A stretch of DNA of 64,000 nucleotides from Candidatus Cloacimonadales bacterium (lineage in GTDB: Bacteria; Cloacimonadota; Cloacimonadia; Cloacimonadales; JAIOQZ01), in NCBI GenBank assembly GCA_963665815.1, contig OY762463.1, positions 1,600,001 through 1,664,000 of the forward strand, given 5' to 3'. Shown here one piece after another: positions 1-64,000 of this stretch (position 1 is its first letter; each line of letters opens with the position of its first letter). A program made the position numbers and the translations under genes. The notes below the pieces were generated by a model. The model was not told the origin of the DNA. It saw nothing but the letters and a program-made list of their open reading frames with translations, and ran no database searches.

Positions 1-1
1 T

Positions 2-76
2 CTCAGAACAGACGTACAATATACAAAAGAACTGATGAAGTTTTTTAAATTGCGACTTAAGAGGAAAAATAAATGA
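2..76 (+). CDS. 3' end of probable DUF58 family protein (partial, upstream of bat operon)
   Basis: Frame 2 reads LRTDVQYTKELMKFFKLRLKRKNK*. Its TGA overlaps the next ATG (ATGA). DUF58 normally precedes bat genes. Confidence 0.55.
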   Translation, partial: LRTDVQYTKELMKFFKLRLKRKNK

Positions 77-1044
77 AGAAACTGAGCATTTTACTTTTTT
101 TACTGATTTGCTTGTATTCATTATTTTCAGCAGAACTGGATTACAAGGTTGATAAACCTTCCACTCTGCATCTTGGCACGCCTTTCAGTATTCTGGTTGA
201 TATAACTACAGAAAAAGATCAGAAAATAGCAGCTCCAGCCGGAGATACACTTGATATATTCATAAAACAGGATGTAAAACAAACAGAAGAGGAAACTGAA
301 GACGGTAAAATCATAACTCATGTTGACTTGGAATATGCTGCCTGGAATACAGGAACAGCTGAGTTTCCTGCATTGGAGTTCTCTGTAATAGGAGACACTA
401 CCCAAAAACTTTCTACACAGGCATTTACTGTTGTCATAGAATCTATACTTTCTGATTCCTTAAGAGCTGAGTTGAAACAGGCGTCTGACATTGATACATC
501 AAAATACAAAGTATTTCATTCTGCCTCAGTGAGAATTAATCCAACACTGTTTGAAGTAGCATTTCCAATTGTTATACTGGCATTGATAGTCTTTATTGTC
601 ATACTTACTGTTCGACTTATCAGGAAGTATCTTAAAAACAAAAATGCTCCGAAAAATGAAGTCATAATAGATAACCGACCGGCTCATGTAATTGCCCTTG
701 AAATGCTGGAAGCTCTGAAAGGCAGAAAGCTTCTTCAGACAAATCAACTGATTGAATATCACTTCCACTTGTCAATGATACTGAGAACATACGTAGAATT
801 AGCATACGGAGTAAAAGCTGTTGAGATGACTACATCCGAAATCAGAGCTAATCTTGTTCTGGAAGATTTTCAGGAGAAAAGCTGGATATTGGGATTCCTC
901 AATGAAGCTGACAAAGTCAAGTTTGCAAAGTTTACTCCGGAATACAGTGTTTCAGATCAGGCTATAAACTCTCTCAGCGAATATCTGAATAAAAAAGAAG
1001 TAGAATACAATAGTAAACAGAAACAGGAGGAACAAGATGTTTGA
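73..1044 (+). CDS. Bat-operon associated membrane protein (signal peptide, Ig-like region, one TM helix)
   Basis: Signal peptide, TM helix, C-terminal 'RPAHVIALEMLE...AVEMTTSEI...ADKVKFAK' typical of the gene before batA. Confidence 0.7.
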   Translation: MKKLSILLFLLICLYSLFSAELDYKVDKPSTLHLGTPFSILVDITTEKDQKIAAPAGDTLDIFIKQDVKQTEEETEDGKIITHVDLEYAAWNTGTAEFPALEFSVIGDTTQKLSTQAFTVVIESILSDSLRAELKQASDIDTSKYKVFHSASVRINPTLFEVAFPIVILALIVFIVILTVRLIRKYLKNKNAPKNEVIIDNRPAHVIALEMLEALKGRKLLQTNQLIEYHFHLSMILRTYVELAYGVKAVEMTTSEIRANLVLEDFQEKSWILGFLNEADKVKFAKFTPEYSVSDQAINSLSEYLNKKEVEYNSKQKQEEQDV

Positions 1045-2026
1045 GTTTGCTCATCCTGAATGGTTCTGGCTCCTGTTGGTATTATTACCTTTTGGACTGA
1101 TAGAATATCTGATGATGAGAAAAAAGCTCAGAATAAGCTATCCCGGTCTTGATCTGCTTAAACTTGCAGCAAAAAGAGACACATTCTGGAAGTACTTATC
1201 CGTTATAATCAGAGCATTAATTATTGTTATGATTGTAATTGCCCTTACAGGTCCAAGAGAAGCTTTTAAACAACAGGATGTTTCCAGTAAGGGAATTGAC
1301 ATTGTGTTTGCTCTTGATACTTCAGGTTCAATGCGGGCTCTTGATATGAAGCCTAACGATCGACTTGAAGCGGCGATTTCCGTTGCCAAGCAATTTGTCA
1401 GCAAGAGAAACAACGATCGCATCGGAATAGTAGAATTTTCAGATAATGCTTTTACAAGATGTCCAATGACTCTGGACTACAATCTCGTGAATCAGATACT
1501 CGAATCTTTTGAAGTTGATGAGGATGCAGGAGGTACAGCCATCGGAAACGGTCTTGCTTCTGCTGTAGCTCGTCTTAAGGATTCAGAAGCAAAGTCCAAA
1601 GTGATAATTCTTATTACAGATGGTGCTTCTAATGTTGGAGAAATTGATCCTACTACCGCAGCTCAATTTGCCAAAAAATTCGATATAAAGGTATATCCTA
1701 TTGGTGTTGGTAAGGAAGGTCCGGTAGATTATCCTTATCGGGATCGCTTTGGCAGAACTACTGTAAGAAAAGTCAATGTTGAGATTGATATGCAGACTTT
1801 GCATAAAATAGCTCAAGTAACAGGCACAAAAATCGCCAGAAGAGCTGTAAGTAAAGATTCATTCCAGAAAATACTGGATGAAATAGATGCTTTGGAGAAA
1901 ACTGAAGTTAAATTAAATGACTATTACACCTATAACGAAATGTTTTACATTTTTGCACTCGCTGCCCTGATGTTATCGTTAATACTGGTAATACTCAGGA
2001 TTGCAATTGTAGTGGAAATTCCATAG
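1037..2026 (+). CDS. batA: BatA, VWA domain protein
   Basis: N-terminal 'FAHPEWFWLL' BatA motif; MIDAS DTSGSM; GTAIGNGL; SKVIILITDG. Confidence 0.9.
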   Translation: MFEFAHPEWFWLLLVLLPFGLIEYLMMRKKLRISYPGLDLLKLAAKRDTFWKYLSVIIRALIIVMIVIALTGPREAFKQQDVSSKGIDIVFALDTSGSMRALDMKPNDRLEAAISVAKQFVSKRNNDRIGIVEFSDNAFTRCPMTLDYNLVNQILESFEVDEDAGGTAIGNGLASAVARLKDSEAKSKVIILITDGASNVGEIDPTTAAQFAKKFDIKVYPIGVGKEGPVDYPYRDRFGRTTVRKVNVEIDMQTLHKIAQVTGTKIARRAVSKDSFQKILDEIDALEKTEVKLNDYYTYNEMFYIFALAALMLSLILVILRIAIVVEIP

Positions 2027-2035
2027 AGGTATTAT

Positions 2036-3055
2036 ATGAAATGGGCTAATTCAGAAATATTGTATCTGCTGCTTCTAATACCGGTTTTATGGATTATGAC
2101 CGGATTCTCTTCGAGATCCCGAAAAAAAGCATTCAGCAGATTTGCCGAAAAGAAATTTTACAATTTCTTCTTTCAGCAGTTTTCTTATTTTCACTGGAAC
2201 ATGAAAAACGTTCTTCTTACCCTGGCAGTTGTATTTCTAATCCTTGCCGGGGCAAGACCGCAATGGGGAAAACATGTTTCTACTCTCACGAAAGAAGGGA
2301 TTGACATTGTTGTCTGCCTCGATACATCTATCAGTATGAACGCTACCGATATTCAACCAAGCAGAATTATCAGGGCAAAAGACCAGATATCCGAGTTTAT
2401 AGAAAACCTTAAAGGTGACAGAATAGCTATTGTTCCTTTTGCAGGGATAAGTTATGTTCAATGTCCTCTTACAAGTGACTACAATGCCGCAAAACTGCTT
2501 CTCGGCTTTATTGATACAGACTCTGTACCTGTTGCCGGAACAGATATTGGTGCTGCATTGAGGAAAGCACATTCGCTGTTTCAGGCTGATCAGAAATACA
2601 AGGTTGTTGTGTTGATCAGTGATGGTGAAGATCTGGAAGAAAGTGCTCTTAAGACAGCAAATGAGCTGGCTCAGAAGGGTATTATTATATATACTCTTGG
2701 TGTAGGTTCACCACAGGGAGCACCAATTCCCGAAAAAAATAACGGCAATATTGAGTATGTCAAAGACTCGGACGGTAATATTGTTATGACAAAGCTTGAT
2801 GTAAATACTCTCAGTCGGCTTGCCAGTATAGGTGATGGGAAATTCTATGCTGTTACGCCTCAACAGACTGAAATTGCTGAAATGCTTAGGTCAATAAACA
2901 GAATCGAGAAATCCAAACTTGATTCTAAACAGTTCACTAACTATAAAGATCAATATCATTACTTCCTGCTTACAGCTCTTGCCCTTCTTTTACTTGAGCA
3001 GTTGATAGGCTACAGGAAGAAAATCAAAAAAGAGAGAGTCTTAATACAGGATTGA
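2036..3055 (+). CDS. batB: BatB, VWA domain protein
   Basis: ARPQWG, DTSISM MIDAS, PLTSDY, LISDGED; follows batA. Confidence 0.88.
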   Translation: MKWANSEILYLLLLIPVLWIMTGFSSRSRKKAFSRFAEKKFYNFFFQQFSYFHWNMKNVLLTLAVVFLILAGARPQWGKHVSTLTKEGIDIVVCLDTSISMNATDIQPSRIIRAKDQISEFIENLKGDRIAIVPFAGISYVQCPLTSDYNAAKLLLGFIDTDSVPVAGTDIGAALRKAHSLFQADQKYKVVVLISDGEDLEESALKTANELAQKGIIIYTLGVGSPQGAPIPEKNNGNIEYVKDSDGNIVMTKLDVNTLSRLASIGDGKFYAVTPQQTEIAEMLRSINRIEKSKLDSKQFTNYKDQYHYFLLTALALLLLEQLIGYRKKIKKERVLIQD

Positions 3056-3057
3056 TT

Positions 3058-3780
3058 ATGAAAAAGATTTGTCTCACGCTCAGTTTATTAGTTCTGGTCA
3101 GCACTTTTTTGTCTGCCGACCTACTTAATTATAAAAAGCTTTACAATGATTTCAAAGCCAGAAAGCTGTTGAAAAAGAATAAAAAAGAAGAAGCTGTAAA
3201 ACTTCTTGAAGAAAATGCAATAGAAAACCCGGATGACAATCGAGTTTTATATAACCTTGGAACTGCTCTTTCAAAAGATGATAGTACAAGTGCAGCCCAG
3301 GATCATCTTAACCTTGCTTTAAGAGAAGAAGATAAAGAATTCAGATCCAAAGTATACCAGAATCTGGGAAACAGTTATGCTCATCAGAAAAAGTATATGG
3401 AAGCACTGAAGAACTATCAGAAAGCTCTGCATGAGAATCCTGAAAATGATGAAGCACGATATAATTTCGAGCTGGTAAATCAGATTATGCTGAAGCAACA
3501 ACAGCAACAGCAACAGCAACAGCAGAAACAGGATAAAGATTCAGACGATAAGGATAAGAAGAAACAAAAGCAGAAAAAGCAGGACAAACAGGATAAGAAA
3601 GATCAATCCGATAAAAAAGAAGAACAGCAGCAAATGCAAAAAAAAGATGAAAAAGACAAAAAGAAAGACAGAGAAGAAAAAATACTTGAAGATTTGATGA
3701 AAAAAGAAAAAGAAAATAGAGATAAAAAGAAAAAAGAACGTCATCATGGACAAAGACGCAGTTCTGAAAAATTCTGGTAG
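3058..3780 (+). CDS. batC: BatC, TPR protein with Gln/Lys/Asp-rich tail
   Basis: TPR motifs YNLG/QNLGN, 'ARYNFEL', poly-Q low-complexity tail ending 'EKFW'. Confidence 0.85.
   Translation: MKKICLTLSLLVLVSTFLSADLLNYKKLYNDFKARKLLKKNKKEEAVKLLEENAIENPDDNRVLYNLGTALSKDDSTSAAQDHLNLALREEDKEFRSKVYQNLGNSYAHQKKYMEALKNYQKALHENPENDEARYNFELVNQIMLKQQQQQQQQQQKQDKDSDDKDKKKQKQKKQDKQDKKDQSDKKEEQQQMQKKDEKDKKKDREEKILEDLMKKEKENRDKKKKERHHGQRRSSEKFW
3496..3525 (+). repeat. CAA/CAG in-frame repeat encoding poly-Gln in batC
   Basis: caacaacagcaacagcaacagcaacagcag. Confidence 0.8.
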
Positions 3781-3792
3781 AAAGGAGATGTA

Positions 3793-5592
3793 ATGAAAAG
3801 AAAACTACTGATTTTATGTCTATTGTTGTTGTTTTCTGCATCAGTAATTACAGCTCTGGAAGTAACAGCTACAATCAATAATAAAAAGATTGGGCTAAAT
3901 GATGTAGCTTATCTGACTGTAGAAATTAATGGTGAATTCAATAGGAAACCTTCTGCCCCTACCCTACCTTCAATCCAGGGTTTCAGAACCGGATCACCAT
4001 CCCAGAGTGAATCAACCAGTATTTCTGTTATACAAAATAAAGTTACACAAACAATAATATTGCAGTATTCCTATCCTCTGTACCCCAAGGAAAAAGGAAA
4101 CTTCATTATCCCGCCGATATCTATGAATATTGATGGGAAAAACTACACGACAAAAGCTATATCAATCTCTGTTGTAGAAGGTACAACACAGCAACAGCAT
4201 AATACCAGGAGATCCCGCTACGGACAAACAAGAAGAAGTCCAAAGACAAATTCTACTAATCTGAAGGATAATTTGTTTATTGAAGCTGTTATCAGCAATC
4301 CAAATCCTTATCAAGGCGAGGTTTTCCGTGTTGATTATCACCTGTACACAAGATACGATCTTGGAGAAATTGAATTCAATGAAAGACCACAATTCAGTAA
4401 TATGTGGCAGGATAATATATATTCAGCAGGAAGGCGATCCTTCGATAGAAAGGAAAGAAACGGACTGCTATACAACCACATGAAAGTAATATCCTACAAT
4501 TTGATTGCCGATGAAGTTGGCAAAGCTGAAATACCGTCTCTTTCCATGAATATTGGTGTACTTGTTCAGAGTAACTCCTTTTTTGACTATGGAAGAACAC
4601 AGGACTATGTTATTTCCAGCAAAGCAAAAACAATCAATGTGAAAAAAATACCTGAATATACAGGAAGCCAAAGACTCTCAGAAGCAGTAGGAAGCTTCAG
4701 ATTATCTGATGAAATGCATGATAAAGAGCTGAAAGTCGGTGATTCTTTTACTTATACATTGAAACTAAGCGGAACAGGAAACCTGAAGACTCTTGAGCTT
4801 CCCAAGTATGAGGACACTCCGTATTTCAAATTCATGGAACCGGAAGTCAAGAATGATATAAGCACAAATGGAAACTCACCGAAAGGCAGCATTACTGTTA
4901 AATATCTTGTGATTTGCAAAAAAGAAGGTGAAATACAATTCCCACAAATGCAGTTCTCCTACTTTGACATTCCTTCAGGTTCCTACAAGCAGCTTTCTAC
5001 AGGCAGCTATAAACTTAATGTTGCTCCATCAGATAATAATTATATAATATCCGCAGGAAACTCACAAACGCGAGTTATTCAGGAAGGATTCGATATTGGT
5101 TACATTATCACAGATGTTAATGGAAAAAGCTTTGTGAAAACCACTGCAAGTTTAACTTTCTGGCTGCTGATTGTCATATATATCCTTTCTATCCCGGCAG
5201 CAATGTTCTTTGTAAGAGAACAGAAAAAGTTGATTGGAGATGCAGGATACTCCAGAAACAGGCAGGCTGCAAAAATCCTTAAGAAATACTTGAAACAAGC
5301 TCAGGATGCAGCCAAATCCGGAAATAGCGATTTCTATACTTCGGCTCAAACAGGATTATCTAATTACCTTGCAGATAAACTCCATATTCCAAGAGGTTCA
5401 ACAACCGATGACATCCTAACAAAGTTCAGAGAAAAAACAGGCAGCATTGATCAGGCTATGAAACTTCAGCAGTTCTTTAAAAAATGCAATGAAGCCAGAT
5501 TTATGCCGGGAGGAATATCCTCAGCAGACATTTCCAGAGACTTCGAAATGTTGAATACAGTTATAAGTAATATAACAAGGATTCTGAAGTAG
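3793..5592 (+). CDS. batD: BatD family protein
   Basis: Signal peptide, repeated beta-sandwich segments, 'AVGSF', 'GTGNL', C-terminal TM helix; operon position. Confidence 0.85.
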   Translation: MKRKLLILCLLLLFSASVITALEVTATINNKKIGLNDVAYLTVEINGEFNRKPSAPTLPSIQGFRTGSPSQSESTSISVIQNKVTQTIILQYSYPLYPKEKGNFIIPPISMNIDGKNYTTKAISISVVEGTTQQQHNTRRSRYGQTRRSPKTNSTNLKDNLFIEAVISNPNPYQGEVFRVDYHLYTRYDLGEIEFNERPQFSNMWQDNIYSAGRRSFDRKERNGLLYNHMKVISYNLIADEVGKAEIPSLSMNIGVLVQSNSFFDYGRTQDYVISSKAKTINVKKIPEYTGSQRLSEAVGSFRLSDEMHDKELKVGDSFTYTLKLSGTGNLKTLELPKYEDTPYFKFMEPEVKNDISTNGNSPKGSITVKYLVICKKEGEIQFPQMQFSYFDIPSGSYKQLSTGSYKLNVAPSDNNYIISAGNSQTRVIQEGFDIGYIITDVNGKSFVKTTASLTFWLLIVIYILSIPAAMFFVREQKKLIGDAGYSRNRQAAKILKKYLKQAQDAAKSGNSDFYTSAQTGLSNYLADKLHIPRGSTTDDILTKFREKTGSIDQAMKLQQFFKKCNEARFMPGGISSADISRDFEMLNTVISNITRILK

Positions 5593-5598
5593 GTTATT

Positions 5599-6366
5599 AT
5601 GAAAAAGATATACTTAATATTAGCAATTTCACTTATTGCCATGACACTTTTTGCAGGAAATGAAATTACAACTTTACTCGATAAAGCTAAATCCGAATAC
5701 GAAAACAGAAATTTTGAGGAATCCCTTAAACTCTTCCTGCAGGTCGAGAACTCAGGAGTAAACAATGCAGATCTGTTGTATAATATTGGAAACACATATT
5801 TCAGAAACAACAATATTGTAATGGCTATAGTGTATTATAAAAAAGCACTTCATCTGAATCCTGCCCATAATAGAGCCTATAAAGACCTTGGATTTGCACT
5901 GACAATGACACAGGATAAACAGGAGCTGGTTCAAGATAGATCTTTCATGGGGAAAATCGGAAATTTCTATAAAAAGATCAGTATAAACAAATCAGCCTGG
6001 ATACTGATTATTATTCTCGCAATTCTGGTAATTCTTATCAATCTGTACATTTTAAACTGGAGAACCCAGGATAAGCCATTTCATTTATTCATTATTATGG
6101 TTGTTGCAGGTTTATCTCTGGGAATGCTCATTATAACTATCAATAAAATCAGTACATTCAACAGCTATAATGAAGCTGTAGTAAAGAATCAGGTTCAAAT
6201 GGGATACAGCGGACCTTCAACTGATTTTACCAGAGTGTTCACTATCCATGAAGGATATATTGTTAATATTCTGAAATCAGAATCAGGCTGGAGTCAAGTG
6301 CAGCTTGCCAATGGTACCGGTGGCTGGATTCCGGAAGATTCTTATGTTAAAGTCGTTGACAAGTAA
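5599..6366 (+). CDS. batE: BatE, TPR plus SH3 protein
   Basis: YNIGNTYF TPR, two TM helices, SH3-like 'IHEG...WSQVQLANGTGGWIP'. Confidence 0.85.
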   Translation: MKKIYLILAISLIAMTLFAGNEITTLLDKAKSEYENRNFEESLKLFLQVENSGVNNADLLYNIGNTYFRNNNIVMAIVYYKKALHLNPAHNRAYKDLGFALTMTQDKQELVQDRSFMGKIGNFYKKISINKSAWILIIILAILVILINLYILNWRTQDKPFHLFIIMVVAGLSLGMLIITINKISTFNSYNEAVVKNQVQMGYSGPSTDFTRVFTIHEGYIVNILKSESGWSQVQLANGTGGWIPEDSYVKVVDK

Positions 6367-6385
6367 TCACAATACTAATTTATAC

Positions 6386-6416
6386 AAAAAAGCCGACTGA
6401 AGTTCAGCCGGCTTTT
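6386..6416. terminator. Bidirectional intrinsic terminator
   Basis: aaaaaagccgactgaagttcagccggctttt between convergent genes. Confidence 0.75.
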
Positions 6417-6433
6417 ACTTTATCTGTAAGTTT

Positions 6434-6850
6434 TTATTCTCCAATAATTTTTACCAGAACTCTCTTTCGGCGTTTACCGTCGAACTCACCGTAGAATATC
6501 TGTTCCCAGGGACCAAAATCAAGTTTACCATCAGTAATAGCTACTACAACTTCCCTGCCCATAATCTGACGCTTCATGTGGGCATCAGCATTATCCTCAA
6601 AACCATTATGCTTGTATTGAGAATGAGGCTTTTCAGGTGCGAGTTTCTCTAACCATTTTTCGTAATCATGATGCAGACCGGATTCATCATCATTAATAAA
6701 AACACTTGCAGTTATGTGCATAGCATTAACAAGAACAAGTCCTTCTTTAACACCACTTTCCTGCAGGCATTGCCTGATGGTTGGCGTAATGTTAATCAGC
6801 TCTCTTCTCTGAGTTGTACTGAACCATAATTCCTTTCTGTATGATTTCAC
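6434..6850 (-). CDS. yjbQ: YjbQ/UPF0047 secondary thiamine-phosphate synthase family
   Basis: [33 protein letters not shown]. Confidence 0.92.
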
Positions 6851-6859
6851 AATTCTCTC

Positions 6860-9800
6860 CTAATATTCAAACAGATTTCTCAGTTCTTCCATATCCATAT
6901 GTTTAATAATATTCTGACCATTATCAATGATATTCTCAAACATTTCAATCTTACTTTTCTGAAGCTGAAGAATCTTTTCTTCAACGGTTTTCTTAGTGAT
7001 AAGTTTATAAACCATGACTTTCTTGGTCTGCCCTATTCTGTGAGCTCTGTCTATTGCCTGATTTTCTCCCATTGGATTCCACCATGGATCTGTAAGGATA
7101 ACAGTATCGGCAGAAGTCAGATTTATCCCTACTCCACCTGTTTTGAGACTGATAAGGAATACTTTCACCTGAGAATTCTCATTAAAGTTATCTATTCTTT
7201 TCTTTCTGTTCTTTGTATCACCATCCATGTATTCAAAGACAATTCTGTGCTTTTTCAGTTGAGATCGAATAAGCTTGAGCATTTCCACAAACTGACTGAA
7301 AATGATTATCTTTCTTCTGTTAAGGATTGCCTCTACAACAATCTCCATCAGCGTATCCATCTTAGCAGAGACATTCTGATTACTTTTCACATCCTTGGTA
7401 AACAATACAGGGTGATTGGATATCTGTCTGAGTCTTGTTAATGCAGCAAGAATATGAATATAATTATTCTTCTCAGGCCCATCAGTATTGAAAAGCTGAT
7501 TCTTGACTTTTTCCAGAACCTGCATATACATCTTTTCCTGTACTTCAGACATTCCGCAATATACAACCTGTTCCTGCTTATCAGGAAGCTCAATCAATAC
7601 ATCCTTCTTTTTCCTTCTGAGAATAAACGGAGATATTATGGCGCTTAAATGTTTTTCCTGCTCAGCCTTGTTTTCAAGAGGAGTAACATAATCCTGCTTG
7701 AACTTTCTCAGTCCATCCAGGTATCCCGGTAAAAGGAAATCGAAGATAGACCAGAGTTCAACAGGTGAATTCTCCATTGGTGTACCTGTAAGTGCAAGCT
7801 TATGATTTCCTTTAAGGCTTTTGATTGCCTTGGATCGTTTTGTCATAGAATTTTTTATGTGCTGTGCTTCATCAAGTATGATATACTCAAATTCACGTTC
7901 TTTCAGATCATTGATATCATTCACAATAATGGAATACGATGCTATCAGCACACCTATCCCTTTCTTTTCAAGCAGCTTGATCCGCTCTTCCTTACCACCT
8001 TCATAAATTAGATAATTCATACCGGGTGCGAATTTCTCAATCTCTGCTGCCCAGTTATACAAAAGTGTTTTAGGGCAAATCACAATTGCAGTTTTGCCTT
8101 TTTCAATTTCAGCAAGAACAGAAATAGCCTGAAGAGTTTTACCAAGCCCCATATCATCAGCAAGAATTCCACCAAAATGGTATTTCTGAAGCATCTTCAA
8201 CCAGTAAAAACCTGCTTTCTGATAACTTCTCATTACCGGTTTGAAAATTGGCATGATTTCAGGTGAATCACTCAGCTTTCGGGTTATTATATTATTGTAC
8301 ATATTATCGAGATAACCATCTCCAAGGATATGCATGTTATCGTTGATAGTGTTAAGTTGATATATATAAGGAATATTATATAAAGACAGTTTGTAGCTTT
8401 CCGAAGTATCCTTCACACTTTTCTTAAGCAGAGTTTCCACATCCTCAAAAGCTTTTTCATTAGTAAAGAAAAGCAGTCTTCCGTCTTCAAGCTTAAGAAA
8501 TTTCTCTCTCTTTTTAAAAAATTTCTTCAGCTCCTCATGAGTAAAAGTTATATCTTTAAATTTATATGTTACTTCGTATTCAAACCAGTCAATCTGTGAG
8601 CTTGATTTTGCTTTTATCTGTGGACTGAGCTCAACTTTATAAATGAATTCTTTTTTAAGATCATCTGACAGAATAATATTCCAGGATGGGTCAGCATGCT
8701 CAAATAAGATTTTCTTAAGATGATCAATCTTTTCTTCTCCTTCGAAAATAAGCTGAGCATCTCTGTCACTTTTGTTTTCAGATTCGGGGAGAAGTTTCAG
8801 GAAGTTTGATATTTCATACTTGATCTGTGGTGGGATATAGAACCAGGTCTGCACTCCGTCCTGATCATATCGAATAAGTTCTGTCTGGAACACAAGGTTG
8901 GACAAAGGTATTGAAACATCTTCTGAGAAATCAAGATTTCCTTTAAGATAAAGCTTATCTGCTTCACGATGCAGTTTGAAAGTTATTCTTGGAGTATTAT
9001 CAAAGAATTCCGGTAACTCAATTCCCTCTGAAAAATCTATATAACATTTAATCATTGCAAGTTGTCTTGCAACAACTGTAGCAAAGTAAATCAAGTCCTC
9101 TTCATTAAACTCATATTCTTCATTAAGAACAAGTTCGGTAACTTCTCTGGTAAAAGGAAGTTGAATCTGAAATACTTTGTTCTTCCTGAAAATGTATGTA
9201 GTCTTATCCACAAAAAAAGCAGAGACTATTTCTTTTTGTCTTAGTTTTACAATGTAAGAATCCGATTCCGTTTTTTCCACAATAAAGCTGATTTGAGCTT
9301 TTTCATCTGAGAATTCAAGTCTGTCACCAGTTTCCTTAATATAAACCTTATCCTGAATAGATTTAAGGACAGGTATTACTTTACAGAAATCTTTCTTGTA
9401 AATAGTAAAGAAATGTCCGACTCTGCTGAATGAACACTTATAGTTCTGTAATGTAACAAGAAGTTCAAGTTCTTCATTTGAGAATGCCTGAACCTGTTTA
9501 TGTACTGATGGTAACATTGCCTGATCTGCTTCTTTAATCGGTCTACCCGAAACAATAAAAGAAACAAGTCTGATATCCACTGGTTTATAATTTCTGAAAT
9601 AGATACGAATCTTATCTGTAGTGTCATAGATACCTTCAACTGCAATAAAACTGTTGATAATGATTCTCTGCCAATACTCGTTGTATCTAAGAAGTTTGTT
9701 CTGATATGTCTGAATAATCTTTTCTTCGAGAATTTCCGTATCCAGAAATTTGTATCCATAATTAATGATAGACAGATAATGTGAGCATGTATCCTCTTTT

Positions 9801-10039
9801 CTGCACTTATTACATTCATGTTTAACTATTTTCTGTTCATCAGCATCATAAACAACTCTGACTTTAGCAGAGAATTTCTGTTCGAAACTGGGCACAGCTC
9901 TGAAAGTAAAGACGGTATAACCCTTTTCGTCTCTATAAGTTGTATAAGTAATGTCGTTTTTCTGGAAATTGCGTACAGTACTATGGAAATACCATGTATT
10001 AGAGTGTTCATGATATTCTTTTCCGAATAATCTTGGCAT
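6860..10039 (-). CDS. SNF2-family helicase/ATPase with N-terminal SWIM-like Zn finger
   Basis: LADDMGLGKT, DEAQ, TGTPMEN, QAIDRAHRIGQ; CxxC...CxH near the N-terminus. Start placed at ATG 10039 (SD AAGGA); the ORF track extends to 10078. Confidence 0.9.
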   Translation of the reverse strand: MPRLFGKEYHEHSNTWYFHSTVRNFQKNDITYTTYRDEKGYTVFTFRAVPSFEQKFSAKVRVVYDADEQKIVKHECNKCRKEDTCSHYLSIINYGYKFLDTEILEEKIIQTYQNKLLRYNEYWQRIIINSFIAVEGIYDTTDKIRIYFRNYKPVDIRLVSFIVSGRPIKEADQAMLPSVHKQVQAFSNEELELLVTLQNYKCSFSRVGHFFTIYKKDFCKVIPVLKSIQDKVYIKETGDRLEFSDEKAQISFIVEKTESDSYIVKLRQKEIVSAFFVDKTTYIFRKNKVFQIQLPFTREVTELVLNEEYEFNEEDLIYFATVVARQLAMIKCYIDFSEGIELPEFFDNTPRITFKLHREADKLYLKGNLDFSEDVSIPLSNLVFQTELIRYDQDGVQTWFYIPPQIKYEISNFLKLLPESENKSDRDAQLIFEGEEKIDHLKKILFEHADPSWNIILSDDLKKEFIYKVELSPQIKAKSSSQIDWFEYEVTYKFKDITFTHEELKKFFKKREKFLKLEDGRLLFFTNEKAFEDVETLLKKSVKDTSESYKLSLYNIPYIYQLNTINDNMHILGDGYLDNMYNNIITRKLSDSPEIMPIFKPVMRSYQKAGFYWLKMLQKYHFGGILADDMGLGKTLQAISVLAEIEKGKTAIVICPKTLLYNWAAEIEKFAPGMNYLIYEGGKEERIKLLEKKGIGVLIASYSIIVNDINDLKEREFEYIILDEAQHIKNSMTKRSKAIKSLKGNHKLALTGTPMENSPVELWSIFDFLLPGYLDGLRKFKQDYVTPLENKAEQEKHLSAIISPFILRRKKKDVLIELPDKQEQVVYCGMSEVQEKMYMQVLEKVKNQLFNTDGPEKNNYIHILAALTRLRQISNHPVLFTKDVKSNQNVSAKMDTLMEIVVEAILNRRKIIIFSQFVEMLKLIRSQLKKHRIVFEYMDGDTKNRKKRIDNFNENSQVKVFLISLKTGGVGINLTSADTVILTDPWWNPMGENQAIDRAHRIGQTKKVMVYKLITKKTVEEKILQLQKSKIEMFENIIDNGQNIIKHMDMEELRNLFEY

Positions 10040-10274
10040 ATAATTTCCTTCGTTCGAATTCAGTCTTTCATTATTCATAATACGGTCTTCATGTCAAACT
10101 AATAATTGAAATTTTCTTCTTTTCCAAAAAAAAGTAAAAATTCAAAAAAAACATTGCCAATAAACGCATTGTGATTATTTTTTGAAAAAAGTATATATAA
10201 TAATGTTCACTCAGATCTCTCATACATAATTTACAATTTAATACGATCTGAATCACAAGTCAAAAGGAGTCACA

Positions 10275-11534
10275 ATGAACATTCCAGACGATGTCTATAA
10301 AATGAATATGTCTGAACTTGGAGAACTGGCGGAAGAGCTGGAAATCCAAGGCTATAAATCTCTTAAGAAAAATGAACTGATCTACAAAGTTCTGGAAGCA
10401 CTTGCAACTCAAGAAGGACTTGCCTTTGCAACAGGCTGTCTTGAAATTATGGATGACGGATATGGTTTCCTCAGATTCATGCAGAATAACTATATCCCCG
10501 GAAGAGACGATGTTTACGTTTCCCTAACTCAGATTAGAAGATTCAATCTGAAAAAAGGTCATATGATTTCCGGTCCTGTCAGATCACCAAAAGAAGGTGA
10601 AAAATATTATGCCCTGCTCAGAGTAGATATGATCAACTTTGACAAACCGGATGCAATCCTGGATGCTCATGTTTATGATAAACTTACTCCTTACTATCCT
10701 GAAGAGAAATTCGATCTCGAAACAGATCCAAAGAATTATTCTACCAGAATAGTAAATATGTTTACTCCTATCGGAAAAGGTCAGCGTGGTGTAATCGTTG
10801 CTGCACCAAGAACCGGTAAAACTGTTCTTATGCAGAATATTGCAAACGCAATCCTCTCTAATCATCCTGATGTTTACCTTATTGTACTTCTGGTGGACGA
10901 GCGCCCTGAGGAAGTAACAGAAATGAAAAATACCCTGATCAAGAAAAACTCAGAAGTGGTAAGTTCTACATTTGATGAAACTGCAAGAAACCACATTCAG
11001 GTTGCCGAAATGGTTATGGCTAAATCGAAACGTATCGTTGAATCAGGGAGAGATGTTGTAATAATGCTCGATAGTATTACACGTCTTGCCAGAGCTTACA
11101 ATAATGTTCAGCCATCAAGCGGTAAAGTTCTTTCCGGTGGTATTGATGCCAATGCACTTCACAGACCGAAAAAATTCTTTGGTGCAGCCAGAAATACTCT
11201 TGAATCAGGATCACTCACAATACTGGCTACAGCGCTTGTAGATACAGGCTCAAGAATGGATCAAGTTATCTTTGAAGAATTCAAAGGTACCGGTAATATG
11301 GAAATCGTTCTCGACAGACAAATCTCTGATATGAGACTTTATCCTGCAATTGATCTTGTTCGTTCCGGAACCAGACGTGAAGAACTGCTTCTTTCTAAAG
11401 AAGAAATCAACAGAATGTATGTAATGAGAAAATACCTTAAAACCATGAGCCCTGTTCAAGGTATTGAAACTCTCAGAACTCAATTGAGAAAAACTAAAAA
11501 AAATAAAGAATTTCTTGAATCAATGAGTCGCTAA
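10275..11534 (+). CDS. rho: Transcription termination factor Rho
   Basis: GYGFLR, PIGKGQR, DERPEEVT, DSITRLARAYN, EFKGTGNME. Confidence 0.98.
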   Translation: MNIPDDVYKMNMSELGELAEELEIQGYKSLKKNELIYKVLEALATQEGLAFATGCLEIMDDGYGFLRFMQNNYIPGRDDVYVSLTQIRRFNLKKGHMISGPVRSPKEGEKYYALLRVDMINFDKPDAILDAHVYDKLTPYYPEEKFDLETDPKNYSTRIVNMFTPIGKGQRGVIVAAPRTGKTVLMQNIANAILSNHPDVYLIVLLVDERPEEVTEMKNTLIKKNSEVVSSTFDETARNHIQVAEMVMAKSKRIVESGRDVVIMLDSITRLARAYNNVQPSSGKVLSGGIDANALHRPKKFFGAARNTLESGSLTILATALVDTGSRMDQVIFEEFKGTGNMEIVLDRQISDMRLYPAIDLVRSGTRREELLLSKEEINRMYVMRKYLKTMSPVQGIETLRTQLRKTKKNKEFLESMSR

Positions 11535-11540
11535 GGCTCA

Positions 11541-12776
11541 TTGATTTCTTCTCTTACTATGGAAGTACTTTCACCTGCCGGTTCATTCCTTAAGCTGAAA
11601 TATGCCGTATTATATGGTGCTGACGCAATATACGCAGCCGGAAGAAAATTCGGACTCAGAGCAAAATCTGCAAATCTGAATGATATTGAACTTGAGGAAG
11701 CTGTAAAATTCTGCCATTCACACAATGTTAAAATTTACATTACCGTAAACATTTACGCACATAATCACCAGATTGAAGAACTTCCCGAATATCTGCAATT
11801 CTTGAAATCAATCAATGTTGATGCTGTCATTGTGTCAGATCCGGGTGTATTCAGCCTTGCTCAGGAAGCAGGACTTAACATCCACATAAGTACCCAGGCA
11901 AATATCACTTCATGGAAATCTGCTGAATTCTGGTGGAAACTTGGTGCTTCGAGAGTAATACTGGCACGAGAACTCAGTCTTGAAGAAATCAAAGAGATTC
12001 ACAGAAGACTTCCGGAGCTGGAACTTGAGATATTTGTTCATGGAGCAATGTGTATGTCATACTCAGGTCGGTGCCTGATAAGTGCCTATCTTAATAACCG
12101 TTCTGCCAATCAAGGACAATGTACTCATCCCTGCAGATGGGATTTCAGCCTGAAAGAAACCAGTCGTCCAGGAGAAGAATTCCCAATTCAGGAAGATGAA
12201 TACGGTACGTACATAATGAATTCCAAAGATCTCTGTCTCTTTGATTATCTAAAAGAAATTAAACAGGCTGGTATATGCAGTGTGAAAATCGAAGGCAGAA
12301 TGAAAAGTATTCTCTATACTGCAAATGTTACTCGTGTATACAAAACAGCAGTAACCAATCTGGATACCTCTGACGAAGAATTAACCGGACTGTTGAGAGC
12401 TGAGCTTGATAAACTGTCTCATCGTCAATACTCAACTGGTTTCTTCATTAGCAACAGTGAAAACCTGCAAAATTATACGACTTCACAATACATTCAGACA
12501 TATCAGTTCATTGGCGATGTTTTCAAGACAGACGATTCATTCATCTACTATAATTCAAAGCATAAAATATTAAAAGACAGCACAATCCAGATAATATCTC
12601 CAGACATAAAAAATGACAATGATATTGTTGTTTCAGAAATGTTTAGTGAAGATGATGAAGCATTGGAATTCACAAAACCAAACACAATTGTTAAAATCCC
12701 TATTGCTCTTACAGGAATAAAAAAACCTGATAACTTCCTGTCAGGAATTATCAGGCAGAAAAAAATAAAGTCTTAG
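11541..12776 (+). CDS. U32 family peptidase (TrhP/YegQ-like tRNA hydroxylation protein)
   Basis: EVLSPAG, HGAMCMSYSGRC, CTHPCR, KIEGRMK. Start may be ATG 11559. Confidence 0.88.
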   Translation: MISSLTMEVLSPAGSFLKLKYAVLYGADAIYAAGRKFGLRAKSANLNDIELEEAVKFCHSHNVKIYITVNIYAHNHQIEELPEYLQFLKSINVDAVIVSDPGVFSLAQEAGLNIHISTQANITSWKSAEFWWKLGASRVILARELSLEEIKEIHRRLPELELEIFVHGAMCMSYSGRCLISAYLNNRSANQGQCTHPCRWDFSLKETSRPGEEFPIQEDEYGTYIMNSKDLCLFDYLKEIKQAGICSVKIEGRMKSILYTANVTRVYKTAVTNLDTSDEELTGLLRAELDKLSHRQYSTGFFISNSENLQNYTTSQYIQTYQFIGDVFKTDDSFIYYNSKHKILKDSTIQIISPDIKNDNDIVVSEMFSEDDEALEFTKPNTIVKIPIALTGIKKPDNFLSGIIRQKKIKS

Positions 12777-12777
12777 T

Positions 12778-13632
12778 CTATTCTATATAAGCCAGAGTCG
12801 CCAGATAATTTTCCTGAATTTCTTTCACAAGTTCAGTTAAATCCTTAACTTCTATTCCCAATAAAGTCCAAATCCATCTTGGAATAGGTTCTACAAAAAT
12901 ATTCTCACTTGCTCCAAGCTCCATAGCTTTTGCAAAATTGTTTGCGATCATTATAATAGCACAAAACTGTTTATCACCCTGATTAGTATCAAGATAATGA
13001 TGATGTTTTATTGCATTACAGATATGAGAAGGGAACAACCATTCTTTGGTAAAAAAAGCTCCTACCTCTGTGTGTTTAAGTCCCAGTACTTTTCTTTCGG
13101 CAATCAGCAACCTTTTATTCGGATCGTTATCAACAATGTTTGTGATCGTACTTGCAAGATGAGGAAAATATTGATGAATCAGAAAAGAACCGAGATCATG
13201 AAGCAGACCGGCAATAAATGCGTCATGACATAAATCCTTATTCCATTTTCGACAGATAACTTGTGCTGCAACAGCTGTTCCCAGGCTATGCTTCCATAGC
13301 TGATCAATATAATCATCGTTCTTCTTTATAAAAGCACTCTTGAACACTGAGGCAGTAAAAACTTCTTTAAGAGACTTCAATCCAATAACGGAAACAGAGT
13401 GTTTAACAGTAGAAACTTTTTTAGTAAAACCAAAATAACTGGAATTTGCAAGCTTCAGCAAAGATGCAGTTAAGAGAGGATCCCTTTCGACAATTGCAAC
13501 TATATCATTAACATTCACATCTTCCTGTTCAATAGCTGCACTGAATTCAGTCATAGCAGAAGTGAAAGCAAGAACAATATCATCTTTGGCAGCAAGTTCT
13601 CTGAACTGCTTTAATATTTCTATTTTATCCAT
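12778..13632 (-). CDS. HDOD domain protein
   Basis: DPLLTASLLKLANS, WKHS, GLLHDLG, HTEVG, HH. Confidence 0.9.
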   Translation of the reverse strand: MDKIEILKQFRELAAKDDIVLAFTSAMTEFSAAIEQEDVNVNDIVAIVERDPLLTASLLKLANSSYFGFTKKVSTVKHSVSVIGLKSLKEVFTASVFKSAFIKKNDDYIDQLWKHSLGTAVAAQVICRKWNKDLCHDAFIAGLLHDLGSFLIHQYFPHLASTITNIVDNDPNKRLLIAERKVLGLKHTEVGAFFTKEWLFPSHICNAIKHHHYLDTNQGDKQFCAIIMIANNFAKAMELGASENIFVEPIPRWIWTLLGIEVKDLTELVKEIQENYLATLAYIE

Positions 13633-13960
13633 TATTCCACCTGTTCCATACTTCATTCAGAATTACTGCTTCCAATAGTTGCTTCATGTATTTATCAGTC
13701 ATGCAATATTTGAATAAGTAATTTTTCAAGGGACGTATTTCAGTTTTCAGTTTTTCTTTTTCAATAACTGAAACTTCTTGTCTATCCTTGTCCCTTTCTT
13801 CTTCAATACAGACTGTCTGAATATTGTGCCTTTTAATGGAATTGATGTAAAATTCATCAAGTGTTAAACCTTTACGGAGAATAATCTGACCATTATCTTT
13901 CAATACATTTCGAGCTAGAACCATGCCCGGAATAATTTTTTTCATTGATAGATATTTCAT
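13625..13960 (-). CDS. Small protein resembling the N-terminal domain of HD-GYP proteins
   Basis: 'PGMVLARNVLKDNGQIILRKGLTL' pattern; overlaps the HDOD gene start. Confidence 0.65.
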   Translation of the reverse strand: MKYLSMKKIIPGMVLARNVLKDNGQIILRKGLTLDEFYINSIKRHNIQTVCIEEERDKDRQEVSVIEKEKLKTEIRPLKNYLFKYCMTDKYMKQLLEAVILNEVWNRWNNG

Positions 13961-14050
13961 ATACTGATTTTCCTTATTAATTCATTGTTTAAATTAATTT
14001 TAAATTAGACAAACTCCTACTATTTAACTTCAATAACATCTTACTTAATA

Positions 14051-14079
14051 TTGACAAATTCTATGATGATTCCTATTGT
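14051..14079 (+). promoter_or_regulatory. Putative sigma70 promoter
   Basis: TTGACA-N17-TATTGT upstream of 14118. Confidence 0.5.
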
Positions 14080-14117
14080 GACAAGAAAAATATATGTAAA
14101 TTTATGGTTTATAGATA

Positions 14118-15173
14118 ATGAGAAGATCAGTTCAATATATTCAAATAATCTTTGTTTCACTAATATTAGTGTATACGGTTTCAATTGCTGCCGTAAATGC
14201 AGATAGTTATAACAAAATGTTAAACTGCAATCAACTTGATGAATTGAAATCAGCTTTGAAAAGCAGCAATAGTACTGATCACTCCCTTTTTTATAATGAA
14301 AAACTGAACATTCAAGTTGCAGATACAGGTAATTTCTCTAAGATCAAGCAAAATTCCAGTGATACTGAACTTCAGGAGAAAGCACTTATTGAAATAGTGA
14401 ACCTGAAGTTCCTGCAAAGAGAATACTCACATATCATCAATCTTCTTAGTGAAACAAGCTGTACAAACATTGATCTTCTATACTGGAAGTCTCTTTCATG
14501 TTATAAAACAGGCAAGTATTCTATGGCGATATCCGAAGCTGAGAAAATTATTAAATGTGACAATGATAATGGATTAGCAGAACTTTCATATATACTGATA
14601 GCAAATTCTTATATAAAATTGGGGAAATACGAAAATGCCATGTCTAAACTGGAAGAGCTGAAAAACTCACAATACATCAGCCATATTCCTGTAGTGCACT
14701 TAAAAACTGCATACTGTTGCATTAAACTTGGCAAGTACAATCTTGCTGCCGGATACTTGAAAAAAATCATCAAAGATTATCCATTTTCTCAGTACAGTAT
14801 AGAAGCAGAAGAAATGTATACAGGGATTATAGGTAAATACGACACAGCCGTTGCAATAAAAGATCCGATTCTGAACAATACTTCTCATCAGGAAGTTAAA
14901 AAAATAAATACTGCGGTTGCAGAAGCGGTTGCAGAAACAGCTTCAGAGAATTGTGTGTATCTGCAAACCGGTGCTTTCAGCGCGAGAAAAAACGCTGAAC
15001 GTCAGCTGCAGTCTCTTAAGGATATGGGCTACCCTGGACTTCTTGCAACTAAAGAAAGAACTTCCGGTCCTTTATATCTGGTCAGAGTTGGGCCTTTCCC
15101 GGATAAATCTCATGCAGAAACAATTAAAAAGGAATTGGATTTAAAATCTATTAAATCCTTTTATGTAAATTAA
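14118..15173 (+). CDS. TPR plus SPOR domain protein
   Basis: Signal peptide, TPR-like repeats, C-terminal 'LQTGAFS...NA...YLVRVGPF' SPOR motif. Confidence 0.85.
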   Translation: MRRSVQYIQIIFVSLILVYTVSIAAVNADSYNKMLNCNQLDELKSALKSSNSTDHSLFYNEKLNIQVADTGNFSKIKQNSSDTELQEKALIEIVNLKFLQREYSHIINLLSETSCTNIDLLYWKSLSCYKTGKYSMAISEAEKIIKCDNDNGLAELSYILIANSYIKLGKYENAMSKLEELKNSQYISHIPVVHLKTAYCCIKLGKYNLAAGYLKKIIKDYPFSQYSIEAEEMYTGIIGKYDTAVAIKDPILNNTSHQEVKKINTAVAEAVAETASENCVYLQTGAFSARKNAERQLQSLKDMGYPGLLATKERTSGPLYLVRVGPFPDKSHAETIKKELDLKSIKSFYVN

Positions 15174-15234
15174 TGATAATAAATAAGAGCAAAGCTGAAT
15201 AAAAGCCTTGAGCTTGAACTCAAATGGTAAAATA

Positions 15235-17859
15235 ATGACGAAAGATAGAACAAAACTTACTCCTATGCTTCAGCAATATATGGAGTTTAAAGATCAACAT
15301 CCCGATAAAGTACTCCTTTTTCGCATGGGAGACTTCTATGAAACATTTTTCGATGATGCAGTTACTGCTTCCAAAATTCTGGGAATAACCCTCACATCAA
15401 GAGACAGAAAAAAAGAAAACGCTATACCGCTGGCAGGCTTCCCTCATCATTCTCTGAAAAACTATCTGCATAAGCTTGTTAAAGCCGGACAAAAAGTTGT
15501 GATCTGTGAACAGGTTGAAGACCCTAAGCAGGCAAAAGGTATTGTAAAAAGAGATATTGTTGATATAGTAACTCCAGGTGCAATAATTGATGACCAGTTT
15601 CTGGAAAACTCAAATGATAACTTCCTGATTGCTCTATATAGGAACAACAAAGGACTTACCGGATTCGCCGGAGTAGATATTTCTACAGGTAAGTTCATGT
15701 TTACCGAGCTTAATCAAGGTCAGGTAAAAGACGAAATACTGCGTATAAAACCTGTAGAAATAATTATACTTGTTCATGAGTTTGCCGAAGAAATAAAATC
15801 ATTCAGTCCGGAAATAGGTGAAATCCCTGTCACTGTTATTGACAACTTGTACTTCGACATCAATGACAGTGAAAACAGACTCAAAGACTTCTTCGGGGTT
15901 GAAAATCTGGAAGCATTCAGACTTAATGAGCATAAAACAGGTGCTATTGCCTGTGCAATGTGTCTGGAGTATCTTAAATCGCTCAAAAAAAATGAGATAA
16001 AACATATAAACTCATTAAACTATTACTCGCTTGATGACTTTCTCATTGTTGATGAAATCTCAAGAAGAAATCTGGAGTTAGTGAAATCCATAAGAACTAA
16101 CTCAAGAGAAGGGACTCTGCTTTCAATCTTAGATAAAACCCGTACACCAATGGGGTCACGTCTTCTTGTAGAAAGAATTAAGTATCCTCATCTTGATATC
16201 AATGTAATACAGCACAGATTAAATGCCGTAGCCGAATGCAGAGAAAAAATACATATTACTGAAGACATAAGACTTATTCTGGATAAAATAGGAGATCTCA
16301 GTCGAATTATCAGTAAAATAGGTACTCTCAAGGCTAATCCAAGAGATTTGCTTGCGCTCAGTACTTACCTCTCAACCTCACCTGAACTGAAACTAATCCT
16401 TGAAGATTTTGAAAATCCATTATTCAGGTATCTTGCCGATAATCTGGAAAACTACTCAGAAATTACTAATCTGATTGAAACATCAATTCAGGAAAATCCA
16501 CCTCTGACAATTACAGACGGAAGCATTATATCTGATGGTTATAATGAAGAGCTTGATGAACTCAGAAGCATAAGCAGACAAGGAAAAGGATGGATTGCAG
16601 GACTACAGCAGAAGGAAAAAGAGAAAACCGGTATTCCTTCACTGAAAATTGGCTACAACAAAGTCTTCGGTTACTATCTTGAAGTTACTAAAACCCATAA
16701 AGATAAGATTCCCGAGCACTACATTCGAAAGCAGACATTAGTCAACTCCGAGAGATATGTATCTCCTGAACTGAAAGAATACGAATCAAAAGTTCTTGGA
16801 GCTGAAGAACGAATAAAAAACATTGAATATGAATTATTTACTGAACTCCGAAAGAAAATATATAATAAGCTGGAATGGATTCAGAAATATGTACAGATAA
16901 TTGCAGAAACGGACTTTATAACAAATCTGGGATACATAGCATATCACTATAATTATTGTCGCCCGGAATTCAGTTCTGATGGTATTCTGGAGTTGAAAGA
17001 CTGTCGTCACCCGGTTATTGAGACGTTACTGAAGGAAGAAGACTTTATTCCTAATGATGCTGAACTGGATAACACAAAATCTCTTATTGCTCTTATTACC
17101 GGACCTAATATGGCTGGTAAATCCACATATCTACGACAAGTTGGTTTAATAGCGATAATGGCACAGATGGGCTCATTTGTTCCTGCATCATCTGCAGTGT
17201 TGCCGATTTTTGACCAAGTATTCACACGTGTGGGTGCATCAGACAATCTGGCTCAAGGACAATCTACTTTCCTGGTTGAAATGTTAGAAACCGCCAATAT
17301 TCTGCATAATGCAACTCCAAAATCACTTGTTCTTCTCGACGAAGTAGGGCGTGGAACTTCAACTTTCGACGGACTCAGTCTTGCCTGGTCTATTGTAGAA
17401 CATATAGCTTCCAAGAATAAATCTAAGACATTGTTTGCCACTCATTATCACGAGCTGACCGAACTTGAGAATGTACTGTCATGTGTAAGAAACTATAATG
17501 TCTCCGTGAAAGAATGGAACGATAAAATGATCTTCATGCGGAAAATAGAGAAAGGTGGAGCTGATCAATCATACGGAATTCAGGTCGCACGTCTTGCAGG
17601 TGTACCTCTTAAAGTAATAAACAGAGCTAAACAGATTCTGCGTAATCTTGAGGAACATGAACTCAGTCCTCAGGGACTCACTGCTCAGCTCAAAAAGCAG
17701 CTTTCCGGAAAATCACCTCAAAGAGATATTTTTGAGGTTTTCATAGAAAAATCAGAAGAAAAAAATGAAGTTCTGGATGAACTTGCAGAGATAGATGTAA
17801 ACGCAATTACTCCAATGGAAGCATTGCAGAAACTGGTCGAGTTACAGAAAAAACTATAG
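15235..17859 (+). CDS. mutS: DNA mismatch repair protein MutS
   Basis: TPMLQQY, FRMGDFYE, TGPNMAGKSTYLRQ, DEVGRGTST, ATHYHEL. Confidence 0.98.
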   Translation: MTKDRTKLTPMLQQYMEFKDQHPDKVLLFRMGDFYETFFDDAVTASKILGITLTSRDRKKENAIPLAGFPHHSLKNYLHKLVKAGQKVVICEQVEDPKQAKGIVKRDIVDIVTPGAIIDDQFLENSNDNFLIALYRNNKGLTGFAGVDISTGKFMFTELNQGQVKDEILRIKPVEIIILVHEFAEEIKSFSPEIGEIPVTVIDNLYFDINDSENRLKDFFGVENLEAFRLNEHKTGAIACAMCLEYLKSLKKNEIKHINSLNYYSLDDFLIVDEISRRNLELVKSIRTNSREGTLLSILDKTRTPMGSRLLVERIKYPHLDINVIQHRLNAVAECREKIHITEDIRLILDKIGDLSRIISKIGTLKANPRDLLALSTYLSTSPELKLILEDFENPLFRYLADNLENYSEITNLIETSIQENPPLTITDGSIISDGYNEELDELRSISRQGKGWIAGLQQKEKEKTGIPSLKIGYNKVFGYYLEVTKTHKDKIPEHYIRKQTLVNSERYVSPELKEYESKVLGAEERIKNIEYELFTELRKKIYNKLEWIQKYVQIIAETDFITNLGYIAYHYNYCRPEFSSDGILELKDCRHPVIETLLKEEDFIPNDAELDNTKSLIALITGPNMAGKSTYLRQVGLIAIMAQMGSFVPASSAVLPIFDQVFTRVGASDNLAQGQSTFLVEMLETANILHNATPKSLVLLDEVGRGTSTFDGLSLAWSIVEHIASKNKSKTLFATHYHELTELENVLSCVRNYNVSVKEWNDKMIFMRKIEKGGADQSYGIQVARLAGVPLKVINRAKQILRNLEEHELSPQGLTAQLKKQLSGKSPQRDIFEVFIEKSEEKNEVLDELAEIDVNAITPMEALQKLVELQKKL

Positions 17860-17867
17860 GATTTACA

Positions 17868-18743
17868 ATGGCGAAATATTTTATAACAGGAAAAGGCGGA
17901 TTAGTAGGTTCAGCATTCGCACATCATCCTGATTTCAGAGATAATACTGCTTATGGCAAAAAGAGCTGCGACATTACAGATTATAAACAAGTTCTTGAGC
18001 TTATAGAAAAAGATAAGCCCGAAATACTTATAAATTGTGCAGCCTATACCAGCGTTCCCATGGCTCAGATTGACCCGACTACTGCATTAAGAATAAACGC
18101 AGAAGGCAGTAAAATCCTGGCTGATATCTGTGCAAAGAAAAGAATCAAATTCATACATTTCAGTACTGACTTTATTTTTGGGGAAACAGATCATCTTCAT
18201 AAAGAACATGATACACCAGCCCCCATGAATAAATATGGAATGAGCAAACTGGAGGGAGAAACTCTTATCAGGCAAGTATGTCAGGATGCTCTGATAATAC
18301 GCATAAGTTGGGTTTTCGGTAAGAACGGACGCAACTTCATGTCAGCTATAGGAGACAAAATAATCTCAGAAAAAGAACTCTCTATTGTTAATGATCAGAC
18401 TAACAGAGCTACTTATGTGGAAGACCTTATTCATGCAGTAAGTATTCTATTGATGAAAAATGCATCAGGAGTTTACCATTTTGCCAACAAGGGTACAATT
18501 TCAAGATATGATTATGCTGTAAAAATTGCAGAACTGTTAAGTGTTTATTATGATGTTGCCAGAATAAAGCCCGTTTCATTTACTTCATTTAAAGATGATA
18601 CTCCAAGACCTACTCATTCTTCAATGGATACTGAAAAATTTGAGAACATCTCGCACTGGGAAATTCCGGAATGGGATAATGCATTATCAAGATTTGCCAG
18701 AGAAAAATATCTTCAAGAGTATATTAATTCCTTGTTAGATTAA
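17868..18743 (+). CDS. rfbD: dTDP-4-dehydrorhamnose reductase
   Basis: GxxGxxG, NCAAYT, STDFIF, YGMSK, RP..S. Confidence 0.88.
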   Translation: MAKYFITGKGGLVGSAFAHHPDFRDNTAYGKKSCDITDYKQVLELIEKDKPEILINCAAYTSVPMAQIDPTTALRINAEGSKILADICAKKRIKFIHFSTDFIFGETDHLHKEHDTPAPMNKYGMSKLEGETLIRQVCQDALIIRISWVFGKNGRNFMSAIGDKIISEKELSIVNDQTNRATYVEDLIHAVSILLMKNASGVYHFANKGTISRYDYAVKIAELLSVYYDVARIKPVSFTSFKDDTPRPTHSSMDTEKFENISHWEIPEWDNALSRFAREKYLQEYINSLLD

Positions 18744-19590
18744 CCCAATACTCTGCATAAGCAGTAAATTCGGATTCATATCCCGGAAATCTCTTGATAA
18801 AAGATGAAATTGTTCTAAGGACAAAACTGTATTTTTCTATGTCTTTCATTTTTTTATAACCCGGAATGAATTCATCAGGCAGTTTACTTTTGAAAAACCA
18901 GTCTGCAAGATAAGCAATTGCTTTGACAGCATGAGTTTTATCCTTGTTTGTCTGTTCATCGTGTTGACGATTTATGTAACCGTTTTCATCAACGGATTTG
19001 AATTTTATCCTGCTGCAATTCTGAATAATATAAACAGCATCACCATAGTTTTTAAGGTCATCTTTAAACAAACCTGTTTTAAGGAATAGATCTGTCTTTA
19101 TAACTGATGCCGGATGAGGAACTCCAGCAATAGCATACTGAAAAAATAACTTGATTATCTCAGATGGTCCGGCATTATCCAGATATCTCCATACACGACC
19201 GGTATCCTTAAGATTTGAATATGCAATTGTTAGTCTCAGAGGATAATAATAATCATACCCGGAGTTAGAAGCTACGTGCTTCATCATTCGAGAAACATAA
19301 TTCGAGAGAATGACATCATCTGAATCAACAAACATCAGAAAATCAGTATCAACACTTCTTACAGCTTCATTTTTTGCCGGCCAGCAACCTTGATGTGATA
19401 AGGATTTAACTATTATTCGAGGATCATCAAATCCATTGATAACCTGTAGGGAGTTGTCTGTAGAACCATCATCGACAATTAATAAAACGAAGTTTTCATA
19501 TGTTTGGAACAGAATTGATTTAACACAATCCTCAATGTATTTTTCTCGGTTGTAAACAGGGACTATTATTGTAAGTAAGGGTTTATTCAT
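18724..19590 (-). CDS. Glycosyltransferase family 2
   Basis: IIVPVYN, VDDGSTD, FVDSDD. Confidence 0.9.
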   Translation of the reverse strand: MNKPLLTIIVPVYNREKYIEDCVKSILFQTYENFVLLIVDDGSTDNSLQVINGFDDPRIIVKSLSHQGCWPAKNEAVRSVDTDFLMFVDSDDVILSNYVSRMMKHVASNSGYDYYYPLRLTIAYSNLKDTGRVWRYLDNAGPSEIIKLFFQYAIAGVPHPASVIKTDLFLKTGLFKDDLKNYGDAVYIIQNCSRIKFKSVDENGYINRQHDEQTNKDKTHAVKAIAYLADWFFKSKLPDEFIPGYKKMKDIEKYSFVLRTISSFIKRFPGYESEFTAYAEYWVNLTRN

Positions 19591-19603
19591 TTATGGTAAA
19601 ATC

Positions 19604-20188
19604 TCAGAACTTCTCTTTCAATGCCATATTTTCGTATTTATCCAGAGCTTCTTTGAAGCATGACTTACATTTCATAAAATACTTGAAATGTCTATCAACG
19701 GCTTTAATCCACTGGTAGTATAATGTAATCAGGTTATCCTCATTCTCCCCCATCTGATTCAGCATTCCTTCAATTGTATCAGATTCCTGCTGGCATAGGC
19801 AATCAGGTGATTGCAGTACAATCATTTCTTCCTTATCTGTAAACCAGAAAGGATAGATTCTGCAATAGAATGGGCGAATATCAACCGGAAGTTTACATCC
19901 TTCATCCCCAAGAAAAACACATTTACCATCTTCTATACGAAGCCTGATCCTGAAATTATTAACAAATAACTGCTTGAAGGAAGAGTTGATATCTCTGCAC
20001 ATGAACACAAAATCATTATGTACTCTGTCTACCACAAATGATTCTCCGGGAAGAAGATTACAGTGCATGATAATTCGTTTAACTTCCGTCAGGGTTAATC
20101 CAAACATGTATGGTTCAAGATCTGGTTTCATCAGGCAACAACCTGTCATATTCTCATGACAAATCCGGCAAACAGATTTTTCCGACAT
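19604..20188 (-). CDS. YkgJ/CxxCxxCC family cysteine-cluster protein
   Basis: CRIC...GCC, CVFL..GC....RP.YCR.YPF. Confidence 0.85.
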   Translation of the reverse strand: MSEKSVCRICHENMTGCCLMKPDLEPYMFGLTLTEVKRIIMHCNLLPGESFVVDRVHNDFVFMCRDINSSFKQLFVNNFRIRLRIEDGKCVFLGDEGCKLPVDIRPFYCRIYPFWFTDKEEMIVLQSPDCLCQQESDTIEGMLNQMGENEDNLITLYYQWIKAVDRHFKYFMKCKSCFKEALDKYENMALKEKF

Positions 20189-20337
20189 TAATAGCTCCTT
20201 TCTAAAATTTACTGTGTCATGATATCATAGTTTCACTTTTACTGCAAGATGTTTATGGATAAATCTTTGAGAGTTTTGAATAATGCAACAAAAAAAAACT
20301 TCTCACCATGCAAAGAAAAAGGATTAATCTATGATGC

Positions 20338-20364
20338 AAAAAAAGGTCACAAAGAATGTGACCT
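20338..20364 (-). terminator. Intrinsic terminator
   Basis: aggtcaca-aagaa-tgtgacct with A-run on the left (U-tail on minus strand). Confidence 0.7.
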
Positions 20365-20394
20365 GTAATAGTTAATTATTGATATATTTAAGTT

Positions 20395-21864
20395 CTACTC
20401 ATATTCCTTGAGCAATCCTGTTTTTTCATTAAATTCCTCAATCTCTTTATCCCACTCATCCACAAGATCATATTTGCTGTCCCAGTATTTCTTATCATAC
20501 CACTGAGCATTTAGTTCATCAAGATCATAATCCTGTTGTTCAATCCAGGTAAAATACTTCAGATTATGCATACGCTTTTTATCGTAATATGACAATTCAA
20601 GTAAATTATCTGTTGAGACAGTCAGAAGCTGAGAATAATAGTCTATTGCTGCTCTTTCTGAGGAGTAATCTCCATCGGCTTCCTGTGCTTCTCTCATTCT
20701 GGAACCGTACATTTCCATTGAATCAGTAGCAACAGTAAACAAGCAGTCATTCTCATCCATTTCGTAGTATTTGGCTGTCTTAATACATGTCAGCACATTT
20801 GCTATAGACGAAATCCCGAATAAATCAAGTTTTTCCAGAATACCTTCCGGGACACCTTTAGATTTGAGAAATTCTTTACCAGCCTCTTCATTGAATAGTC
20901 TCATCAGCTTCATTACTCTATCATCGTCAATATCCGCAACCATATCCATATTTTTGAGGTTATGAATCCATGGAACGTGTTTATCGCCAATCCCTTCAAT
21001 TCTGTGACCACCATATCCATTATACAATAATGTAGGACATTGTAGAGCCTCTGAGCAGACAACTTTTGTCTGAGGATATTCTTTTCTGAGATAGTCTGCA
21101 CAACCAAGAGTTCCTGCTGAACCTTGTGTCAGACATACACCTGAGAAAGTAGAATCAGCTGTTTTATTAGCATCAAAAACTTCCTGCATGGCTTTTCCGG
21201 TAACATGATAATGCCAGAGAGAATTACCGAATTCAGCAAATTGATTGAGTACTACAATCTCGTCACCACGTTCGTTCTTCAGACGCTTTGTTTCGTCATA
21301 GATTTCTTTTACATTAGATTCACAGCCGGGGGTTCTGATTACTTCTGAACCAACTTTTTCCAGCCAGTCAAAACGTTCCTGAGACATCTCCATTGGCAGA
21401 ACAGCAATCGAATGACACCCTAACAGATATGAGTCATAAGCTCCTCCACGGCAATAGTTACCTGTTGAAGGCCAGAGTGCTTTCTGAGTTGTAGGATCGA
21501 ATTTTCCACTTACCAGTTTTTCTACAAGCGGTCCAAATGTTGCACCGACTTTATGTGCTCCGGTTGGGAAAAACTTACCAAGCAGAACAAATATTCTTGC
21601 TTTTACGCCAGTGATTTCAGAAGGCAGTTCAACATAGTTCACTCCACCAAAACCGCCACCTGCTTTTACAGGTTCGTTTTTCCAGGTAATTCTGAACAGA
21701 TTAAGAGGATGCAGATCCCATAATTCAAGTTCTTTCAGCTTCTGCTTAATTTTTCCAGGTATCAGTTCAGGATTCATCATCTGTTTATAAGTTGGAATAA
21801 TGATTCCTTTTTCTCTACAGCGTTTAATTGTATTTTCAAGTATCTGCTTTTCTTTATTAGTCAT
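20395..21864 (-). CDS. Fold-type II PLP-dependent enzyme (cysteine/threonine synthase superfamily), extended type
   Basis: PTGAHK (PLP Lys), PSTGNY, QGSAGT, HRIEGIGDKH. Confidence 0.85.
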   Translation of the reverse strand: MTNKEKQILENTIKRCREKGIIIPTYKQMMNPELIPGKIKQKLKELELWDLHPLNLFRITWKNEPVKAGGGFGGVNYVELPSEITGVKARIFVLLGKFFPTGAHKVGATFGPLVEKLVSGKFDPTTQKALWPSTGNYCRGGAYDSYLLGCHSIAVLPMEMSQERFDWLEKVGSEVIRTPGCESNVKEIYDETKRLKNERGDEIVVLNQFAEFGNSLWHYHVTGKAMQEVFDANKTADSTFSGVCLTQGSAGTLGCADYLRKEYPQTKVVCSEALQCPTLLYNGYGGHRIEGIGDKHVPWIHNLKNMDMVADIDDDRVMKLMRLFNEEAGKEFLKSKGVPEGILEKLDLFGISSIANVLTCIKTAKYYEMDENDCLFTVATDSMEMYGSRMREAQEADGDYSSERAAIDYYSQLLTVSTDNLLELSYYDKKRMHNLKYFTWIEQQDYDLDELNAQWYDKKYWDSKYDLVDEWDKEIEEFNEKTGLLKEYE

Positions 21865-23278
21865 TATCTGTTTCCTCCTCTATCAATAATTCATCTGTTT
21901 TCGTTAAGTTGGAGTCAATAGCTTTTGTAGCCTTTGCCCCAAGCTTTTTAATATTCTCTGCACGCCTTACAAGATTGCCCCGTCCGGTACTAAGTTTGTT
22001 CATCGCTCCATCATAAGTCTTTTGAACAGTATCCATCTGAGCACCAATCTTCTTCAGATCTTCAGTAAAAGCCACAAATTTATCGTATAGCTTTCCGCTT
22101 TCCTGTGCAATTTCCAGAGCATTCCTGCTTTGGTTTTCCTGCTGCCATAAGAAACTGACAGTCCTCATACTCACAAGCAGATTTGTAGAACTTACAAGCA
22201 CAATCTTTCTATCATAAGCATATTTGTATAACTCAGGAAACTCTCTCAATGCAAGAAAATAGCAGCCTTCAATCGGAATAAACATAAATACCAGATCAAG
22301 CCCGTCTATAGCTGTTGTATAATGCTTTGAATGCAATCCGTCAATATGAGCTTTAAGTGACACATTCAAGTCTTTCAAAGCAGATGCTCTTTGCTCATCA
22401 GTTTCTGCAGACACATACTTTTCGTAGGCAATGAGCGAGACTTTCGAGTCAATAATGATGTGCTTTTCTCTTGGGAGCTTCACCATTACATCCGGTTGAA
22501 CCTGTTTTCCTTCACTGTTTTTCAATCCCATTCCGGCTGATTGCGGTACATAGTGAATATCTCTTAAGAGTCCGGATTCTTCCAGAAGTCTTTCCAGAAT
22601 CACTTCTCCCCAGTTTCCTTGAGCTTTAACATTACCTTTCAAGGCTTTTGTAAGGTTATTAGCTTCATCACTGAGCTGTTTATTCATATCATTCAACAGC
22701 TTGATATGTTCTGCTAATGATGCATTACGTTTAAGGTTTTCATCATGAGTAGTAGCGATTCTTTTTTCAAATCTCTCGATGTTCTCTTTCAAAGGAGTAA
22801 GAACACTGCTTAGACTTTCCACATTCTGTTCTTTGAACAACTTACTGTTCTCTGTTAGAATTTTTGTAGCGAGATTCTCAAAGTTTACTCTATTCAGTTT
22901 ATTGAGTTCTTCATATTGCTTGTTATTATCTTCCAGTTTTTTTTCGATTTCTTCTTTTCTTGCCTGAATCAAAGTGAATTCTCTTTTCAAAGTATCATAT
23001 TGATGAATCAGTTCCATCAAACGTTTTTCACTTTTAACATAGAGTTCAGTCGTTCCTGAAAGCTTTTCCTGCAGTCGTGCTATTTCATTACCTTGTTCTA
23101 TTACTTCCTGAGTCTTTTTATCATATTCAGTATCTTTAAGATTTATTTTTTTATCCAGTTCTGCACTAAGTTCCTGATAAACCTTCAGTTTTGCAACAGT
23201 TCGCCATAAGCTTGCCATAATGCCAAGCACAACTAAGGTCACAAAACCCAGAAGCATACTCAGAATTTCGTAGTTCAT
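21857..23278 (-). CDS. rmuC: DNA recombination protein RmuC
   Basis: QGNWGEVILE, PDV, IIDSKVSL, MFIPIEG, LYDKF, GRGNL. Confidence 0.95.
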   Translation of the reverse strand: MNYEILSMLLGFVTLVVLGIMASLWRTVAKLKVYQELSAELDKKINLKDTEYDKKTQEVIEQGNEIARLQEKLSGTTELYVKSEKRLMELIHQYDTLKREFTLIQARKEEIEKKLEDNNKQYEELNKLNRVNFENLATKILTENSKLFKEQNVESLSSVLTPLKENIERFEKRIATTHDENLKRNASLAEHIKLLNDMNKQLSDEANNLTKALKGNVKAQGNWGEVILERLLEESGLLRDIHYVPQSAGMGLKNSEGKQVQPDVMVKLPREKHIIIDSKVSLIAYEKYVSAETDEQRASALKDLNVSLKAHIDGLHSKHYTTAIDGLDLVFMFIPIEGCYFLALREFPELYKYAYDRKIVLVSSTNLLVSMRTVSFLWQQENQSRNALEIAQESGKLYDKFVAFTEDLKKIGAQMDTVQKTYDGAMNKLSTGRGNLVRRAENIKKLGAKATKAIDSNLTKTDELLIEEETDND

Positions 23279-24270
23279 ATTCTCCCACCCATAGTAAGAG
23301 CCATTAAAGCTTTCTGTACATGGAGTCTGTTTTCTGCTTCCTGATATACAACTGAATGTGGTCCATCAATAACACCGTCAGTTACTTCTTTACCTCTGTC
23401 TGCTGGAAGCGGGTGCATATAGATTGAGTTTCTTTTGGTCAGATCCATCATCTTTTCATCGCATACCCAATCCGGATATTTTTCTATCAACTGAAGTCCT
23501 TCCTGTGTATCTTCAGTTGTTACAAGGGGTCCCCATGACTTAGGAATTACAATATCTGCATCTTCAAAAGCATCTTCGAAATTGTTTGATATTTCAAATT
23601 TGACGCCTGCTTCTTCAGCATTCTTCATAGCAGTTGCTTCTATCTCAGGCATAAGTTTGAACTCAGGTGGATAAGCAAGCGTAACATCCAGTCCGAATCG
23701 GGGCATCATCAGAATAAGACTTTGCGGAACGGAAAGCGGTCTGATATAGTTAGGAGCACTTGTCCACGCAACACCTATCTTCAGTCCACGGGTATTGGTT
23801 CCAAACTTCTCTCTGATTGTCATATAGTCGGCAAGAATCTGACATGGATGGTATACATCGCATTGCATGTTTATAACCGGAACGCTGGCATGTTTAGCCA
23901 TATCATTAATATATTTGTTCCCGATTTTGTAATCACAATGTCTTATTGCAATACCTTCACCATATGAAGAAAGAACTTTTGCAGTATCTTTATTACTTTC
24001 ACCATGTGAAATCTGAGTTTTTTCCGGAGACAGAAAAACAGCATGACCGCCAAGCTGGTTCATTCCTGTTTCGAAGGAGTTTCTTGTTCTTGTTGATGAA
24101 AAGAAAAACAGCATATAAAGAGTTTTATAAAGCAGATAAGGATGCGGAGTTCCGATAGCATGCTTTTTCTTCAGGTCTGCAGCAACTTCAAAAATAGTAT
24201 TGAGTTCATCAACTGACCAGTCCTGAGTCGTAATAAAATCTTTTCCTTTCAAGTTAGTAATCATTGTCAT
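23275..24270 (-). CDS. Knotted carbamoyltransferase, YgeW-like (OTC superfamily)
   Basis: SSTRT, HPCQ, HPLP, plus YgeW-type 'PLSVPQ..I.MM.RFG' and 'DADIV.PKSW'. Confidence 0.8.
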   Translation of the reverse strand: MTMITNLKGKDFITTQDWSVDELNTIFEVAADLKKKHAIGTPHPYLLYKTLYMLFFFSSTRTRNSFETGMNQLGGHAVFLSPEKTQISHGESNKDTAKVLSSYGEGIAIRHCDYKIGNKYINDMAKHASVPVINMQCDVYHPCQILADYMTIREKFGTNTRGLKIGVAWTSAPNYIRPLSVPQSLILMMPRFGLDVTLAYPPEFKLMPEIEATAMKNAEEAGVKFEISNNFEDAFEDADIVIPKSWGPLVTTEDTQEGLQLIEKYPDWVCDEKMMDLTKRNSIYMHPLPADRGKEVTDGVIDGPHSVVYQEAENRLHVQKALMALTMGGRI

Positions 24271-24437
24271 CCTCCTCTATTTGTAATATTATGATAACAC
24301 AAAATATTATCACAATGCTCAGGAAAGTCAAATTATTTAATGTTTCTTTTAGCAGGTAATTTCAAACTACTGATTTATCAAACAATTTATTGACATAAAA
24401 ACATTTCTTCAGACAACTTATAGACAAGGAGCTTTGT

Positions 24438-27400
24438 ATGAAAAATATTAAATCATTGAATGTATTTTATGTTCTTGTTATTCTACTCACTACACTTAAT
24501 CTGTATGGAGTAACATCTGAGATTTCAATCATTAAAACCAACTTTCATCATGAAAACGATTTCTCTATACCTGAGCTGAATGAAAATCAATATATAGATT
24601 TCGAACAAGGTAATCCTTCCATACCTGTGCAGACTTACTGGTTTCTGCTTGAGCAGAACCAAAAAATTTCACATGCGGATGTGAAAGTACTATCCTCTTT
24701 TTCCGAAGAACTGGAATACCCTCTATTGCCTGTGCAAAAACAGTCTCCTATCAGCCTGAAAACTCAAGTTGAGGTTACCAGAGCTTACAACACAGACGTT
24801 TTTCCCGGGAATATTATTTACAGAACAGGCAACGGTTATTCAGGAAGCCGGAATATCGGATTTGTGTCTTTTTATACAGGAAGTTATAATACTGAGACTT
24901 CGGAGTATACCGGATATAATTCTATCCGGATCGATATTGAAACAGAATACTGTAGAACAGAGACATTGCCTGCAAATCTTGTTAGTGATGATGTAACAAA
25001 AATGCTCACAGGTATTGAAGTTTCACAGAACACTTCTCTGGATCACCTGATTATTACTGAAAGACAGTTTACTGATGAATTTCAAAGACTAATTGAATGG
25101 CGAAAATCCCAGGGATACAATTCCAGAATAGCAACAATAGAAAATATTTATTATAATGTACCGGGATCAGACCTTCAGGAAAAAATCAGATCATTTATTA
25201 AATACACAGTCCAAAACAGTAATATAGATTACGTTACTCTTGCCGGTGATACTGATGCTATACCGCATAGAGCTGCATTTGCTTTTGATGCTACTACAAG
25301 TTCAAGTTCGGCTAATGACATACCATGTGATATGTATTACTCATGTCTTGATGGTGACTGGAATGCGAATGGGAATGATGTTTACGGTGAAGATGATGAT
25401 AATGTTGACTATTTCCCTGATGTTTATGTAAGCCGTTTATCAGTTACTGCTTCAGATGAAGTTGAAAACTACATTACTAAGATGATCAACTATGAAAAAG
25501 GAGAGTCTGATAACTACGAAAAGGCGGCGGGATTTTCTATGGAATTATGGTCGGAATCTAATAGTGAATCTGCTCAGCAATATATATACGACAGGTATTT
25601 CCCTCAGAATTTCCAAATTGACTTCCACTATGGGGATAACAACACTGACGAAAATTTCTTTAATACTTTGAATTCATCATATAATATTACTCAACATACA
25701 GGACATGCGAATAAAAATATACTGGCTCTCGGAGATGGTCATTATGTCAGAAACAATGATATTGATATGCTGAACAATGATTTTTGCGGTATGTTTTACA
25801 CTATAGGCTGCTGGTCTGCAGCTATTGACTATGACTCTATAGGAGAAAAGTTCATTACTACGCCAAACAGTTTCAGCGGATATATTGGCAACACAAGATA
25901 TGGCTGGGGAGCTCCCGCATCTCCTGCTTTCGGCTTTTCCGAGTTCTATCAGAAAGCTTTCTTCCGCAACATGTTTGAAAGAGATATCAGGAGAATTGCT
26001 CAGGGTAATGCATTACAGAAACTTGATTTCATCCCATATATGACAGGCACATCCGTGTACAAATGGGTAGCTTATGAGTTAATAGCACTTGGTGATGCTC
26101 CATATAAACTGTATCTGAATAATCCTTCTGAACTGAATGTCACACAAAACCTTGATAGAGACCAGATTGTATTGCATGTTACAGACAATTCAGAACCGGT
26201 TGCAGGCTGCTATGCCGTGCATGGCTACAATTCCGGTTATACTGACTACAATGGAGATATTTCATTCCCTCGTTCTGCAAGTTCTGACTCAATTTCTGTA
26301 TACCATGAAAACTATCAACCATATTCAGAACATGTTGACTCTTCCAATACAGAAGCATTGTTTGAGATTGACTCAAACATACCAGAATTTATATACAGCC
26401 AGGACTCATTAACATTCACTACTACTATTACTAATAACTCGACTGAAGATAAAGCTTTAGATATAGTATACATCTTTGATTCAAACAATGTAGACATTAC
26501 AGCAACATCTTTTCACACTAACGTGAACTCCGGGACACAATCAATGATGGGATTTACAAACGTTAAACTCGCCGAAAACAGTGCTGTCAAACCGGGAGAC
26601 ACAATAACCTTTGACCAGATTCTATATGACAATGACGTAGAGCTGATAAGAAAAAGATACAGCCTTCTCATTAAGGGTTCCCATGTAAGCTGTATACAAT
26701 TCCGTCAGAATTTCAACAGCAGAACGCTTAATTTCAGAGTCGGACTAACCGGTACAGATGCGTTGACAAATCTGGATGTAACCCTTTCTGACAATGACTA
26801 TGTCCATTTCAATCAGAATCAGTGGACTGTAACAGATTTGCAGAGAAGCTATATTGATCTGCAAACCACATTTGATCCCACAATAATTACCCGAGATCAA
26901 AGCAGTGTATACTTAACATTTAATTTTTCTAATAATACGGAAACTTACTCGCTGACACAGGAGATTATTGTTGCTGACGATAACAATATTGTTTATGAAG
27001 ACTTTGAAAGCCTTATAGACTGGCAGCAGGATATTGCCTGGGAGCAAGTGCAGACATTTGCTTATTCTGGAAACTACAGCCTTTCCTGCCATCCTGCAGT
27101 TACAAGCCTACAGATTATTGAAACTCCTGCTTTGACTTTCAGCAATGGTATGGATTTAAGCTTTCAGTATAAATATCAGATGCCCATGTATGGAACTCAT
27201 GGCGTTTTCGTAACTCTTGAGACAGAATCCAGATGCGATACTCTTATCTTCCTTGGAGCAGGAGGAGCTCTTGGAGGAGAAGAAGAGGAATTTGCAATCA
27301 TAGAGTCTGACTGGGCAGAATACAGAATTGATATAAATGACTTCCTGATTGATGATCTGTCAGAAGGAGAAATATTCAGTATAAAACTGGGATTTAATTA

Positions 27401-27800
27401 TGCTGATTCACTTGATGGTTTTGATTACATTTCAGATCCTGAAAACGGTGTTTTCATTGATGAATTCCAATTGGGTTCTACTCCGCAGATTGTTTCAGAA
27501 GACAACCATGAAATTGTAAATAATAATGGAATAAATGTTACATTTAATAATCCTGCATTAATCAGTTCCGGAAATTGCAAATTCAGTATTTCTACTGAAA
27601 AAGCATTGGAATCACTCTCAATTTACAACATTAAAGGTCAGAAAGTGAAATCATGGAAACAAGCTGAACTTGAGGAAAGAAAAAATATTTTCTGGAATTA
27701 TCAAGATAATTCAAGTAAGATCGTTGCTAATGGAGTATACTTCATAAGGGCAAAATCAGCTAATTGTAATAAAACCATGAAGATGGTTATTATCAAATAA
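24438..27800 (+). CDS. Secreted C25 (gingipain-like) cysteine peptidase with C-terminal FlgD-Ig/T9SS-like sorting domain
   Basis: Propeptide 'GNPSIPV', YVTLAGD, CDMYYS.LDG.W, candidate catalytic HTGH and IGC; CTD 'IYNIKGQKVK...GVYFI...KMVIIK'. Confidence 0.88.
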   Translation: MKNIKSLNVFYVLVILLTTLNLYGVTSEISIIKTNFHHENDFSIPELNENQYIDFEQGNPSIPVQTYWFLLEQNQKISHADVKVLSSFSEELEYPLLPVQKQSPISLKTQVEVTRAYNTDVFPGNIIYRTGNGYSGSRNIGFVSFYTGSYNTETSEYTGYNSIRIDIETEYCRTETLPANLVSDDVTKMLTGIEVSQNTSLDHLIITERQFTDEFQRLIEWRKSQGYNSRIATIENIYYNVPGSDLQEKIRSFIKYTVQNSNIDYVTLAGDTDAIPHRAAFAFDATTSSSSANDIPCDMYYSCLDGDWNANGNDVYGEDDDNVDYFPDVYVSRLSVTASDEVENYITKMINYEKGESDNYEKAAGFSMELWSESNSESAQQYIYDRYFPQNFQIDFHYGDNNTDENFFNTLNSSYNITQHTGHANKNILALGDGHYVRNNDIDMLNNDFCGMFYTIGCWSAAIDYDSIGEKFITTPNSFSGYIGNTRYGWGAPASPAFGFSEFYQKAFFRNMFERDIRRIAQGNALQKLDFIPYMTGTSVYKWVAYELIALGDAPYKLYLNNPSELNVTQNLDRDQIVLHVTDNSEPVAGCYAVHGYNSGYTDYNGDISFPRSASSDSISVYHENYQPYSEHVDSSNTEALFEIDSNIPEFIYSQDSLTFTTTITNNSTEDKALDIVYIFDSNNVDITATSFHTNVNSGTQSMMGFTNVKLAENSAVKPGDTITFDQILYDNDVELIRKRYSLLIKGSHVSCIQFRQNFNSRTLNFRVGLTGTDALTNLDVTLSDNDYVHFNQNQWTVTDLQRSYIDLQTTFDPTIITRDQSSVYLTFNFSNNTETYSLTQEIIVADDNNIVYEDFESLIDWQQDIAWEQVQTFAYSGNYSLSCHPAVTSLQIIETPALTFSNGMDLSFQYKYQMPMYGTHGVFVTLETESRCDTLIFLGAGGALGGEEEEFAIIESDWAEYRIDINDFLIDDLSEGEIFSIKLGFNYADSLDGFDYISDPENGVFIDEFQLGSTPQIVSEDNHEIVNNNGINVTFNNPALISSGNCKFSISTEKALESLSIYNIKGQKVKSWKQAELEERKNIFWNYQDNSSKIVANGVYFIRAKSANCNKTMKMVIIK

Positions 27801-28172
27801 TAAACTTGTTTTCGTACTTTGCTTTTTTCTTACTCTGGTTTATTATTTTTATAGAATTTTTTTGTCTTTTTATGCTGATTTATTCATTGTCAGAAATAAA
27901 ATATTTATCATATAGAAAAATAAGCTTTACAAAATAATGGATTAATAATAAAGACTCCTCTAAAGATCTTTAAAAAGATTTGTAACTTATTGTTTCATAG
28001 TTTTCTTTATCTGACTTTGATAATTTTATGAAGTTGTACAGCATGATTATAGATCAGTGTATAACTGCATTTCTCTATATCCAGGTTCAAGTACAGTACA
28101 TCATGACTTTCTCTGTTCAGAAAAAATTTACTTCAACATAAAGTTACGCAAATTAATTACAAGGAGAACAGA

Positions 28173-28445
28173 ATGAGTGTTCACAAAATTTATGTTGGAA
28201 ATATTTCCTACCAAACAACAGAGGAAGACCTTAAAGAGCATTTTGAACAAGCCGGTGAAGTATTAAATGTAAAAATTATTACTGACAGAGATACTGGTAG
28301 AAACCGTGGTTTTGGTTTCATCGAAATGACAGAAGAAGGCGTTAATCAAGCTATCGAAGAACTTAATGACAAAGCCTTCCAAGGAAGAAACCTCAAAGTA
28401 AGCGTTGCTAAAGACAATAATAGAAGACCTAGAAATAACTATTAA
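28173..28445 (+). CDS. RRM RNA-binding protein
   Basis: RNP2 IYVGNI, RNP1 RGFGFIEM. Confidence 0.95.
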   Translation: MSVHKIYVGNISYQTTEEDLKEHFEQAGEVLNVKIITDRDTGRNRGFGFIEMTEEGVNQAIEELNDKAFQGRNLKVSVAKDNNRRPRNNY

Positions 28446-28464
28446 TATAGCAACTTAAAATATT

Positions 28465-28493
28465 AAAGGCTGCGTTTTCGCAGCCTTTTTTTT
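28465..28493. terminator. Intrinsic terminator
   Basis: aaaggctgcg-tttt-cgcagcctttttttt. Confidence 0.85.
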
Positions 28494-28512
28494 ATCTATT
28501 CAAAAGAAGATT

Positions 28513-29205
28513 TCAGTTCTGTTCAATTTCAACATTTCCGGTTTCACATATAATATCAAGATATATTGTACTTAGACTATTACCGAACTTCTCATTAACA
28601 AGAGCATCACCCTTCTCAAAAAATCCCGGAGCTGCAAGCCTGAACATGGATCCTGTTGTTGCAATCTGTACACCTGTCTTTGACGGCACAGATACCTTAG
28701 TATATCCAACACTATTGTGAAGAGTAATAAAAACATCATCGTTAATCATCTCACCAAGAACAAGATTAACCGATCCTACTGCACAGAAAATATCAAGTTT
28801 TCGGAGATCGACATCCTGTAGATTCAGCTTTAAATCTCCGGAATTACATTCAATTTTTATATCTGTAGATTTTCCATTCGGAATACTGATATTCCATTGA
28901 CGCAAGTTCTTTTCCCTGTCAGGAGCTTTCAAACTGAATACACCATCAGCAAAATTTACTTCTGCTGAATCAGCCTGATTGTACCTGTATAGAACAGCAG
29001 AAAGACTATCCTGATCACTGCCGGTAATATTAAGAATTCCTTTATCCAGTTTAAGCTCAACTTTCTTTTTGCCTGTCTCCTGTTCAAAGGCAACAGTTTG
29101 TTTTACCATCTTATCCAGTTCAGCTTCATCAAGTTTTATCTCAATATCGCAGCTGACGAGGAACATTATAGCAATAAGAACAAGTAACAGACGTTTCAGA
29201 CTCAC
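28513..29205 (-). CDS. Putative lipoprotein, toast-rack/LiaF-like beta-solenoid
   Basis: GTG start overlapping the upstream TGA; lipobox LVSC; repeated 'G.L.L.L' strands. Confidence 0.65.
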   Translation of the reverse strand: MSLKRLLLVLIAIMFLVSCDIEIKLDEAELDKMVKQTVAFEQETGKKKVELKLDKGILNITGSDQDSLSAVLYRYNQADSAEVNFADGVFSLKAPDREKNLRQWNISIPNGKSTDIKIECNSGDLKLNLQDVDLRKLDIFCAVGSVNLVLGEMINDDVFITLHNSVGYTKVSVPSKTGVQIATTGSMFRLAAPGFFEKGDALVNEKFGNSLSTIYLDIICETGNVEIEQN

Positions 29206-30107
29206 GATTTGATTTCTCTTAGTTTGTACAATAATGTAGCTGCTCCATAGAAAACACCGGAAACAGCAAGAATGAGCAGTTTCTTCACAGCAAAAATTGC
29301 CTTCCATTCCCGTTTGATTATTTCAGGTATGATTCCTACAACATCAGGAGATAAAGGTTGTGAATTATTATTACCAATATGAATTGGAAAATCTGTAAAA
29401 CTCATTCCCTGAGATACCATTTCCCAGAATCCGGATAATGGTGATATAAGTTTCCAGGAGAAAATAAATTCAAGAACGGAGAAAACTATATCAATTACTA
29501 ACAATATCCCAAGTCCTTTCATGAATGAATAATTCTTGAAGATTGATGAACAGAGAAATGCAAAACTTCCAAGGAATATTGTAGCATTTATCAATGATAA
29601 ATATGATTGAGCCATTCCTACGAATCCCATCTTCCAGTAAATCGTTTTATAGAAAGGATATAAGCTGAGATTAAGTAGAAAATAGTTCACCAGAACTACT
29701 GCAAAAGTAATTACCATAAAACCGAAAATAGAAACAATATATTTTGATAACGTATTAAACCATACTGACACAGGTTGCGTTCTGTAGAAAAGCTCGCACT
29801 TTAATTTAATGTCCAGATTCAGGGCATCTCCACTGACAAACCCAATGAAAATCATGCTGAAAATGGAAATCATAAAAGCTGATACATAGTGCATGAAATA
29901 GAAAAACGGACCACCAATTTCTGCTGAGTTCTCAACAGTAATCTGAGACATGATAATTGCAGGATTAAATGAATCCCCTCTTACTTTCGCTATCAACATT
30001 CCAAGAAGAATCAACACCCAGGTACCTGCTACCAGCATTGCAGGAGCATACATACTTTTTTTAGAAATAATCAGATCTTTTTTTATAAGATAAAGCAGTT
30101 TATTCAT
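29202..30107 (-). CDS. ABC-2 type permease
   Basis: About six TM segments, 'FYRTQPVS....LSK'; follows the ABC ATPase. Confidence 0.8.
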   Translation of the reverse strand: MNKLLYLIKKDLIISKKSMYAPAMLVAGTWVLILLGMLIAKVRGDSFNPAIIMSQITVENSAEIGGPFFYFMHYVSAFMISIFSMIFIGFVSGDALNLDIKLKCELFYRTQPVSVWFNTLSKYIVSIFGFMVITFAVVLVNYFLLNLSLYPFYKTIYWKMGFVGMAQSYLSLINATIFLGSFAFLCSSIFKNYSFMKGLGILLVIDIVFSVLEFIFSWKLISPLSGFWEMVSQGMSFTDFPIHIGNNNSQPLSPDVVGIIPEIIKREWKAIFAVKKLLILAVSGVFYGAATLLYKLREIKS

Positions 30108-30948
30108 CCTGATCCCCTCCAATTTCTGCAAGGAACAGATCAGATAACTGAGGTCTCTTATATTCTGCACCTTCAATTTTTACATCAGATTTAACAATTG
30201 CATGAATTTTTCCCAGAAGATAAGTGACTAACCTTGGTTCTGCTGCAAGTAACTCACCCTTTTTCTCCACTGGCACAATAATGCTTGTGTATTTATCCTT
30301 AAGAACTTCAATATCTTCATAAAGTACAATTTCACCTTCATGAATAAAGATAATATCCTGTAGAATATCTTCAACCTCTTCTACCTGGTGGGTTGAGATC
30401 ATGATTGTTCGTTCTTCATCATAAAACTCACCGAGAATAGTGTTAAAAAACTGTTTTCTGAACACAATATCCAGTCCGAGAGTTGGTTCATCCAACATAA
30501 GAAATTCAACATCAAGAGAAAGAGTTATTAATAAATAGAGCTTTGTCTTCATACCCTTGGAAAGATGTTTGACTTTCTTGTTGAGAGGTATATTGCTTTT
30601 GGTCAGTAGATTCAGAGCTGTTGATTCTTTCCAGTTAGGATTCATCTTAGACACAAATTCCATTGTCTGCTTAACTGTGAGTCTGTCATCCAGACCATTA
30701 ACATCAGGAATGAATGCAACTTTCTCAAAAATCTTGTGATCTCCCGATTTAAGGATATCACCGTAATATTTAACTTCTCCGGTATAATTGAGAAACCCGA
30801 GAATTGATCTCATAAGTGTGGATTTACCTGCTCCGTTCTTTCCCAACAGTCCAATAATTCTTCCACGTGGTATCTTAAGATTTACATTTTTCAGTGCTTC
30901 GAATTTACCGTAACTCTTTGATAAATTTGTTATTTCTAAAAAACTCAT
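30100..30948 (-). CDS. ABC transporter ATP-binding protein (YtrB-like)
   Basis: GKNGAGKST, LSKGM, LDEPT, STH. Confidence 0.93.
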   Translation of the reverse strand: MSFLEITNLSKSYGKFEALKNVNLKIPRGRIIGLLGKNGAGKSTLMRSILGFLNYTGEVKYYGDILKSGDHKIFEKVAFIPDVNGLDDRLTVKQTMEFVSKMNPNWKESTALNLLTKSNIPLNKKVKHLSKGMKTKLYLLITLSLDVEFLMLDEPTLGLDIVFRKQFFNTILGEFYDEERTIMISTHQVEEVEDILQDIIFIHEGEIVLYEDIEVLKDKYTSIIVPVEKKGELLAAEPRLVTYLLGKIHAIVKSDVKIEGAEYKRPQLSDLFLAEIGGDQDE

Positions 30949-30950
30949 TT

Positions 30951-31334
30951 TTACTCCACATTAGATGCTTGTTTGTTAAATTCCTGATCAATTAACTCTA
31001 TCAATTCATTCCTGTTCAGATCAAGCGTAATCGCTTTTTTTACGAGTTCACTGACCTCTTCATCCCGAAACTGTTTACCTCGAATTTTAAGAAGTATGCG
31101 TTTTGCATCCGAGGATACATAAAAACCTATTCCCCGCTTCTTGAAAATGATTCCGGCGTCAGTTAATTCGCTGAATGCATTGGAAACAGTCTGAGGGTTG
31201 ATCTTGTACTGCTGAGCCAGAGTACGTATAGACGGAACTATACTGTTCTCAGGCAGAGCTCCGCTGAGGATTGACTTCTCAATCTCTTCTTTGAGCTGCA
31301 GATAAATTGGTATCGAACTATCGAATACTTTCAC
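30951..31334 (-). CDS. GntR family regulator, YtrA subfamily
   Basis: PIYLQL, PSIRTLA, INPQTV, RGIG; short C-terminal domain; precedes ABC genes. Confidence 0.92.
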   Translation of the reverse strand: MKVFDSSIPIYLQLKEEIEKSILSGALPENSIVPSIRTLAQQYKINPQTVSNAFSELTDAGIIFKKRGIGFYVSSDAKRILLKIRGKQFRDEEVSELVKKAITLDLNRNELIELIDQEFNKQASNVE

Positions 31335-31352
31335 TCGTTAACCTCTCTTTAG

Positions 31353-31392
31353 TGTTACGGTGATATAGTACACCATAACATTTATATGTCAA
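31353..31392 (-). promoter_or_regulatory. Promoter (TTGACA-N16-TACTAT) overlapped by palindromic putative GntR/YtrA operator
   Basis: TGTTACGGTG-N8-CACCATAACA inverted repeat (9/10 match) at 31353-31380. Confidence 0.7.
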
Positions 31393-31605
31393 GAAGTTTT
31401 TTTACAAGTTGCTACAAATTGAGAGAGAAGCCATTGTGTTTCCTATGCAGAATATCTCAGATATTTATATTAGATTAGTATATTCATGATGTATGTATGG
31501 TAATTGTGAGAAATAATTCCCTTGCCCCGGCAGTAACATTTCAACACAACATTACCGAATCCTCTATCTTCCATTAAATACCGCAAAGTCAGAACTTACG
31601 GATTC

Positions 31606-31842
31606 CTACAGTTCCCAGCCTTTGAGAAAGTCAATGATCTCCACAACAATGTCATTGTAATCCGGAGATGCATCAACTTGAATAAGCTTTTCATTATCTA
31701 CTGTTACTGTAGAATAATTGCAGAACCCCTCGAATGCTTCGATAATGTATCCGAAGTACACAAGTTCCTCTGATGGGACTTTGACGATATATCTGTCTAT
31801 ATCATCAACAAGCTTTTCGTGCGATTTAATCGTAATATTCAT
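31606..31842 (-). CDS. DUF4911-like small protein
   Basis: 'LVYFGYIIEAFEGFCNYST'; coupled to the lon stop. Confidence 0.65.
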   Translation of the reverse strand: MNITIKSHEKLVDDIDRYIVKVPSEELVYFGYIIEAFEGFCNYSTVTVDNEKLIQVDASPDYNDIVVEIIDFLKGWEL

Positions 31843-34160
31843 CAGCCTTTAATTAAGACCAGGTCAAGCACCTGATCTATCCTCCTCACTAACTCCACAT
31901 TTATACCCTTTAAAACTTCCGGTTTTATTTCACCGAGAATCGGTTTATTCTTTTCAGGAATAATTACGTTCTTAATACCTGCTCTGTTTGCAGCAATCAA
32001 TTTTTCTTCCAGTCCACCTATTGGCAGAACATCTCCGGATAGTGTAATCTCTCCTGTCATAGCATAAGTATGGTTAACCTTTCTCCCACTGAGACAGGAT
32101 ATCAAAGCTGTTGCAATAGTAATTCCCGCTGAAGGTCCGTCTTTAGGGATTGCTCCTTCAGGAATATGCAGGTGAATATCAAACTCTTTGTAGAAGTTCT
32201 CAGGCAAATCATAATCTTCGGCATGCAGTCGAGCATAGCTATAAGCTGCCTGTGCTGATTCCTGCATAACATCGCCCAGTTTACCGGTAAGTTTGATCTT
32301 CCCTTCGCCCTTCATTTTTATAACTTCTATCGTCAATGTTTCTCCACCAAAGGCTGTCCAGGCAAGTCCGGTAACGATACCCGGTTTACTTTCCTGATGA
32401 ACTTCTGAATCAAGAAACATTGGAACGCCAAGATACTTTTTCAGGTTTCCGGTAGAAATTGTTTTCTTACCACTAAACGGTTTTTCAACGTAAGCTCTCA
32501 CAGTTTTTCTTACAATTGTCGCAATTTTTCTTTCAAGTTCTCTCACACCTGCTTCACGAGTATATGAAGTTATGATATTCCGTATTGCAGGTTTCTGAAA
32601 GCTCAGTGAATAGTTTCCGTTAATACTATGCTCTTCTATTTGCTTAGGGATAAGATGCTGTGTTGCAATATTGAATTTTTCCAGAGATGTATACCCGGGG
32701 ATATGAATAACTTCCATTCTGTCGAGAAGCGGTTGAGGGATAGAAGACAATGAGTTAGCAGTTGTAATGAACAGCACATTACTTAAGTCATACCCAAAAT
32801 CCAGATAATGATCTCTGAACTGGTTATTCTGTTCAGAGTCCAGCACTTCAAGAAGAGCAGAAGACGGGTCTCCACGGAAATCTACACTCATTTTATCAAT
32901 CTCATCCATCATAATCAATGGATTCATTGTTCCGGCTTTTTTCATGCTCTGCATTATAATTCCCGGAAGAGCTCCTATATATGTTCTTCTATGTCCACGG
33001 ATCTCAGCCTCATCTCTTACTCCACCAAGAGAAAGTCTTATAAATTCACGTTTCAGCGATTTAGCAATTGATTTTCCGAGTGAGGTTTTACCCACTCCCG
33101 GAGGTCCTACAAAACAGAGAATCTGTCCTTTGGACTTCTTTGTCATTTTCAGTACAGCGAGATAGTCAAGAATTCTGTCCTTAACTTTCTCCAACCCGTA
33201 ATGGTCATTATCAAGAACTGCTTTTGCAGATTTCATCTCAAAATCATCATGCTCCGGTTCATTCCATGGAATATCAAAAAGCCAGCTCAAATAATTGAAA
33301 AGCACGGTATATTCCTGAGAATGGGTGGAGATTCTTGACATCTTTCTGATTTCTTCCTGAGCTTTTTTACGAGCCTCTTCATTAAGTGGAGTATTTTTCA
33401 ATTGCTCATTAAACTCAAGCAGATCGTCCGACTCTTCACTTGTAATTCCAAGCTCTTTATGTATGATTTTCAATTGCTCATTCAGATAATAATCTTTTTG
33501 CAATTTACTCAGTTTCGTTTTCACTTTTACATCTATTTTTTTCTCAAGTTTGAGAAGCTCTATTTCTTTATTAAGTATGTTATATATTTTTAATAATGCC
33601 CTGGAGAATTCTTCAATTTCAAAAACCTTCTGTTTTATCTTAATATCTACATCTGTATTAGCGAGCACAAAATAGAACAGCTCATCCAATTTCCTTATTT
33701 CCTGAAATGGAATCATAGATTCTTCGGGAATAGATTTGTTCAATTCTATATAATCAAGAAATGTCTTCTTAAATGTCCTGAATAAAGCCTCAGTTTCAGA
33801 ACTGATTGACCCGATAGAAAGTGGAAATTCAGTAACTTCAGCCTGCAGCATCCCTTTTTTTCGCTTAAATTTATCAATAAGCACCCTTGACTGCCCTTCA
33901 ATCAATGCCCTGATATTTCCATCCGGCATTCTGAAAATTTGCATAATTCTACAGATAGTTCCCATTCTGTATAAATCAGATGCTTTAGGATCGTCTTCCA
34001 GTTCAGCATTACCTTTCTGAGATATACATAAAATTTCTTTATTCGAAGTATAGGATGTTTCAAGAGCTTCCAGTGATGCAGGTCTGCCAACCAGAATTGG
34101 TGTTATAACATATGGCACCATCATGGCATTTCTTAAGGGTATAACAGGATAAGTGGACAT
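31842..34160 (-). CDS. lon: Lon protease
   Basis: [33 protein letters not shown]. Confidence 0.98.
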
Positions 34161-34272
34161 TAATTCTCCTTCAGTAATCTCAAAATATATAAACTTATGA
34201 TAAGTTATTTTACATGTACTATCAAAACAAACAAATATTTTTTGTCAATGTCTTCATGTATTTAGAAGTATT

Positions 34273-35301
34273 TTACTTGTTTACTGACTTCTCAGAGAAA
34301 GTTAACTTAACACCTTCCCCACAGTTTCTGCACATTTTTATTGCAGATCTGTTCGTCAGAATGGTATTCCTCATTTTCTGGAATTTTTCGTTCTTAAAAA
34401 TAGATTTTACGGAATTTGTTTTTACATTGCCAACAGGATAATCAATATCTTTGTCGAAACAACAGACTGCCATTTCCCCATTCCAGTTTATCACAGGCTG
34501 ATCCCAGATTCTGCGGCAGCGATTCTTAATACCAAACTTCAACTCAAAATCATCACCTGAAATCTTGTAACGTCTGTATTTGGGGTTTTCCGGTAGAAAA
34601 TTCTTGATGTCATCTTTTTCATAAATCTGAACTGTCTTCAACGAAAGTGAATCTACTCCCAATTCCTTAGCCAGATTACGAATTGACTCTATTTCATGTT
34701 CATTATGTTTCATTACAATAAACTGCCAGAGAATTTTAGGGAATATTGACTTCTTCTTCTTCTTTGCTTCAACAAGCTTCCTGACATTCTCTTTAACCTT
34801 ATCAATTTCACCATTGATGCGGTACTGATTATATGTTTCCTGAGAAGCTCCATCAAGAGATACAATAAGTCTATCAAGTCCTGAATCCACTATTTCCTCA
34901 GCAGGTGGCAGAATGTTAGCATTCGTGGAAACCAATGTATACAGACGCTTAGAGTGTGCATATTTGATCATCTTCACCATGTCTTTATTCAGGAAAGGTT
35001 CTCCCTGATTCCACAAAATCAGCATAAAAGCATATTCGGAAACTTCATCTATCACCTTTTTATACAATTCAAAATCCATGTATCCCTTTGCCCTTTTGAG
35101 GGTTCCGTTTCCGGAAGGACACATAGGACACCGAAGATTACAAATATTGGTCGGTTCAATCATTATAACACCGGGCATTCCCCATACGTATGCCTTTCGG
35201 GTTAAAATCGAAAAACCGTAAGATGCATATTTAAGCAGAGAATTGAACAATCTTTTCCAGGTGAAAATTCTAAAAAAAACATTTATCTTTCTTTTAAGCA
35301 T
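34273..35301 (-). CDS. Radical SAM protein with SPASM/twitch domain
   Basis: CNLRCPMC, GEP, C-terminal C..CC.D...C..C. Confidence 0.9.
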   Translation of the reverse strand: MLKRKINVFFRIFTWKRLFNSLLKYASYGFSILTRKAYVWGMPGVIMIEPTNICNLRCPMCPSGNGTLKRAKGYMDFELYKKVIDEVSEYAFMLILWNQGEPFLNKDMVKMIKYAHSKRLYTLVSTNANILPPAEEIVDSGLDRLIVSLDGASQETYNQYRINGEIDKVKENVRKLVEAKKKKKSIFPKILWQFIVMKHNEHEIESIRNLAKELGVDSLSLKTVQIYEKDDIKNFLPENPKYRRYKISGDDFELKFGIKNRCRRIWDQPVINWNGEMAVCCFDKDIDYPVGNVKTNSVKSIFKNEKFQKMRNTILTNRSAIKMCRNCGEGVKLTFSEKSVNK

Positions 35302-35309
35302 AGCTTCCT

Positions 35310-37244
35310 CTATTGAGTTTTCCTTTCTTCATTTTTTACAATCAGCATTTCCAGTAAGAACAACCCAAGAACAATCAGGACAATAATTCTCCATAATTCA
35401 TAACCATATCTGGTATGCAGAACATTGTTAAACCAGTCATTTTCCAAGACATTAAGATTCTTTATCCGTAATGAGTCGACCGGTATATATGTACTCTCTT
35501 TCTTATCAATATTTACAGCAATTTTGTCTGTTCTATCTCCATTAAGGCTATATATTCCGGATTCTTTAAGAATCAGTTCTCGTTCAGTCATTATGTTACC
35601 GTCAGGTAGAATAACTGAATTGACTCCCCGTAGCTTATCTCCTACAAGATACCTTTCAGAAGCAAAGGCTTCCTGATTCTGCATTTGAGCAGCACGGAAC
35701 AACAGTACAGGGAATACTTTATCGTAAACAAGTGTGTTATTGGTATTACTGAAGTCTATCAACCACAGAATACTGTTATTTCTTTCCAGAATAAGAGGTT
35801 TAGAATTTCCTCCTGCCAGCACAGTTGTATTACTCGATCTGGCATCAAAATATCCATATACAGAATGTTCTTCTTTATCCTCGTCCAATATCTTTGTTAT
35901 CTCATGATAATTATTGAACTCCGTAATTATTATCTCTTCGTTCACATAGTCGTTTATGTTGACAGAAAAAATATCTGCAAGATCAGATTTCCATTGTTGA
36001 TCAAGCTGTTCACTGGCAAAGAACATGAAGTTCCTGCCGGTGTTATTCATCTCTCTGAGCAATGCTGAAAGCTTGGTAGAGTATGCCGGATTATAGAGAA
36101 CAACAACATCATAAGCTGTCATTGACTTAAGATTTTCTGTATTTACATTTTTCAAGTATCTTACATTCTCTCTGCTTCCGGAATATATGTTCAGAATAGT
36201 CCTTACTGGCAATGGGACATCTTTCTCGGATCTGCATATTACTGCAATATCCTGTTTCATTTTGTTATAATATGAGAAATATGCCTTGTTATCAAACGAT
36301 AGTCGTTCATCATCAACTTCTATATAACCGTTGTACCAGCCATTTCTTTCAAATCTGACAGGTAGAGAAAGCTCTCTTGTCTGTCCTGCTTTAAGGGAAA
36401 CACTTCGTTCCTGAACTGTCTGTTCATTAACAATCAATCTGTATATCTGATCTTCAACATCCTGAGAAGAATGGTTTGTCATACTGAAAACAACTTCTTT
36501 CTGTTGATTTCTATCAACATACCTGTAACTGATGTGAGCATTACTACAGCTTATATTGCGTATACTTTCCATATCTGAGATTCTAACAAAATTTACAGGA
36601 ATGTCTGAAACCATATTCTCCGAGTAAACATAATTCTGCATATCCGTGAAAACAACAATCTCCTTGTTAGGCAGATGAATCTTATCTAAGAGATAGTAAG
36701 CCTTATCGAGAACTTCATTGAAATCCATGATATCAGAAACAGGTTGGACGGATTCCAGAGTCTTCTTATTAACTTTTCCCTGTGTCATATCTGAGATAAA
36801 TCCGTTGTATCCCGAATCAAATGTCAGGACTGCACAATAATCCTGAGATGTCAGAATACTGTTTATTTTTTGAGCATTTTCTTTTGCTCTTTCAAGATTT
36901 GTTATTTCCGACTCCAGATAATCCATAGAATATGAGTTATCAATAATCATTACAATAGCTGTCGGGGGATGTTTGTCCGAAGCCTTAAATATTCTGTGTC
37001 TGACAGCCGGTCGGGCAATAGCGAGAACACTTAGAACAATAATCAGAATCCTTATAATAAGCAGAATAATATTCTTGATTGTAACTCTTTTGGTCTGCTG
37101 TTTCGTTATCTGCTTGAGAAACATCAATGAACTGAAAACCAGCTTATCAGGTCTTCTTTTAGCAAACAGATAAATCAGAATTGGAACAACTGCCGTAGAA
37201 AGCAGTGCAAGAAATCCTGAGTTTAAGAATGACAGTTGAAACAT
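35310..37244 (-). CDS. BatA-domain/VWA membrane protein
   Basis: N-terminal 'F.N...VPILIYL...FSSL.FL', ARP, DNSYSM, C-terminal TM helix. Confidence 0.8.
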   Translation of the reverse strand: MFQLSFLNSGFLALLSTAVVPILIYLFAKRRPDKLVFSSLMFLKQITKQQTKRVTIKNIILLIIRILIIVLSVLAIARPAVRHRIFKASDKHPPTAIVMIIDNSYSMDYLESEITNLERAKENAQKINSILTSQDYCAVLTFDSGYNGFISDMTQGKVNKKTLESVQPVSDIMDFNEVLDKAYYLLDKIHLPNKEIVVFTDMQNYVYSENMVSDIPVNFVRISDMESIRNISCSNAHISYRYVDRNQQKEVVFSMTNHSSQDVEDQIYRLIVNEQTVQERSVSLKAGQTRELSLPVRFERNGWYNGYIEVDDERLSFDNKAYFSYYNKMKQDIAVICRSEKDVPLPVRTILNIYSGSRENVRYLKNVNTENLKSMTAYDVVVLYNPAYSTKLSALLREMNNTGRNFMFFASEQLDQQWKSDLADIFSVNINDYVNEEIIITEFNNYHEITKILDEDKEEHSVYGYFDARSSNTTVLAGGNSKPLILERNNSILWLIDFSNTNNTLVYDKVFPVLLFRAAQMQNQEAFASERYLVGDKLRGVNSVILPDGNIMTERELILKESGIYSLNGDRTDKIAVNIDKKESTYIPVDSLRIKNLNVLENDWFNNVLHTRYGYELWRIIVLIVLGLFLLEMLIVKNEERKTQ

Positions 37245-37255
37245 TCAGTCTCCGT

Positions 37256-38263
37256 TTATTCACCGAAAGATATTGTAAGCAGATACTTAGCAGTATCAAT
37301 ATTCAGATCATTCACAACCATTGCAAACTCAAAATTTATCTTATCATAACTATATGTTGAACCCATTGTGACATATATGTCTTTCTGTGAAGAAAAATCT
37401 CTGCTGAAAACGCCTGTTCTCACACTTGAATTCTTTCTTGAACTTCCCAGAATTGAATAATTTCTGACTATTCCAAAATGATATGTCTGCTTCATGCTCT
37501 TCCTGACATACCCGGTAACAGTTGAGATAAAAGCACCTTCTTCATTGCCATATTGATTACCAAAGGCAAAACGCTGTTTTAGAGTCACATTCCCACTCTT
37601 CTTCCAGTACAATTGAGATACAATGTCATAAACAACAAGTCCGGATGAATAGTTCCCTGATTTATATAAAAAACCCAGATCAGTAGAAAATCCGTGAACT
37701 CTGTCATCAATAAAGTCCTCATTAATAATCACATCGCTTGTAACATCATCTTTCTTGTATATCAGACGTCCAAACATATACTTGAAATTCAGTCCGAAAG
37801 AAGCTCCTTTTCTTTTTTCAGCGTAAGTAAATCCAACTGAATTCAATGTATAGGAACTGTAATCAGTGTATGTTTTGCCAGAATCGCTGTATGTGTTTGT
37901 CTCAGATAAATCTGCAAGAGGCTGAATAGAGATAGCTCCCTGTTTGGCAACAGCATTTGCATATACAAACTGGCTTCTTTTTAGTTTATTCGAGTTTTCA
38001 ATAAGAAGTCCGGTGTTTTCATTACTGCTGTTTCTCATCTGATAGGATACTGAAGCCTTCATACTGTTTAGATATGCAAGTATCGCAGGATTATTATATT
38101 CAGGAGCAGAACAACCTCTATAAGTAACATTGCTTCCGCCAAGGCTTAATGAAATTGCAGACACCTGCTTTTCCGGTAAATGATACTCATAACGTCTTAT
38201 AGGAAATGCCGCAAGTTGAATCCCAACAAGCAATAATATAAATAATGATATAATTCTTTTCAT
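37256..38263 (-). CDS. Putative outer-membrane beta-barrel protein (PorV/FadL-like)
   Basis: Signal peptide, 'SLGG...YNNPA.LA', alternating beta strands, 'DLGFLY'. Confidence 0.55.
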   Translation of the reverse strand: MKRIISLFILLLVGIQLAAFPIRRYEYHLPEKQVSAISLSLGGSNVTYRGCSAPEYNNPAILAYLNSMKASVSYQMRNSSNENTGLLIENSNKLKRSQFVYANAVAKQGAISIQPLADLSETNTYSDSGKTYTDYSSYTLNSVGFTYAEKRKGASFGLNFKYMFGRLIYKKDDVTSDVIINEDFIDDRVHGFSTDLGFLYKSGNYSSGLVVYDIVSQLYWKKSGNVTLKQRFAFGNQYGNEEGAFISTVTGYVRKSMKQTYHFGIVRNYSILGSSRKNSSVRTGVFSRDFSSQKDIYVTMGSTYSYDKINFEFAMVVNDLNIDTAKYLLTISFGE

Positions 38264-38280
38264 AATTTCTCTTTTGTTAA

Positions 38281-38970
38281 TTATTTTGAGTAATCTCTGA
38301 CTCCGAATATTGCTGAGCCAATCCTGATTATGTTAGCACCTTCTTCAATTGCAATTTCGAAATCCCCGCTCATACCCATCGATAAGTATTTGAACTTAAC
38401 TCCTGGAAGTTTTTCTGCTTCATCATAAAGCTTTTTCAGCTTTCTAAAACATTCCCTGATAATATCTTCATCTGAGATAAACATCCCGATTGTCATCAGA
38501 CCACGAATTCTGATATTTGAGAAACAAGCTGCCTGCTTCAGGAATTCTATTGTTTCATTCGGTTCTATTCCTGATTTTGACGCTTCTCCTGATGTATTTA
38601 CCTGTACCAGTATATCCTGTACAATTCCCATTTCCTGAGCAACATTATTCAGCTTTTTTATTGTAGATAACTTATCGAGAGAATGAATCAGTGTTGGCTT
38701 AAGCTCCATCAGTTTTCTTATTTTGTTAGACTGTAAATGTCCTATGAAATGAAACTCATCTATTTCATCCTGAAGTTCCGGGATCTTTGTCAGAGACTCC
38801 TGAATTTTATTCTCAGCTATGCAGGTTAACCCATTTTTTATACCTTCTCTTATAGTCTCAACATCATGCGTTTTAGTTACTGCAAGCAGTAAAATTTCAT
38901 CTGCTGATCTGTTGCAGGCGTCTGCTGCATCAGCAATTTTTTTCCTTATAAAATCAATTCTTTCTTTCAT
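38281..38970 (-). CDS. yggS: PLP homeostasis protein YggS
   Basis: LAVTKT, ENKIQE, HFIGHLQSNK, LSMGMSGD, RIGSAIFG. Confidence 0.96.
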   Translation of the reverse strand: MKERIDFIRKKIADAADACNRSADEILLLAVTKTHDVETIREGIKNGLTCIAENKIQESLTKIPELQDEIDEFHFIGHLQSNKIRKLMELKPTLIHSLDKLSTIKKLNNVAQEMGIVQDILVQVNTSGEASKSGIEPNETIEFLKQAACFSNIRIRGLMTIGMFISDEDIIRECFRKLKKLYDEAEKLPGVKFKYLSMGMSGDFEIAIEEGANIIRIGSAIFGVRDYSK

Positions 38971-39393
38971 TTATATAACTCCACGAGATCTTTGCATAAT
39001 TGGAGTAGTTGACTCGATATTATTTATCCATAGTGAGACTGTTATGTTATAATATTCCATAAGCTCATCTATAGCTTTTAAGTTTACTTTATTATATCAA
39101 AACTGTTTGATTCTGCTATTATGCAAAGCTATCTCCACTTCAAAAAAGTAAAAAGCAGGCGTTCAGACTATGTGTCAAGCTTAATTCATTGATTAGTTAA
39201 TATACACATAAAAATCATGGAATGCAATTGTATTAACGTAATAATATTCTAGAGTGTTACATCACATTTACAGATGTATTACTAATGCCGGCATATTAAA
39301 ACTTGATGAATTGATAATGTCGGCTGTTTTATTATGACAATTTTATTAAATACTCAGTTCAGAACTCATGAAGCAAGCTTAAAACAAACATGT

Positions 39394-40809
39394 TCAATCC
39401 TTTGTAACCTGATTCTTAACATAATATTCCTCAAGTACATGCTGTCCAACTTGCTTAAGTAAAAAAATGTAAACCTTTAGAAGATTTTCAATCTGCTTTC
39501 TGAATTTTAAACATTCATAAATATTGTTTTTAAAACTTCCATCTGAGGCAAAATTGATATAACAGGAAGAACATAAATATCTTGCCCAGCAATTAGCACA
39601 TGTTTTCTCTCTGAACTCAATCCATTTATTAACAATAACTGACATTCCCTGATAATCCAGTCCATCTTCAACAGAACCTATTTTAAAATCATGATCTATC
39701 TTCTCACAAATGTAATATGATCCCTCAGATGAAACAAAAAGCTTCTGATTTCCAGGAACACATGTTTTATAGCTTATGTACTCACCATACTCACGCTTAT
39801 GAATAAAAGAAAGTGAATCCATAAAAATATGATTATCCAAAGACATATCTCCGCTTTTCAGACCTTGCACTAAGTCAAAGATTTCGGAGTTACCTTTTAC
39901 ACTATCCATGTCACTGTTAAGAAAATACTCGGTATAATACTGCTTTCTCTCATCATGTGTTGGATGCATTCTGGATATTCTCAGATTCAATTTAAGATTC
40001 TTTCGTAAATCAACAAGTTTGTTGTATTCATCTAAATTTGTAACAGTAGCCAACAATAGAATATTCTGACTATGCTTATCGATTTTACTTTTGATTAACT
40101 CAATATTTCGCTCTACTATATTGTATGTGAATGTTCCGTTAGCATGGACTCTATGTTTATCATGAATCTCTTTCAACCCATCAAAACTTATTGAAATGTT
40201 AAATGCATGCTTTACTAAATATTCAATGTTCTCTGAATCAAGTAGATATCCATTTGTTGTTATTGCATATCTAATGTTAAGATTTAAAGTGCTGCAATAC
40301 TGTACAATCTTTTCTATCAGATCCATATTAAGTAAAGGTTCTCCCCCATAAAATCCTACAAGAAGGTCTTTTCTACCGTTCTTTAAGCAAATCTCGTATA
40401 CTTTTTGAATCGCAGCAATCGCTATTTCATAGGTCATTACTTTGCTGGAATGTTTTCTCAATTTATTTTCTTCGTAAGAACCACCATAAATACAATAAGA
40501 ACATCTGAAATTGCAGTTTTCTGTAATACAAAGAGTTATCGCTTCAGGGCAAATACTCTCAGCATTTACTTCAGGTTTAAAGTACACTGCATCCTTATCA
40601 TCGATACTACTTAACAGAGTTTGAAAATCATTGTAAATTTCTCTCGCATTCCTGAATATCCCTATATATCTTTCGACATAGTCTTCCCCAGACATTGATA
40701 TCAAGCTATTCAATGTTTTATACACCACTTCATTAATTCTGACCATTTGTCCTGTTACATCAATATAAATGTAAAACTCATTCTCAAACTTGAATTTCTT
40801 AATATTCAT
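39394..40809 (-). CDS. Radical SAM/SPASM peptide maturase (CcpM / GG-Bacteroidales-like) with putative N-terminal RRE
   Basis: CNFRCSYC, FYGGEPLLN, TTNG, SFDG, SPASM 'CVPG..KLFV...G.YYICEK...CANCWARYLCSSC...C'; about 90-aa N-terminal extension. Confidence 0.88.
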   Translation of the reverse strand: MNIKKFKFENEFYIYIDVTGQMVRINEVVYKTLNSLISMSGEDYVERYIGIFRNAREIYNDFQTLLSSIDDKDAVYFKPEVNAESICPEAITLCITENCNFRCSYCIYGGSYEENKLRKHSSKVMTYEIAIAAIQKVYEICLKNGRKDLLVGFYGGEPLLNMDLIEKIVQYCSTLNLNIRYAITTNGYLLDSENIEYLVKHAFNISISFDGLKEIHDKHRVHANGTFTYNIVERNIELIKSKIDKHSQNILLLATVTNLDEYNKLVDLRKNLKLNLRISRMHPTHDERKQYYTEYFLNSDMDSVKGNSEIFDLVQGLKSGDMSLDNHIFMDSLSFIHKREYGEYISYKTCVPGNQKLFVSSEGSYYICEKIDHDFKIGSVEDGLDYQGMSVIVNKWIEFREKTCANCWARYLCSSCYINFASDGSFKNNIYECLKFRKQIENLLKVYIFLLKQVGQHVLEEYYVKNQVTKD

Positions 40810-41789
40810 TACCGGCTCAACCTGAATTTATAATAATTCTGTGAACCAGAATCTTGAATATGAACAAATTTGTCATCCACAATCATTGTATTCATAACAG
40901 TATAAATATTATCGGGAATCTTCCAGAATTGAATAAGATTAAAATTACTGTCATATTTACAGAGATACTCTCGAATCTCGAAAGCAGCTTTTATCTGCGA
41001 AGAACTTGAGTTTTTGTAATCTATTTTTGCATCAGTATTTCCCATAAACGTATGAATCACAAATATCTCATTATCAGAAGAATCGATGTTCAACACATAA
41101 GACTTCTCTGTTGGAAGATTGTCTGAAAACAAATTCTCAACTGAAATTAGCTCGTTTTTAACTTCATCATACATATAGATGTTTGATTTGTACTGAGTAA
41201 ATGCTAAATAATATTTTCCATTAGATTTCAACAATGAATTTTCTCTTTCCGTTCTTTCTATACCTATGTCATCGAATAACTTACTAAGGTCAATCCTTTG
41301 CTTTACTGAATCATTTTCTATGTTGAAGTACTTGCAGCCTGGGAGAGCATAGAATTGGGAGAAAGACACTTTGCCTTCATCCAGATATAAATCTGAAGGC
41401 AATACAGCTTTCATTGAAGAAAGAAATTCACCTTCTATGCTAAAGGTTGAGATTCTATTACTACCAATATCCGATACCAGTAAATTATCTCCAACAACAA
41501 GTATTTTCCCATTTAAAGACAATTCTCCGGGACCTTTACCTTCTTTACCAATCTTGTGAATAAATGAATAATCCTCTGAACTATATACATATACTGAGTG
41601 AGATGTATCATAGAAGAAAATCTTCCCGTCACTATATTCTACATCGAAAAATCCCATATTCATTTCACAATTTTCCTGCCATCCTAATGAATCTGCAACG
41701 GTTAAAGAACCTTCTTTCAATCGTGAGCTACATCCGAAAATTAACAGAGATAACAAAATAGATAAGACAATAATTCTTTCTTTAAACAT
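40809..41789 (-). CDS. Lipoprotein, 6-bladed beta-propeller (TolB/NHL-like)
   Basis: Lipobox IFGC, 'IGKEGKGPGEL' motif; TAATG overlap with the rSAM start. Confidence 0.8.
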   Translation of the reverse strand: MFKERIIVLSILLSLLIFGCSSRLKEGSLTVADSLGWQENCEMNMGFFDVEYSDGKIFFYDTSHSVYVYSSEDYSFIHKIGKEGKGPGELSLNGKILVVGDNLLVSDIGSNRISTFSIEGEFLSSMKAVLPSDLYLDEGKVSFSQFYALPGCKYFNIENDSVKQRIDLSKLFDDIGIERTERENSLLKSNGKYYLAFTQYKSNIYMYDEVKNELISVENLFSDNLPTEKSYVLNIDSSDNEIFVIHTFMGNTDAKIDYKNSSSSQIKAAFEIREYLCKYDSNFNLIQFWKIPDNIYTVMNTMIVDDKFVHIQDSGSQNYYKFRLSR

Positions 41790-41807
41790 ATAAACTCCAA
41801 TTCATAG

Positions 41808-42048
41808 TGAGGGAATTATCTATTATTTATTGTTATTTAGAATTTGAAGATTGACCACCAAGAAGGTCGTCAATGTAAGCATTTGAAGAGTGAACACTTG
41901 ATGCATGTGCAACGTCGCATTCACAGACTGATTTTCTGCCTTTAACTTCGTTTTCATCACTTGTTGTAACAGGGCTAGAAACTACATCATAAGTACTTGT
42001 CATACATTTCTCCTTAGATATTATAATTAGTTGTTGATAATTCCCTCA
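41808..42048. repeat. Perfect 13-bp inverted repeat bracketing the precursor gene
   Basis: TGAGGGAATTATC at 41808-41820 and GATAATTCCCTCA at 42036-42048. Confidence 0.85.
41833..42003 (-). CDS. Putative RiPP precursor peptide, 56 aa: MTSTYDVVSSPVTTSDENEVKGRKSVCECDVAHASSVHSSNAYIDDLLGGQSSNSK
   Basis: Manually translated and absent from the ORF track. SD AAGGAG 6 nt before ATG; TAA at 41833-41835; same strand and directly upstream of propeller and rSAM genes. Confidence 0.8.
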   Translation of the reverse strand: MTSTYDVVSSPVTTSDENEVKGRKSVCECDVAHASSVHSSNAYIDDLLGGQSSNSK

Positions 42049-42100
42049 TTTCCATACATAATTGCCTTTTGAGCATGTATGACAATTATCAAACACCATA

Positions 42101-42133
42101 AGACAATAAAAAGTATTTTTTTTTACATGTCAA
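42101..42133 (-). promoter_or_regulatory. Putative promoter for the precursor operon
   Basis: TTGACA (42133-42128) followed by an AT-rich -10-like region (TTTATTGTCT). Confidence 0.4.
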
Positions 42134-42362
42134 TTTTATTTTCTTCAGAATATTTCTTAATGGTAAATTTAATTTTCCCCTTTCATTTTCATAGATTTTA
42201 AAAACAAGCATGATATTTTACATGAAAAATATCAGGACTGGAATTACGGTACCCTAATTAAAGAATAATTACCTCAAATGTATATTTCACACTTATAGAA
42301 GCAAATAAAACTACACTAACTCAAAAACTCGTATTACTGAAGTAGAGTAGATAAAATCCCAC

Positions 42363-42400
42363 AACAGGAGTTCAGAAATTTTTCGGACTCCTGTTTTTTT
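42363..42400. terminator. Intrinsic terminator-like hairpin separating the FGase gene from the peptide operon
   Basis: aacaggagttc...ggactcctgttttttt. The long U-tail is on the plus strand, so termination of the minus-strand FGase transcript is less certain. Confidence 0.6.
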
Positions 42401-42409
42401 CTCGAAAAC

Positions 42410-43177
42410 TTACCCAAAATGCTTTGTAATTGCCTGAACACCTTTCTGCAGGATTTCTCTCAGTTGTAATTGTTTTTCGGAATCCACTTCTCCTGTCCAT
42501 TCATCCATAAAAGTTTTCTTAAACTCAATTGCCAGACACATTGCGTTATCGGGATAAAAATGATTAATCCAACGAGGGAAATATCCGCCGGGGAACTTCA
42601 CATTTACCCTGGCATCAATCTTATGGTCATCATAAGTCTCTTCCAGCATAGCTTGCTGGAATTCTTTCACGATAGGAAACCACTTCTCATCAAGATTGCT
42701 TGTTCCAATAATTATTTCAGGGTTCTTTTCAGGATCATCATATTCCTGCCCCGGTCCTAACCTGTGATGATTATAAGAATGTATATCCAGCACCAGAAAT
42801 TTACCGAACCTTTTCCTCATCTCATCCAGATGATACTTGATTCCTTTATAGAAATCGTCATATATCGCAAGGCTTGCCTGTACCTGTTCTTCTGAGGGTT
42901 GGACTTTTCTGACAGTCATACCCCAGGCATCCTCCGGTTTTATATAGACAGCTCTGTCTCGAGGTCTGTTTAGATCGGTTTCAAAACGACTGAACTCGGC
43001 AATAACCGTATTCTTGCATATTTCTGTAAAAAAAGCTGTAAACGGATCTTCTTCTCTGAGCTGATCAGCATCGGAAATACCCAGATTAGCTTTTGTTAAT
43101 TCGTTGAGTTTATGGCCGTTATGCACGGCAGTACATATAAAGGGTTCCTGATATGTAAATGTTGATATTGCAGACAT
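42410..43177 (-). CDS. N-formylglutamate amidohydrolase family protein
   Basis: AVHNGH, REEDPFT, SRF.TDLNR, DIHSYNH, FPGG, IEFKK. Confidence 0.88.
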   Translation of the reverse strand: MSAISTFTYQEPFICTAVHNGHKLNELTKANLGISDADQLREEDPFTAFFTEICKNTVIAEFSRFETDLNRPRDRAVYIKPEDAWGMTVRKVQPSEEQVQASLAIYDDFYKGIKYHLDEMRKRFGKFLVLDIHSYNHHRLGPGQEYDDPEKNPEIIIGTSNLDEKWFPIVKEFQQAMLEETYDDHKIDARVNVKFPGGYFPRWINHFYPDNAMCLAIEFKKTFMDEWTGEVDSEKQLQLREILQKGVQAITKHFG

Positions 43178-43330
43178 AGTTCATCCTTTCTTACTATTAA
43201 TGCTTTGATGGATTTTTTTTATAATATGATAAATGGCAAGATTTTTATTATTAATTCACAAAAATAAGTTTACTTGATTGTTAGACCCCACTGAACTGTT
43301 CTTCATTATGGGTTCAGATCTTCTAAAAAC

Positions 43331-43514
43331 GGTTCCGCTCCTGACGGAGCAACTAACCTATTGAATTATTTGTAGACGTTACCAAAAGTTAAAATATTAT
43401 AGATATTGTACAAAGCACTATTATCTGTTTTTATCCACAAGCCTGCTCCGGAGGAGCTATATGTTTGTAGCAATCTTTAACACAAAAAGACATATTAACT
43501 CCGTAGGAGTGACC
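43331..43514. repeat. Cluster of three REP-like palindromes
   Basis: GCTCCTGACGGAGC (43337-43350, inverted), GCTCCGGAGGAGC (43445-43457), AACTCCGTAGGAGTGA (43497-43512). Confidence 0.7.
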
Positions 43515-43649
43515 CTTTTAATCAGCCCAATTAAACAAATATTTTTCATTATATTCAATATCAAATTTGTTTAAGAACTCTATATATTCCTGTCTAAATG
43601 TTTTCCTTTCATTTTGAGGTAGAAAAATCATTTTATTGCTTTTGTTCTA

Positions 43650-44399
43650 CTAATCAATATCCATTACTTCCACAGCAAATTGAGTATGACCATTATGGCA
43701 ATACTTGTCTATTAAGTATACTTTATCGCCCTGTTGATTTGCATATGCATAAACATAATCCGGATATTCTACCATTCCTGATTCCTGCCCTGTCTTAACC
43801 AGAAATTTACTTATAGGTTCACTTTCAATTAAATCATATGTATGATAATCATAAACATAGAAACCGGGACGAAAGTATCCTCCGAAACTTAGACTGGTAA
43901 TTAATATTTTACCGACATCCCCAGTACAGTCTAAGCTATATATACCCGGATTACTTATCATACCAACCTGTTGCATATCTGTTTCTTCTGAATCTGATAA
44001 GCTTATCACGTATCCACCAGGTAAAATAGCTTTTTCCCCGGACTCAGGAATATACATTTTGTTCAAGTCAGAGGGAAACTCACCATGATACTGCCATTCA
44101 TATAGGAATTTTGCAGGACCATTACTGATGTCATATTTATTCAGGTGTCGAGGAGAATATATTGTACTGAATGAGTAAATACTGTTTCCCGAAGGATGAA
44201 TATACAGATTTGATCTGGTTCTGAATTCAAAATCACTCAAAACAACCTGTTCACTTGCCAGGTCTATGGACATTAACAAATCATCCTCTCCATCATCTGC
44301 AGAAGCGTAAGCCCATCCATTTGAGGACATTACAAGCCTCCATGGTTTTAAGGGCAATGTATAATCATTTAATACAAACCATTTATTAACATGTCCACT
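43650..44399 (-). pseudogene. Probable 5'-truncated beta-propeller protein remnant
   Basis: Frame is open back to 44399 with no ATG or SD at the start and no signal peptide; propeller-like 'SSNGWAY', 'IHPSGNSIY', 'KYDISNG...YHG'. Confidence 0.5.
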
Positions 44400-44832
44400 T
44401 CAGATCAGAGTCATATTTTTTTACATTTTGTTGATTATAAAAACTATGAGTCAAGTAAATTTTCATGACTTTGCTCCCTGTTCTTTTAAAGTCTTTTTTC
44501 AAAATATCCGGAAGTTGTTTTCAGCAGACATTCCAGAAAAATGTTCTACCTGATAAATTCATGAGGGAGAGTTTTGACCTCAATCAGATCGAGTGTATTG
44601 ATCATGAAATTATATATAATATTTAAACTATCCATAATCTTATACCACAAATCATAAGTCTTTTCTTAACATTTTATGGTGGTAAAACATTCTAAAATAG
44701 TCAGTCTACATCACAATTCTATTTAGTTTCTATGAATTCCTGAAAAATTATTTACAGACTATAATATAGAAAATGTACATTATTATGACATTATGGTTTG
44801 TTTGGGGAAAATATATTAAGTGGTCAGAAAAA

Positions 44833-44908
44833 TGGGGTGGCTGATGGGACTCGAACCCACAACGCCTGGAACCACAATCCAGTGCTCTACCATTGAACTA
44901 CAACCACC
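44833..44908 (-). tRNA. tRNA-His (GUG)
   Basis: GGTGGTTGTAGTTCAATGGTAGAGCACTGGATTGTGGTTCCAG...GGTTCGAGTCCC...CCA, including G-1. Confidence 0.95.
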
Positions 44909-44917
44909 ATTGAAAAA

Positions 44918-44994
<77 letters not shown>

Positions 44995-45035
44995 GCTTAT
45001 CAAAAAAAACTGCTCGCCTTTAACGACAAGCTCTA

Positions 45036-45112
45036 TGGTAGCGGCGCAGGGACTCGAACCCCGGACACTCGGATTATGATTCCGATGCTCTAACCAACTG
45101 AGCTACGCCGCC
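45036..45112 (-). tRNA. tRNA-Met (CAU), probably elongator
   Basis: GGCGGCGTAGCTCAGTTGGTTAGAGCATCGGAATCATAATCCGA...ACCA; Ile2 identity not fully excluded. Confidence 0.9.
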
Positions 45113-45126
45113 GCGTATTTAATAAA

Positions 45127-45203
<77 letters not shown>

Positions 45204-45313
45204 ATGACTTCGCCCATATTTCTTTTGCCGATTTTTGTGTCAAGAAAAAATCGAAAATAATTTCGCTTGACGAATAACCATTCATTTGAAATACTAAATT
45301 TTTGAGGAAAAGA

Positions 45314-46810
45314 ATGTTTAGCGAAATAATTATAAATGTACATCCGTTTGAAAAACGGGTAGCCATCCTGGAAGACCATAAGTTGGTTGAGCTGTTTGTA
45401 GAAAAGAAACAGCAGGAGAATATTGTTGGTAATATCTATAAAGGTATTATCAAAGACATACTCCCTGGGATGGGTGCGGCCTTTGTAGATATAGGACTCG
45501 AAAGAACAGCATTCCTGCATTTCTCAGATATCGCTCCGGAATATCTTGATGGTTTCCATAATAAAAAACGTCAGAAAGGTAACGGTAGCGAAACGATTGC
45601 AAAATTCCTGAAAGAAGGTCAGGAAATTGTTGTCCAGATACAGAAAGGTCCTATAGGTAAAAAAGGAGCACGTCTTACGGGACAAATTTCTATTCCAGGA
45701 AAATTCCTGGTGTACTTCCCTAATAAGAAAAAGGTAGCTCTTTCCCGTAAGATTTCTTCGCACGCAGAAAGAAACAGAATAAAGGGAATAATTAATAAAG
45801 TTAAACATGATAATGTCGGTCTTATTATAAGAACTGATGCCGATGGAAACTCCGAAGAAGAATTCAAAGCTGAATATGACGGACTTCATAAAACCTGGAA
45901 GTTTATTGAAAAACAGACAAAGTATGAAGTCGCTCCCAGTTGCCTATACTCGGAAGGTAATCTTTTCAGTACTCTCATCAGAGACTTATTCAGCACTAAT
46001 ATAGATAGGCTTATTGTTGATGATAAACTTTTTAAATCTCAACTTGTTTCCAGCCTGAGAGCTGCTGCTCCTGAGCTGGTTAACAAAATGGAGCTATACT
46101 CTGAGGATTCTCCTATTTTTGATGCCTATGGAATTGAAAAAGAGATAAAGAGTATGTTTAATGCACGGTGTAATCTGCCAAGTGGTGGAAATATCGTGAT
46201 TGAACAGACCGAAGCACTATGTGCTATTGATATCAACACAGGAAGTTTTACAGGCTCCAGAAATTATCAGGAGACTGTGCGCAGAACTAATGTTGAAGCG
46301 GCGGCAGAAGCTGCCAGACAGATTCGACTCAGGAATCTGAGTGGGATAATGGTAATAGATTTCATAGATATGCTTGACGAAAATAATAAGAATGAAGTTT
46401 TGGAAACATTAAGAGCTATCCTCAAGAGGGATAGAGCTAAAAATAAAGTCTTTCCTTTCGGACCTCTCGGCCTGGTGCATATTACCAGAAAGAGAACAAG
46501 ACAAAATCTGCTGGTCTCTTATTCAGAGCACTGTCCATGCTGTAAGGGAACCGGTAGAGTAATGGCACGCGATTCTGTTGCCATGCAGATATACAGATGG
46601 CTGAGCAGATCGGAGTATTTTATCAGAAACACTCCCCTGCGAATCGTTGTCCACCCGAATGTGAAAGCATTTCTAGATAAAAACCCTACATATTTCATCG
46701 ATATTCCTAACGATATATTTATTGTTTCAGAGGAAGACTTTAAACCCGATCAGTACAAGATCTTCAATAATCGAAATAATAAAGAAATTACAGCGAAATT
46801 TTCTACTTAG
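45314..46810 (+). CDS. rng: Ribonuclease G/E family
   Basis: GNIYKG, GMGAAFVDIG, KGARLT, IDINTG, RLRNLSG, IDFIDM, CPCCKGTG. Confidence 0.95.
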   Translation: MFSEIIINVHPFEKRVAILEDHKLVELFVEKKQQENIVGNIYKGIIKDILPGMGAAFVDIGLERTAFLHFSDIAPEYLDGFHNKKRQKGNGSETIAKFLKEGQEIVVQIQKGPIGKKGARLTGQISIPGKFLVYFPNKKKVALSRKISSHAERNRIKGIINKVKHDNVGLIIRTDADGNSEEEFKAEYDGLHKTWKFIEKQTKYEVAPSCLYSEGNLFSTLIRDLFSTNIDRLIVDDKLFKSQLVSSLRAAAPELVNKMELYSEDSPIFDAYGIEKEIKSMFNARCNLPSGGNIVIEQTEALCAIDINTGSFTGSRNYQETVRRTNVEAAAEAARQIRLRNLSGIMVIDFIDMLDENNKNEVLETLRAILKRDRAKNKVFPFGPLGLVHITRKRTRQNLLVSYSEHCPCCKGTGRVMARDSVAMQIYRWLSRSEYFIRNTPLRIVVHPNVKAFLDKNPTYFIDIPNDIFIVSEEDFKPDQYKIFNNRNNKEITAKFST

Positions 46811-46992
46811 GCTTACCGACATGAAAATGTCTCGGATTCAGTGATCAAGCCAAATACTGTATGTTCGTTAGTTAAAAATGATATATGAAGGATAAATAGT
46901 GACAATAGAATTAGATAATTGCTTGACAATCAGTCTAAAGGAAAATTTATTGTCTACTTTATATGTGAATGTAAGCACTAAAGGAGATAGAA

Positions 46993-47307
46993 ATGTTTGC
47001 AATAGTTGGATTTAAAGGACACCAGTTCAGAGCTGAAAAAGGCAAATCCATCAAAGTTCCTTTCCTTGGCGACATGGAAGAAGGAAAATCATTTGAGATT
47101 TCAGATGTTCTGATGCTCAAAGATGATGCAGATGTGATAGTCGGACGTCCAACTGTAGCTAATGCTAAAGTTGTGGCTGAAGTTGTTGCTCATAAAAAAG
47201 ATAAAAAGATAATTGTATTTAAGAAGAAACGCAGAAAAGGTTATCGTGTGAAAAACGGTCACCGTCAGAATTTTACAGAAATCAAAATTACTGATATTGT
47301 GAAATAG
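46993..47307 (+). CDS. rplU: 50S ribosomal protein L21
   Basis: [15 protein letters not shown]. Confidence 0.97.
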
Positions 47308-47323
47308 GTACAAAGGAAGTATT

Positions 47324-47584
47324 ATGGCTCATAAAAAAGGTGTTGGTAGTAGTAAAAACGGTCGGGACAGTAATCCGCAATATCTTGGTGTCAAAAGATA
47401 TGATGGCGAATACGTACTTGCTGGAAATATCCTTGTAAGACAAAGAGGATCCAAAATAAAGCAAGGTAAAAACGTTGGTGTTGGAAGAGATTATACCATT
47501 TTCAGTTTAATCAACGGATACGTAAAGTTTGAAACTAAAGCAGCTGGCAGAAAATTTGCCAATGTGTATCCCGATAAAGTATAA
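47324..47584 (+). CDS. rpmA: 50S ribosomal protein L27
   Basis: [16 protein letters not shown]. Confidence 0.98.
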
Positions 47585-47603
47585 TTTTAAAAAAAATCAT
47601 GTG

Positions 47604-47630
47604 AAGGCAGTTCTAACTGCCTTTTTTTTT
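47604..47630 (+). terminator. Intrinsic terminator
   Basis: aaggcagtt-ct-aactgcc-ttttttttt. Confidence 0.8.
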
Positions 47631-47696
47631 ATGCTGAATTTTCTGGAATATTATAATAAATCAATACACAAAACATCATGGAGGTAGGTACAAATC

Positions 47697-49349
47697 ATGA
47701 CTTGTAATGAATTTGTAACTAATGTAAGTACATTGATTGAAAAACATCATAATGTGCTTGAAAATGTCTCAAGGAATACTCTCATACAAGAGAGTATTGA
47801 CAACGGCGAAACCATGGTTTCTAAGAATGGGTCATTAGTCACCTGGACGCCTAAAGAATCAACCGGCAGAAGCCCTAAGGATACATATATTGTATCTCAT
47901 GAAGAATCTAAAGGTACAATTGACTGGGATTCTCCTAATAACATCGCTCTTAGCCCTGAAACATTTGATTTGCTGTTTGAGGATGCTTTAGACACGTTAT
48001 CTAAAAAAAACAAGATATACGTGACTGATCGTGTTATCGGTGCTGATGTAAAGTATGCTCTGCCTACAAAAACCATTACTGACAAAGCTGTTAGCGCATT
48101 ATTCACTGACAATATGTTCAGACCGGTTCATGAGGATATCAACAAAAGCGTATTCCATAACAATGGTTTTACTCTTATTCTCGTTCCGGATGATAAACTC
48201 AATGCAGATAAGTATTGCGGTCGTCTCAGAGAATGCAAACCGGGTCAGACATCAAACATGGCAATAGCTATTGATTTTGACAGAAGAATCGGTATTGTAT
48301 ACGGTTCTCAGTACTGCGGCAGTGCTAAAAAACTAATGTTTACAGTAATGAACTATTACCTTCCTGATGTTGGTGTTCTGCCTTTACATTGTTCAGCAAA
48401 TGAAGGCAAGAATCAGGATTCAGCATTATTACTCGGTCTATCCGGAACAGGAAAAACTACCCTCTCAGCAGATCCAAACAGAGCTCTTCTTGGTGATGAT
48501 GAGCATGGATGGAGCGATGATGGTATCGCGAACTTCGAAAATGGATGTTATGCAAAACTTATTAATCTTAATAAGGAAAAAGAACCTGAAATTTACAATG
48601 CTGTTTTCCATGACGATGATTACCTCAATCATGGTTCAATTGTTGAAAACTGTATGATGTATCCTGACGGAACATTCGATCTCGATGATGAACGAATCAC
48701 CCCTAACTCCAGAGGATCATACCCACTGGAATTCTTATCTAACATCAAACCGGAATCTGTCGCAGGACATCCTAAGACAATACTGTTCCTCACTGCTGAT
48801 GCGAATGGGGTTATCCCTCCAATATCCAGATTGAATGCGGATCAGGCTATGCTCTGGTTCCTCATGGGATACACAAGTAAACTCGCCGGAACTGAAACAG
48901 GTATTACAGAACCGGTATCAACTTTCTCAAGATTCTTTGGCGAACCTTTCATGCCGCGTAATCCTGATGTTTATGCTAACATGCTTGGTGAAAAGATGAA
49001 AGAATTTGGTACTAAGGTTTATCTTGTGAATACAGGCTGGAGTCACGGACCATACGGTGTTGGTTCCAGAATGGATATAAACCTGACAAGAACTCTTGTA
49101 AATTGCGCTCTTGACGGTACACTTGAAAAAGCTGAATATACTAAAGATGATATCTTCCATCTTGAAGTTCCTGTAAAATTACCGGGAATAGACTCTGATG
49201 TTCTTATTCCAAGAAATACCTGGCAGGATGAAGATGCTTTTGACAAGAGAGCAGCAAAACTTGCAGAAGATTTCGCAAAACATTTCGATAAAGCATATGG
49301 CAATAAAAACCTCGGTGAAAACATCGAGAAACAATGCCCGGGTAAATAA
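47697..49349 (+). CDS. pckA: Phosphoenolpyruvate carboxykinase (ATP)
   Basis: TGRSPKD, HCSAN, GLSGTGKTTLS, GDDEHGW, GCYAK. Confidence 0.96.
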   Translation: MTCNEFVTNVSTLIEKHHNVLENVSRNTLIQESIDNGETMVSKNGSLVTWTPKESTGRSPKDTYIVSHEESKGTIDWDSPNNIALSPETFDLLFEDALDTLSKKNKIYVTDRVIGADVKYALPTKTITDKAVSALFTDNMFRPVHEDINKSVFHNNGFTLILVPDDKLNADKYCGRLRECKPGQTSNMAIAIDFDRRIGIVYGSQYCGSAKKLMFTVMNYYLPDVGVLPLHCSANEGKNQDSALLLGLSGTGKTTLSADPNRALLGDDEHGWSDDGIANFENGCYAKLINLNKEKEPEIYNAVFHDDDYLNHGSIVENCMMYPDGTFDLDDERITPNSRGSYPLEFLSNIKPESVAGHPKTILFLTADANGVIPPISRLNADQAMLWFLMGYTSKLAGTETGITEPVSTFSRFFGEPFMPRNPDVYANMLGEKMKEFGTKVYLVNTGWSHGPYGVGSRMDINLTRTLVNCALDGTLEKAEYTKDDIFHLEVPVKLPGIDSDVLIPRNTWQDEDAFDKRAAKLAEDFAKHFDKAYGNKNLGENIEKQCPGK

Positions 49350-49358
49350 ATAAACTTT

Positions 49359-49385
49359 GGCTGCTGATTCTTCGGCAGCCTTTTT
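49359..49385 (+). terminator. Intrinsic terminator
   Basis: ggctgctga-ttct-tcggcagcc-ttttt. Confidence 0.7.
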
Positions 49386-49393
49386 CTTCTATT

Positions 49394-50116
49394 ATGTTTG
49401 ACTACGGTATCATCGATTCACATATCCACCTGACAAATAAAAGAGTTATATCTAACTTCTCAGAGTCCATTTCCTTGGCTTTAGACAAGAATATTACAGG
49501 ATTTATCGGTTGTGCATTAACGAAATCGGATATTCAGTTGTATTCAGAACTTAAAGATACAAAGCTGCATTATACTGCAGGATTTCATCCTTACGAGAAA
49601 ACTGATGATTCTCTTACATTTGATAACATAGTAAAGTTATGCGATCAAAAGAAAATCTGCGGAATTGGAGAAATTGGTCTGGACAAAAGAAACTCTGACC
49701 TCGAATCACAAGTCAGTCTATTCAAAACACAACTTGATATTGCGAAACAATACAATCTACCTGTTGTAATTCACTGTGTAAAAAGCTATTATGAGATACT
49801 TAAGATTATCAAGCAGGACTTTCCGTCAATACGAGGATATTTCCATAGTTTTGGCGGATCTACAGATGTTATTGATAATGTATTAAAGACTAACCTGATG
49901 ATGAGTACCGGCAACAATACTCTCGCTAAGAAAAAAGTACTGCCTGAGATCATCAAGTCAGGAAGATACATTTTCGAGTCTGATGCTCCGTTTACGAACG
50001 GTTTTTACTCAACTCCGCATATTCTGAAGGTTAATGAGATAATAAATGCTGTACAGGAAGACAGAGACAAGCTAATTGAGATTCAGTACAAAAATATCTG
50101 CGAGGTATACAAATAG
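49394..50116 (+). CDS. tatD: TatD family hydrolase
   Basis: DSHIH, GFHP, GEIGLD, IHC, HSF, ESDAP. Confidence 0.9.
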   Translation: MFDYGIIDSHIHLTNKRVISNFSESISLALDKNITGFIGCALTKSDIQLYSELKDTKLHYTAGFHPYEKTDDSLTFDNIVKLCDQKKICGIGEIGLDKRNSDLESQVSLFKTQLDIAKQYNLPVVIHCVKSYYEILKIIKQDFPSIRGYFHSFGGSTDVIDNVLKTNLMMSTGNNTLAKKKVLPEIIKSGRYIFESDAPFTNGFYSTPHILKVNEIINAVQEDRDKLIEIQYKNICEVYK

Positions 50117-50844
50117 TGGATCAGTTTCACAGATTAACTCTTATCTATGGTGAAGACTACGTCAGAAGGATTGCTGAAAAACGCGTGGTAATTATCGGTC
50201 TGGGCGGTGTTGGTTCTTACGCTGCCGAAATTCTGGTTAGAAGCGGATTCAGTAATATCCTGCTTGTAGACTTTGATAAGGTCAAGGTGACGAACCTTAA
50301 CAGGCAGATAATCGCTCTTCACAGCACAATTGGTAAACAGAAAACCGAAGTGATGCAGGAAAGAATGCTGGATATAAATCCGGAAGCGAACATAGAAATT
50401 ATGACGGATTTCTGCTCTGACGAAACAATGCCTGATATCCTCAAAGATGCTGATTTTGTGATTGATGCCATAGACAGCGTTGTACCTAAGACAAACCTGA
50501 TTGTTAAACTGCACACTGAGAAAATACCGTTTATCTCTGTAATGGGAGCAGGTGGAAAAACCGATCCATCCAAAATTGCACAGGCAGATCTGTTTAAAAC
50601 CCAGAACTGCGCCTTAGCGAGAAGAATCCGCAAATACCTGCGACGACGCGGTATAAAGAGTAAGGTTCCGGTGATATACTCCTCAGAAGTAACAACTCTG
50701 CATTCCCATGAAATGGAAGATCAGGAGAGGACATCCACGCGGGGACGCTCCCGTAACCTGATCAGTTCTGTTGCCTATTTACCGGCTATTATGGGCTGCT
50801 GGGCAGCGGGATATGTGCTGGAGTTTTTTAGAGAGCAAGATTAG
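50116..50844 (+). CDS. tcdA: tRNA threonylcarbamoyladenosine dehydratase (ThiF family)
   Basis: GLGGVGS, NLNRQ, DAID, MGAGGK.DP. Confidence 0.9.
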   Translation: MDQFHRLTLIYGEDYVRRIAEKRVVIIGLGGVGSYAAEILVRSGFSNILLVDFDKVKVTNLNRQIIALHSTIGKQKTEVMQERMLDINPEANIEIMTDFCSDETMPDILKDADFVIDAIDSVVPKTNLIVKLHTEKIPFISVMGAGGKTDPSKIAQADLFKTQNCALARRIRKYLRRRGIKSKVPVIYSSEVTTLHSHEMEDQERTSTRGRSRNLISSVAYLPAIMGCWAAGYVLEFFREQD

Positions 50845-51520
50845 TTTTCTCCCTCAAATACTCCTCCAACTTCTCAACACGTTCCGTTCTTCCTCTGCGT
50901 CTGTTAGCGTTAATCATAAACTCAATGGGTGGTACTTTAATTGTATAACCATTCCATTGTATAGTCTGCAGTTGGTTTAAGGCTGTTGGGCCACAATCAA
51001 CCGGATCAGGATCGTCTATTGCAGGGCTGGGATCAGATGCCAGGTCAATTCTGCCATGCAGGAACAACACTCCAAAGTCTTTCGTTACCCATCCACCGGT
51101 ATCAAGTAAAGGTTCTATAAAATATTCAGAGAACACTTCCCGGAATCTATCAATATCTTTGCTGTCGAACATAATGTCCACATCGTGCGGATTGAAATCT
51201 ATTCCTCTTATACAGGCAGAGCAGGATCCGGTCAACCACCAGTCGAGATTGTTCTCTTTGGTTATCCGGCAGAATTCCAGAAGAGCTTTTTCCCATTTAA
51301 CTTCGGTAAAGTAACCAAGCTGATCGTGCATTTCCAGTACGTGGTTTTCAAAGTTCCTTATCACGGAATCTATGTCAGGAGCATCTTCAGAATATTCCTT
51401 ATAGTATACATTGTCATCTTTATGGTAAAAACACATCTCAAGAACCGGGAAATACTTTGTTTCAACATCATACAGCTCAAAACGATACAGAGATCCTGAT
51501 TTTATAATTCTTTTTTTCAC
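50828..51520 (-). CDS. Nucleotidyltransferase (Pol-beta superfamily; Lnu/ANT-like)
   Basis: WWLTGS...RG...PHDVD motif. Confidence 0.7.
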   Translation of the reverse strand: MKKRIIKSGSLYRFELYDVETKYFPVLEMCFYHKDDNVYYKEYSEDAPDIDSVIRNFENHVLEMHDQLGYFTEVKWEKALLEFCRITKENNLDWWLTGSCSACIRGIDFNPHDVDIMFDSKDIDRFREVFSEYFIEPLLDTGGWVTKDFGVLFLHGRIDLASDPSPAIDDPDPVDCGPTALNQLQTIQWNGYTIKVPPIEFMINANRRRGRTERVEKLEEYLREKTNLAL

Positions 51521-51612
51521 AATTCCTCCAATGTGCTTAGTTTCGAAATACGATGTCTGGAGTCAAAAGCTTGTATGTCTCTACTACTAATTGCACATTT
51601 TCAACTTACAAA

Positions 51613-53553
51613 TCACTTCAGCATTATACACTTTTTAAGGATTGATTCTCCTTTTGCAGGTGTAATCTTATAGAAGTACACTCCTGAACCTACGCCATTA
51701 CCATTATTATCATCTCCATTCCAAATAACTTCATGTGGTCCTTTTCTCATTGATTTATTGAGAAGATTCTTAACCTTTTGTCCCTTGATATTGTAGATAC
51801 TTACATTGATATTCTGTTCTTCGGTAATTGAGAAACTTATTGTCGTTCTGGGGTTAAATGGATTAGGATAGTTACAGACATTATTAACAAGTTCAAGCGT
51901 AACATCATCGTTATCTATAGCACCATCCAGGGCTATTGCATCCAGAATAACTATATCATTATCGTAGCCTATTTTGTGCCAGGCAATTCGGATATGCTCA
52001 CCGGTGTAAGAAGCCAAATCTACTGCAACGTGTTCCCAGTCAAGAGTACTGAGGTTGTCTTCTTCGGCATGCCAGACTTCAGTCCAGTTATCACCATCGT
52101 CAGTTGTAACTTTTACGGTGTAGTCTGTATGATCCATTAATCCTGAATTATAGCATGTCCAGAATTCCAGATACCCGTTCAGTCGTTCATCAATAATAAG
52201 AGTTGGAGAAATCAGCCATTCATCCTGATAATCACTTAAATCCACGTAAGGGCAAAATGCTGAGTATATATTGAAAGGATCGTATTCAGAGAATGAATAC
52301 CCCTGAATGTTACCAGGTTGCCAGGTGAAACTGTTATGAGTGTTATCCAACATCCACCATTTAGGCGGGAACCTTACCTGATCGAAATCCTGTCTGAAGT
52401 TAGTGTTCACTATTCTCGGAACAGCAATGATTCTTGAAATTTCTACCGTATCAATTGTTGAATAAAGTGTAATTCTGATCTCTTCCTGAGAATTCTGCTG
52501 AGGATTGGAAGCGTAGATAGCCCATTTACAACCACTTATTTCACCAGTGGAAATCATTTCAGGGCTCATAGTTTGAGTAGCAGTGGAATTAGCAAATCTC
52601 AAATTCTCAGACAATTCCATAACGGCATACATTGTATCAGCCGGCACATTATGATTATTCCTTGCAAACATCTGAACTGTTACAGACGCAGGAAGAATGT
52701 CTTCGTAGTTCTGTTCGAAATTATCCAACGTTGAAACAGAGAGATCAATACTATCATTTAAAGTAGTAATATTCCCGAGTCCAATATACTGCCCGAATGT
52801 ATTTTTATCATCTACATCATAAGTTTCAACATTCCATCTCATAAACAGTCCGGGAGAAGTGATAGGTACAACCTGATCCGTTTCCATATCCCAGACAACA
52901 TTAGAAAGAGTATCTGAGTTACCGAAAATCACCATACTTGGAGCAGTTGCCTCAAGACCGTTGGTGATTGTCTGAAATACTGTACCATCCGTAATGATAT
53001 CATCATTTTCGTACATCTGTATAACCTGAGGAATCACATGACCGGAAAGTTCAAGAGTAGAACTGATCTGTTGCCCGTTCCCCCAGAACGATCTCGTCCC
53101 GGTACCGGGACATTGCGGAGCATAAAAATGAGCAATTCCTATATCATGTATAATCTGGTCCTGATTATCAATCTCATATCTTAGAGTAACAAAATGCGAG
53201 TTAATGAAATCTTGAAACTCCAGAATCTGTTTGATTTCCACATCCCCAATCTCATATACAGTTTCTATCCGATCCGAATATTCGCTCACACTATAGGGAA
53301 TCAATGCAGTAACGTTTGTCAATGCATCGGAATTGGAGTAAAAATTATCATCGAGAGATACAATAAAATGTGTATTAAATGTATCAGGATATCCGGAAAT
53401 AACAGAGTTACCTGAGGCATCCCCTATGTTAAACATACCCGTTGTATCATCTACAACAACCGTGAAGTGCGAATTATTGATTGAATAATCTTCTGCTGCC
53501 AGACTACAGAGCAGACCTAATACAGCAACAAGGATAAATACCGGCTTATACAT
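51613..53553 (-). CDS. Secreted protein with cleaved-adhesin/choice-of-anchor-J-like domain and FlgD-Ig/T9SS-like CTD
   Basis: Signal peptide, 'QDEWLISP', 'DLASYTG..IRIAW', 'NYPNPFNPRTTISF...GVYFYKI...KKCIMLK'. Confidence 0.85.
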   Translation of the reverse strand: MYKPVFILVAVLGLLCSLAAEDYSINNSHFTVVVDDTTGMFNIGDASGNSVISGYPDTFNTHFIVSLDDNFYSNSDALTNVTALIPYSVSEYSDRIETVYEIGDVEIKQILEFQDFINSHFVTLRYEIDNQDQIIHDIGIAHFYAPQCPGTGTRSFWGNGQQISSTLELSGHVIPQVIQMYENDDIITDGTVFQTITNGLEATAPSMVIFGNSDTLSNVVWDMETDQVVPITSPGLFMRWNVETYDVDDKNTFGQYIGLGNITTLNDSIDLSVSTLDNFEQNYEDILPASVTVQMFARNNHNVPADTMYAVMELSENLRFANSTATQTMSPEMISTGEISGCKWAIYASNPQQNSQEEIRITLYSTIDTVEISRIIAVPRIVNTNFRQDFDQVRFPPKWWMLDNTHNSFTWQPGNIQGYSFSEYDPFNIYSAFCPYVDLSDYQDEWLISPTLIIDERLNGYLEFWTCYNSGLMDHTDYTVKVTTDDGDNWTEVWHAEEDNLSTLDWEHVAVDLASYTGEHIRIAWHKIGYDNDIVILDAIALDGAIDNDDVTLELVNNVCNYPNPFNPRTTISFSITEEQNINVSIYNIKGQKVKNLLNKSMRKGPHEVIWNGDDNNGNGVGSGVYFYKITPAKGESILKKCIMLK

Positions 53554-53561
53554 AAAACCTC

Positions 53562-54680
53562 CTATTTTAATTGCAGGTATATTTTTTTTATGAGTGATGG
53601 GCTTATATTGCCCGGTGTATTGTTTACATGAGAACTGTGAGCAACTTCTATAGCCTGTTTCTCAATAAAAGTGTCTGTTATTTCAACATTAACATCTGTT
53701 AGAAGCTCTCTCAACCAGGAAAAGAAAACAAGCTTATTGATCCCGATAAAATGGAAAAGCTGATTAAGTTCATATTTTATATGCGGATAATATGCTTCCA
53801 TTATGTCTTTCATGACAACCCCATTTGCCAGTCCATGAGCAACACCATATTCTGTAGTAAGAGGGTAACCGATTGAATGCTGCACTGTTGTTCCGGTCTG
53901 AGCTATAGCAACTCCACCATATAGAGATGCAATCATGAGTTTTTCTCTCAGCTCATAGTTTTCCGGATTCTGAAGGCATTTTTTCAGATTATCATAAATC
54001 AACTTTACTCCCTGAAAGATTACCGGATAAGTCAGCGGATTTCTTCTTTTGGAGTAAATACCTTCCAGAAGGTGGCTTAAAGCATCAATTGCAGTGTTTC
54101 TTGTTACATTCTCACTGAGAGAAATTGTATAGGTCGGATCAAGAAAAGAGCATACCGGAAAAATAGCCGGATGAGCAATACCTTTCTTAGTGTTTGAGTC
54201 AGTATCAGTAATAATGCTGTACTGAGTTGCTTCGGAACCCGTACCGGATGTAGTTGGAATAGCAACTACAGGGAATGCTTCAGAGAAATCAGTAGAGAAG
54301 AACTCTTCTTTGGATGTTACATTATGTTTTGCAGCCAGAGCAATTGCTTTTCCTGCATCAAGCGGTGAACCTCCACCAATCGCAATAACATGATCACAAT
54401 TATTCTCTTTGAATATCCCGGCACCTTTAACAACTGAATCTACAGTCGGGTTTTCCACTATTTCATTGTATATCACATGTTCGATAGATTTCTCAGCAAG
54501 TACCAAGAGGATATCCTGTTGTGCTCCGCTTTTTACTGCTGAAGATCTGCCGGTGACTATAAGAGCTTTTTTACCAAATTCACTGAATTTATCTTTTGAT
54601 TTCTCTATACATTTCTTTCCAAGATGCACTTCTGTAGGCATGAAATATTTATTTATATCCGTTTCTTTATTAGAATACAT
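53562..54680 (-). CDS. Iron-containing alcohol dehydrogenase
   Basis: GGGSPLD, PTTSGTGSE, DALSH, HSIG, HGLAN; SD GGAGG before ATG 54680. Confidence 0.92.
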   Translation of the reverse strand: MYSNKETDINKYFMPTEVHLGKKCIEKSKDKFSEFGKKALIVTGRSSAVKSGAQQDILLVLAEKSIEHVIYNEIVENPTVDSVVKGAGIFKENNCDHVIAIGGGSPLDAGKAIALAAKHNVTSKEEFFSTDFSEAFPVVAIPTTSGTGSEATQYSIITDTDSNTKKGIAHPAIFPVCSFLDPTYTISLSENVTRNTAIDALSHLLEGIYSKRRNPLTYPVIFQGVKLIYDNLKKCLQNPENYELREKLMIASLYGGVAIAQTGTTVQHSIGYPLTTEYGVAHGLANGVVMKDIMEAYYPHIKYELNQLFHFIGINKLVFFSWLRELLTDVNVEITDTFIEKQAIEVAHSSHVNNTPGNISPSLIKKIYLQLK

Positions 54681-54910
54681 GGATTCCTCCGAATTTTTTC
54701 GCAATATTATTTATATAACGCTTACAAGTCAAAATTTATTTCACTTGACTGTGTAGAGCTAACTCGGAATTTTAATTAATTGGTGATAAATTCACTAATA
54801 ATAATAAGATAAAGATTTCTGCATAACTGAAGTAATAAACTATAAGTTATTGTCATTAATGGTTGGTTCTCTATTATGCATAAATCTCGATAAAGATACT
54901 TGGAGGAATA

Positions 54911-57369
<2,459 letters not shown>

Positions 57370-57403
57370 ATTATACTTTAGACCTTATATTGAGGTATGC
57401 ATT

Positions 57404-58207
57404 ATGATTAATAAGAATACTTTCTTGAAAATGAAGAAAAAAACGGATAAGATTGTTATGATGACAGCTTATGATTATCCGTCAGCCATGCAGGTTGAGG
57501 CAGCAGGAGTAGATGTTATTCTTGTTGGTGATACCGTTGGAATGGTAGTTATGGGGATGGAAGACACTCTTGAAGTGACTCTCAATGATATTATTTACCA
57601 TTGTAAAGCCGTGCGAAGAGGAGCTCCTCAAACATTTGTCATAGCAGATATGCCTTTTATGACATATCATATTAATAGTGAAGAAACAAAAAGAAACGCA
57701 TCTCGTTTAATTATTGAAGGAAAAGCTAATGCCGTGAAACTTGAAGGTGGAACTCCTGAAAGAATTGCTGCAATAAGAGATATTATCTCCTGCGAAATAC
57801 CTGTTGTTGCTCATCTGGGGCTGACTCCTCAATCTATTCATCAGATGGGTGGATATAAAGTTCAGGGAAAAGATTCCGAATCTTATGACAGATTAATTGA
57901 TCAGGCAAAAGAAGTAGAAAATGCAGGAGCTTTCATGCTTGTTCTTGAGGCAATTCCGGAAAAGTTAGGAAAAGCTATTACAGAAGAAGTCGGAATCCCA
58001 ACAATTGGTATCGGTGCAGGCAGATTCACTGACGGCCAGGTACTTGTGTATCATGATATGCTCGGTTTAAGCACTGTCCAGCCGAAGTTTGTCAAAGGTT
58101 ATGGGAAGTATGGTCAGCAGATCGTTGAGAGCATAAAAGATTATAAACAGGATGTAAAAGATAAAAAATATCCGGAAATAGATCATGTCTATTATCCGGA
58201 AACATAG
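57404..58207 (+). CDS. panB: 3-methyl-2-oxobutanoate hydroxymethyltransferase
   Basis: TAYDY, LVGD, DMPF, KLEGG, HLGLTPQ, GIGAG. Confidence 0.97.
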   Translation: MINKNTFLKMKKKTDKIVMMTAYDYPSAMQVEAAGVDVILVGDTVGMVVMGMEDTLEVTLNDIIYHCKAVRRGAPQTFVIADMPFMTYHINSEETKRNASRLIIEGKANAVKLEGGTPERIAAIRDIISCEIPVVAHLGLTPQSIHQMGGYKVQGKDSESYDRLIDQAKEVENAGAFMLVLEAIPEKLGKAITEEVGIPTIGIGAGRFTDGQVLVYHDMLGLSTVQPKFVKGYGKYGQQIVESIKDYKQDVKDKKYPEIDHVYYPET

Positions 58208-58216
58208 AGGTAAAAT

Positions 58217-58840
58217 ATGGACGAAGTAATCGGACAAGAATTAGAGCAGAGTCCTGAGGAGAAACTTCAGGCATTATTTAGTCTCAAGGCAAAACTTGAG
58301 GATGATTTTGTAGCTATTGGACAGCTTTTGTCAGAAGTAAAAAGAAAAGGGCTGTATAAAATTAAAGGTTATAACAAATTTAAGGATTTCATCGAACAGG
58401 AATATAATATAGCCGGAACATTTGCCTCAAAGCTGATTTCCATATATGATCTTTTTGTTGATGAACTTGATATAGATGAATCTTCTCTGAAAAACATCGG
58501 TGTTGATAAACTTAACATGATAAAGCCGCTTGTTAAAAACAAAACTTATTCGGAATCAGAAGAATGGCTTAACAAAGCTAATGAGCTTTCTGCTACTGAT
58601 CTGAGAGAAGATATCAAGGAAGTTCGTAAGCAAACCCAATCCAAGTCAATGAAAGAAGTTCTCATTGACCAGTTCTACGAAACAATGGTAACATTCTTCA
58701 ATTGCTCCAGAAAAGAGCTAAATTATAAACTGGCTATTTATTTTCAGGACACTGACCTTGAACAGGTTAAGAATGAAATTAAAATAAAACAGAGAAATTA
58801 TGAAAAGGAAAGCGAAGGGGAGGGTCCCGGCATTAGTTGA
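58217..58840 (+). CDS. Hypothetical helical protein (DUF3102-like N-terminal motif)
   Basis: 'FVAIGQLLSEVK...LY...GY..F..FI...Y'; SD GAGGT. Confidence 0.55.
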   Translation: MDEVIGQELEQSPEEKLQALFSLKAKLEDDFVAIGQLLSEVKRKGLYKIKGYNKFKDFIEQEYNIAGTFASKLISIYDLFVDELDIDESSLKNIGVDKLNMIKPLVKNKTYSESEEWLNKANELSATDLREDIKEVRKQTQSKSMKEVLIDQFYETMVTFFNCSRKELNYKLAIYFQDTDLEQVKNEIKIKQRNYEKESEGEGPGIS

Positions 58841-58881
58841 TAAGAATCAGATCTAAACAAAAAACTGATAATGAGGTAAAA

Positions 58882-60441
58882 ATGCGCAAATTAAAAATAT
58901 TATGGGTAGATGATGAAATAGACTTACTGGAACCGTTTGTAATATTCCTGCAGGATAAAGGATATCACGTGCAGAAGGTGTCTAATGGAACAGATGCTGT
59001 TGCAATGGTTCTTAACGAGAAATTCGATCTGGTGCTTCTCGATGAGATGATGCCCGGAATGGACGGACTTGCTACTCTTCAGGAGATAAAACAAATTAAT
59101 CCTAATCTGGCTGTTGTTATGGTTACCAAATCCGAAGAAGAAGGATTGATGGATAAAGCAATTGCCCGTCAGATCTCTGACTATCTGATTAAACCTATTA
59201 ATCCTAATCAGATTATTATGACAGTGAAGAAAATTTTCCAGGCTGATGAAATAAGACACAATCAGATTGGTGAAGAATACTCCAGATATATTGCTCAACT
59301 GAATCAATCTCTCTTCCAGAGTCCGGACTGGAATGACTGGAAAAACATATATAATGAAATGTGTAAATGGGATGTTGTTATCGATGAAATAAACGATCAG
59401 GCCCTTGCTCACACTCATTTTCTGGAAAAACGTAATTGTAATACCGAGTTCACAAACTACATATCATCGAACTATTCTGACTGGTTGCAGAGTGATGAGA
59501 GACCGACCTTCTCATTTGACGTACTTTCCGAAACTGTAACCCCGCTTTTTGATGAAGGTAAACCGGTTTACTTCATAATTCTGGATTGCATGAGACTGGA
59601 CCAGTATCTCGCAATCGAACCTTTCCTTCAGGAATTGTTTGATGTTGACCTTGATCTGTATTACTCTATTCTCCCAACTGCAACTCCATATTCGAGAAAC
59701 TCGCTGTTCAGCGGACTTCTTCCAATTGATATTGCAAGAATGTTCCCGCAATACTGGAATGACTCCTCCGACAATGAAAACAGTCGTAACAGAAACGAAC
59801 ATCAGCTTCTTGATGCTCATATTAACGATTTGGGATACAATATCAATCCAACTTCCAAGTATATAAAAATATTCAATATGGAAGAAGCAAATTTTGTACT
59901 TAGAAAAATCAATTCCTGGTCTAAAGAAAAGCTGGTTGTTCTGGTATATAACTTCCTGGATTTACTGGCTCACCATAGATCTAAAGACAGTATACTGAAA
60001 GAAGCAATTCCGGATGAAGAAGCACTGAGAGCATTCACAAAACACTGGTTCCTGCATTCAGCATTTTACGATGCACTGAAACAAATTGCTGAACAGGATG
60101 CAACTGTTGTTATTACGACTGATCACGGTTCAATTCGTGTAAACAGAGCTACTCAGGCTATTGGTGATAAAGATACAACAATCACTGTACGTTACAAGCA
60201 GGGAAGAAATCTGACATGTAATGACAGACATGCTATCTACCTGAAAGATCCGAAAGATTTCGGATTACCATCTAACAACATTGTAGATAACTACATATTT
60301 GCCAAAGATGATTACTACTTTGTATATCCAAATTCATTCCACCAGTATCAGAGACAGTATAACGGAACATTCCAGCATGGTGGTATATCCATGGAGGAAA
60401 TGCTCCTGCCATTGGCTGTCTGCCGATCTAAAAAGAAATAA
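58882..60441 (+). CDS. porX: PorX-like response regulator (REC plus PglZ/alkaline phosphatase domain)
   Basis: ILWVDDEIDLL, DEMMPG, TKSEEE, LPTATPYSRN, TTDHG, TFQHGGISMEE. Confidence 0.9.
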   Translation: MRKLKILWVDDEIDLLEPFVIFLQDKGYHVQKVSNGTDAVAMVLNEKFDLVLLDEMMPGMDGLATLQEIKQINPNLAVVMVTKSEEEGLMDKAIARQISDYLIKPINPNQIIMTVKKIFQADEIRHNQIGEEYSRYIAQLNQSLFQSPDWNDWKNIYNEMCKWDVVIDEINDQALAHTHFLEKRNCNTEFTNYISSNYSDWLQSDERPTFSFDVLSETVTPLFDEGKPVYFIILDCMRLDQYLAIEPFLQELFDVDLDLYYSILPTATPYSRNSLFSGLLPIDIARMFPQYWNDSSDNENSRNRNEHQLLDAHINDLGYNINPTSKYIKIFNMEEANFVLRKINSWSKEKLVVLVYNFLDLLAHHRSKDSILKEAIPDEEALRAFTKHWFLHSAFYDALKQIAEQDATVVITTDHGSIRVNRATQAIGDKDTTITVRYKQGRNLTCNDRHAIYLKDPKDFGLPSNNIVDNYIFAKDDYYFVYPNSFHQYQRQYNGTFQHGGISMEEMLLPLAVCRSKKK

Positions 60442-60460
60442 CCAATATCTGACATATACA

Positions 60461-60487
60461 AGCCTCTGCACGCAGGGGCTTTTTTTT
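60461..60487 (+). terminator. Intrinsic terminator
   Basis: agcctctgc-ac-gcaggggct-ttttttt. Confidence 0.8.
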
Positions 60488-60638
60488 ATTCCGGAACAGG
60501 ATATTACGTGTAGCCAAAGAACTTTAACCTGATGTAGAATAGAACGGGTGTATACCATTTAAGAATTAGAATAACACTAACGTTGCACACAATGTCTATG
60601 GCAAACTTTGCCCCTGAAATTACCCGATATTGATATCA

Positions 60639-60706
60639 GCCCAGTAGGTGTAAACTGTTTGCAGATCAACATGGCTAATAAAAGACTGAACTCCGTAGGA
60701 GTGATC
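60639..60706. repeat. Second copy of the REP-like doublet
   Basis: AACTCCGTAGGAGTGA (60689-60704) identical to 43497-43512, preceded by degenerate GCCCAGTAGGTGTAAACTGTTTGCAG. Confidence 0.7.
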
Positions 60707-60746
60707 CGGTTAGGAAATTAATTTTCATGTTTTTCGTGGTTAAAGC

Positions 60747-60772
60747 AAAAAAAACACCTGTCGAACAGGTGC
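60747..60772 (-). terminator. Intrinsic terminator
   Basis: aaaaaaaa-cacctgt-cga-acaggtg. Confidence 0.7.
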
Positions 60773-60801
60773 TGATGATTGAGGAGGGAATTTGTATGTT
60801 T

Positions 60802-61659
60802 CTAATGTTTATTTTTTAATTCGTTAAATTGTTGTTGAAGCTTATAGAGTTCAGACTTTATTGCTTCAATCTCTGACTTAGTTTGTACAGTATCCTCTGT
60901 AGTGGTGTGATGCATTGTGAACTCAGGGCTGTACACGAATACACTATTACCGTTAGGATTCACATCTATACTGTATGTTTCTGTGAATTTATCATAATCC
61001 GGATGGAGAAGCATTCTCAGGAGTTTTCCTTTCCTGACTGTAAGAATTTCTATTCCATTCTTGTGGCTCTTATCCATAGCAATAGAGTAAAGATCGTTAT
61101 TGTTCTCAATCTTGTTTCCAATTGCTTCGATAATGATGTCACCGGCTTTTAATCCGTTTTTATCTGCCGGACTACCATCAATAACAGTCCTTACAAGCAA
61201 CCCGTTTTTAACTTCAAAGAATTCCATAAGTTGAGGAGTAAGTGTCTGTGTTTCTACTCCCAGTACATTATTGAAGAATACGGAAAACACATTAACAGGA
61301 GTGTCCGGAGTAACTTTCTCTGCAAGAGTCAGCTTTACTTTTCTCTTCTTCCCATTTTCAAGAATGAGAAATTCCAGCTTATCTCCCGGTTTTTTACCTT
61401 TCAAAACATTAACAATATCTTCCTGATTATGTATTTTCTTTGAATTAATCTCCAGAACCAGCATATTAACTTTCAAGCCTGCTTCTTCAGCAGGAGAATC
61501 TTCCACAATAGCTGTAAGAAGAACACCATAGTCAGAGTTCAATTTCTTCAGAACCTGTTCGTAAGGCACTTCTATGAAGATACCTATGTAAGGCTCAGGA
61601 ATTGACGCTGCCAGCGCTCCTGCTGCAAAGATTAAGATAAGAATCAGACTTCGTTTCAT
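60802..61659 (-). CDS. Secreted tandem-PDZ protein with C-terminal coiled coil
   Basis: Signal peptide; YIGI...SPAEEAGLK and LGV...SPADKNGLKAGD; no protease domain visible. Confidence 0.85.
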   Translation of the reverse strand: MKRSLILILIFAAGALAASIPEPYIGIFIEVPYEQVLKKLNSDYGVLLTAIVEDSPAEEAGLKVNMLVLEINSKKIHNQEDIVNVLKGKKPGDKLEFLILENGKKRKVKLTLAEKVTPDTPVNVFSVFFNNVLGVETQTLTPQLMEFFEVKNGLLVRTVIDGSPADKNGLKAGDIIIEAIGNKIENNNDLYSIAMDKSHKNGIEILTVRKGKLLRMLLHPDYDKFTETYSIDVNPNGNSVFVYSPEFTMHHTTTEDTVQTKSEIEAIKSELYKLQQQFNELKNKH

Positions 61660-61670
61660 TTCTGTCTCCA

Positions 61671-62123
61671 CTAATACTGAAGTTTAACTTTAGGCTGCTG
61701 CCCTTTGTATTCACTTACGTAGAATATTGATCTGTTGTTTCTGTCTCTGACCTTCTTGATGACATAAGATTTGGATTCATCAAGATTGGAAAGATTGTTC
61801 ACAGGAACAAAATTACTCTGATCGACTATACTGTTCGGTGCACTCTGGGCAATACCTGAGTTTTCTGCAAATAACTGGTATTGTTTACCTTCAGCACGCC
61901 AGAATGCGTAGTGAGCCTTATCAGCCAAATCCGGTTTGAAAATGAATACTGCAAAAGCAAATACCATGACAACCAGAGCTGCAGTCGCAAAGGCAGGATA
62001 CCAGCCAAAGCTTTTTTTTCTGTGGAAATACTCTTTCTCAAGCTCGTATTTTAGTCTTACAGAAAACGGTCCCGGATGAACTTCCGGTGTGTTTATGTTC
62101 TCAAGATACTTTTTGATAGACAT
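61671..62123 (-). CDS. Putative single-TM anti-sigma factor
   Basis: Overlaps the ECF sigma stop; short N-terminal domain plus TM helix. Confidence 0.6.
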   Translation of the reverse strand: MSIKKYLENINTPEVHPGPFSVRLKYELEKEYFHRKKSFGWYPAFATAALVVMVFAFAVFIFKPDLADKAHYAFWRAEGKQYQLFAENSGIAQSAPNSIVDQSNFVPVNNLSNLDESKSYVIKKVRDRNNRSIFYVSEYKGQQPKVKLQY

Positions 62124-62646
62124 CTTCCAATACCTCCGCCGGGATTAATTTTTCTAATTTCTTCAGTGATCTGTGTAAATTGACTCTTAAAGTACTCTCT
62201 TTTTTTCCCAGCATTTCGGAAATTTCACTGAAGCTTTTCTTCTCGAAAAAACGTAATATTATAATATTCTGATCTTTTTCAGGCAGTTGCTTTATATACT
62301 GATGTATGAAATCGTATGAAAATCTTTCGGTCTTCTCATCAAGTACAGCCTTGTCGACATACATGTTTTCAATTTTCTTATGTCTTTTGTCTGCACGAAA
62401 ATAATTACTTATCTCACTGACTGCAATTCTGAACAGCCAGGCAGAAAACGGTATGGAGCGCCACTTGAACAGGTGTAGCTTATCCATAGCCTTAAAAAAA
62501 GTGTTTGAAACGATTTCTTCAGCATAACTCCTGTTACCAACCCGGTACATAACAAACCGGAATATATCAGGAAAGTATCTCTGATATAAAGCTTCAAAAG
62601 CCTGAATATCTTTTTTAGCCTGTAATACTAATTTTTTTTCGTCCAT
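62101..62646 (-). CDS. ECF RNA polymerase sigma factor
   Basis: AFEALY, FSAWLFRIA, region 4 'SFSEISEMLG....TLRVNLHR'. Confidence 0.92.
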   Translation of the reverse strand: MDEKKLVLQAKKDIQAFEALYQRYFPDIFRFVMYRVGNRSYAEEIVSNTFFKAMDKLHLFKWRSIPFSAWLFRIAVSEISNYFRADKRHKKIENMYVDKAVLDEKTERFSYDFIHQYIKQLPEKDQNIIILRFFEKKSFSEISEMLGKKESTLRVNLHRSLKKLEKLIPAEVLEDVYQKVS

Positions 62647-62778
62647 AATCACCTCTGCAAACATAACGCCATGCTTATGTTTTAGTTTCATGTTTTTTCA
62701 TTTTTTGCAGACTTTAAAAGTTGTCAACCCGGAAGTTATTGAAATTTAGGGAGTTCTGAGATCAATTATGATCATAAC

Positions 62779-63264
62779 CTACGCATTATTCACCTGACCA
62801 AGTTTCTTCTGTATCTTATGAGCAAAAGGAAGCTCAATAAACCTTGGTAGAGAGTTATGTTCTTTTTTGAATGTCAGAAAGATAAATTTGTGTTCCAGCA
62901 GATTCAGGTTCGCAGAAATATCATATAGCGGAGGTATAACAACAGTTACCATCTTCCCCACTCTGGCAAGCTCATCAAAAAATCGTTGAGGATCGTCCAC
63001 ATGTTCCATTGTGTGAGAGCATAAAACAGTATCGAACTGCTTATTTGCAAAGGGCAGGTTATAGATATCGTTTACCAGCACAAAATTAGGAACATCCTTA
63101 TGCTGGAAGATATCACAATTAGTTCCTCCACCGTCGGTTTTACCGCAGCAGATGTTAAGATCCCATTTTTGTTTCTTCAGGATTCGAGTTTTCTCAAGTT
63201 TGTAACTGATATAGTGGGCAATAACTACATAAGCAATAATAAAAGCGACAATAATATAAAACAT
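62779..63264 (-). CDS. Class I SAM-dependent methyltransferase-like protein with N-terminal TM helix
   Basis: LNICCG, LPFANKQFD, SHTMEH. Confidence 0.75.
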   Translation of the reverse strand: MFYIIVAFIIAYVVIAHYISYKLEKTRILKKQKWDLNICCGKTDGGGTNCDIFQHKDVPNFVLVNDIYNLPFANKQFDTVLCSHTMEHVDDPQRFFDELARVGKMVTVVIPPLYDISANLNLLEHKFIFLTFKKEHNSLPRFIELPFAHKIQKKLGQVNNA

Positions 63265-63412
63265 AGGAACTCCTTATTGATTAACTGACTCAACAGCAAG
63301 TCAAATTATGTAATCAATAAGTCGCAGCACATTCAAACCTCATCGCAGTGCAGTATACTGACTGTTTTGTGTCAAGGGAAATAGATCAATCCAAAAAGAC
63401 ATCTACGAAAAA

Positions 63413-64000
63413 TCATCCATGATTGAGCATATTGAAGTACTCTCCCTTCACTTCCATTAATTCGCCGTGACTTCCCTCTTCAGATATTGCTCCATTACTC
63501 ATAACACATATCTTGTCACATTCTTTTATTGTAGACAACCTGTGTGCGACAATTATCACAATAATATCATCCGGTAATTTGTGCAGTGTTTCCATTATGC
63601 TTTTTTCACTGATTGGATCAATGTTTGATGTTGCTTCATCCAATAATAGAATTTTAGGATTCTTTATCAGAGCTCTTGCCAGACTTATCCTTTGTTTTTG
63701 CCCAATTGAAAGACTGTTTCCTTTTACTCCGACATGCGTATCATATTTATCCGGCAAGTTCATTATTTGAGCATGGACAGATGCCATTTTACAAACAGCT
63801 ACAACATCTTCATATCCTGCTGACATGTTCGCAAATCGTATATTATCCATAATACTGCCATCAATTAGAACTGGTTCCTGATCGACAATTCCGATATATT
63901 TTCTTAATGCTACAATTTGACTATCACTTAGCTTATCACCATTTATATAAATCTCACCTGATATTGACTTGTGTAATCCTGATAATATTTTCAATAAAGT
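63413..64000 (-). CDS. ABC exporter ATP-binding domain (partial; MsbA/peptide-exporter type)
   Basis: DQEP, LSIGQKQR, LDEATS, AHRLST; 5' part lies outside the window. Confidence 0.9.
   Translation of the reverse strand, partial: TLLKILSGLHKSISGEIYINGDKLSDSQIVALRKYIGIVDQEPVLIDGSIMDNIRFANMSAGYEDVVAVCKMASVHAQIMNLPDKYDTHVGVKGNSLSIGQKQRISLARALIKNPKILLLDEATSNIDPISEKSIMETLHKLPDDIIVIIVAHRLSTIKECDKICVMSNGAISEEGSHGELMEVKGEYFNMLNHG

Follow-up and report, generated by a model that had tools for sequence, protein, structure and literature searches.

[quoted passage not shown] The window, that is, the whole stretch of 64,000 nt that was analysed, comes from a Candidatus Cloacimonadales bacterium. A sequence-only reading had proposed a candidate new RiPP system here. 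Every sequence feature in it was found at its place, and the view of the three genes as a RiPP-like cassette was supported. The claim to a new kind of system was not. The cassette reads as a diverged variant, and a credible one, within the rSAM-modified peptide systems, and its chemistry is predicted only. Overall, the three genes probably constitute one operon for the production of a modified peptide. The features are as follows.

42010..42015, minus strand: Shine-Dalgarno (SD) sequence AAGGAG, 6 nt before the peptide ATG (read directly)
41833..42003, minus strand: 56-aa candidate precursor peptide, ATG start, coordinates including the stop codon
41938..42003, minus strand: proposed leader, residues 1-22, acidic and Ser/Thr-rich, ending ...VKG (complex model and precursor alignment)
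41836..41937, minus strand: proposed core, residues 23-56, with a GGQSS stretch near the C-terminus (Cys27 contact in the model)
40809..41789, minus strand: 326-aa lipoprotein with a DUF5128/NHL-type beta-propeller (PF17170 30.6 bits, cut-off 22.9)
39394..40809, minus strand: 471-aa radical SAM/SPASM peptide maturase (TIGR04068 226.7 bits; PF04055 65 bits)
40609..40809, minus strand: N-terminal RRE-like domain of the maturase, residues 1-67, three strands then helices (AF2 model)
40492..40515, minus strand: CxxxCxxC cluster motif, C99, C103 and C106 (read directly)
39490..39777, minus strand: SPASM domain with seven Cys at 350, 368, 404, 407, 413, 416 and 433 (TIGR04085)

The 56-aa ORF looks translated, judging from SD usage, shuffled sequences and codon rank. 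The genome uses SD sites, since a 4-mer precedes 34 of 53 starts (background 8.5%) and a 5-mer is found before 20 of the 53 window starts versus 2.2% of random 15-nt windows. The spacing from AAGGAG to the peptide ATG is ideal, and among the small ORFs of both flanking gaps only this one has an SD. When the 620-nt gap was shuffled 5000 times with its dinucleotides preserved, 655 shuffles (13%) contained a same-strand ORF of 56 aa or longer, so the length of the ORF alone carries little weight. An ORF of this length together with a 5-mer SD arose in 24 of 5000. The codon-usage log-odds of the peptide is 0.249 per codon, which is within the range of real genes (mean 0.311, sd 0.122, n = 312; 28th percentile of the 312 real-gene windows). 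In each wrong frame, 0 of 312 windows lay above it, and it ranks 6th of 243 non-gene ORFs of at least 40 aa. The start, the SD and the translation were as first read. The ORF is not wholly unannotated as had been claimed, because a gene caller has already called it and the exact 56-aa sequence is a predicted protein in a public protein collection. A search of 5.8 billion clusters found only the peptide itself, and no homologue was obtained from 1.84 billion representatives. Therefore, conservation, the usual proof of a small gene, is absent. The other match among the representatives, a 2775-aa immunoglobulin-like eukaryotic protein, was rejected as repeat-driven and due to chance. NCBIfam and Pfam gave 0 families at E ≤ 1, in agreement with the earlier statement that the precursor family was not recognised.

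A peptide without relatives and the frequency of chance ORFs favour another explanation, in which the enzyme truly modifies a peptide or protein, but its substrate is a peptide from elsewhere in the genome or a protein such as the propeller, and the 56-aa ORF is an unrelated small protein or a product of chance. We judge this explanation unlikely. The rarity of SD and ORF together in the shuffles and the codon rank argue against it, and the enzyme and the propeller each bear on it as described below.

The maturase carries the rSAM and SPASM domains. PF04055 matched at 65 bits against a cut-off of 29.5, and C99, C103 and C106 are invariant among 117 aligned relatives. The TIGR04085 search that had been suggested was run and gave 33.8 bits (cut-off 27) over model positions 1-93 of 93; PF13186 alone was below threshold for SPASM (16.4-17 versus 21.5 bits). 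In the 117-sequence alignment the seven SPASM Cys are invariant or at least 90% conserved, and the GGEP motif and all the invariant cluster ligands are retained. About 95 residues precede the first rSAM cluster motif. No RRE/PqqD HMM matched this N-terminus, where a weak NF040492 signal of 16.8 bits was seen. Its AF2 model has an RRE-like fold, with strands at residues 3-8, 11-16 and 21-25 and helices at 27-31, 33-38, 41-48 and 55-67. The pLDDT is 88.8 for the enzyme and 89-97 for the N-terminal blocks. The CxxxCxxC motif, the Cys-rich SPASM domain, the TAATG coupling and the N-terminal extension of the sequence-only reading were all confirmed.

The best identity of any rSAM homologue in the collections searched is 33%, with no close homologue, and the nearest relatives are P0003, P0008, P0011 and P0019. 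Among the 30 nearest relatives, 22 match TIGR04068 at E ≤ 1e-75 and only two pass its cut-off. The tree gives the enzyme a long branch of 1.06 substitutions per site and joins it with four unnamed proteins in a small clade separate from the named families; the two relatives passing TIGR04068 are not in this group. There were 73 NCBIfam matches, with CcpM the best, and most of the 25 listed are peptide-modifying rSAM/SPASM enzymes. The remainder of those 25 are anaerobic sulfatase maturases, MoaA, prokaryotic viperin and TIGR04084. Prokaryotic viperin was rejected because only the rSAM core, residues 91-288, matches (62.8 bits), with no full-length match, and its model NF038283 gave 58.8 bits against a cut-off of 180. 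A substrate other than the 56-aa peptide is favoured by the matches to QhpD-type (129.1 bits) and anaerobic sulfatase maturase-type (87.8 bits) models. It is also favoured by rSAM/SPASM enzymes with an RRE that put thioethers on whole proteins, as described in the accessible part of PMC13692751. On the other side, no sulfatase or amine-dehydrogenase subunit is encoded near the cassette.

The relation between peptide and enzyme was addressed with a complex model. The only two Cys of the peptide, C25 and C27, are in the CECD motif of the core, which also holds several His, Tyr, Ser and Asp residues. The leader would end at about residue 22, a position for which the sole guide is an alignment to the KGG/RGG of five GG-Bacteroidales precursors. 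Modelling of the peptide with the enzyme, along the lines of the RRE-leader model that had also been suggested, gave scores of 0.67, 0.67 and 0.65, while the best of three controls was 0.01 (range 0.00-0.01). In calibration, the mark for this score was attained by 58 of the 80 solved complexes and by 2 of the 110 mismatched pairs; these counts hold only roughly here because a custom alignment was used. The runs share at least 62% of contacts; the fold of the peptide itself is uncertain (pLDDT 45-47). The modelled interface consists of residues 1, 3-13 and 27 of the peptide and residues 13, 19-26, 28-29, 57-65, 337-341, 350, 416 and 447-460 of the enzyme. In the model, leader residues 1 and 3-13 touch enzyme residues 13, 19-26, 28-29, 57-58, 61-62 and 65, which makes the RRE-like domain the leader-contacting surface. 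Cys27 touches residues 337-341, C350 and C416 of SPASM. The predicted division into an N-terminal leader and a Cys-bearing core is consistent with these contacts. The model supports binding of the peptide to the enzyme and speaks against a different substrate; its pass may stem from likeness to solved RRE-leader complexes, for example CteB-CteA.

The propeller gene follows the peptide gene after 43 nt (41790-41832), and the rSAM start lies inside the propeller stop codon, both as first read. The propeller protein begins with a signal sequence, and its Cys20 occupies a lipobox-like position. By sequence it resembles the NHL domains of TRIM2/3/71 (best E 5.4e-12). Its AF2 model, all-beta with a pLDDT of 62.8, resembles propellers (TRIM2 NHL with TM 0.53-0.62, and BamB), and the Atlas clusters most like it (score 0.95) are named '6-bladed beta-propeller' and 'BF3164 family lipoprotein'. 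The one relative, P0124, has 53% identity and also a signal-plus-Cys N-terminus. The two proteins share three non-lipobox Cys, which favours the propeller as the target of the enzyme. However, a cytoplasmic Fe-S enzyme is poorly placed to act on a lipoprotein that its signal peptide exports. The rSAM search gave no counterpart to P0124 above 33% identity, and thus the propeller apparently can occur without this enzyme. Since the DUF5128 propeller is a lipoprotein, it is placed outside the cytoplasm.

With the 56-aa product as substrate, the preferred reading, the following mechanism is proposed. The N-terminal segment, about residues 3-13, would bind to the RRE-like domain (residues 1-67) as an additional strand. 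The CECD-bearing core would thereby be guided into the cleft that the SAM-cluster barrel forms with the 7-Cys SPASM domain. By analogy with CteB and other SCIFF maturases, RumMC, PapB and QhpD, the enzyme would abstract a hydrogen atom from an acceptor residue. The acceptor carbon would then be joined to the sulfur of Cys25 and/or Cys27 to give one or two sactionine- or ranthionine-type thioether rings. The propeller would encounter the peptide only once this has been exported, and would then serve in binding, processing or self-protection. On the same analogy, a thioether is the most likely type of product.

The peptide could also be a substrate for different chemistry, which appears quite improbable: a triceptide-like C-C cyclophane at the His/Tyr motifs, epimerisation or some other radical reaction. 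A core with only two Cys and several His, Tyr, Ser and Asp residues would suit it, as would an enzyme on a long branch outside the named families, and the HxsB, YhhB, XyeB, FxsB and DynA models all match the rSAM core. Nevertheless, their scores are 101.6, 83.7, 66.4, 65.5 and 80.4 bits and fall short of the thioether families (CcpM 226.7, PapB 142.3, RumMC 139 and SCIFF 127.4 bits). The YhhB, XyeB and FxsB matches span mostly the rSAM core only. The earlier hint at triceptide cyclophanes was not supported, with HxsB, YhhB and XyeB far from cut-offs of 370, 445 and 450 bits. The thioether is further favoured by the thioether-forming CteB as the best solved fold, by Cys27 modelled beside the SPASM Cys ligands, and by a 7-Cys SPASM pattern that matches the one reported, in the part of PMC10352776 available, for QhpD, CteB and Tte1186.

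To annotate the surroundings of the cassette, 51 window ORFs, the two cassette genes left aside, were compared with NCBIfam at E ≤ 1e-8. Of the nearest ORFs, only YggS and a BatA-like protein could be matched to a named family. Downstream of the rSAM gene is a 423-nt gap without an ORF above 29 aa, followed by YggS. Four tRNA genes are located at 44833-45203, 2.8 kb upstream of the peptide gene. A promoter scan was uninformative (21 sites versus 20.9 expected). Two further observations count against the modified-peptide reading: two Cys are few for this enzyme clade, and no exporter or peptidase gene adjoins the cassette. It is very unlikely that the cassette came by horizontal transfer and survives only as a remnant that has lost its function or expression: its GC (0.30-0.33 versus 0.34-0.38 downstream), the codon log-odds of propeller and rSAM (0.172 and 0.200 versus a window mean of 0.311), the upstream tRNA genes, the near-orphan status of all three proteins and the missing exporter or peptidase agree with such an origin, but three intact frames with start signals and translational coupling, the retained ligands and GGEP motif, and the confident enzyme fold speak against it.

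RRE-fused rSAM/SPASM enzymes are a proven source of novel peptide cross-links. Here, an enzyme without a relative above 33% identity is paired with a substrate without a homologue in 1.84 billion representatives, and the small cassette of three genes with its 56-aa substrate is directly testable. It connects two uncharacterised annotation-level families, the CcpM-like enzymes and the Bacteroidales precursor-lipoprotein-rSAM cassettes. The latter are very common in gut Bacteroidales, and a propeller role worked out here would transfer to those loci. In the literature searched, they are described in silico only (PMC4573289 and PMC10352776, as far as the accessible parts go), and no paper was found there for the terms GG-Bacteroidales, BF3164, pseudo-rSAM or radical SAM peptide maturase. 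The accessible part of PMC10288494 counts thousands of rSAM-RiPP clusters as uncharacterised so far. There is a slim chance that the cassette founds a new modified-peptide family, in which a deep-branch, RRE-fused, CteB-like enzyme would form an undescribed cross-link on a two-Cys, His/Ser/Asp-rich core and the propeller would be a dedicated extracytoplasmic partner, as receptor, chaperone or immunity protein. If true, this would be the first explanation of the propeller recurring in uncharacterised Bacteroidales cassettes. The weight of the case is that of a single genome studied in silico.

The diverged-variant reading can be compared with known systems. The sequence-only reading had named CcpM (TIGR04068) and the GG-Bacteroidales maturase (TIGR04148) as the relevant types. 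They are indeed the nearest named families, but neither curated cut-off is reached (226.7 bits versus 500 and 155.9 bits versus 300). TIGR04068 is the best scorer and aligns end to end over residues 3-454, N-terminal domain included. Judged from the name of the model, CcpM precursors are presumably Cys-rich; the window peptide, as had been pointed out, is not, with two Cys in 56 residues. In Roseburia, TIGR04068 is accompanied by TIGR04066, TIGR04069, a subtilase and an ABC transporter according to the part of PMC4573289 available, and these accessory genes were not found among the 51 window ORFs at E ≤ 1e-8.

CteB (PDB 5wgg/5why), the SCIFF/thermocellin thioether maturase, has the same plan of RRE, rSAM barrel and 7-Cys SPASM if the RRE-like domain of the window enzyme is counted as an RRE, and is the best solved match (E 3.1e-28 by sequence, TM 0.65-0.73 by fold). 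As in CteB, the model places the leader on the RRE-like domain and a core Cys near auxiliary-cluster ligands. The identity to CteB is 22%, the SCIFF maturase model TIGR03974 gave 127.4 bits against a cut-off of 425, the peptide is unrelated to SCIFF peptides, and the cassette adds a propeller lipoprotein. PapB/QhpD-type SPASM maturases link Cys to Asp/Glu side chains, as stated in the part of PMC9413430 available. The window core has Cys adjoining Glu and Asp (CECD), a likeness of residue content. The PapB model NF047865 scored 142.3 bits (cut-off 340) and the QhpD model TIGR03906 129.1 bits (cut-off 453), and the amine dehydrogenase genes of the QhpD setting are absent at the cassette.

For the GG-Bacteroidales system, three intact loci (L001-L003) were retrieved by a scan whose word patterns included CEKIDHDF; their rSAMs score 513.3, 469.7 and 479.1 bits on TIGR04148. 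The window enzyme shares 28-29% identity with them and bears at its N-terminus an RRE-like fusion of some 90 residues, absent from the TIGR04148 enzymes (415-420 aa). The pseudo-rSAM partner of that system (TIGR04150) is missing beside the window rSAM, and SD use by the host is a further difference. The window leader is unrelated to the conserved GG-Bacteroidales leader, with no TIGR04149 or PF14406 match, and the core has two Cys versus 3-7. The propellers have only the Pfam family in common, pairwise BLASTP being not significant. An HMM of five GG-Bacteroidales precursors ranks the peptide first of 603 window ORFs, at a non-significant E of 0.37 (6.1 bits) that 32 of 2000 composition-matched shuffles reach. 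In a weak alignment, the peptide layouts are alike, with K/R-G at about residue 22-26, CxC within 10 residues and GG-x-S. The SPASM stretch CEKIDHDF is identical in the window rSAM and all three comparison rSAMs. In line with the earlier remark that related loci often include propellers, a DUF5128 lipoprotein lies between precursor and rSAM in two of the three loci (L002 and L003; PF17170 80.1 and 65.0 bits, versus 30.6 in the window), in the same order as here and as in the B. fragilis cassette shown in the available part of PMC4573289. All family cut-offs are missed, yet the gene order copies that of the Bacteroidales TIGR04148 cassettes.

Three co-oriented ORFs on the minus strand, lying between a YggS-family gene and an N-formylglutamate amidohydrolase-family (FGase) gene, form a compact and testable cassette that is a credible candidate RiPP system, described in silico from one genome. 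The features of the cassette and its flanks are as follows, in window positions.

38281-38970, YggS-family gene, flanking the cassette
39394-40809, minus strand, radical SAM/SPASM gene, 471 aa, whose ATG overlaps the propeller stop (TAATG)
40809-41789, minus strand, propeller gene, 326 aa, after a 43-nt gap from the peptide ORF
41833-42003, minus strand, candidate peptide ORF, 56 aa, with AAGGAG ending 6 nt 5' of the ATG
42410-43177, FGase-family gene, flanking the cassette

The peptide translation, the spacing and the motifs proposed in the sequence-only reading were all confirmed on direct reading. Whether the short ORF is a gene was judged from several measures. When the 620-nt gap was shuffled 5000 times with dinucleotides preserved, 655 of the shuffles had an ORF of 56 aa or more on the same strand. 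The length by itself therefore says little. An ORF together with a 5-mer Shine-Dalgarno (SD) sequence in place was obtained in only 24 of 5000 shuffles of the gap. The source genome uses SD sites: the 4-mer core was found upstream of 34 of 53 window gene starts and the 5-mer upstream of 20 of 53, against a background of 8.5% and 2.2%, respectively, in random 15-nt windows. With codon log-odds trained on the remaining window genes, the peptide ORF scored 0.249 per codon. Real-gene windows had a mean of 0.311 (sd 0.122, n=312). The peptide ORF outscored 28% of these, and 0 of 312 windows in each of the three wrong frames reached its value. By codon usage, it came sixth of the 243 non-gene ORFs that are 40 aa or longer. 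The identical 56-aa sequence is also already a predicted protein in a public collection, from one contig of 3,963,599 bp. The start signal, the codon usage and the prior gene call all point to the peptide ORF as a gene. At the top of the same ranking stand two ORFs in intergenic gaps, 31606-31842 (minus strand, 78 aa, 0.297) and 47324-47584 (plus strand, 86 aa, 0.295), both below the gene cut-off of 90 aa; the latter follows the L21 gene and carries an SD. These two may be real small genes.

The relatives of the peptide were searched widely. A word-indexed protein search of 5.8 billion clusters returned only the peptide itself, and phmmer against 1.84 billion representatives returned the peptide and one other protein, P0122 (E 2.6e-7). 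In the latter, an immunoglobulin-like repeat protein of 2775 aa from a eukaryote, 7 repeats match peptide residues 18-39, and the match was judged to be repeat-inflated and due to chance. No usable match was given by the ESM Atlas, nothing by NCBIfam and Pfam at E <= 1, and no second copy by tblastn against the window. Since no homologue was found in these searches, conservation, normally the decisive test, gives no support for the gene.

The enzyme carries CxxxCxxC (C99, C103 and C106), GGEP and seven conserved C-terminal Cys. It passes the PF04055 cut-off and scores 33.8 bits on the SPASM model TIGR04085 against a cut-off of 27. The best of its 73 NCBIfam matches was CcpM (TIGR04068), the Cys-rich peptide maturase, with 226.7 bits over residues 3-454, short of the cut-off of 500. 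The GG-Bacteroidales maturase model TIGR04148 followed with 155.9 bits against a cut-off of 300, and then came the lachnocin, PapB, nif11-type, RumMC, ScfB-related, QhpD and SCIFF maturase models, all below their cut-offs. An AlphaFold2 model built from 117 aligned sequences had a pLDDT of 88.8, and in it residues 1-67 form an N-terminal domain in which helices come after three strands, as in a RiPP recognition element (RRE). The best solved match was CteB, which forms thioethers, both in sequence (5wgg, E 3.1e-28) and in fold (TM 0.65-0.73), with anSME and TigE next. At E <= 1e-10, 534 proteins were found in the 5.8 billion clusters, and the best non-self identity was 33%. TIGR04068 matches 22 of the 30 nearest relatives at E <= 1e-75, and only 2 of the 30 reach its cut-off. 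A FastTree phylogeny of 120 sequences was made from the window enzyme, 116 of the 119 listed non-self matches (P0012, P0037 and P0103 left out) and three TIGR04148 enzymes. In it the window enzyme has a long branch and groups with P0003, P0008, P0011 and P0019, all unnamed proteins (support 0.95-0.98); the two CcpM members and the TIGR04148 enzymes are placed away from this clade. Two other readings of the enzyme were rejected. A PADLOC likeness to the defence protein pVip is confined to the radical SAM core, and the window has no sulfatase or amine dehydrogenase genes as would go with anSME or QhpD.

Modelling of the RRE-leader complex, suggested by the sequence-only reading, was carried out and placed peptide residues 3-13 on the RRE-like domain. 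Three runs scored 0.67, 0.67 and 0.65, and none of the three controls scored above 0.01. In calibration, 58 of 80 solved complexes attain this mark, as do 2 of 110 mismatched pairs; the counts are only rough here because a custom alignment was used. Contacts agreed by at least 62% between runs; the peptide pLDDT was at least 45, so that the peptide's own fold is uncertain. The confident contacts join peptide residues 1 and 3-13 to enzyme residues 13, 19-26, 28-29, 57-58, 61-62 and 65, which in the model are the third strand and the last helix of the RRE-like domain. Further along the modelled peptide, Cys27 touches enzyme residues 337-341, C350 and C416, the last two being SPASM Cys. Solved RRE-leader complexes show the same binding mode, and therefore the pass may partly reflect likeness to them. 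The predicted binding is specific for the window peptide relative to the controls, and the model supports, but does not prove, the binding of the peptide to the enzyme.

In the mechanism that we propose, the 56-aa peptide would be the substrate, its leader would dock on the RRE-like domain, and the enzyme would form one or two thioethers from Cys25 and/or Cys27. We hold this mechanism to be probable, with some way to go to certainty. Thioether chemistry is preferred because the enzyme's closest relatives, among named families as among solved structures, form thioethers, because the SPASM domain has seven Cys and because the complex model sets Cys27 beside the SPASM Cys ligands. A seven-Cys SPASM count is noted for QhpD, CteB and Tte1186 in passages of PMC10352776. 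That the enzyme acts on some other substrate is unlikely in our judgement. The other ORFs in both flanking gaps were considered for this role and set aside; they encode 21-45 aa, and all lack a clear SD at the expected distance. We give still less credit to a chemistry other than thioether formation on the same peptide; the cyclophane formers rank lower among the matches to the enzyme (HxsB 101.6, YhhB 83.7 and XyeB 66.4 bits).

The proposed thioether-forming cassette (39100-42400) has a GC content of 0.30-0.33, compared with 0.34-0.38 in the genes downstream of it and 0.365 over the window as a whole, and the codon log-odds of both large cassette genes are below average. The low GC and the weak codon log-odds hint at horizontal acquisition. 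The low GC and the following tRNA cluster are points in favour of an inactive acquired remnant, a reading that we consider very improbable.

44833-45203, minus strand, tRNA cluster His-GTG, Arg-TCT, Met-CAT, Met-CAT, 2.8 kb upstream of the peptide gene

The tRNA cluster is separated from the peptide gene by the FGase-family gene and an orphan 235-aa ORF (43650-44357) that has no Pfam, NCBIfam or PADLOC match. With Rfam, only these four tRNAs were found across the window and nothing in the operon leader region. The promoter scan was uninformative, with 21 sigma-70-like sites against 20.9 expected by chance. The single terminator-like site was outside the operon and on the other strand; neither promoters nor terminators stood above chance.

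The middle gene of the cassette encodes a protein that passes the cut-off of PF17170 (DUF5128, '6-bladed beta-propeller') and whose sequence matches the NHL-repeat domains of TRIM2/3/71. The protein begins with a signal in which Cys20 is positioned much as in a lipobox. The AlphaFold2 model, from an alignment of only 4 sequences, is all-beta with a pLDDT of 62.8 and matches propellers; at this low-to-moderate confidence, the Foldseek matches therefore show only 'a beta-propeller'. Its language-model look-alikes are Bacteroidota clusters named '6-bladed beta-propeller' and 'BF3164 family lipoprotein' (0.95). The sole real relative, P0124, has 53% identity over 99% coverage and also carries a signal and a Cys. 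No radical SAM enzyme above 33% identity is present in the same collection, and therefore its organism seems to have the propeller without a window-type enzyme. This case counts against an obligate partnership of propeller and enzyme.

No exporter or peptidase adjoins the cassette among the window genes. About 8 kb away (28513-31334, minus strand), a GntR-type regulator and an ABC ATPase match best the PmtR/PmtA system for phenol-soluble-modulin export, at 55.9 and 167.6 bits, each short of its cut-off; two unnamed ORFs follow. The group may encode a peptide exporter, and nothing evident ties it to the cassette. An ABC exporter that runs off the window end is represented at 63413-63994 (minus strand) by its C-terminal ATPase part; HlyB-type and NHLP bacteriocin-export peptidase/permease models are among its matches, and none comes near its cut-off. 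A second radical SAM/SPASM protein (342 aa, 34273-35301, minus strand) lies 4 kb downstream of the cassette, beside a BatA-like membrane protein. It scores 60.9 bits on PF04055 and 54.9 on PF13186, and its best NCBIfam match is a tungsten-cofactor oxidoreductase maturase (122.4 bits against a cut-off of 380). It was ruled out as a cassette member, being of another branch with four unrelated genes between. Elsewhere, a 1072-aa Snf2-family helicase (6860-10078, minus strand) has partial matches to models of defence-associated helicases (ZorD and DrmD), all far below cut-off, and a 1120-aa ORF (24438-27800, plus strand) has no NCBIfam match.

Two features bear on the host.

51613-53553, minus strand, protein with a type IX secretion system (T9SS)-type C-terminal region
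58837-60441, plus strand, full-length T9SS response regulator PorX, 683.8 bits

Therefore, the organism is placed among T9SS-bearing (FCB-type) bacteria. SD sites at gene starts are unusual for Bacteroidota proper.

The cassette was finally compared with GG-Bacteroidales loci. The scan of genome contigs used one query, the window radical SAM enzyme, and gave 5 loci (L001-L005) from 61 pattern matches, with 26-30% identity to the query. TIGR04148 scores of 513.3 (L001), 469.7 (L002) and 479.1 (L003) bits mark genuine TIGR04148 enzymes. L002 and L003 run from the precursor through the DUF5128 lipoprotein and the radical SAM enzyme to a second radical SAM-like protein; L001 has no propeller and its precursors are located elsewhere. 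The five precursors are listed here in locus positions.

L001, 8601-8855 and 1130-1345, two GG-Bacteroidales precursors
L002, 4405-4650, GG-Bacteroidales precursor
L003, 2828-3172, GG-Bacteroidales precursor
L005, 3079-3315, GG-Bacteroidales precursor

They have in common a leader, a CxCxC block and a downstream G-(G/P)-S-S ... D-N-G-x-A-N stretch, for which we know of no function. GGQSS of the window peptide lies at a place comparable to the G-(G/P)-S-S stretch. When aligned, the window peptide and these precursors have K/R-G in the same position, CxC a few residues on and then a GG-x-S stretch, and their leaders differ. With an HMM of the five precursors, the window peptide ranked first of 603 window ORFs at E 0.37, and 32 of 2000 composition-matched shuffles equalled its match. 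The match may serve as a lead and not as a sign of membership; with that E value and no family match, the peptide was ruled out as a TIGR04149/PF14406 member.

Passages of PMC4573289 give the same layout for B. fragilis, namely a TIGR04149/PF14406 peptide, a lipoprotein, a radical SAM enzyme and TIGR04150. The window cassette corresponds to the first three positions of this layout, and the SPASM stretch CEKIDHDF is common to the window enzyme and the GG-Bacteroidales enzymes. Only the Pfam family is common to the propellers, BLASTP against those of L002 and L003 being not significant. Unlike the GG-Bacteroidales systems, the window enzyme has a fused RRE-like domain and the cassette has no partner protein. 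An RRE-radical SAM-SPASM enzyme acting on a small precursor is already known, as is the order of precursor, lipoprotein and radical SAM enzyme in Bacteroidales. It is the joint occurrence of the following that is new: a CcpM-like enzyme of an unnamed deep branch with a fused RRE-like domain, a precursor that has no relatives, a DUF5128 lipoprotein without the pseudo-radical SAM partner, and a host that has type IX secretion genes such as PorX yet uses SD sites.
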